DNA of 32,000 bases from the NCBI GenBank assembly GCA_963677105.1, contig OY781871.1:420001-452000 (forward strand), given 5' to 3'. Numbering within the stretch: position 1 is the first letter of the stretch; every line of letters begins with the position of its first letter. The position numbers and the translations under genes are program-made. Positions 1-32,000 of this stretch are shown here, piece after piece. The notes under the pieces were generated by a model that did no database searches, was not told where the DNA came from, and was given only the letters and a program-made list of their open reading frames with translations. The stretch is from Candidatus Saccharimonadota bacterium (lineage in GTDB: Bacteria; Patescibacteriota; Gracilibacteria; UBA4473).

Positions 1-1
1 A

Positions 2-3000
2 ACTCTCTACGGCGGAACAGTTGATCCAACGTCTGATACTGATGTTGATGGATTAACAGCAGAACAGGAATTTAATTTAAAAACAAATCCTACGCTTTCT
101 GATTCTGATAGAGATGGTGTGCTCGATGGAGAAGAAAATACCGCTGGAACAGATCCTTTAAACGGAACTGATCACAAATTTCAATGGATTTCTCCAGCAG
201 ATTCATCAACCATTAAATCTACTTTTACGATTGCTGGAACAGCAACTCCTGGATCTGTAGCTGAAGTTTTTGACACTACAACAAGCACTTCTTTAGGAAC
301 AGCAACGGTTGATCCGTATGGAAGATTTTCTATGGAAGTGTTTGAACTTGAAAATGGAAACCATTCGTTAAAAGTGGAATTCCAGCATCCAGAAAACCCT
401 CTCGCCGTTATTGAAAGTGATTTGCAAAACATAACTGTAAACGAAACAACTGGAACACAGCCACAAATTACTAATATTTCTGATGACGACGAAGTCGGTC
501 CTTCTACTTCGCGAGTGCTTGTTTCAAATGTTTCAGCAAACTCTCCTGTTGAACTATTCGAAATTATCGACAATGTGACATATTCTCTTGGAACAGCTAA
601 CACATCGTCTGAAGGAACAGCTGATATTTGGCTTCCACGTCGATCTGAAGAACGTCGAATCTTTGTTCTCGATCATTCTACATGGAAAACGTCTGAAATT
701 GTTCAATTTGAACAAGGAGTATTTATTGAAGGAATCATATTTGATGAAGATTTACAACCTTTAGAAGATGCGACAATTGAACTCACTGATTCTCTCGACT
801 CATCCACAAGTGTTCAGACAATAGAAAATGGAACCTACCAAATATTTGCTCGAACGAATCAAACCTATACTTTTCGAGTAGAAGCAGACGGATTTTATCC
901 AGAAGAACAGGTTGTAATAACGGCGTTTGATGATATTCGATTAAACAAAACACTCATTGAAATGAACCGAATAGTAACAGTAGGAGGAGTCGTTTCTGAT
1001 TCCGAAGGAACTCCGTTAAAAGACGTTGAAATAGTCTTAACAGCTGATTCGACGGAATTTCCTACAACCACAAATATTGATGGAACGTATTCGATACTTG
1101 TTCCTGCCAGTAAAACATATGATGCAATATTCTCACTTGTTACATATGACACTCATTCTCAGTCTATAGAAGTAAATCGTCACAACGTTGAAGTGAATGT
1201 TACGTTGGTCGAACAAGGTTCTTCCGTTGCTGTTTCTGGACGAACGTGGTCGTTAACAACTGATTCTCCTCTTGCTGGTGTTTCAGCCACTTTTATTTCT
1301 AATCAAAACGAATATTTTCAAACACAATCTGACGGCTCAGGAAATTTTGCACTCGCTTTACTCCGTGATCGAGAATATGTAGCTACATTCAGTCGTCAAT
1401 GGTATGACGATGTTTCTATTACTTTCCAAGTTGGATCGGATGCAACCGTCCTTCCCGATATTGAAATGACTGCCTTTTATGCAGAAGCTGCAAAACGTGG
1501 ATGGTCAGGACGTCGTTTGGACGATCCCGCAGATTCTATTTCTGATGACTGGATTCCTGTAATGACGTACGAAGAATCGTTAGAACAAATAGAGCGATTG
1601 AATGCGGGAATTGCTGGACAAATTAAGACGCGCGAACAACACGGAGAAGAAAAATTTGCTGGATATATTTCAGGACGAATTGCTGTCGATGACTTTTACC
1701 GAAAAGATGATTCATTGAGACTTGGATTAAGTGGTTTTAGCGAACGAATTAAACAGCAACATGCTTCTGCAAAAATTGGATATTGTCTTGAGTTCAAAGA
1801 CACAACAATGGCGTTCCGTGATGTTCCTGTTCGAAGTCGCGAATATACTGCTATTGCGAAAGTGTACAGTTTGGGACAAATGTCACTCGATGAAACATTT
1901 AAATTCCGTCCTACAGAAATGATTACATGGGAAACAGCGCTCGAAATGGCATTTTCTGTGAGTTGTAGTCAACCCGACTCATTCGATCTTTTACAGTCTT
2001 TTAAACAAGATCAATGGAAAAATTTCCCTCTCCAGAACACTTTAATGGCAAGACGTGCATATACCGCTTTGGATATTGGTTGGATTTCATATACTGACGA
2101 TTTAATGAAAAATCCAACACGAGAACAATTATTTAAGTTATGGATGAATGTGTTTGAAGTTCCAACAAATCCGCTCGCTACTACATCTTCATTTAAAGAT
2201 ATCCCCGAATCACACGAACTTGCTTCAATGCTTGTTGTTGGGCGAAAACTAGATCTTATTCCTGCTTCTAAGAATTTCCGTCCGACATCTCTTCTTCCAC
2301 GATCAGAAGCTGCACAATGGTTTGTTTCTTTCTTTGAAGCAGAACAGAAGGGTCTCATTGATCGCTCTGAAAAAGATGATCCATTTGATGATCATAAAGT
2401 TGCTACTGGACGCGAAGTAACAAAAGAAGAACAAACAAAAGGAGCTCTATTGCAAAAAGAAGTTGCTGAAGAACGTCGTCAACGTATTTCTGAAATTGTT
2501 CCCATTACGGATAATCTTGATATTGAAGGAAATGCTGGATTTGTTCGAAGAAAGGGAGAAGATCGTGAAACTTTCTTAAAACGACTCGCCGAAGCAAAAT
2601 CTGAAGATCCGCAAAAAGAATTGCTAGACTATGATGTTTTACGAGAAAAATCATTGGCTGCTCGTGGAATCGTTGAAAAAGAAGTAGAATCAAAAATAAA
2701 AATTACTGATACAAGTGGATTTATTCGCCGACCAGATGAAACTCGAGAGGAATTCTTAGCTCGTCTCGCATCAGCAAAAGACAATTTAAATCAGAAGAAA
2801 CTCGCGTTAACATATTCTTCTCAAAAAGCTTCTGCACCAAAATTATCAGGACCAACAATGCCTTCTCAAAATTCAGGAAAACTAAAGATAGATATTGATA
2901 CTGATAAAATGTGTGACATAAAAATGGGTTGGGAAACAACAGAAATGTTTCAAGAACGTTGTGGAAATATCCGAGAGGAAGAAAAAGTTTCTGCGTATAA

Positions 3001-3211
3001 AAAAGTTTTCGACTCTTTCACAAAGCGACCAGGAATTCAAGAAACTCTCGAACCAGTGGAAGTAACTATAAAACAAGCCCTCCCATCAAAAGACACTCCA
3101 ACATTGAAACGATCGAAAATGGATGTAATATTCCGAAAATTTGATCCTGAAAAAGAGATGGAAAAACAAACCGCTACAATAAAATCTCGACGTTCAGGAA
3201 GTAGCTCTTGA
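2..3211 (+). CDS. Large secreted/cell-surface protein, 5' end outside window (frame is open from nt 2; the track's GTG at 119 is internal)
   Basis: Frame open to left edge. Thrombospondin-type-3-like Asp repeats (DTDVDGLT, DSDRDGVLDGEE). Three tandem CarboxypepD_reg-like repeats, nt ~731-1435 (GIIFDEDLQPLEDATIEL.., GGVVSDSEGTPLKDVEIVL.., SGRTWSLTTDSPLAGVSATF..). SLH-like motifs FRDVP..FRPTEMITWETA (from 1814) and FKDIP..FRPTSLLPRSEAA (from 2192). Lys/Glu-rich C-terminus; TGA stop 3209-3211. Confidence 0.8.
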   Translation, partial: TLYGGTVDPTSDTDVDGLTAEQEFNLKTNPTLSDSDRDGVLDGEENTAGTDPLNGTDHKFQWISPADSSTIKSTFTIAGTATPGSVAEVFDTTTSTSLGTATVDPYGRFSMEVFELENGNHSLKVEFQHPENPLAVIESDLQNITVNETTGTQPQITNISDDDEVGPSTSRVLVSNVSANSPVELFEIIDNVTYSLGTANTSSEGTADIWLPRRSEERRIFVLDHSTWKTSEIVQFEQGVFIEGIIFDEDLQPLEDATIELTDSLDSSTSVQTIENGTYQIFARTNQTYTFRVEADGFYPEEQVVITAFDDIRLNKTLIEMNRIVTVGGVVSDSEGTPLKDVEIVLTADSTEFPTTTNIDGTYSILVPASKTYDAIFSLVTYDTHSQSIEVNRHNVEVNVTLVEQGSSVAVSGRTWSLTTDSPLAGVSATFISNQNEYFQTQSDGSGNFALALLRDREYVATFSRQWYDDVSITFQVGSDATVLPDIEMTAFYAEAAKRGWSGRRLDDPADSISDDWIPVMTYEESLEQIERLNAGIAGQIKTREQHGEEKFAGYISGRIAVDDFYRKDDSLRLGLSGFSERIKQQHASAKIGYCLEFKDTTMAFRDVPVRSREYTAIAKVYSLGQMSLDETFKFRPTEMITWETALEMAFSVSCSQPDSFDLLQSFKQDQWKNFPLQNTLMARRAYTALDIGWISYTDDLMKNPTREQLFKLWMNVFEVPTNPLATTSSFKDIPESHELASMLVVGRKLDLIPASKNFRPTSLLPRSEAAQWFVSFFEAEQKGLIDRSEKDDPFDDHKVATGREVTKEEQTKGALLQKEVAEERRQRISEIVPITDNLDIEGNAGFVRRKGEDRETFLKRLAEAKSEDPQKELLDYDVLREKSLAARGIVEKEVESKIKITDTSGFIRRPDETREEFLARLASAKDNLNQKKLALTYSSQKASAPKLSGPTMPSQNSGKLKIDIDTDKMCDIKMGWETTEMFQERCGNIREEEKVSAYKKVFDSFTKRPGIQETLEPVEVTIKQALPSKDTPTLKRSKMDVIFRKFDPEKEMEKQTATIKSRRSGSSS

Positions 3212-4630
3212 GGCTCTTTTCACGCGATTAATTGATTCTTCTTTTCCAATAACTGCTGCAATATCAAACGGTCCAGCTGAACCTTTTCTGTTTGCTAATG
3301 CGACACGAAACGGCCACAAGAATTCTCCGTTTTTCATTTCGAGTTCAGCAATTTTTGCGATGGAAACTGCTTCAATTTTTTCTCGTGTCCACTCAGTGTC
3401 GGAAATTGATTCCAATGTTTCTCCTATTTTTTTCAACGTATTTTGTGCCGAATCAAGTGTTAAACCCCATTTTTCATTTCCAATTAAAGCTGGATCAATC
3501 CCCGGATCAGCAATGAGATATTCTAATTCATCTTGCAACTCAACGAGTGTTCGTGCTTTTTCTCGTGCAACAGAAAGGGCTCCTAACTCAATCGTTTTTC
3601 CAGAAAAATCTGCATAATATTTTTGTAGTTTGTCGATCTCAACTTTTCGCATCCATTGAGCGTTAAACCAAATCATTTTTTTGAAATCGTATTGTGCCGC
3701 CGCTGAATTTACTTGTGTAATATCAAAACGTTCTTCTAAATCACTCAGCGAAAATATTTCTTCTGTTGATTTTGGATTCCAGCCAAGGAAAACCAAACCG
3801 TTTACAACTCCCTCTGGAATAAATCCTGCTTGTTGAAAATCCGAAATCAAAACACAAACTCCTGGTTCAACATGACGTTTTGAGAGTTTCTTTTTTCGTG
3901 AATCTAATACTAATGGAATATGACCAAACATTGGTAGTGGTGCGCCAAGTGCGTTGTAAAGAAGAATTTGCTTCGGCGTATTAGAAACATGATCTTCTCC
4001 ACGAAGTACATGCGTAACTCCCTGTAACCAGTCATCGAGCACATTTGCGAGGTAATACAACACGCTTCCATTTGATCGAGCAATTACAAAATCTCCAATC
4101 GTATCTGTATTTACACTCACTTTTTTTCGAATCAAATCTTTGAATACAACCCACTCATTTTTGGGAACTTTTAATCGCCACACAAATTTTTCGTTTTTCA
4201 TTCGCTCTTCTGCCTCTTCCCTTGATAAATCTCGAGATGGAGACCAAAACACAAATCCTTCTTTTCGTTTTGCTGCTTCCTTTCGGAGTTTTTCTAATTC
4301 TTCTGGCGTTGTAAAACAGGGAAATATTTTTTCAGCTTCCCATAATTTTTTTAAATATTCAGCATGTGTTTCTCTACACTCAGTTTGACGATACATTTTT
4401 TTCTCACGAAAATTCATCCCCAGCCACGCAAGTCCGTCCAAAATTTCTGTTTCAAATTCTGTTTTGCTTCGTTCCAGATCTGTATCTTCCCATCGGAAAA
4501 TAATGTCTCCTTTATTTTTCTGGGCAAAAAGCCAATTAAAAAGTGCTGCACGCGCTGTTCCAAGATGCAAATGTCCTGTTGGACTTGGCGGCATTCGAAG
4601 AACAATCGGAGTTGAAGTTGTTTCTGTCAT
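3194..4630 (-). CDS. gltX: Glutamyl-tRNA synthetase
   Basis: PPSPTGHLHLGTARAALFNW (HIGH motif) and KLSKR (KMSKS-class) motif; full-length class I GluRS. ATG 4630 preferred over the track's TTG 4672 because a TTGAAG-16-TACACT promoter ends 7 nt upstream of it. Confidence 0.9.
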   Translation of the reverse strand: MTETTSTPIVLRMPPSPTGHLHLGTARAALFNWLFAQKNKGDIIFRWEDTDLERSKTEFETEILDGLAWLGMNFREKKMYRQTECRETHAEYLKKLWEAEKIFPCFTTPEELEKLRKEAAKRKEGFVFWSPSRDLSREEAEERMKNEKFVWRLKVPKNEWVVFKDLIRKKVSVNTDTIGDFVIARSNGSVLYYLANVLDDWLQGVTHVLRGEDHVSNTPKQILLYNALGAPLPMFGHIPLVLDSRKKKLSKRHVEPGVCVLISDFQQAGFIPEGVVNGLVFLGWNPKSTEEIFSLSDLEERFDITQVNSAAAQYDFKKMIWFNAQWMRKVEIDKLQKYYADFSGKTIELGALSVAREKARTLVELQDELEYLIADPGIDPALIGNEKWGLTLDSAQNTLKKIGETLESISDTEWTREKIEAVSIAKIAELEMKNGEFLWPFRVALANRKGSAGPFDIAAVIGKEESINRVKRASRATS

Positions 4631-4637
4631 CGTGCGA

Positions 4638-4665
4638 AGTGTAGAGGATTTCCTTGGAACTTCAA
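4638..4665 (-). promoter_or_regulatory. Candidate sigma70-like promoter of gltX (leaderless geometry)
   Basis: TTGAAG (4665-4660), 16 nt, TACACT (4643-4638), 7 nt, ATG 4630. Sits in the 42-nt gap after the upstream ORF stop. Confidence 0.45.
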
Positions 4666-4672
4666 ATCTCAA

Positions 4673-4972
4673 TCACCAAAACTTCACCGTATCAATGACA
4701 TTTTGAATTGTGGTTTTCCCTGTGTCGAGGACGGTTGCGGGAACAGTTTTTATTTCTTCAATTCGAATTATTATATCTTGATAAAGTTCCCACGCTTTAA
4801 AGCTAAGAATAATAACTACAATTAATACAACTATTGTGAAGAAATTTCGTCCAATCCATCGTAAAAGTTTTACCCAAAATGGAGGATTTATGGTGCGATT
4901 TATCCTATCAATTTTTTGCTCAAGTCGAGCAAGCGATTCTTGAATATTTGTATACGGAGATTCCTGATTCAT
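4673..4972 (-). CDS. Hypothetical single-pass membrane protein (99 aa)
   Basis: ORF with one clear hydrophobic helix (FFTIVVLIVVIILSF), lying between mnmA and gltX on the same strand. No recognisable family. Confidence 0.5.
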   Translation of the reverse strand: MNQESPYTNIQESLARLEQKIDRINRTINPPFWVKLLRWIGRNFFTIVVLIVVIILSFKAWELYQDIIIRIEEIKTVPATVLDTGKTTIQNVIDTVKFW

Positions 4973-5024
4973 AACAAAAGTGTATCATAAATAATTTAAA
5001 ATTTGTTATTTGCGATTTTGATCT

Positions 5025-6056
5025 TTAGAACGAAGCGACTATTTCTCCTCCACCTAAACAAATATCTCCGTCATATAAAACTACTTGCTGTCCGGCAACA
5101 ACCGCTTGAACCGATTCCTTAAATTCTACTGAAACTTCTTTGCCCGTTGTCTTTACTCGACAGGGAATTGATTTCCCACGAAAGCGAATCTTCGCTTCAC
5201 ATTCAAATTCTGGCACAGGAACTTCTTCTGAAATCCAGTTGAAATTGTCTGATTGCAATGAAAAACAATCAAGATCTTCTGGGTTCTGACTCACTATTAA
5301 TTCATTTTTTTCAAAATCTTTTTCAATGACAAACCACGGTAATTCTGGATGATTTTTTATTCCTCCAACTCCTAAGTTCTTTCGTTGTCCAGCCGTATAT
5401 TGTGCAAGTCCGTTATGTTTTCCGACAACAATATTAGTGTCTTTTTCAACCATTTTACCAGGTTCTTGCAAAACATATTCTGCAACAAATTTCTCAAATT
5501 TTTCTCCCTGTAAAAAACATACATCTGTACTCGATTTTTTCTCTGCATTTGGTAGTTCTAATTCCGAAGCAACTGTTCGCACTTCTTCTTTTGTGAGTTC
5601 TCCAAGCGGAAAAATGATGTTTTCTAATTGTGTTTTTGAAAGCCCTGAAAGGAAATAGGTTTGATCTTGTTCTCTGTCTTTTGGGATGAGTAATTGTCCA
5701 TGTACGGATTTGCAATAATGTCCTGTGGCAATTTTTTCTACGCCAAATTTCTCTTGTACTTTTTTCAGAAAAATACCAAATTTAAAGGACGGATTACATA
5801 AAATGCAAGGGTTTGGCGTTTTCCTTTCTTTCAATTTTTTAATAAATTCATCTTTTACTAACGCATCAAATTCTTTCTGTAAATCCAGTGTTTCAAACGG
5901 AACACCTAATTTTTTCGCAGCCGATTCAGCAAAAGCATCTGCACCTTTTCCCAGCTGATCAAACTGAACTGCAATAACTTCGTGTCCTTGTTTTTTTAAC
6001 AGTACAACTGCTACTGAACTATCAACTCCACCAGAAAAGCCAACGGCGATTTTCAT
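5025..6056 (-). CDS. mnmA: tRNA-specific 2-thiouridylase MnmA
   Basis: N-terminal PP-loop MKIAVGFSGGVDSSV; conserved Cys-containing blocks (NPCILCN, DVCF); typical 343-aa length. Confidence 0.9.
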   Translation of the reverse strand: MKIAVGFSGGVDSSVAVVLLKKQGHEVIAVQFDQLGKGADAFAESAAKKLGVPFETLDLQKEFDALVKDEFIKKLKERKTPNPCILCNPSFKFGIFLKKVQEKFGVEKIATGHYCKSVHGQLLIPKDREQDQTYFLSGLSKTQLENIIFPLGELTKEEVRTVASELELPNAEKKSSTDVCFLQGEKFEKFVAEYVLQEPGKMVEKDTNIVVGKHNGLAQYTAGQRKNLGVGGIKNHPELPWFVIEKDFEKNELIVSQNPEDLDCFSLQSDNFNWISEEVPVPEFECEAKIRFRGKSIPCRVKTTGKEVSVEFKESVQAVVAGQQVVLYDGDICLGGGEIVASF

Positions 6057-6157
6057 ACGAGAAACATGCTAAGCAGCGGTAAAACTGCCATCGCAAGCAT
6101 AGAAACAATAATACACCATACAACAATTTTGAGACCAGTAGATTTTTTCTTTGCCAT
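6053..6157 (-). CDS. Candidate 34-aa membrane micro-protein (not in ORF track)
   Basis: ATG 6157; translation MAKKKSTGLKIVVWCIIVSMLAMAVLPLLSMFLV. Its TGA stop overlaps the mnmA ATG (ATGA overlap at 6053-6056). Starts 12 nt after the grpE stop. Confidence 0.3.
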   Translation of the reverse strand: MAKKKSTGLKIVVWCIIVSMLAMAVLPLLSMFLV

Positions 6158-6169
6158 AAAAAAGATAAA

Positions 6170-6649
6170 TTATGTAATTGGCGCACCAGATATTTTTGCG
6201 GGCAATATAACTATGTCATTCAATTTCCATCCTGGTTCAAGAACCTGAACAACTGTTCCTGGTCTTCCCTCTGCTGCCATGAGAACAGCGTGTTCTTCTG
6301 GGTTAATTTCTTCTCCTGTTTTCGGAGAAATTTTTTCTAAACCTTGTTCATGAAGCATTCCCATGAACTTATGAATCACTTTTTCTATATCTTTATCTTT
6401 TGTGTGATCTGCACCAAGAAGCATTTCTTGCAAAGATGGAATTAATTTTCGAACCCACTCAGCAACAGCGATATTTGACCAACTTGCTCGAGACTCACTT
6501 TCTCGTCGACGAAAGTTTTCTAAATCCGCAAGAGCACGTAATTTAGATTGTTCTGCTTTTTTAAGATCTTCTTGTAGCGCAACAATTTGTGCTTCTAATT
6601 TCTCAGCAGGAACTGTCTTTTTCGTTGTTGTTTGTTCTTTCTTTGTCAT
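6170..6649 (-). CDS. grpE: Nucleotide exchange factor GrpE
   Basis: Coiled-coil N-terminus with LRALADLENFRRR signature; C-terminal beta domain (GTVVQVLEPGWKLNDIVILPAKI). Confidence 0.9.
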   Translation of the reverse strand: MTKKEQTTTKKTVPAEKLEAQIVALQEDLKKAEQSKLRALADLENFRRRESESRASWSNIAVAEWVRKLIPSLQEMLLGADHTKDKDIEKVIHKFMGMLHEQGLEKISPKTGEEINPEEHAVLMAAEGRPGTVVQVLEPGWKLNDIVILPAKISGAPIT

Positions 6650-6655
6650 CGATGG

Positions 6656-6688
6656 AATTTTGACAAATTTTTACAAAACGTCAAAATT
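6656..6688. promoter_or_regulatory. Perfect 9-N15-9 inverted repeat overlapping the candidate grpE promoter
   Basis: AATTTTGAC (6656-6664) / GTCAAAATT (6680-6688). On the minus strand the arms supply TTGACG (6684-6679), 16 nt, CAAAAT (6662-6657), 7 nt, ATG 6649. Confidence 0.5.
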
Positions 6689-6783
6689 TTGATCATATTT
6701 TTCGGGAAGGGGCGCAAATATCTCGTCGTTTTGACAAAACCCGTAATCTACGGCAAACTGCCCGCGAAATTTAATTTAAAAAC

Positions 6784-7344
6784 ATGTTAGGACTTTCTGA
6801 TTGTAAAACTGGCACAAAACTCGTATTAGATGGAGACCCATATGTTGTGGTATGGAATCAATTCTCAAAAACTGCTCGTCAAGGAGGAGTAATGAAAACG
6901 AAGTTAAAAAACTTAATCACAGGGAAAGTGATGGAAAAAACATTTCAAGGGAATGATAAAGTAGAAGAAGCAGATGTTGTATTTCGAAAAGCTCAGTTTC
7001 TATATTCAAGCGGAGAAAATTACGAATTTATGGACAATGAAACTTATGAATCTGTAACTTTAGAAAAGGATGTTCTTGGAGATGTTGCCGACTTTCTGGT
7101 GGATGGAATGGATTGCGATCTTCAGTTGTTTAATGGAAATCCTATTAATGTTCAGATATCACCAAAAATGACTTTTGAAATTATTGAAACAGATCCTGGT
7201 GTGCAAGGTGATCGTGTAAACGGTGGAACAAAACCAGCAACTATTTCTACTGGGAAAGTAATTCGCGTTCCTTTGTTTATCGCAAAAGGAGAAATGGTAG
7301 TGGTAAACACTGACTCTGGAGAATATGTAGAACGAGCAAAATAA
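6784..7344 (+). CDS. efp: Translation elongation factor P (Arg32 type)
   Basis: Full-length EF-P (186 aa). Loop FSKTARQGGVMKTKLKNLITG aligns with the E. coli VKPGKGQAF loop. C-terminal GEYVERAK. Confidence 0.92.
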   Translation: MLGLSDCKTGTKLVLDGDPYVVVWNQFSKTARQGGVMKTKLKNLITGKVMEKTFQGNDKVEEADVVFRKAQFLYSSGENYEFMDNETYESVTLEKDVLGDVADFLVDGMDCDLQLFNGNPINVQISPKMTFEIIETDPGVQGDRVNGGTKPATISTGKVIRVPLFIAKGEMVVVNTDSGEYVERAK

Positions 7345-7365
7345 TTAAATAAAGAAACCCTTTTT

Positions 7366-7395
7366 AAAACACGAACAAATGTTCGTGTTTTTTTT
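7366..7395 (+). terminator. Rho-independent terminator after efp
   Basis: Stem AAAACACGAAC (7366-7376) / GTTCGTGTTTT (7381-7391), loop AAAT, T-run to 7395. Confidence 0.8.
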
Positions 7396-7414
7396 ATTTC
7401 ATCTGGAGAAAAAT

Positions 7415-7442
7415 TTGCAAGAAGAAGCGCGGAAAGTACACT
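7415..7442 (+). promoter_or_regulatory. Candidate promoter of nifU-nifS
   Basis: TTGCAA (7415-7420), 16 nt, TACACT (7437-7442), 9 nt, ATG 7452. Confidence 0.45.
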
Positions 7443-7451
7443 CAAATCACT

Positions 7452-8093
7452 ATGAATAATTCTTCAGGAGAAAAACAACGTTGGATATACAGTACAACGG
7501 TGAAAGATCATTTTTTTCATCCACGAAATGCGTTTCAAGAAAATGAGAATTTTATTGCAGACGGAGAAGGAGAAGTTGGATCTCCAGCATGTGGAGACTT
7601 GATGCGAATTTTAATTCAAGTAGATCAAAAAACCGACTGTATAAAAGCGTGTCGATGGAGCACGTTTGGTTGTGCAAGTGCTATTGCGAGCACGTCAATG
7701 CTTTCTGTAATGATTACTGAAAACGAAGGTATGAAAATTGATGATGCGTTGAAATTACGACCACAACATATTTTGGAACGACTTGGAGGCTTGCCAGACA
7801 AAAAAATTCATTGCTCTGTTTTGGGAGATGAAGCGTTGCGAGAAGCGATTAATGATTATTTTAAAAAATCTGGACAAGAAAACCGTATTCCAAATGCGCC
7901 AGAAAAAGTCATTGTATGTGCTTGTAAACAGATAACGAATGTCGATATCGAAGAAGCAGTATTAGAAGGCGCAACAACGCTAGAATTAGTACAGAAGAAA
8001 ACCGGAGCAGGAACTGTTTGTGGAAGTTGTGTTCCTGAACTAAAAACACAAATAGAACAGACAAGAAAGAAATATTTTTCGAATAATGGATAA
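7452..8093 (+). CDS. nifU: NifU-like Fe-S scaffold (IscU/NifU N-domain plus BFD-like [2Fe-2S] domain)
   Basis: GSPACGDLM, STFGCASAIASTS and KIHCSVLG scaffold cysteines. Then CACKQIT...CGSCVPEL, a BFD-like Cys pattern. No C-terminal Nfu domain. Confidence 0.85.
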   Translation: MNNSSGEKQRWIYSTTVKDHFFHPRNAFQENENFIADGEGEVGSPACGDLMRILIQVDQKTDCIKACRWSTFGCASAIASTSMLSVMITENEGMKIDDALKLRPQHILERLGGLPDKKIHCSVLGDEALREAINDYFKKSGQENRIPNAPEKVIVCACKQITNVDIEEAVLEGATTLELVQKKTGAGTVCGSCVPELKTQIEQTRKKYFSNNG

Positions 8094-9264
8094 GAATATT
8101 TATCTCGATCACGCCGCAACAACTCCACTTTCTCCCGAAGTGTTTGATGTCATGAAACCATGGATGACTACACAATGTTGGAATCCTGGAGGAATTTATA
8201 CTGGAGGATTTTTGGCAAAAGAAGCCGTTGAAAATGCGCGAAAAACTGTTGCCGAAATTCTCGGATGTTTGCCGAAAGAAATTATCTTTACCTCAGGAGG
8301 AAGCGAGGCAAATAATCTGGCAATTCGTGGAGTAATGAATTCGAAACCCAAAGAAACAGGACATCTTATTATTAGTTCTATAGAGCATCATTCCGTTCTT
8401 CATACTGCAGAAGATTTGGTTCGCGATGGACACGAAACATCAATAGTAAATGTTGAAAAAGATGGTCAGGTTCTTCTTGAAAACTTAAAAGCTCTTATTC
8501 AAGAAAACACCAAGCTTGTTTCTATAATGATGGCGAATAATGAAATTGGCGTAATCCAACCCATAAAAGAGATTTCTAATCTTTTGCAAAACTATGGCAA
8601 AAATATTGTTTTTCACTCTGATGCTGTACAATGTGGAACACATCTTGATTGTGATGTTAAAAAATTAGGAGTTGATTTACTGTCTCTTTCAGGACATAAA
8701 TTTTATGGACCTCGAGGCATGGGAGCGCTCTTTGTAAAGTCTGGAACACCGCTACGATCACAAATAACTGGAGGGTCGCAAGAAAACTCTCACCGAGCTG
8801 GAACAGAAAATGTGGCAGGAATTGTTGGGTTTGCAAAAGCATTGCAACTCGCAAAAGAAATCAGAAATAGCGAGACAATTCGTTTATCTCAACTTCGAGA
8901 TCACGGAATAAAAAGAATTCAAGCTGAAATTGAAAATGTGCGAATTAACGGAAGCGCTAAACACCGTTTACCAAATAATATTAATGTTTCGTTCTGGGGT
9001 GTAGAAGGCGAAAGTATTCTTTTGATGCTGAACGAAAAAGGTATTTACGCGAGCACAGGAAGTGCTTGTACTAGCACAAATTTAAATCCAAGTCATGTTG
9101 TGCTCGCCATTGGACAAGGACATGATTGGGCACACGGGTCTATTCGTCTTAGTTTAGGAAAATCAACAACAAAAGATTCTCTTGATTATGTCATTGATGA
9201 ATTAAAAAAAGTCGTAGCACATCTTCGATCAATTTCTCCTGTCCCACTCACTCCACCAAATTGA
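8086..9264 (+). CDS. nifS: Cysteine desulfurase (NifS/IscS class V aminotransferase)
   Basis: SGHKFYGPRGMGALFV (PLP lysine), catalytic-loop ASTGSACTS, HRAGTEN. Overlaps nifU by 8 nt; TGA stop. Confidence 0.9.
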   Translation: MDKNIYLDHAATTPLSPEVFDVMKPWMTTQCWNPGGIYTGGFLAKEAVENARKTVAEILGCLPKEIIFTSGGSEANNLAIRGVMNSKPKETGHLIISSIEHHSVLHTAEDLVRDGHETSIVNVEKDGQVLLENLKALIQENTKLVSIMMANNEIGVIQPIKEISNLLQNYGKNIVFHSDAVQCGTHLDCDVKKLGVDLLSLSGHKFYGPRGMGALFVKSGTPLRSQITGGSQENSHRAGTENVAGIVGFAKALQLAKEIRNSETIRLSQLRDHGIKRIQAEIENVRINGSAKHRLPNNINVSFWGVEGESILLMLNEKGIYASTGSACTSTNLNPSHVVLAIGQGHDWAHGSIRLSLGKSTTKDSLDYVIDELKKVVAHLRSISPVPLTPPN

Positions 9265-9266
9265 AT

Positions 9267-9295
9267 TTGCGATGAATAATTGAGAGAGTTACACT
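9267..9295 (+). promoter_or_regulatory. Candidate promoter of membrane ORF 9304
   Basis: TTGCGA (9267-9272), 17 nt, TACACT (9290-9295), 8 nt, ATG 9304. Confidence 0.4.
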
Positions 9296-9303
9296 GATGT
9301 GTG

Positions 9304-9858
9304 ATGGAAATACAACTCAGTTGGGACATCGTATTTATCGCTCTATTCATTATAGTTTTTGGAGTTGCGTTTATCCGTCCACATAAATTCACATTACGAT
9401 TATTATTAGGAACGTATCTTTCTTTAATTATCGCTGAAAGTGTCGCTTTTTTTCTAGAAAAAATAATTCTACCTTTTGCTCCCACGCTCCAAAGCTGGGT
9501 TTCTGAACGATCACTCATTGTATTTACAAGTATAAGGCTTCTTTTTTTTATTCTTGCAATCATATTATTTCTCGTTCGTGGGCACTATCATATCGAACAC
9601 AAAAAACATAATCACTGGCTTGCACGATCTATAATTCATCTCATGTTTGCCATTATAACAAGTCTCCTTTTGAGTATAAGTGTCTTTGCTTTCTTATCTG
9701 GGAACTCGCTTCTCGATATAATACTTGGCGGATTCTTGCTCAATCCATGGTTTGATGACAGCTTTTTTATTGAACCGATGTTACATATTTTCGGAATATG
9801 GCTTGCCTTACCAGCTGTAGGAATGCTCCTCGTAAGCATTGTGAAACCAAAAGAATAA
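9304..9858 (+). CDS. Hypothetical polytopic membrane protein (~184 aa)
   Basis: Several hydrophobic helices. ATG 9304 preferred over GTG 9301 on promoter geometry. No recognisable family. Confidence 0.6.
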   Translation: MEIQLSWDIVFIALFIIVFGVAFIRPHKFTLRLLLGTYLSLIIAESVAFFLEKIILPFAPTLQSWVSERSLIVFTSIRLLFFILAIILFLVRGHYHIEHKKHNHWLARSIIHLMFAIITSLLLSISVFAFLSGNSLLDIILGGFLLNPWFDDSFFIEPMLHIFGIWLALPAVGMLLVSIVKPKE

Positions 9859-9887
9859 GGTCGCTAAAGCTCAAACGTACAATTTTC

Positions 9888-9904
9888 AAAATACAAACTA
9901 CAAA
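9888..9904 (-). repeat. Heptad-phased TTTGTAn intergenic motif, copy D
   Basis: Minus strand reads TTTGTAGTTTGTATTTT, 15/17 identical to the 15891 and 26935 copies. Lies in the convergent spacer between membrane ORF and corA. Confidence 0.6.
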
Positions 9905-9950
9905 ATTTGATTTTTGTTCTTTGATATTTGAAATTTTAGAACGATAGTGC

Positions 9951-10856
9951 CTATGTGAGTTTCTGTTTTTTCATCCAATGATACAATAAGGCCCCTGAAA
10001 TAATAGAAAATAAAATCATCCCTCCAAGAATCCAAAGAAGTACATCAAATCGTTGTTCAATTTTATTTAAAATATTCATTCCGAAGAATCCCGTCACAAG
10101 AGCGAGAAAGGCTAAAATAGCTGTCGCCGAAGTTAAAATCAGATCAATTTGAATAATTTTGTTTCGACGAGAAGAAAGTTTCAACGTCAAAATCTCTTGT
10201 GTGTCGTCAATATTCTCATCCAACTCATCAATTCTATTTGAAATGTCTTCAAGCTGTTCCACCACATTTTCTAAAATGGATTCTAAATCATCTGTCTCTT
10301 TCGGCTTTTTCCCTAAATACATATCTTCAAGCTCTTCATTGTCGTCCATAATATCGTCCAATATTTCATTGAGCTCTCGTGTGTTTTTTGCCAGTTTTGA
10401 AAGTTTCTTTTTGGCTGACAACAATTTTTCAAAAATCTCATCATGATGTTGTGTCCGCAACATTGCTAAAATACGCTCCACGAGATGTTTCGCTTTTTCA
10501 AAGTTCGTAAGAGTTTTCCTCAACATATGCTCAAGTGCTGCGTCTAGCACAACGTGCTCGAATCTCGATTCTTCCTCGCGTGTAATAATTCTTTCTGTTA
10601 AGAGGGGAATAAATAATTCGGAAATTCTGTCCTCCTCTGTATTAAAAATAAATACTTCTTTTTCTCCAACGAGAACTTTTACTGCACGGAAGTTAATAAC
10701 CAAACATCTCCCACGACGAGCAATTGTAGGCATTTGTCGAAGAGAAAAAATTGGACGTAAATCGCGTACATGCAAATCAAATTGCTGCGATAAAGATCGA
10801 CGATCTACCGCTACTTCTTCTGTTTGTCCGTTGAGGTTAATTTTTAAACACTGCAT
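9951..10856 (-). CDS. corA: CorA-family Mg2+/Co2+ transporter
   Basis: C-terminal two TM helices with GMN signature (TGFFGMNILN); acidic coiled-coil cytoplasmic domain; 301 aa. Confidence 0.85.
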   Translation of the reverse strand: MQCLKINLNGQTEEVAVDRRSLSQQFDLHVRDLRPIFSLRQMPTIARRGRCLVINFRAVKVLVGEKEVFIFNTEEDRISELFIPLLTERIITREEESRFEHVVLDAALEHMLRKTLTNFEKAKHLVERILAMLRTQHHDEIFEKLLSAKKKLSKLAKNTRELNEILDDIMDDNEELEDMYLGKKPKETDDLESILENVVEQLEDISNRIDELDENIDDTQEILTLKLSSRRNKIIQIDLILTSATAILAFLALVTGFFGMNILNKIEQRFDVLLWILGGMILFSIISGALLYHWMKKQKLT

Positions 10857-10858
10857 GT

Positions 10859-11755
10859 CTAGAAAAGTGAATTTTGTAAAGCTATATTTAATTGAAGTCC
10901 GTTTGGTTTTACAGATAAATCACATTCTCGTCCAGACAAACTTTTGAGATTAAAACTTACCAATTCTTCCTCAGTATCAACAATTATAAATGAACCTTTT
11001 ATTGCCTTAATTTTCCCGCTCACCGATTCTCCCTCTTTTAATACAATTGGATGAAGTGGTTTTCCTTCAGAAAGAATATTCTCTGTTTTATATACATCTG
11101 TCCAATTTCTAAATTCAGGATTTTCAAGAATAAATTTTTTCAAATGAGCTGCTGAATCAAGCGCAAAAACGTGATTTTGAAAGAGAGAATAAAGTATTTT
11201 TTTTCCGTCTTCTGCAGAAATTTCTGGAAGCAACAATGATTTTTTTTGTCGTCCCATTACTTTATCCGCTAATCCCGAACGACGAAGCAACGTTTCTATT
11301 TGTCGTGCAACAACTCCGTCTGGCGTTTGGGCAATATATAAAGTTTGATGACTTCCTTGCTCAATTTGTCGCAAACTTTTTCGCGCTAAATTTGATACTC
11401 CAATTTTGATTACATCTGTATCAAAAAGTGCCAAATAGACAACATGTTCCCCAGAAATTTTTTCTAAATCTCCTACTTGAAGTTGCGCTTGGTTAAAACC
11501 ATCAAACGCGGTATAGACAAAATTTCCTTCAATTGCTCGACAATATTCACATTTTGCTTTTCCTTCTGAATGTTTAGGACACGCTTTCCATGTTCCATTT
11601 TCGATAAATCCAGCACAACGCAAAGAAGAACAAACTTCAACCGAAATATTTTCTCCAATAACCACTGGTTTTCGACCAAATCGTCCATCTACAATTCCTT
11701 GTAATTCACACGAATGTTCGTCTGTCCAGCGGAAATCATACAAAAGGGCTTTCAT
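10859..11755 (-). CDS. Conserved hypothetical protein, Cys-rich N-terminus (possibly DUF2797-like)
   Basis: Cys cluster VCSSLRCAGF..ACPKHSEGKAKCEYCR. Core block HVVYLALFDTDVIKIGVSNLARKSLRQIEQG recalls GIY-YIG/T5orf172-like and DUF2797 proteins (recollection, not verified). Stop is 2 nt before the corA ATG. ATG 11755 chosen over TTG 11776. Confidence 0.6.
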   Translation of the reverse strand: MKALLYDFRWTDEHSCELQGIVDGRFGRKPVVIGENISVEVCSSLRCAGFIENGTWKACPKHSEGKAKCEYCRAIEGNFVYTAFDGFNQAQLQVGDLEKISGEHVVYLALFDTDVIKIGVSNLARKSLRQIEQGSHQTLYIAQTPDGVVARQIETLLRRSGLADKVMGRQKKSLLLPEISAEDGKKILYSLFQNHVFALDSAAHLKKFILENPEFRNWTDVYKTENILSEGKPLHPIVLKEGESVSGKIKAIKGSFIIVDTEEELVSFNLKSLSGRECDLSVKPNGLQLNIALQNSLF

Positions 11756-11839
11756 TGTGCAGAAAACTTCTATCAAAAAAGAGGAGGAAAATCAAGACAA
11801 GTCTTTCATAAAAAACATACATTTTTTCGATTAATATTC

Positions 11840-11868
11840 TTGGCGGACAGAAAAGAAACAATTACTCT
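11840..11868 (+). promoter_or_regulatory. Candidate promoter of recJ
   Basis: TTGGCG (11840-11845), 17 nt, TACTCT (11863-11868), 8 nt, ATG 11877. Confidence 0.35.
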
Positions 11869-11876
11869 GCTCCGTG

Positions 11877-13571
11877 ATGACACAATTGCGATCTTTTTCT
11901 CAGAAGCTTTGGCAAATCTCTTCTGATTCTACCGTTACAACTCTTCCGGATTTACAGTCCATTTTATTAGAAAATCGTGGATTAACAGATCATGAAACTA
12001 TTCAGAATTTTCTTGAACCATCACTCGAAAATCTTGAAAGTCCGTGGGAAATGAAAGATATGAAAAAGGCCGTTGAAAGAATTAAGCGCGCTATTGAAAA
12101 CGATGAACGCATTATTGTTTTTGGAGATTTCGATACCGATGGAATCACGGCCACTGTGATTCTGGCGCAAACATTGAAAAAGTTGGGCGCACATGTTTCA
12201 TATCGAATTCCTGATAGAACTGCTGATAGTCATGGTTTGAAAACATACTTTTTAGATGATCTTGCTGAACGAAATGTTTCTCTGGTAATCACTGTTGATT
12301 GTGGGATAAACGATTCAGTAGAAGTTTCTTATGCAAAAGAGAGAGGAATTGATGTAATCATTACGGATCATCACGAATCGGATGCAAAAATATTTCCCAA
12401 AGATGCTGTCGCTGTACTCAATCCAAAGGTTGGAGAAAATGGAGAAACGTCTCCAGAACTAGCTGGAGCTGCTGTCGCATGGAAGCTCGCTGCTGCAATT
12501 TCTGAAGAAATATTACAAAACAATTCTGAAAAAATCGCCTCAATTCTCGATCCATTATTGGAACTTGTTGCAATAGGAATTATTGCTGATTGTGTAGAGT
12601 TGGTGGGAGAAAACAGGATCTTTGCAAAGTTTGGACTTGAAAAAATTAAAACCACAAGTTGGAAGGGATTGTTGCAGTTATTAGAACGCACTGAAACTTC
12701 TCTTGATAAGATCACTGAGGAGTCTGTTGGGTTTGTGATTGCACCACATTTGAATGCAGCATCTCGAATTGGTGACGTATTAATTGCAGCACAATTGTTT
12801 TTGGGAAATGAAAATGAAAACTTAGCGAGAATCGAAAAATTGCTTCACTGGAATAACATTCGTCGAGAACTAACTGAAAAAGCAATTGCGCAATCTGCAG
12901 AACAAATTCGCCCAAAGGCTCCTTTTCAGATTTTTTATAATAAAAAATGGAAACCGGGAATTTTGGGATTATTGGCCGCTCGACACAGCCAACAATTAGG
13001 CGTTCCCACTGTAGCATGTACTCTTCGAAAAGATGGGAAAATATCCGCCTCTTGTCGTGCTCCTGAAGGATATTCTATTATTGATGGACTGAGAGCAACT
13101 GAAAAATGTCTTGAAAAATTTGGTGGACATGCAGGAGCTGCAGGATTTTTTATGGAACAAAAGAATTTTGAAGAATTAAAAAAGCAACTTGATCATCATT
13201 TTTCTCAAAAAAATATCGGAACAATTCCCTTAAAAGTAGACGCGTGGGTTTCTTCTGAATTATTGAATGAAGAATTAATCAATTTTTTAAAGTTTTTCGC
13301 ACCGTTTGGAAATGGAAATCCCGCCCCAATTCTGGGACTAAAAAATGTGAAAATATCTAACATTCGCTCGATGGGAAAACAAAAAAATCACGCTCGAATT
13401 ATTGGGGAAATAGAAGGAAGAGAGTTAAATTTTATCGCTTTTTTTGCTCGACATTTCATAGAGCAAGTAAATGTTAATGATCATGTAGACATTGCTATAA
13501 CGATTGGCGAAAACGAATGGAATGGAAAAAGAACATTAGAGTTACGAGTTATAGATATTTGGAAAAAATAA
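11877..13571 (+). CDS. recJ: Single-stranded-DNA-specific exonuclease RecJ
   Basis: DHH-family motifs IIVFGDFDTDGITA, ITVDCGI, IITDHH; DHHA1 region GGHAGAAGF; C-terminal OB-like region. Confidence 0.9.
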   Translation: MTQLRSFSQKLWQISSDSTVTTLPDLQSILLENRGLTDHETIQNFLEPSLENLESPWEMKDMKKAVERIKRAIENDERIIVFGDFDTDGITATVILAQTLKKLGAHVSYRIPDRTADSHGLKTYFLDDLAERNVSLVITVDCGINDSVEVSYAKERGIDVIITDHHESDAKIFPKDAVAVLNPKVGENGETSPELAGAAVAWKLAAAISEEILQNNSEKIASILDPLLELVAIGIIADCVELVGENRIFAKFGLEKIKTTSWKGLLQLLERTETSLDKITEESVGFVIAPHLNAASRIGDVLIAAQLFLGNENENLARIEKLLHWNNIRRELTEKAIAQSAEQIRPKAPFQIFYNKKWKPGILGLLAARHSQQLGVPTVACTLRKDGKISASCRAPEGYSIIDGLRATEKCLEKFGGHAGAAGFFMEQKNFEELKKQLDHHFSQKNIGTIPLKVDAWVSSELLNEELINFLKFFAPFGNGNPAPILGLKNVKISNIRSMGKQKNHARIIGEIEGRELNFIAFFARHFIEQVNVNDHVDIAITIGENEWNGKRTLELRVIDIWKK

Positions 13572-13605
13572 CCACATATATATTGTATTGAATCTCTTCT
13601 TAAAA

Positions 13606-13634
13606 TTGACACCTCAGTAACTCAATGATAAATT
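13606..13634 (+). promoter_or_regulatory. Candidate promoter of the pyrB-pyrC leader
   Basis: TTGACA (13606-13611), 17 nt containing TG at 13626-13627, TAAATT (13629-13634). About 86 nt upstream of the pyrB ATG. Confidence 0.45.
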
Positions 13635-13677
13635 CTTCTTGATGACATTCCAATCACAGAATTCCATCTAATGACTG

Positions 13678-13699
13678 ACGCCATACGGCGTTTTTTTTT
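13678..13699 (+). terminator. Hairpin plus U9: recJ terminator and/or pyrB leader attenuator
   Basis: ACGCC (13678-13682) / GGCGT (13687-13691), loop ATAC, nine T (13691-13699). Lies 21 nt before the pyrB ATG and downstream of the candidate promoter. Confidence 0.6.
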
Positions 13700-13720
13700 A
13701 AATTTTTTCCCCACTTTCCG

Positions 13721-14623
13721 ATGCGACACGTAATATCAGCACCACAATTTGATAAACAAAAGTTACTCGAAATCATGAATCAATCAGCTGATATGGAAAA
13801 TATTCTCTCCACAAAAGGTTATTCTGAAATGGCGAAAGGAAAAATTTTAGCAACATTTTTTTACGAACCATCTACTCGAACACGATTAAGTTTCGAAACG
13901 GCAATGAATCGTCTTGGCGGAACTGTTATTTCTGTAAGTAATGGTGGAACTTCTTCTGCAAAAAAGGGAGAAAGTGTTGAAGATACAATGCAAGTGATTT
14001 CTGGATATGCTGATGTCATAGCCATGAGATCAAGTGAAATTGGATTTGCAAAACGCGCAACAAAAACTTCTCTTGTTCCAATAATCAATGGTGGAGATGG
14101 ACCGGGAGAACATCCGACTCAATCTCTCCTAGACTTGTATACGATTAAAAAATATTTAGGACTGGAAAAACCAATGCGAATTGCTTTTGTTGGAGATTTG
14201 AAAAACGGAAGAACTGTTCACTCACTGCAACAGTTATTACGAAATTTTAACAACTTTTCTGTTGATTGGGTCGCTCCAAAAGAACTAGATATTCAGGATA
14301 AATATTTGAAAAACGGAGATCGAAAGTTTTCAGAGTTGAGTGAAGAAGTGTTAAAAGATGCGGATATCATTTACATGACACGCATACAGCAAGAACGATT
14401 TGAAGACAAAAGTGAATATGAACGATTAAAAGGTGTGTTTATTCTTGATGCAAAAAAGGTCGCACATATGAAAAAAGATGCGATTATTCTTCATCCGCTT
14501 CCTCGTGTTGATGAAATCGCAACGGATGTTGATGCATTACCTCAAGCAAAATATTTTGAACAAGCAACGAATGGAGTTCCTGTGAGAATGGCTCTCATTG
14601 CTCGTGCACTTGAATTAATCTAA
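13721..14623 (+). CDS. pyrB: Aspartate carbamoyltransferase catalytic subunit
   Basis: FYEPSTRTRLSFE, HPTQ, HPLPR signatures; 300 aa. Confidence 0.92.
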   Translation: MRHVISAPQFDKQKLLEIMNQSADMENILSTKGYSEMAKGKILATFFYEPSTRTRLSFETAMNRLGGTVISVSNGGTSSAKKGESVEDTMQVISGYADVIAMRSSEIGFAKRATKTSLVPIINGGDGPGEHPTQSLLDLYTIKKYLGLEKPMRIAFVGDLKNGRTVHSLQQLLRNFNNFSVDWVAPKELDIQDKYLKNGDRKFSELSEEVLKDADIIYMTRIQQERFEDKSEYERLKGVFILDAKKVAHMKKDAIILHPLPRVDEIATDVDALPQAKYFEQATNGVPVRMALIARALELI

Positions 14624-14632
14624 AACCTGGAT

Positions 14633-15841
14633 ATGAAAAATATTTATATAAAAAATGTACGTATCATCGATCCAAACACTGACAAAATTGGTGATATTTG
14701 GTTTGTAGATGGACGAATTCAGTTTGAAAACCCAAAGACAGAATGTGAAGAAATTGATGGAACAGGAAAGATTTTATTTCCAGGATTTATTGATCCACAC
14801 GTACATTTTCGCACTCCTGGCGATGGAGAAAGTGAAACGTTTGAAACTGGATCACAAGCAGCAATTGCTGGCGGAACAACTCTTGTTTTAGATATGCCAA
14901 ATACCGTTCCTCCAACGTTTGATAGAAAGTCACTTCAAGAAAAACGAGAACTTATTTCCACTCAATCACTGACTCGTTGGGGATTGTGGTTTGGTGCTGG
15001 AAATAATATTGAAGAGCTAAAAGCTGTTGCTGATGATGTAATTGGATTTAAATTATTTTGCAACGAAACAACAGGCAGTTTATTCACAACGAATGAAGAT
15101 TTTTGGCGAAAATTATTTCGTATAGGAAAACCCGTAATCACTCACTCAGAAGGAGAAACTTTTGAACGATTAGCCACTGTTTGGGAGGAAGAGGAAATGC
15201 CATGTTTACTCCACCAAGCACATATTTCTCTTAAACGAGAAGTAAACTTTTTACGAAATTTGAAAAAGAAAACGAATAAAGTTTCTGCTGAAGTGTGTCC
15301 GCATCATTTGTTATTAACAAAAGAATCAGTCGATGAAATGGGGAACTTTGCCCGGATGAAACCTGAACTCGCTACTCAAGAAGATATTGATGAATTATGG
15401 GAAGGAATTGATGAAGGTGTAATTGATTTATTTTCCACTGATCACGCACCACATTCTCGTGCAAAAAAAGAAGCTCCTGAACCATGTTGGGGCGTTCCAA
15501 GCGTAGGAGAACGATTTTCTCTTCTTTGGACAGAATGGAATAAACGTGGATGGGACTTGAAACGATTTTCAGATATGATGGGGGGGATCGCTGCAGAGAA
15601 ATTTAATCTTGGAGAATTTGGAGAATTAAAAAATGGACATGTAGCAGATGCTGTACTCATTGATCCAAACGAAACGATAGAATTACAAGCATATCAACGA
15701 CCCGGAATGTGTAATTGGTCTCCATACGACGGACGAACTGTACGAGGAAAGATCGAATCTACATGGATTAATGGAGTTCGTGTTTTTGATGGAAAAAATT
15801 TCCTTGATGGATTTACGGCGCCAGAAGTAAGACCTTGTTAA
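14633..15841 (+). CDS. pyrC: Dihydroorotase
   Basis: PGFIDPHVHFR metal-binding motif, DHAPH motif. Starts 9 nt after pyrB. Confidence 0.88.
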   Translation: MKNIYIKNVRIIDPNTDKIGDIWFVDGRIQFENPKTECEEIDGTGKILFPGFIDPHVHFRTPGDGESETFETGSQAAIAGGTTLVLDMPNTVPPTFDRKSLQEKRELISTQSLTRWGLWFGAGNNIEELKAVADDVIGFKLFCNETTGSLFTTNEDFWRKLFRIGKPVITHSEGETFERLATVWEEEEMPCLLHQAHISLKREVNFLRNLKKKTNKVSAEVCPHHLLLTKESVDEMGNFARMKPELATQEDIDELWEGIDEGVIDLFSTDHAPHSRAKKEAPEPCWGVPSVGERFSLLWTEWNKRGWDLKRFSDMMGGIAAEKFNLGEFGELKNGHVADAVLIDPNETIELQAYQRPGMCNWSPYDGRTVRGKIESTWINGVRVFDGKNFLDGFTAPEVRPC

Positions 15842-15856
15842 ATAAATTCCCGTTTC

Positions 15857-15887
15857 AAAAAACAAAGCACAAAACATTTGTACTTTG
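15857..15887 (-). terminator. Rho-independent terminator of gyrA (possibly bidirectional with pyrC)
   Basis: CAAAGCACAAA (15863-15873) / TTTGTACTTTG (15877-15887), 11 bp with one C-A mismatch, loop ACA. On the minus strand it is followed by a U6 run (A-run 15857-15862). Confidence 0.6.
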
Positions 15888-15907
15888 CCCTTTGTAATTT
15901 GTACTTT
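15877..15907 (+). repeat. Heptad-phased TTTGTAn array (copies E+A)
   Basis: TTTGTAC TTTGCCC TTTGTAA TTTGTAC TTT. The 17-mer at 15891-15907 is identical to 26935-26951. Confidence 0.7.
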
Positions 15908-15915
15908 AACGTAAC

Positions 15916-18519
15916 CTATTTCTTTTTTGGAATTTTTTCCTCTTTCTTTTCTTCTTCTTTTTCTGCCTCAAGGATTAATGAAATAGATGAAATTTTATTT
16001 CCTGCTCCTGGACGCATCAATATTACTCCTTGAGTAGACCTTCCTGACGTTTTTACTCCATCAAGAGGCATTCTCATCGTTTGACCTTTTTCTGTAACGA
16101 GAAGAAGATCTGCAGCAAGTCCTGGTGAAATAACTCGTGCACCAGCTACTTTCCCTGTTTTTTCTGTCACATTTGCCACCTTCACTCCTGTTCCTCCTCG
16201 AGATTGCTCTCTATATAAATCCACTTTCGACATTTTCCCAAGTCCATTCTCCATTACGACAAGAAGTTTGGCTTCATCTCCACGTAATAGATCCATTTCT
16301 ACAACAGTATCATCTCCTTTCAATCGAATCCCACGAACTCCTGTGGCACTTCGTCCCATAACTCGCGCATCATTTTCGTTGAATCGAATTGATTTTCCGT
16401 CTCGTGTAACAATAAAGACGTCGTCTTCTCCACTAGAAACACGTGTCCAAAGAAGCTGTTCCCCTTCTCGCAATCCACACGCAATCAATCCGCTTCGTCG
16501 TACGTTTGTGAATTGTTCAAGCGCAACTCGTTTCACTGTTCCTCCGGTTGTACAAAAGAAAATATATTCCCCAACTGATTTTGATAGATTTAAAATTGCT
16601 GTAACTTTTTCGTCCTCTTTGAGTTGTAATAAATTAACAATTGGCGTTCCTTTTGCTATTCGACTTGCTTCTGGAATTTCATACATTGGCAAGGCAAATA
16701 CTCGTCCCACTGAAGTAAAGAACAATAAATCATTATGATTTGATCCAATTGCTGTTTTTGCAATAGTATCTTCGTCTTTTGTCTTTGCTCCAACAACTCC
16801 GACTCCACCACGTTTCTGTGATCTAAATGATGATGGCGCGATTCGTTTTATGTAATTTTGCTCTGTCAAAACTACGATCATTTCTTCATCTGGAATTGTA
16901 TCTTTGGCAGAAAATTTCCCAAGTGCATGAGGATGAACAATTGTTCGTCGTTTATTTCCATATTTTTCCGAAGCCGTTCGCATTTCTTTTTCGATAATAT
17001 CTGCCTGAATCTCTTTTGAATCCAAAATTCCTTGTAATTCCTTCATTAATTCTCGCAATGCAGCAAGTTCATCTTCTATTTTTTTGCGCTCTAATCCTGC
17101 TAATGTTTGCAAACGCATTTCTAGAATCGCTTTCGTTTGACGATCAGAAAGACCAAACTTCTTTTGTAATTTTTCACCAGCTTCTTCTTTTGTTGCTGAA
17201 GCACGAATAATTGCAATTACTTCCTCAATATTGTCCAACGCAATCATTAACCCGTCTAGAATATGGGCACGATCTTGTGCGACTTTTAGTTCAAATTCAG
17301 TTCGACGACGAATTACTACAAAACGATGATCTATAAAATGCTGAAGCACCTCTTGTAAGTTCAATAATCTCGGGTGAATTCCGTCCACCAAAGCAATCAT
17401 ATTCAAGTTGAATGACTTTTGTAATGTGGTCATCTTGAATAATTGATTCAAAATTTTCTTTGGGAAAGAGTCTTTTTTAAGCTCTATTACAATACGAATT
17501 CCTTCTCGATTTGATTCGTCTCGCAAGTCAGTGATTCCCGAAATCTTTTTATCACGAACCAGATCGGCAATTTTTACTACCAAATCAGCCTTGTTCACTT
17601 GATATGGAATTTCCGTCACAACAATAGAGAATTTCCCATTCTTCATTTCTTCAATTTGTGTTTTTGCTCGCATAACAACTCCCCCACGACCCGTTTTATA
17701 CATTTCTGCCAAACATCCTCCATCATAAATTTCTGCTGCTGTTGGAAAATCTGGTCCTTTTACATACTTTAATAAATCATCAATCGAAGCATCTGGGTTT
17801 CGAAGTAAATGTGTTGTCGCTTCAACCAACTCTCCCATATTATGTGGTGGAATATTAGTTGCCATTCCTACAGCAATTCCCATTGTTCCATTGAGCAATA
17901 ATTGTGGAAGTACACTTGGCATCACTGTTGGCTCTGTTGCCGTATTATCGTAATTCGGTCGGAAATCTACTGTTTTCTTCTCAATATCTGCAAGCATTGT
18001 TTCAGCTACACGAGTCATTCGTGCTTCTGTATAACGCATTGCTGCTGGATTATCTCCATCGATTGAACCAAAGTTACCTTGTCCGTCTACTAATGGATAA
18101 CGAAGACTGAATTCTTGCGCCATACGAACCATCGACATATACACTGCAGAATCTCCATGTGGATGATATTTCCCCAAAACAGCACCAACTACGTTGGCGG
18201 ATTTTCGGTATTTTGCTCCAGCACGAAGTCCGTTTTCATGCATTGCATATAAAATACGTCGATGCACTGGCTTCAATCCGTCTCGAACATCTGGAAGTGC
18301 TCGAGAAACAATCACACTCATCGCATACGCGATATATGAACTTTCCATGTCGGTAACAATGTCAATTGTTGATCCAGTTGGAAGAATTGGAGATGGAACA
18401 ATTGATTCTTCTTTTTTTTGTTCCTCTTCATTTTCAATATTTGACTCCTCTGGAGTTGGTGATTCTGGCTCTAGTGCCGCTGCGTCAAACAGGCTGTTTT
18501 TATTGTTTTCGTCCGTCAT
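15916..18519 (-). CDS. gyrA: DNA gyrase subunit A
   Basis: AAMRYTE active-site Tyr block, GKYHPHGD, C-terminal beta-pinwheel repeats. Acidic ~45-aa N-terminal extension and Lys/Glu tail. Confidence 0.95.
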
Positions 18520-18545
18520 TTTTTTTGTTCGAAAAAATCAGGCAA

Positions 18546-18573
18546 ATAGTAGCGATTTGAGGGAAAAATGCAA
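18546..18573 (-). promoter_or_regulatory. Candidate promoter of gyrA (with 5' UTR)
   Basis: TTGCAT (18573-18568), 16 nt, TACTAT (18551-18546), 26 nt to ATG 18519. Confidence 0.4.
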
Positions 18574-18695
18574 AAGAAAACTCCATATATTATGGTTCAT
18601 TTATTCTTTCATTTCTTTTACGTAATTCAAAAACTTTAGGACTTGTTGTTTGATGTTTTAGCTACATAATTTTAAGAACTAAATCGCCAATATTT

Positions 18696-19937
18696 TTAGC
18701 TCGTTTGATGCGCCTTCACTACCTTTTTTGTTCCACGTAATATTTTTGCTGGCCATGCTCTATATTCTGAAATAAATTCATCTCGACGTGTTTTCCCGTT
18801 GTGAGAAATATATCGCCACCATTCTGTTCGAAACCCGTTATGTTGTGGGGAAATTATTTCCGTTTCACCTTCTGGTAAATCTTCACTTGCATACACAATT
18901 GGTGTTGGTGCTTTTTTGAAATCAGTAATAAACGGTCCTTCTAGTTGAACTTTTCGTCCATCAGCTGCCCCGTAAAAAATGAAAAACAAATTATCATCTT
19001 CCGTAAAAGTTTGAATCAAGAGATCGCCTTCTGTGTCATTTGTGAATCGAAAATCGAGTTGTCCGAGATAAATTGCGGCATCAAGTCCATATGGTTTATA
19101 ATACGGAACCGCATAAGAATGAGATCGTCGTGATTTAATAGGAAATCCACCAGAAAGCGCAGCACGAAAAGCTGTCGTTGAAACCTGACACACTCCTCCT
19201 CCTTGCTCTTTTTCTGTCTCATTTCCTTTGATCACCAATTCTGGAACAAATCCACTTGATAAATCTACATCTTCCAATATCTCATTGAAAGAAAATCTTG
19301 CTCCTCTTGGGACTATGGCTCCATTAAATTTAGCCGCTCCTGTTTTTATATTTTTACGACGTGCCACTGAAGATCCACCAAAATTTGATTCTCCAACTGC
19401 AATAATTTCTCGAATTCCTCTCTCTTTTAATTCTTCTGCAATTGTTACGGGAGAAAAAATCTTTCGTGCTGGAACTCGCACATTCGTACGATTATTTTCA
19501 ATCGCTGTATCGAGCAAAGAAATAAGTCGTTCAATATTTATTTCATAGCCATCACGAGGAGTTCCTTCAAATACAATATTTTTCTTTTCGTCAAAAGAAA
19601 TTTTTACCGCTGTCTGCTTTGGTGCTCGAACAATAGACATCTCAGATAAAACTGCATGTAAATTTTCTGGTGAAATTCGTGTTACAAATTCTGTTTCAAT
19701 ATCAAAAAGTTCCTCAGCCGGAGGCAATTCTCCTCGCAAATTTAGTGGCATTTTTAAGTCTCCTATTCGCAAAAAATGTATTGGTGTTTGTTGCAACAGT
19801 TCTGGCTGAACTTGAAAATCAAGAGTAATAGCTCGATCATCAAAAATAAGTGTAATTGGATCTGGAACTTTTGCCGCCATAACACAGGTCGTTATGAAGA
19901 GAGAAAAGGTAGCTACAGCAAATAATTTCAATTTCAT
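18696..19937 (-). CDS. VanW-family protein with N-terminal signal/anchor
   Basis: Hydrophobic N-terminus MKLKLFAVATFSLFITTCVMA. VanW-type core GGGVCQVSTTAFRAALSGGFPIKSRRSHSY. Confidence 0.8.
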   Translation of the reverse strand: MKLKLFAVATFSLFITTCVMAAKVPDPITLIFDDRAITLDFQVQPELLQQTPIHFLRIGDLKMPLNLRGELPPAEELFDIETEFVTRISPENLHAVLSEMSIVRAPKQTAVKISFDEKKNIVFEGTPRDGYEINIERLISLLDTAIENNRTNVRVPARKIFSPVTIAEELKERGIREIIAVGESNFGGSSVARRKNIKTGAAKFNGAIVPRGARFSFNEILEDVDLSSGFVPELVIKGNETEKEQGGGVCQVSTTAFRAALSGGFPIKSRRSHSYAVPYYKPYGLDAAIYLGQLDFRFTNDTEGDLLIQTFTEDDNLFFIFYGAADGRKVQLEGPFITDFKKAPTPIVYASEDLPEGETEIISPQHNGFRTEWWRYISHNGKTRRDEFISEYRAWPAKILRGTKKVVKAHQTS

Positions 19938-19949
19938 AACTAATTATTT

Positions 19950-21779
19950 TCAAGTAAGGTATTGTAAAAATTCTTCACGAGACATTGTTTCTTTCTCTAA
20001 TAAATCAGTCGCGATCTTTTTCAATAATTTTTCATTTTTCTTCAAAATTTCTTCACATCGTTTTTCTGATTCTTCCACCAGGATTTGAACTTCTCTGTCA
20101 ATCTCACGTGCTGTATCTTGAGAAAATTCTTTTTCTGTGAGCTCGAAAACATTCTTTGATGGATTTTTTTCGGCAAACACAACTGATCCCAAGGCTTTTC
20201 CTCCCATTCCATAAGTCATTATCATTGCTCGTGCAATACGTGAAATACGTGCTAAATCATTTGATGCACCTGTTGTTGTTTGACCAAAAATAAGTCGTTC
20301 TGCAACACGTCCTCCATGAAGAGATACCATTTCATCTTTCATTTTTTGCTCAGACTGAAGATACAGATCTTGTTCTGGTAAAAACCAAGTCACTCCAAGT
20401 GCGCTTCCGCGGGAAATAACTGATATCTTGTGGACAGGATCACAATTTTCAGTGAAATGTCCTGCAATAGCGTGTCCTACTTCATGATGTGCAATAATTT
20501 GTTTTTCGTCATCAGTAATTTTCCTACTTCTTCTGGCTGGACCCATAGCAACTTTTTCTACAGAATCATCTAAGTTTTTTTGAGAAATGGCTGATGAACA
20601 GTCTTTGACTGCTGCAATTGCTGCTTCGTTTAAAACATTTTCTAAATCTGCACCCGAAAATCCTACCGTTTTACTGGCAACCGATTTAAAATCTATTTTT
20701 GAATCAAACTTTTTATTTTTCGCGTGAACCATGAGAATTTGTAATCTCGCCTCCATATCTGGCAAATCAATATGCACTCGACGATCAAACCTTCCTGGAC
20801 GCAACAAAGCTTGATCTAAAACGTCTGGTCGATTCGTTGCAGCAAGAACAATCACATTTGTTCCTGGCTCAAATCCATCCATTTCTGTTAAAATTTGATT
20901 TAATGTCTGCTCTCGTTCATCGTGTCCACCTCCCGCTCCTTGTCCTCGTTTTTTCCCGATTGCATCAATTTCGTCGATAAAAATTAAACACGGCGCGTTT
21001 CGTTTTGCTGTTTTAAATAAATCACGAACACGAGACGCTCCTACTCCCACAAACATTTCCACAAATTCTGATCCAGAAACATTAAAGAATGGAACCCCAG
21101 CTTCTCCTGCAATCGCACGAGCCAAAAGCGTTTTTCCTGTTCCCGGAGGACCAACAAGTAAAATCCCTTTCGGAATTTTTGCTCCCATTTTTTGATATTT
21201 TTTTGGATTCTTTAAGAAATCAATTACCTCGAAAGTTTCTTCTTTTGCTTCTTGTACTCCAGCAACATCTGCAAATTTCGTTGTATGCTTCTTGCTGTCA
21301 TACACTCGCGCTTTGGATTTCCCAAACCCGAAAGGCCCACCTTCTCCGCCACCTGAACCACCAACTTTTCGAAAAAGAAATAGTAATAATATAACGAGAA
21401 GCAACAGGGGAATTGCTCCAACCAATAAATTAGCCCAAAATTTTGATCCTGTTGTGTCAATTATTTCGACTTTCGCTCGCTTCAATGGATCATTTAATCC
21501 TAGATCAATAATCGTTACGCTATCTTCTTTTATGGAACGATATTTTGCACCATCGAACGTTTCGGCTTCAACTGCATTATCTTCTATTTTTATTGTTTTC
21601 AATTCGTCAGCTTGATACTTTTCAACCAATTCCGTAATGGTAATTTTCTCTGATTTTTTAGGAAAGAGTTCTAAATCGGGTTTTGAAAAAAGCATTAATG
21701 CCGCACCAGCAAGTGCGATCAACATTAATATTACAAACGGATTTCGTTTTTGCGTGTTCTTCGGGTGATATTTTGGCAT
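19950..21779 (-). CDS. ftsH: ATP-dependent zinc metalloprotease FtsH
   Basis: Two N-terminal TM helices, Walker [12 protein letters not shown] region, HEVGHA zinc motif. Confidence 0.95.
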
Positions 21780-21802
21780 AAGTATTGGAAAAAATCATTC
21801 GC

Positions 21803-21830
21803 AGTGTACGCCATGTCTTAATTTTTTCAA
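21803..21830 (-). promoter_or_regulatory. Candidate internal promoter for ftsH
   Basis: TTGAAA (21830-21825, overlapping the def stop), 16 nt, TACACT (21808-21803), 23 nt to ATG 21779. Confidence 0.35.
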
Positions 21831-22303
21831 CTTTTCCTATAGTCAGTAAAGAGCTTCCCATCAAGATGGTCTATTTCATGAAGAAATATTCGTGCATCCC
21901 ACTTTCCGAGTTTTCGTTCATGCCACTTTCCTCCTACGTCTTGCCATCGTACTTGCACGCGAGAAGCTCGTACCACTTTTTCAAAAACTCCCGGCAAAGA
22001 CAAACATCCTTCTTCCATTGAAACTTTCTGTGGAGAATCCCATGTAATTTCTGGATTAATCATGGGAACGACTTTTTGTTCTTTTTTTTCTCCTACATTA
22101 AATGTTACCAAAATAATTCGTCGTGTATCTCCTACTTGATTCGCTGCTAATCCTACTCCACGAATTCCTGTTTCTGGATCTTCCATCTGCATTGTCTCCT
22201 TCATTTCAACAACGAATTTCTGTAAGTCTGAGTCAAAACTCACTACTTCACGACAATGTGTGCGAAGAATTTTATTTTCAGTACCCGTTTCCATCGTTAA
22301 CAT
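21827..22303 (-). CDS. def: Peptide deformylase
   Basis: GVGLAANQVG, EGCLSLPG, HEIDHL motifs. Confidence 0.93.
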   Translation of the reverse strand: MLTMETGTENKILRTHCREVVSFDSDLQKFVVEMKETMQMEDPETGIRGVGLAANQVGDTRRIILVTFNVGEKKEQKVVPMINPEITWDSPQKVSMEEGCLSLPGVFEKVVRASRVQVRWQDVGGKWHERKLGKWDARIFLHEIDHLDGKLFTDYRKS

Positions 22304-22311
22304 TTATGCTC

Positions 22312-22339
22312 TTTATAAAAAATTTTCAAAATACTGCAA
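22312..22339 (-). promoter_or_regulatory. Candidate promoter of def (leaderless geometry)
   Basis: TTGCAG (22339-22334), 16 nt, TATAAA (22317-22312), 8 nt, ATG 22303. Confidence 0.4.
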
Positions 22340-22345
22340 TATTTC

Positions 22346-23347
22346 TTACCGCAAATTTCCAAATACTCGAGAAGAAGCCACCGTTTGTTGTGTCAACTCA
22401 ATTGCGTTTCCTGATCTCACTCCGAAATCTTCTGGTCGTCTCAATTTCGTATTTAAACGAAGGAAAACATGCGGCTGTATTTGTACGTCAGGATTTCTGT
22501 AATTGAGAAATGGCTCTCGATCTGGTCCCGGAATAAATTCAAATGACGTCACTTCTATTGCTTTTGGCGAAATATTTGTCCAATCGTGACCTCTTGTACA
22601 AGATTTTTCATCTGATGCACGTAACACTGTCCCCGATATTGGTGGTGTTGTAAAACTCGCTTCTTCATACGCTCTACACGTCCCATTTCCACCATTGCTC
22701 CATTGAAGAAATGCGCTCCAATTGTCTGATTTTCCATCTTCTGTGACATCAACTCCTAATTGCCGTTGCATTTGCAATCGATCTCCATCTAATCTGATCG
22801 CCGTACGTTCAGTTCGTTCTTCATTAATAAGATAGAGTTCTGTCGGAGTTCCATGAAATGCCTGTGAACAAAGGTCGATCTCGTCTAGAGAACCACTTAC
22901 AAATTTTTTTCCTCCCAAGTTTCGATATCGCTCAATAGCGCCATCTGCAATATTCCATACAAATATATTCTCATATCCAATTGCTGCACGATTTTCTGGA
23001 GTGTTGTCAAAATCTGTAAGGTCCACAGGATCTGCTTCTCCATCACGAAGAGTATATGGAATCTGTCTTACTTCAAAACCAGGACATATCGCCGCATCTG
23101 AATCTGGACCAATTTCGATAAAAAAACGATCGTAATCAATTGTATTGTTTCGAACCAATTGCGTAATTCGCTCCATTAAAAATCGAGATTCAGAAGCGAA
23201 ACTCTGCGTTGCGTTAATTTTTTTTTGAGAAAAATAAATATTCCCCAAAGAAATAAACATTCCTGATAATACCAGTGAAGAAATCGTACTTGCGATTATC
23301 AATTCCACCAGCGTCATTCCTCGAAAACGATAATTTAATTTTTTCAT
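22346..23347 (-). CDS. Type IV minor pilin/pseudopilin, PilW-like
   Basis: Class III signal MKKLNYRFRG|MTLVELIIASTISSLVL (G-1, E+5). 333 aa. Third gene of the pilin operon, directly abutting the upstream gene. Confidence 0.75.
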   Translation of the reverse strand: MKKLNYRFRGMTLVELIIASTISSLVLSGMFISLGNIYFSQKKINATQSFASESRFLMERITQLVRNNTIDYDRFFIEIGPDSDAAICPGFEVRQIPYTLRDGEADPVDLTDFDNTPENRAAIGYENIFVWNIADGAIERYRNLGGKKFVSGSLDEIDLCSQAFHGTPTELYLINEERTERTAIRLDGDRLQMQRQLGVDVTEDGKSDNWSAFLQWSNGGNGTCRAYEEASFTTPPISGTVLRASDEKSCTRGHDWTNISPKAIEVTSFEFIPGPDREPFLNYRNPDVQIQPHVFLRLNTKLRRPEDFGVRSGNAIELTQQTVASSRVFGNLR

Positions 23348-24019
23348 TTAATAAGAATCTCTTCCAAGGTAATCATATAAATAAGTCTCCAAATCAAGGG
23401 AACGAACTCCTTTTCCTTCTGCCCATTGTGTTCTCACAAGAACACGTAATCGTACGTCTTTCGGACAATCAATCCAATCACAAGCCGGATCAATCCAAGT
23501 ATCTTCAGGTGTTAACTGAACTTGTCGATAAAAAGGTGTTTTTTCTCCTACTGAATTATGTGAAAAACGTCCAGCACTAGCTCCTTGATACAAGCGAAAT
23601 TCTTCTGCTGGCAACGTATCTTCTGCCGTAAGTGTTGACATCATGTTTTTAAGAAAATACCGTCCATTCGTGTCAGAAAATTCTACTCTATAAACATCAT
23701 CTGTAATAATTGGTATTGTGCTATCACTACACGCATTCAAGGTGGTAGCATTCGTTGTCGTGTCTAAACACAACCATTTGTTTCGTCGATCTCCGGAGTA
23801 TTTCAACCAATTTGTATCACGAATATTTCGCACAGCTTCAACTCCCTCTCTCGCAATATTAAGTGCAACAACTCGATTCACTGCATTCACATTTGTTGAA
23901 CTTGCGCGAGCAATAATTCCAAAAACACTTGAGAGAATCATTGTCAAAACTGTTATCGCAATGACAACCTCTACAAGAGATTCTCCTGAAAAATGAAACC
24001 TTTTTAATTGTCGTTGCAT
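23348..24019 (-). CDS. Type IV minor pilin/pseudopilin, PilV-like
   Basis: MQRQLKRFHFSG|ESLVEVVIAITVLTMIL, a prepilin-type N-terminus with E+5 but unusual Glu at +1. Overlaps the upstream gene by 16 nt. Confidence 0.7.
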   Translation of the reverse strand: MQRQLKRFHFSGESLVEVVIAITVLTMILSSVFGIIARASSTNVNAVNRVVALNIAREGVEAVRNIRDTNWLKYSGDRRNKWLCLDTTTNATTLNACSDSTIPIITDDVYRVEFSDTNGRYFLKNMMSTLTAEDTLPAEEFRLYQGASAGRFSHNSVGEKTPFYRQVQLTPEDTWIDPACDWIDCPKDVRLRVLVRTQWAEGKGVRSLDLETYLYDYLGRDSY

Positions 24020-24546
24020 TCGTCAGAAGAAATAAATGGATATGATGATATTCGAGAAAAACAAATCGTGCTCTCTTTTCCCGCTCCTGCTGAATTTAAT
24101 TTTATACGTGCCCATTTGGGAGTATATGTAGTTCCAATTCTTGATTGTGTACCACCTGGGAAAATAAAAATCCGAAGCGGAACTTCTGACCACCAATTCC
24201 CAGCTCCTAATACTGCTGCTTGCTCAAGTGTGATATTGGCATTTGATTCCCACGGGAAAGTCTCAACCGTTATTTCCGTTGAATCTTCTTGCGTACACAG
24301 AATAGACATTTCCGAGGACGTTACTTGCGCTATCCAATTCGCAGCAACTTCTCCATCACAATCTTTCTCAGCCAGCGCCATTGATCGTACATCCGAAATG
24401 AGTTCGAGCGTTCTTTGTGTATCATTTTCAAGGTTTTGTTGATTTCTCCACTGTGAAAATGTTGGCGCAGCAACTCCCGCCATAATTCCTATGAGCGTAA
24501 CTGCCACAAAAAGCTCCACTAATGTAAATCCTGAACATTTTTGCAT
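24004..24546 (-). CDS. Type IV minor pilin, FimT/GspH-like
   Basis: MQKCSG|FTLVELFVAVTLIGIMAGVAAP, a canonical prepilin cleavage/methylation motif with a 6-aa leader. ATG 24546 chosen because the track's TTG 24582 coincides with a -35 box. Confidence 0.75.
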   Translation of the reverse strand: MQKCSGFTLVELFVAVTLIGIMAGVAAPTFSQWRNQQNLENDTQRTLELISDVRSMALAEKDCDGEVAANWIAQVTSSEMSILCTQEDSTEITVETFPWESNANITLEQAAVLGAGNWWSEVPLRIFIFPGGTQSRIGTTYTPKWARIKLNSAGAGKESTICFSRISSYPFISSDECNDN

Positions 24547-24553
24547 CACAAAA

Positions 24554-24582
24554 ATACTAACGGTCTCCTCCTTGAGTTGCAA
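24554..24582 (-). promoter_or_regulatory. Candidate promoter of the minor-pilin operon (leaderless geometry)
   Basis: TTGCAA (24582-24577), 17 nt, TAGTAT (24559-24554), 7 nt, ATG 24546. Confidence 0.45.
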
Positions 24583-24614
24583 ATTTCTTCACGCGTTCCA
24601 GCTTGTACGAATGG

Positions 24615-24636
24615 GATACAAAGTGAAAAGTACAAA
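24615..24636 (-). repeat. Heptad-phased TTTGTAn motif, copy F
   Basis: Minus strand reads TTTGTACTTTTCACTTTGTATC, 18/22 identical to 15877-15898. Oriented toward the pilin operon. Confidence 0.55.
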
Positions 24637-24677
24637 CTAAAAATCGAAAACAGCGTTTCCATATTTGATATTTGTGT

Positions 24678-24694
24678 TTTGTAATTTGAACTTT
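24678..24694 (+). repeat. Heptad-phased TTTGTAn motif, copy C
   Basis: TTTGTAATTTGAACTTT, 16/17 identical to the 15891 and 26935 copies. Oriented toward lepA and contains its candidate -35. Confidence 0.6.
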
Positions 24695-24713
24695 CAATCT
24701 TTTTCGCTACACT
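24686..24713 (+). promoter_or_regulatory. Candidate promoter of lepA (leaderless geometry)
   Basis: TTGAAC (24686-24691), 16 nt, TACACT (24708-24713), 8 nt, ATG 24722. Confidence 0.45.
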
Positions 24714-24721
24714 CCGCCTCG

Positions 24722-26527
24722 ATGAAAGACATACGAAATTTCTGCATTATTGCACACATTGATCATGGAAAATCAACGCTTGCTGACAGATTTTTAGTAA
24801 AAACTGGAACTATTGCTGAACGAGACATGATTCGTGGACAAATGCTCGACACGATGGAACTCGAACAAGAACGCGGAATTACTATTAAACTGCAACCTGT
24901 TCGTATGAACTGGAAGGGAACTCAGTTAAATCTAATTGATACTCCTGGACACGTAGATTTCAGTTATGAAGTAAGTCGAAGTTTGGCTGCTTGTGAAGGA
25001 GCAATTCTTGTTGTAGATGCAACTCAAGGAGTAGAAGCTCAAACATTGGCAAATGTTTTTCTTGCAATGGAGCAAGGATTAACGGTTATTCCTGTGTTAA
25101 ATAAAATAGATCTTCCAGCAGCAGAACCTGAAAGACGCGCACAAGAAGTAGAGAATCTACTGGGATTTCCTGCAGAAGATATTTTACAAATTTCTGCCAA
25201 AACTGGTTTTGGAGTAGATGAACTTCTTGATTCCGTGATAGAAAAAATTCCCGCGCCAACCAAAAATGAAATTTTTGCAAATCATGCAGAAATTTTTGAA
25301 GATGGAGATACTCGCGCACTTATTTTTGATTCCACATTTGATCAATATCGTGGAGTAGTAAGCTCCGTTCGTGTATTTTCTGGAGAATTAAAAGCAGGAC
25401 GAAAAGTAAAACTTCTTCGTGCTGGAATTGAATTATTACCAACGGAAGTTGGATTTTTGAATCCTGGATACGAATCAACTTCATCTTTGAAAACGGGAGA
25501 AGTTGGATATGTTGTCACGGGATTAAAAAATGTAATTGATGCACGAGTTGGAGACACAATGTGGACAGGAAAAAACACGGAAGCAAAACCTTTGCCTGGA
25601 TATTCTGAACCCATTCCGTTTGTATTTGCTGGAATTTATCCTATTTCTGGAGACGATTTTGCTCTTTTGCGAAAAGCTATCGAAAAACTGACTCTAAATG
25701 ACGCTTCTCTCGTCTATTCTCCGGAAGTTTCTTCCGCTCTTGGAAATGGATTTCGTGTTGGATTTTTAGGATTATTGCACCTCGATATTATTCGAGAAAG
25801 ACTCGAACGAGAATTTGATCTTGATATCCTTATAACTGCTCCATCTGTTGCATATGAAATTGTAAAAAATGATGGTTCTATTGAAAAAATTTCGAATCCA
25901 TCAGAACTTCCTGATGGAAGTTTTTATACTGAATTACGCGAACCTTGGGCAAAAATAACTATTTTCTGTCCGGCAGACCAGGTCGGAGCTGTTATGAAAT
26001 TGTGTACTGATCGTCGTGGAATGCATAAAAATCTGCAATATCCTGACCCGGAACGAGTAGAATTAATTTTCGAAATTCCAATTGCATCAATCGTTACTGA
26101 TTTTTACGATGACTTGAAATCAATTAGTTCTGGATATGCTTCAATGTCGTACGAACCAATTGAAATGCGTGCTGGAAACTTGGCACGAATGGATGTTCTT
26201 GTCGCTGATGATCGAGTAGATGCGTTAAGTCAGATTGTATTCCGTCCAGATGCTGCAAAAATCGGAGGACGATGGTGCGAGAAACTCAAGGGAATTATTC
26301 CAAAAGCATTATTTGCTATTAAAATTCAAGCCGCAATTGGAGGAAAAATTGTCGCTCGTGAAACTATAAGTGCGATGCGAAAAGACGTAACAGCCAAACT
26401 TTACGGTGGTGATGTAACGCGGAAAAACAAACTTTTAAAAAAACAGGCGAAAGGAAAAAAACGATTAAAGCAATTTGGAAGTGTAACGATTCCGCAAGAT
26501 GCATTCTTTGCGATGATGAAGAAATAA
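24722..26527 (+). CDS. lepA: Translation elongation factor 4 (LepA)
   Basis: MKDIRNFCIIAHIDHGKSTLADR G1 motif, DTPGHVDF, NKIDL, LepA-specific C-terminal domain. ATG 24722 preferred over the track's TTG 24665. Confidence 0.95.
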   Translation: MKDIRNFCIIAHIDHGKSTLADRFLVKTGTIAERDMIRGQMLDTMELEQERGITIKLQPVRMNWKGTQLNLIDTPGHVDFSYEVSRSLAACEGAILVVDATQGVEAQTLANVFLAMEQGLTVIPVLNKIDLPAAEPERRAQEVENLLGFPAEDILQISAKTGFGVDELLDSVIEKIPAPTKNEIFANHAEIFEDGDTRALIFDSTFDQYRGVVSSVRVFSGELKAGRKVKLLRAGIELLPTEVGFLNPGYESTSSLKTGEVGYVVTGLKNVIDARVGDTMWTGKNTEAKPLPGYSEPIPFVFAGIYPISGDDFALLRKAIEKLTLNDASLVYSPEVSSALGNGFRVGFLGLLHLDIIRERLEREFDLDILITAPSVAYEIVKNDGSIEKISNPSELPDGSFYTELREPWAKITIFCPADQVGAVMKLCTDRRGMHKNLQYPDPERVELIFEIPIASIVTDFYDDLKSISSGYASMSYEPIEMRAGNLARMDVLVADDRVDALSQIVFRPDAAKIGGRWCEKLKGIIPKALFAIKIQAAIGGKIVARETISAMRKDVTAKLYGGDVTRKNKLLKKQAKGKKRLKQFGSVTIPQDAFFAMMKK

Positions 26528-26545
26528 TTTCGTTTTCGAGAAACA

Positions 26546-26574
26546 TTGACAGATTAGTTAAAACTGCTTAATTA
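26546..26574 (+). promoter_or_regulatory. Candidate promoter of 113-aa ORF (leaderless geometry)
   Basis: TTGACA (26546-26551), 17 nt, TAATTA (26569-26574), 7 nt, ATG 26582. Confidence 0.45.
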
Positions 26575-26581
26575 TTGTGTC

Positions 26582-26923
26582 ATGAAACACTATCATTTTG
26601 GGGCAAAAGAAAATACGGCGTTTGTTTTTTTAAAGCGTTTTGTTCCCGGATTTGGATCTGAATTCCCTACAAGAAAAGAAAAAAATCCCCTTAGTGAAAA
26701 ACAAGAATTATTGTATGATTTAGAATTCTTAGAAGTAGAATGGACCTCTTTTCTTAAAGGCTCCGACTCAATTCCTTTCTTTCTTTGGGATGAATTTTTA
26801 AATAAAAATAAAAGACGAGCAACGTCCCTTGGAATAAGAACACCGGAAGATTTTCAAGTAGTAAAAAAACAAATTCAAGAAGAGATTACATCTTTGGAGG
26901 TAGCAAATGTTATAAATTCTTAG
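26582..26923 (+). CDS. Hypothetical protein (113 aa)
   Basis: ORF preceded by a well-placed promoter-like element. No recognisable family or TM segment. Confidence 0.45.
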   Translation: MKHYHFGAKENTAFVFLKRFVPGFGSEFPTRKEKNPLSEKQELLYDLEFLEVEWTSFLKGSDSIPFFLWDEFLNKNKRRATSLGIRTPEDFQVVKKQIQEEITSLEVANVINS

Positions 26924-26934
26924 TTTTTTTGAAG

Positions 26935-26951
26935 TTTGTAATTTGTACTTT
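26935..26951 (+). repeat. Heptad-phased TTTGTAn motif, copy B
   Basis: TTTGTAATTTGTACTTT, identical to 15891-15907. Lies 48 nt upstream of the MgtC-like ATG. Confidence 0.7.
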
Positions 26952-26983
26952 GACTCCTGTTGCTGGCTTTTTATCGAGAAATG

Positions 26984-26992
26984 TGATATACT
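26984..26992 (+). promoter_or_regulatory. Candidate extended -10 promoter of MgtC-like gene (leaderless geometry)
   Basis: TGaTATACT (26984-26992), 6 nt, ATG 26999. No convincing -35. Confidence 0.4.
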
Positions 26993-26998
26993 GCGCAG

Positions 26999-28276
26999 AT
27001 GTCTGGTATTTTTTCTATACATTCGGAAGCTTTTATTTTGTTGATGGCTCTTGGGCTTGGAACGCTTATGGGGCTTCGTCGAGAATTAGATGCACAAGGA
27101 GAACCTGAACGAAAACGGAGTTTTATGGGAATCCGTACCGCTATTGTTTTTACACTTCTTGGAGCAATTTCAACGCTGTTTCCAGAAATCCCAAGTTTCC
27201 CAATCTTCGTATTTTGCGGTATTTTGCTGCTCATTGTTGTGGCTTACGCAAACGGAGCATTTATGAAAAAACGTATTGGATTAACTTCTGAGTTATCCGC
27301 GCTTGCAATGGTGTTTGTCGGAATGTTTGTTGGATATGGATTAATCCTTCCTGCGATTTTCCTAACGATTATTTTGATGGTTTTGAACGAATTTCGAACA
27401 GAACTTCATAAATTTATTTCCACGCTCTCTGTTTCTGAAACACGCGGAGCATTACAATTGTTAATCTTTTCTGGAGCAGTTCTTCCCTTTCTTCCACGCG
27501 TTCCAATTGATCCACTAGGAATTATCGTTCCATTTAACATTTGGTTATTAGTAATATTTATCTCTGGAATTAATTTTGTAGGATATTTCTTGATTAAAGC
27601 ATTGGGAGAACGTGCCGGAACTTTTTTAACAGCCATTCTTGGGTCGCTTGTCAGCTCTACTGCTGTAACTGTTTCTATGGCAGAGCATTCACAGGAAAAA
27701 AATGTTTCTAAAAATTTATTAGCAGCAGGAATTATGATTGCCATTGCGGTAATGAATATTCGAGTCTTTATTGAGATACTCGTCGCTGGAACAAGTGCAA
27801 ATCGGACATTTTTCTTGCTTGTCCCAATTATGATGGCAATTACTGGATTTATCTTTGCGATCTTGGCGTTCAAAGCAGCAAATAATTCCAAAAGACCTGC
27901 GTCTGAAGCCGATTTTGAAATAGAAAGTCCTTTTGAACTTTTACCAGCTATTAAATTTGGAATTCTCTTTGTATTCGTTCTCGCGGGAATTGCGTTAGGA
28001 AAACACTTCCTCGGAGATGCTGGAGTATATGTCGCCGCAGGATTATCCGGACTTGCTGATATTGATGCTGTTGTTCTCTCTTCTATGGAAGCGGTTCGTG
28101 TTGGAGAATTATCTGCTCATACAGCAGAAACTGCTGTATTTATCGGATTAATTGTAAATACGCTTATAAAGCTTGTATACGTTGGATTAATTGGTTCTCA
28201 AGAACTCTTGAAAAAATTGTTCGTCGGAATTTCTATCGTTGCTGTTATTGGAACATTCGTGTGGTTTCTTGTTTAA
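26999..28276 (+). CDS. MgtC/SapB-family plus DUF4010-type polytopic membrane protein
   Basis: N-terminal LGLGTLMGLRRE...MGIRTAIVFTLLGA (MgtC-like block) followed by many TM helices; 425 aa. Confidence 0.7.
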   Translation: MSGIFSIHSEAFILLMALGLGTLMGLRRELDAQGEPERKRSFMGIRTAIVFTLLGAISTLFPEIPSFPIFVFCGILLLIVVAYANGAFMKKRIGLTSELSALAMVFVGMFVGYGLILPAIFLTIILMVLNEFRTELHKFISTLSVSETRGALQLLIFSGAVLPFLPRVPIDPLGIIVPFNIWLLVIFISGINFVGYFLIKALGERAGTFLTAILGSLVSSTAVTVSMAEHSQEKNVSKNLLAAGIMIAIAVMNIRVFIEILVAGTSANRTFFLLVPIMMAITGFIFAILAFKAANNSKRPASEADFEIESPFELLPAIKFGILFVFVLAGIALGKHFLGDAGVYVAAGLSGLADIDAVVLSSMEAVRVGELSAHTAETAVFIGLIVNTLIKLVYVGLIGSQELLKKLFVGISIVAVIGTFVWFLV

Positions 28277-28283
28277 AAAAAAG

Positions 28284-28312
28284 TTGCTAAATCTCCGCAC
28301 TAGAAGTACAGT
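28284..28312 (+). promoter_or_regulatory. Candidate promoter of the ileS leader
   Basis: TTGCTA (28284-28289), 17 nt, TACAGT (28307-28312). Confidence 0.3.
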
Positions 28313-28319
28313 TCGTGCA

Positions 28320-28530
28320 GATCTTTTGATATTTTAAATCCCTTTGAGTGGCAATCAACCACAAGTTTTATCAAAACGGGGAGCGTGAAGAAACTCCACA
28401 ATTCGGAGAAGTAGAACACGTCGGCACTGACCGTAAACAGCTAAATTAAGCTCCGAAAGTCGGAGAAACTCGAGATGGTACCGCTTCGTAAATGAGGCTC
28501 TCGCAGAAGATTCTTCTTCTCATTTTTTTT
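28320..28530 (+). promoter_or_regulatory. T-box-type tRNA-sensing leader (Ile) upstream of ileS
   Basis: Stem III-like hairpin CUCCGA-AAG-UCGGAG (28451-28465). Antiterminator: A1 CGAGA (28471-75)/UCUCG (28499-503), 7-nt bulge UGGUACC (28476-82), A2 GCUUC (28483-87)/GAGGC (28494-98). Competing helix AAAUGAG (28490-96)/CUCAUUU (28519-25) plus U-run to 28530. AUC-A specifier candidates at 28354-57 and 28370-73. Confidence 0.7.
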
Positions 28531-28537
28531 GTATAAC

Positions 28538-31500
28538 ATGAATAAATTTCCCCAACTGGATCCGAAAAAATCTATCGCTCAATGCGAAGAATCTATTCTA
28601 GAGCTTTGGAAAGATCGTCGTATTTTTGAAAGAACGATTGAGTCTCGATCTGAACACAATGAATTCCGTTTTTTTGACGGACCTCCTTTTGCAACAGGAT
28701 TACCGCATTATGGACACATTCTTGCTGGAACGATTAAAGACGCTATTCCGCGTTATAAAACGATGCAAGGATTTCGTGTAACTCGAAATTGGGGTTGGGA
28801 TTGTCACGGAGTTCCTGTGGAATTTCAGGTGGAAAAAGAACACAAAATTGGAGGAAAACCAGGAATTGAAAAAATGGGAGTCGCAAAATTTAATGAGTTA
28901 TGTCGTTCCGTTGTTTTACGTTGTGCAGAAGACTGGGAAAAAACCGTCGATCGCATGGGACGATTTGTTGATTTCTCAAACGATTACAAAACGATGGATC
29001 CTAATTTTATGGAATCTGTATGGTGGGTTTTTGGGCAGCTCTGGAAAAAAGGATTAGTGTATGAAGGAGAAAAAGTAGTTGCATATTCACCAAAACTTGG
29101 TTCGCCTCTTTCAAATTTTGAAGCGAATTTAAATTATAAAGACATTGATGATCCAGCTGTAACAGTGAAGTTCGAACTTGCCAATGAACCGGGGACATAC
29201 TTCCTCGCGTGGACAACAACTCCATGGACATTACCATCAAATCTTGCTTTAGCGGTTCATCCAGATATTAAATATGTTAAGTTTGAAAATCCTGACAAGA
29301 AAGGAGAAAATTTAATTATGGCTAAAGAACTATTTTATAAAAATTACCCAAGTTCATGGAAGGAAACATCAGAACATGGAACTCCAGAAATAGATAAGAC
29401 ACCAGATATTGAAAAAGTTTATCTGGGAAAAGACCTTGTTGGAACAAAATACAAACCACTTTTCCCGTTTTTTAAGGATCACGAAGGAGCGTTTCAAGTT
29501 CTTTCTGCAGATTACGTTTCAGCTGAAGACGGAACGGGAATCGTACATCAAGCGCCAAATTTTGGTGAAGACGATGCAAAAGTGTGTTTTGAGCACAAGA
29601 TAAAACCTTTGATCCCACAACCAATAAATGATTCTGGATATTTTGATGATCAAATCCCAGAACTCGCTGGAAAATATTTCCGAGATGATACTGAAGTTGC
29701 TGGATCAAAAGAAGATAATGCAAATAAATGGGTTTTAGAAAACTTAGGAGAGAAATTATTTAAGCGCGAACAAATTCGTCACAGTTATCCGCATTGTTGG
29801 AGAACTGATTGTGCATTGATGTATCGCGGAATCAACACGTGGTTTGTAGATGTACAAAAAGTGAAAGATCTCATGATTGAGAAAAATCAGGAGATTAATT
29901 GGTTGCCAGATCATTTGAAAAACGGACGTTTTGGAAAAATGTTGGAAGGCGCGCCTGATTGGGCAATTTCACGAAATCGTTACTGGGGAACACCTATTCC
30001 TGCTTGGCGCTGTGACTCTTGTGGAGAAATTCATGTAGTTTCTTCTCGTGCAGAATTGGAGAAAAAAACGGGAAAAAAAGTAAATGATTTACATAAACAT
30101 TTTGTGGATGATTTAACCTGGAAATGTGAAAAATGTTCCGGGAAAATGAAACGAATCGAAGAAGTGCTTGATTGTTGGTTTGAGTCTGGATCAATGCCAT
30201 ATGCAAGTACGCATTATCCATTTTCTGAACTAAAAGAAGAGCAAAGTGCGGAAGATTTTGATTGTTCGAAAAATGAATTTAAATCAGCAGATTTTATCGC
30301 TGAAGGACTGGATCAAACCCGTGGATGGTTTTACACATTACATGTTTTGGGATGTGCTTTATTTGGAAAAAATATTTTCAAAAATGTAGTTACAAACGGA
30401 ATTGTTCTCGCGGAAGACGGACAAAAAATGTCGAAATCAAAAAAGAATTATCCAGATCCACATTTGGTATTTGATAAATATGGAGCGGATGCGATGCGAT
30501 ATTATCTTTTGTCTTCGCCAGTTGTGCGTGGAGAAAACTTTCGTTTTTCCGAATCTGGAGTTGCAGAAGTATTGAAGTCTGTAATCTTGCCACTCCGAAG
30601 TTCATATCAATTTTTCTCAACATACGCGAATATCGACGGATGGAATCCAACTGAATTCACGTTTATACGACATGGAGAAGGCGAACACAATGTGAAAAAG
30701 ATTTACTCTGGAAAAGTCGATAACGATCATCATTTAACTAAAAAGGGAATTCAACAAGTCGTAGAAACTTCAAAAAACCTTGAAAACTTTGATATACTTG
30801 TCGCTTCCCCGTTTATTCGTACACAAGAAACGGCTGAGATTATAAAAAATGAAACAGGATTTTCGGGAGAAATTATTACTGATGAACGAGTTCAAGAACT
30901 CTCTTTTGGGAAACTGGAAGGACAGCCGTTTTTGTCTCGCAGAGAAAGAGTTGCTGAAAAAACTACTGAACAACCAGAGTCTGTAAAAAAACGGCTCTCA
31001 GCATTCCTGTCAGACCTGGGGAAAAAATATCCAGGAAAAAAGATTGTAGTGTGTAGTCACGGAGGAGTGCTCATGGCGTTAGATTCTCTTGAAGCTCGCT
31101 GGAAAACAACTGAAGAAATGCTCCGACTCCCTGTTGCACAAACAGGAAAAACTCGAACAATATTCCCCGAACCAGCATCTGAAAACGAACTTGATCAGTG
31201 GATTCTGTCTGAATTACAAGAGCTTTTACAAGATTATTGCAAAAAGATGGATGTATATGATCTCGAAGGAGCGTTACGTCAAATTCCCGTATTTGTTGAT
31301 AAATTAAACAACTGGTATCTTCGTCGAAATCGACAACGATTTTGGGCAAATGGATTGTCTGTAGAAAAGTCCGCTGGATATGCAACATTGCATCATGTGT
31401 TACAAACTATTGCGAAAATACTGGCTCCAATTTGTCCATTTTTTGCAGAAGAATTATTCCAAAATTTGGGTGGCGGAGATTCCGTACATTTAGAACTTAT

Positions 31501-32000
31501 CCCTCAATCACGAAACGATTGGAAGAACGAACCGCTTGATCAAAAAATGGATCAAGTTCGCGATATTGTACGTTTATCTGCTGGAATACGAGCAAAAGCA
31601 AAAATAAAATTACGACAACCACTTGGAAAATTACAGGTATTTGTTTCCAGTCCTGAAAATCTAGATTTAGACGTTATTGCCGCCGAATCGAATGTGAAAT
31701 ATATAGAAATATTATCTAAAGAATCCCTCAATAAAATCGCAACAAAAATAGTAAAAGTGAATGCGCGAATTGTGGGAAAAAAGTTTGGGAAAAAGGTTCA
31801 AGAACTCATTCAAAAGGGAAAATCTGGTGAGTTTACAGAAAAAGAAAATGGCTTCATCGAAATTGCAGGAGAAATGCTTTCTTCGGAAGAATATGAATTA
31901 GGATATTTAACCGCAGAAGGACTTGAGGCCGAAGCTTCTGCCACATCCGTCGTTCTCCTCGATACAACAATTACACCTGAATTAGAATTGGAAGGGATTG
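28538..32000 (+). CDS. ileS: Isoleucyl-tRNA synthetase (eukaryote-like/type 2), 3' end outside window, with inserted histidine-phosphatase domain
   Basis: Frame of ATG 28538 has no stop to the window end, so it is absent from the ORF track. HYGH motif 28706-28717; editing-domain block TTTPWTLPSN; KMSKS 30425-30439 followed by KNYPDP; anticodon-binding region DQWILSEL..NWYLRRNRQRFW. Confidence 0.93.
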   Translation, partial: MNKFPQLDPKKSIAQCEESILELWKDRRIFERTIESRSEHNEFRFFDGPPFATGLPHYGHILAGTIKDAIPRYKTMQGFRVTRNWGWDCHGVPVEFQVEKEHKIGGKPGIEKMGVAKFNELCRSVVLRCAEDWEKTVDRMGRFVDFSNDYKTMDPNFMESVWWVFGQLWKKGLVYEGEKVVAYSPKLGSPLSNFEANLNYKDIDDPAVTVKFELANEPGTYFLAWTTTPWTLPSNLALAVHPDIKYVKFENPDKKGENLIMAKELFYKNYPSSWKETSEHGTPEIDKTPDIEKVYLGKDLVGTKYKPLFPFFKDHEGAFQVLSADYVSAEDGTGIVHQAPNFGEDDAKVCFEHKIKPLIPQPINDSGYFDDQIPELAGKYFRDDTEVAGSKEDNANKWVLENLGEKLFKREQIRHSYPHCWRTDCALMYRGINTWFVDVQKVKDLMIEKNQEINWLPDHLKNGRFGKMLEGAPDWAISRNRYWGTPIPAWRCDSCGEIHVVSSRAELEKKTGKKVNDLHKHFVDDLTWKCEKCSGKMKRIEEVLDCWFESGSMPYASTHYPFSELKEEQSAEDFDCSKNEFKSADFIAEGLDQTRGWFYTLHVLGCALFGKNIFKNVVTNGIVLAEDGQKMSKSKKNYPDPHLVFDKYGADAMRYYLLSSPVVRGENFRFSESGVAEVLKSVILPLRSSYQFFSTYANIDGWNPTEFTFIRHGEGEHNVKKIYSGKVDNDHHLTKKGIQQVVETSKNLENFDILVASPFIRTQETAEIIKNETGFSGEIITDERVQELSFGKLEGQPFLSRRERVAEKTTEQPESVKKRLSAFLSDLGKKYPGKKIVVCSHGGVLMALDSLEARWKTTEEMLRLPVAQTGKTRTIFPEPASENELDQWILSELQELLQDYCKKMDVYDLEGALRQIPVFVDKLNNWYLRRNRQRFWANGLSVEKSAGYATLHHVLQTIAKILAPICPFFAEELFQNLGGGDSVHLELIPQSRNDWKNEPLDQKMDQVRDIVRLSAGIRAKAKIKLRQPLGKLQVFVSSPENLDLDVIAAESNVKYIEILSKESLNKIATKIVKVNARIVGKKFGKKVQELIQKGKSGEFTEKENGFIEIAGEMLSSEEYELGYLTAEGLEAEASATSVVLLDTTITPELELEGI
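30659..31165 (+). other. Histidine phosphatase superfamily (His_Phos_1/PGAM-like) domain embedded in IleRS
   Basis: FIRHGEGEHN (RHG 30668-30676), HLTKKGIQQ, ILVASPFIRTQETAEII, VQELSFGKLEGQPF, KIVVCSHGGVLMAL (SHG 31055-31063). All family signature blocks are present in the canonical order. Confidence 0.85.

Follow-up and report, generated by a model that had tools for sequence, protein, structure and literature searches.

Few enzymes have been studied as thoroughly as the aminoacyl-tRNA synthetases, and those of bacteria are regarded as architecturally stable. The closest described relatives of the protein considered here are the type-2 isoleucyl-tRNA synthetases (IleRS) of solved structure, from T. 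thermophilus (1ILE), Priestia megaterium (IleRS2, 8C8U), yeast (7D5C), and human (9W01). A curated precedent for an enzyme domain nested in IleRS exists in NCBIfam as NF040702 ('isoleucine--tRNA ligase, N-acetyltransferase domain-containing'), and an equivalent NCBIfam model for an IleRS carrying a histidine phosphatase (His_Phos) is not present.

The window, a 32,000-nucleotide stretch of DNA from a CPR bacterium, encodes the same enzyme as these structures. The HIGH, KMSKS, and CP1 motifs, the CP3 four-Cys knuckle, the anticodon-binding domain, and DUF5915 of the solved enzymes all align on either side of an insert. Where those enzymes have a linker of ~20 residues, however, the window IleRS holds a phosphatase domain of 169 residues.

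The Host Isoleucyl-tRNA Synthetase

The synthetase gene, ileS, occupies positions 28538..31999 of the forward strand, on which all features described below also lie, and consists of a single stop-free frame that covers the first 1154 of 1233 codons and continues past the end of the window. A complete version of 1233 aa, 100% identical to the window frame, is encoded on a 962-kb contig (P0152). The translation scores 895.8 bits with NCBIfam TIGR00392 (ileS; cut-off 621.4) in a match composed of two stretches that are split at residue 706, and the Pfam scan places tRNA-synt_1 at aa 20–668 (1.4e-140), Anticodon_1 (PF08264) at aa 886–1029 (1.1e-29), and DUF5915 (PF19302, 2.2e-07) from aa 1045, this C-terminal domain (31670..31999) being truncated by the window end.

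The HIGH signature, here HYGH, lies at aa 57–60 (28706..28717) and is followed by the Thr-rich CP1 motif TTTPWT at aa 226–231 (29213..29230) and by GTGIVH at aa 332–337 (29531–29548), the latter two of which we take to be markers of the IleRS CP1 editing domain. The CP3 region with its four-Cys knuckle (WGTPIP...CDSC...CEKC...CWFESG) spans 29984..30190 and was mapped against a close relative, P0206. It constitutes a site, here termed hotspot A1, that is unbroken in the window IleRS and holds a His_Phos domain in many relatives. The KMSKS loop is found at aa 630–634 (30425..30439).

The window protein is a true IleRS of a code-11 CPR bacterium of the Gracilibacteria/Peregrinibacteria type, and for the IleRS itself the synthetase role is probably the sole function. 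Its scores with the MupA and MupB exception models (679 and 659 bits against 1900) place it outside the mupirocin-resistant IleRS class. With NF040702 (IleRS with GNAT) it reaches 292 bits against a cut-off of 1999, and GNAT is absent from the protein.

The Nested Domain and Its Junctions

The nested His_Phos_1 domain (histidine phosphatase, branch 1) extends over aa 708–876 (30659..31165), at what is termed hotspot B, as established from Pfam, an AF2 model, and Foldseek. In the full protein, Pfam His_Phos_1 (PF00300) is matched at aa 708–848 (2.1e-27, 96.5 bits against a cut-off of 21.7), and the 169-aa insert searched alone gives 2.8e-29 and 102.6 bits against the gathering threshold of 21.7. 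The order tRNA-synt_1, His_Phos_1, Anticodon_1 in the scan of the 28538–31999 frame is the one proposed in the preliminary description of this DNA, and all motifs quoted there for an insertion at 30659–31165 lie where they had been placed.

The final conserved IleRS segment ahead of the insert, STYANIDGWNPTEF, is located at 30617..30658 (STYANIDGW at 30617–30643), and the helical anticodon-binding domain (31166..31624) opens at the C-terminal junction with PEPASENELDQW, followed by ELDQWILSE at 31187–31213. The two junctions read ...PTEF/TFIRHG and ...TRTIF/PEPAS, and the N-terminal one is nearly linker-free, as strand 1 of the phosphatase begins 1–2 residues on (residues 2–4 of the domain model). 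A short linker had been expected at this point in ordinary type-2 enzymes, and ~20 residues indeed join the equivalent flanks in solved structures (human 665→689, yeast 666→687), the C-terminal flank of the window protein aligning with human IleRS from residue 689 and with yeast IleRS from 687; P0206, which is insert-free, has ~25 residues at hotspot B. The His_Phos_1 domain is complete and compact, and it sits in the hinge where the post-KMSKS stem-contact region meets the anticodon-binding domain.

The nested architecture is far from a chance-level observation. Nothing but its rarity in textbooks speaks for a chimeric assembly, a decaying pseudodomain, or an intein-like element, and the chance of such an artefact is negligible: the identical junction recurs in three independent assemblies (L002–L004) and in ~58 proteins from NCBI, JGI, ENA, and Logan, the catalytic residues are invariant, and the GC content of the insert (0.36–0.42) agrees with that of its flanks. 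The Pfam scan of the ileS frame returned no intein or Hint family, and the insert is itself a full enzyme fold in the AF2 model; the earlier claims of an open, intein-free frame and of flank-like composition were thus borne out. A comparison of the junctions for terminal or target-site repeats gave only a 13-of-17-nt likeness (30641–30657 vs. 31199–31215), which is at chance level, and PADLOC returned no defence-system match for the phosphatase.

Catalytic Residues, Fold, and Family Placement

Conservation was assessed in 30 site-B domains and 55 site-A copies. Arg711 and the predicted phospho-accepting His712 (30668..30673), which belong to the RHG motif (30668–30676), are invariant in both sets (30/30 and 55/55), as are the second phosphate-binding Arg, Arg761 (30818..30820, within SPFIR at 30806–30820), and the second catalytic His, His841 (31058..31060, within SHGG at 31055–31066). 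Glu787, the predicted proton donor (30896..30898), lies in QELSFG (QELSFGKLEG, 30893–30922) and is invariant in site-B copies, its position being occupied in site-A copies by Glu (53/55) or Asp (2/55). Across nested copies, the Arg-His/Arg/Glu/His set of catalytic residues shows essentially no variation. The preliminary description had judged the domain catalytically competent and had set against this any orthologues without conserved catalytic His and Arg; the orthologues retain Arg/His/Arg/Glu/His, and the nested domain, with all catalytic residues kept, is apparently active, as predicted from its sequence.

The AF2 domain model (pLDDT 95.6, pTM 0.90) matches PhoE (1h2e) in Foldseek with probability 1.00, a TM score of 0.84, and an rmsd of 2.4 Å, and metabolite phosphatases and phosphoglycerate mutases stand at the top of the 50 matches listed. 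The closest relatives in sequence and structure are the Aquifex riboflavin-pathway HFP (9mmh, 32% identity), PhoE/YhfR, GpgP (Rv2419c), CobC, and PspA. These share the fold and the catalytic residues of the nested domain, but are stand-alone proteins of ~200–210 aa with known metabolite substrates, whereas the nested domain has ~169 aa and a shorter cap. The shortening is modest and concerns site B, where 54 residues separate the Glu from the second His, compared with 62–63 elsewhere. The net charge of the nested domain is ~+1, and a basic surface is absent.

The domain scores under the cut-off of every NCBIfam equivalog model, including those for cofactor-dependent phosphoglycerate mutase (TIGR01258, 27.7 bits vs. 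81.7), its archaeal counterpart (NF038349, 79.4 vs. 225), the alpha-ribazole phosphatase CobC (TIGR03162, 75.7 vs. 162.9), and SixA (TIGR00249, 28.8 vs. 74.5). SixA, the one protein (phosphohistidine) phosphatase that was looked for among the structural matches, is not among the 50 listed. The 'SixA' label that JGI gives to relatives is an automatic COG name.

Distribution and Inheritance

Carrying a nested phosphatase is normal for IleRS in this CPR clade and not an isolated case: 100 of 115 close IleRS relatives (Gracilibacteria, Peregrinibacteria, and Peribacteria) carry one to three His_Phos domains each, and 15 carry none. In Saccharibacteria and Absconditabacteria, related copies are found at two further hotspots of IleRS; altogether, related domains occupy three IleRS sites and the corresponding position of ValRS, with between one and four copies. 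Of the 150 relatives that rank closest in a set of 1.84 billion representatives, all the long proteins are IleRS or ValRS; many close relatives are free-standing proteins of ~180 aa, and tandem homologues are also present. One free-standing homologue (P0002) adjoins CBS, GSDH, and EF-G genes. The word-indexed homologue search with the insert and its flanks returned 2 proteins, and exhaustive and full-length searches returned a large family. GyrA, FtsH, and LepA, which are further large housekeeping proteins encoded in the window, are without inserts.

Host and insert have co-evolved (Mantel r = 0.78, 0/2000 permutations), and the phosphatase has been passed down vertically with the synthetase and retained under selection for catalysis. 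The neighbor-joining tree of ~170 domains was poorly resolved and was used solely to judge the coherence of the window's site-B clade.

The suggestion that this architecture was undescribed stands for the literature, in which our searches found no paper describing a histidine phosphatase nested in IleRS. It does not extend to the databases, where the sequences are public and automatically annotated, the feature being as common as the counts above indicate. One JGI entry is named 'isoleucyl-tRNA synthetase/phosphohistidine phosphatase SixA/...'. Misnamed relatives also occur, some essential synthetases being labelled 'GNAT family N-acetyltransferase' or 'hypothetical protein'.

Other Domains Nested in Sibling Synthetases

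The hotspots are shared with inserts of other kinds. Sibling IleRS proteins hold HAD phosphatases, a Pnk-like kinase, GNAT, Nudix, DUF559, Y1-transposase-like, MuF-C/PBECR-like, and alpha/beta hydrolase domains at these sites, and GNAT occurs together with His_Phos in sibling proteins. In one relative (P0215) His_Phos is absent and two unrelated HAD phosphatase domains are present. The P-loop kinase insert, seen in a few relatives, has PHROG matches that include polynucleotide kinase and RNA ligase, the best being a generic ATPase, and also matches the chloramphenicol phosphotransferase family, while the HAD insert gives a near-threshold match to the 'Swiss Army Knife RNA repair' HAD family. 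A further recurring insert of ~200 aa shows weak BFVD matches to MuF-C/polyvalent proteins (MuF-C/PBECR is a predicted RNase), with no PDB match and nearly no matches in the word-indexed search. All of these matches (Pnk-like, RNA-repair HAD, and PBECR) are weak.

Proposed Role at the tRNA Acceptor End

The leading reading, put forward tentatively, sees in the nested domain a tethered phosphomonoesterase whose task would be to remove phosphate from the acceptor end of tRNA. The phosphatase would be held permanently alongside the tRNA-binding surface of the synthetase, where His712 would attack the terminal phosphate, Arg711, Arg761, and His841 would grip it, and Glu787 would supply a proton to the leaving group. 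Its likeliest client may be a phosphate that blocks the acceptor end of tRNA-Ile, arising either from RNase damage (2'/3'-phosphate) or as a (pyro)phosphate added to A76 by a toxin. Removal of this group would yield the free hydroxyl required by IleRS, and would combine repair and charging on a single enzyme. As a precedent, toxins are described that pyrophosphorylate the tRNA CCA end and thereby block aminoacylation, which hydrolases restore (bioRxiv 10.1101/2021.04.30.441581; PMC11559606); one such toxin, FaRel2, is reported to pick specific tRNAs (PMC11559606).

The linkage to the synthetase looks selected, because related domains recur at three IleRS sites and in ValRS in one to four copies, and phosphatase activity itself seems important, because two HAD phosphatase domains of unrelated type occur in the relative that lacks His_Phos. 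The tRNA-end reading is favored because the co-nested kinase, HAD, Nudix, and PBECR-like domains fit RNA-end chemistry, a support for 3'-end healing that is circumstantial. It is weakened by the closest sequence and structure relatives being small-molecule phosphatases and by the domain not being basic. Since many close relatives are free-standing, the enzyme needs no IleRS to function, and since 15 of the 115 close IleRS relatives lack it, it is dispensable for charging. Residence in a loop also need not imply functional coupling, because the same loops take unrelated domains, some of them of mobile-element type (DUF559, Y1-transposase-like). Site B lies at the hinge of the anticodon domain, and its closeness to the catalytic pocket is not obvious.

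A broader and somewhat more doubtful proposal is that the IleRS and ValRS of CPR bacteria might serve as 'polyvalent' platforms bearing modules for tRNA-end repair or counter-attack. The modules in question are a His_Phos or HAD phosphatase, a Pnk-like kinase, Nudix, GNAT, and a PBECR-like RNase. The nested phosphatase would then strip the blocking 2'/3'-(pyro)phosphate from the cognate CCA end, and domains would be delivered in frame, in the manner of cassettes, to loops beside the most conserved IleRS motifs.

Alternative Functions

Nearly as likely as the tethered tRNA-end phosphatase, and held just as tentatively, is an autonomous metabolite phosphatase lodged in a permissive loop and engaged in housekeeping or scavenging dephosphorylation unrelated to aminoacylation. 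Three surface loops beside highly conserved motifs would tolerate or attract in-frame cassettes, whose expression would be assured in a tiny genome. The nearest folds and sequences do act on metabolites, free-standing and tandem homologues are plentiful, and the domain is neutral in net charge and missing from the 15 relatives mentioned. GNAT, kinase, alpha/beta hydrolase, DUF559, and Y1-transposase-like domains are hosted by the same sites, and because such unrelated domains, some of mobile-element type, share them, a permissive landing site is a serious rival. It leaves unexplained, however, why the closest relatives are partnered with IleRS and ValRS only, why placement recurs at three sites and with as many as four copies, and why HAD phosphatases appear in the relative without His_Phos; the other large proteins of the window, moreover, are insert-free, and the junctions are without mobile-cassette repeats.

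A role in detoxification or by-product removal appears unlikely. The domain would here destroy a phosphorylated small molecule at the active site (an inhibitor, a breakdown product of dinucleotide polyphosphates, or 3'-phosphorylated nucleotides), and the sibling GNAT, hydrolase, kinase, and Nudix domains would modify adenylate-mimic antibiotics. The small-molecule-type fold is compatible with such a role, and the co-nested domains are of antibiotic-inactivating types, the kinase insert with its chloramphenicol phosphotransferase match among them; microcin C is inactivated by a GNAT and by a serine hydrolase. The idea would nevertheless be drawn purely by analogy. We know of no IleRS inhibitor with a phosphomonoester, and His_Phos enzymes are not, to our knowledge, able to cleave adenylates or Ap4A. 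Quite improbable is a protein phosphatase that would lift an inhibitory phosphate from the synthetase or a partner protein and so undo the action of a HipA-like kinase. Protein phosphatases exist among His_Phos members (SixA, Sts-1, and PGAM5), the cap at site B is shorter, and a kinase is co-nested in a few relatives, but that kinase is of the P-loop small-molecule/polynucleotide type and not a protein kinase, no phosphosite is known, and both the SixA model score and the structural matches listed point away from SixA. Dephosphorylation of the synthetase itself, suggested in the preliminary description, gains no support, the nearest folds being small-molecule phosphatases. Even less probable is a phospho-ligand sensor that would bind a phosphorylated metabolite, or become phosphorylated at His712, and through its rigid insertion in the hinge tune tRNA binding to the metabolic state. 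The near-linker-free junctions between two tRNA-contacting domains and the conserved pocket would suit a sensor; the proton-donor Glu and the two His residues, however, are fully retained, which suggests turnover rather than binding, and occurrence of the same domain at A1, at A2, and in ValRS speaks against a hinge-specific role.

Significance

Across the CPR radiation, IleRS, and to a lesser extent ValRS, carries accessory enzymes that are predicted to be catalytically intact, with the histidine phosphatase as a near-universal passenger, and the nested phosphatase in IleRS is a conserved yet undescribed habit of this group of ultra-small bacteria. If the substrate of the phosphatase is tRNA, no synthetase before this one would have had a built-in means of repairing its own RNA substrate, and charging would be tied to damage by toxins or RNases; repair-coupled aminoacylation would be a quality-control step that no synthetase is known to perform. 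If the substrate is a metabolite, the finding would amount to a striking nested gene fusion in minimal genomes, and metabolic reconstructions would overlook enzymes concealed in 'isoleucine--tRNA ligase'. The survey has also brought to light annotation errors among essential synthetases.

Comparison With Known Systems

The bifunctional RNase H/acid phosphatase (Rv2228c/RnhC, NF005567) likewise joins a CobC-like histidine phosphatase to a nucleic-acid enzyme. There the phosphatase and RNase H are fused end to end, whereas in the window it is nested within IleRS, and the insert scores 64 bits with NF005567, far under the 326-bit cut-off.

Enzymes that heal RNA ends combine comparable activities: T4 Pnkp consists of a P-loop kinase and a HAD phosphatase, and the E. 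coli CCA-adding enzyme has an HD phosphatase domain. The likeness to these lies in the proposed logic only, in which a phosphatase on a tRNA-handling enzyme would clear 2'/3'-phosphates. The window domain has the His_Phos fold and no homology to the HAD, calcineurin-like, or HD modules of healing enzymes, and compared with T4 Pnkp-type systems its folds differ and no ligase partner is seen. Small alarmone hydrolases are reported to restore aminoacylation by removing phosphate from A76, a job like the one proposed here (bioRxiv 10.1101/2021.04.30.441581; PMC11559606), but they are free-standing, HD-fold enzymes without homology to the nested domain.

The account of phage and plasmid 'polyvalent proteins' mentions neither a tRNA synthetase nor a phosphoglycerate-mutase-type domain (PMC5512222). 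These proteins likewise unite many unrelated enzymatic modules in one polypeptide, and the MuF-C/PBECR-like module recurs in sibling IleRS. Polyvalent proteins, however, are injected conflict proteins of mobile elements (PMC5512222), whereas IleRS is an essential housekeeping enzyme.

A predicted histidine phosphatase nested in isoleucyl-tRNA synthetase

Frame 1 from window position 28538 translates without a stop to the window end (1154 codons), and its product matches at 100% identity a public protein of 1233 aa (P0152), whose gene lies on a 962-kb contig. Pfam places tRNA-synt_1 at aa 20-668, His_Phos_1 at aa 708-848 (E = 2.1e-27), Anticodon_1 at aa 886-1029 and DUF5915 from aa 1045, and this order in one open frame bears out the preliminary description of a His_Phos domain inside isoleucyl-tRNA synthetase (IleRS). 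With 896 bits the product clears the 621-bit cut-off of TIGR00392, the IleRS equivalog of NCBIfam, in a match broken in two at residue 706. By the defining features examined in the sequence, all of them present, the host is an IleRS and the insert belongs to His_Phos branch 1; neither MupA/B nor the IleRS-with-GNAT exception family includes the window protein. The insert adds 169 residues (nt 30659-31165) where solved type-2 IleRS have a linker, with ~20 residues between the same flanks in the alignment (human 665→689, yeast 666→687), so the short linker expected at this point is confirmed. Every motif quoted in that description was likewise found in its place, and GC content is constant across the insert and its flanks, as had been claimed of composition. 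The four-Cys knuckle of the CP3 region and the segment past CWFESG are unbroken.

The same junction recurs in three independent metagenome-assembled genomes (L002-L004, labelled Gracilibacteria or Peribacteria), with 47-54% identity over both borders in a scan of species-representative genomes. Mapping of inserts against P0206, a close relative without one, places His_Phos at the exact window site in 58 proteins from NCBI, JGI, ENA and Logan assemblies. The Pfam scan detected no intein family in the window IleRS, which together with the open frame upholds the earlier claim of no stop and no intein-type junction, and the insert junctions contain no meaningful repeat. The 17-nt TGGAATCCAACTGAATT (window 30641-30657, just before the insert) matches TGGATTCTGTCTGAATT (31199-31215, 34 nt after it) at 13/17 positions, probably by chance from two W-x-x-x-E-[FL] codon runs. 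Recurrence in independent assemblies and the lack of intein family and junction repeat exclude an artefact for practical purposes.

Upstream of ileS lie genes for gyrA, a VanW/G5 protein, ftsH, def, two pilin-like proteins, lepA, and an MgtC/DUF4010 protein; all are ordinary, and no foreign inserts were found in them. No tRNA or Rfam features were detected in the window, and its long unbroken ORFs under table 11 fit a code-11 lineage. The minus-strand stretches 22346-24582 and 18696-19937 of the window include a neighboring pair of proteins that bear pilin-type methylation motifs at the N-terminus and flank a 223-aa ORF without a Pfam match; a VanW/G5-domain protein is close by. Such surface-structure genes are typical of episymbiotic CPR bacteria and have no connection with the nested phosphatase.

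Distribution across insertion hotspots

His_Phos is present as a single copy in 85 of 115 close IleRS relatives, as two copies in 13 and as three in 2, and is absent from 15. Candidatus Gracilibacteria, Peregrinibacteria and Peribacteria are the closest relatives that bear a name. In P0206 coordinates, His_Phos accounts for 58/63 inserts at hotspot A1 (~540-580, within CP3, past WGTPIP), 13/25 at A2 (~590-610, past CWFESG...HYPF; the remainder are other domains) and 58/60 at B (~730-760, the site of the window insert), and for none of the 8 in the CP1 editing-domain region (~215-340). Nested His_Phos is thus a clade-wide trait with three hotspots. No insert was found in non-CPR IleRS retrieved via the flanks (Bacteriovoracaceae and others).

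His_Phos lies at A1 and not at B in two Saccharibacteria genomes (L005, L006), as it does on L001, a metagenome contig (ENA ERZ26859043, 3x coverage). The L001 IleRS gene (8521-12401) is split over three reading frames, probably through low-coverage assembly errors, and also has a ~200-aa insert without family assignment at A2; a Y1 transposase, integrases and a PemK-like toxin are among the products encoded next to it. An Absconditabacteria genome of genetic code 25 (L007, JAQUVI01) encodes at 2893-7017 an IleRS of 1375 aa that can be read only if UGA is taken as Gly. This IleRS has a Nudix domain in CP1 and His_Phos at A1, and its site B is occupied by a His_Phos-like domain that is degenerate (RHA..., Gly in place of Asn, SHQ).

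Domains of this type also occur with valyl-tRNA synthetase (ValRS): nested at the position equivalent to hotspot A in P0090, P0108 and P0113, following it in the fragment P0031, and as four copies paired with an N-terminal ValRS part in P0005. When the insert alone was searched exhaustively against 1.84 billion representatives, all long proteins among the best 150 matches were IleRS or ValRS; the rest are His_Phos proteins, either free-standing (~180 aa) or tandem (~420 aa). The tandem proteins (415-430 aa; P0047, P0052, P0112, P0119, P0141, P0142 and others), among the insert's closest relatives, may be pseudo-dimers; they recall the tandem copies at A1.

Structure, conservation and inheritance

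AlphaFold2 modeled the 169 residues from a 30-sequence alignment with a pLDDT of 95.6 and a pTM of 0.90. In the model, strand 1 begins at residue 2 and the final strand stops 2-3 residues short of the C-junction; the domain is therefore predicted to be spliced in nearly without a linker. Small-molecule histidine phosphatases and phosphoglycerate mutases head the Foldseek matches, including Aquifex HFP 9mmh (32% identity), an ARAPDP phosphatase of the riboflavin pathway (PMC12051542), and PhoE (TM 0.84, rmsd 2.4 A), with GpgP, CobC and PspA also among the best; SixA is absent among the 50 matches listed. Scores under every NCBIfam equivalog cut-off reject dPGM, CobC, PspA and SixA as the identity of the insert, so family membership does not give the substrate. 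The Glu-to-His cap segment is 54 residues long in site-B copies vs 62-63 elsewhere, and the site-B domain is near-neutral in charge.

Arg711-His712, Arg761, Glu787 and His841 are invariant in 30 aligned site-B domains, and all 55 site-A copies retain this set save two Glu-to-Asp changes, gaps in the site-A table being truncated fragments. With its invariant catalytic set and intact predicted fold, the domain does look catalytically competent, as first proposed. Pairwise identities of the site-B domain and of the IleRS core (inserts removed) correlate with a Mantel r of 0.78, reached in 0/2000 permutations; because domain identity tracks core identity, vertical inheritance with the host is indicated. 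The domain changes faster (mean identity 41% vs 61% for the core). A low-resolution distance tree clusters the window domain with other site-B copies and mixes site-A, ValRS and free copies. On comparative sequence grounds, the insert is kept by selection.

Other domains at the same sites

GNAT acetyltransferases are frequent at these hotspots in sibling IleRS, which also nest an alpha/beta Ser_hydrolase and an AAA_18/AAA_33/zeta/CPT-like P-loop kinase. In PHROG this kinase matches a generic ATPase best (8e-8) and also hits polynucleotide kinase (5.8e-7) and an RNA ligase. Y1 (IS200-like) transposase-like and DUF559 endonuclease-fold domains lie in frame in the CP1 region (P0232, P0013, P0213, P0227) and at A1 or CP1 (P0156, P0162, P0164, P0229), hinting that domains reach the loops via mobile cassettes or have been domesticated. 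P0215, a JGI metagenome protein, has two tandem HAD_2 phosphatases at A2 (residues 557-985) and no His_Phos, and looks like a case of replacement by a non-homologous phosphatase; its HAD gives a near-threshold match to the 'Swiss Army Knife RNA repair' family.

The ~200-aa insert recurs in P0193, P0189, P0228, P0210 and P0218 (alignment A2) and in L001 (~10900-11500); its Gly-His, Ser, Phe, Arg and Ser-Arg positions do not vary. The insert matches Pfam MuF_C below threshold, has no PDB match (model pLDDT 80), and weakly resembles phage 'large polyvalent protein'/MuF-C proteins in BFVD (E = 5e-5 to 5e-4); PMC5512222 assigns MuF-C to the PBECR predicted RNases. Each of these links is weak on its own; an RNase-like module within a synthetase would be remarkable if real.

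Possible function and relation to known systems

In histidine phosphatases, a His takes the phosphoryl group, two Arg and a second His bind it, and a Glu protonates the leaving group. Here His712 would be the acceptor, Arg711, Arg761 and His841 would bind the phosphoryl group and Glu787 would protonate the leaving group, with tethering to the synthetase expected to confine action locally. What alignment and modeling show is a phosphatase whose fold is intact and whose catalytic set is conserved, embedded rigidly in an IleRS that looks functional and inherited together with that IleRS.

As its client we tentatively rank the tRNA acceptor end first, because the partnership is specific to IleRS/ValRS and recurs at several sites and in multiple copies, because an unrelated HAD phosphatase stands in for His_Phos in one relative, and because the co-nested kinase, Nudix and PBECR-like modules belong to the vocabulary of RNA-end chemistry. 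It is also ranked so because (pyro)phosphorylation of A76 in tRNA is a real attack whose block hydrolases undo (10.1101/2021.04.30.441581), and which PMC11559606 describes as tRNA-selective. An autonomous metabolite phosphatase housed in a permissive loop is possible to a nearly equal degree: its nearest neighbors are of metabolite type, free-standing homologues are abundant, the domain is lost in 13% of relatives, and the same sites hold unrelated domains, partly of mobile-element type. Detoxification or by-product removal, dephosphorylation of the synthetase itself, and ligand sensing by the nested domain are less likely.

Synthetases with accessory domains are in themselves nothing new, and an IleRS-with-GNAT model is curated at NCBI. 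A literature search turned up no paper that describes a phosphatase within IleRS/ValRS or the hotspot system; some relatives already bear the pipeline label 'isoleucyl-tRNA synthetase/phosphohistidine phosphatase SixA/...'. Others (P0165, P0168, P0234, P0180, P0224) carry NCBI names such as 'hypothetical protein', 'GNAT family N-acetyltransferase' or 'class I tRNA ligase family protein', and genome-based metabolic or completeness surveys could miscount such IleRS and miss the nested enzymes. The nested phosphatase is a robust, widespread observation, surprising in a textbook enzyme. Its fold is not shared with known RNA-healing phosphatases, to which any likeness would be functional only.
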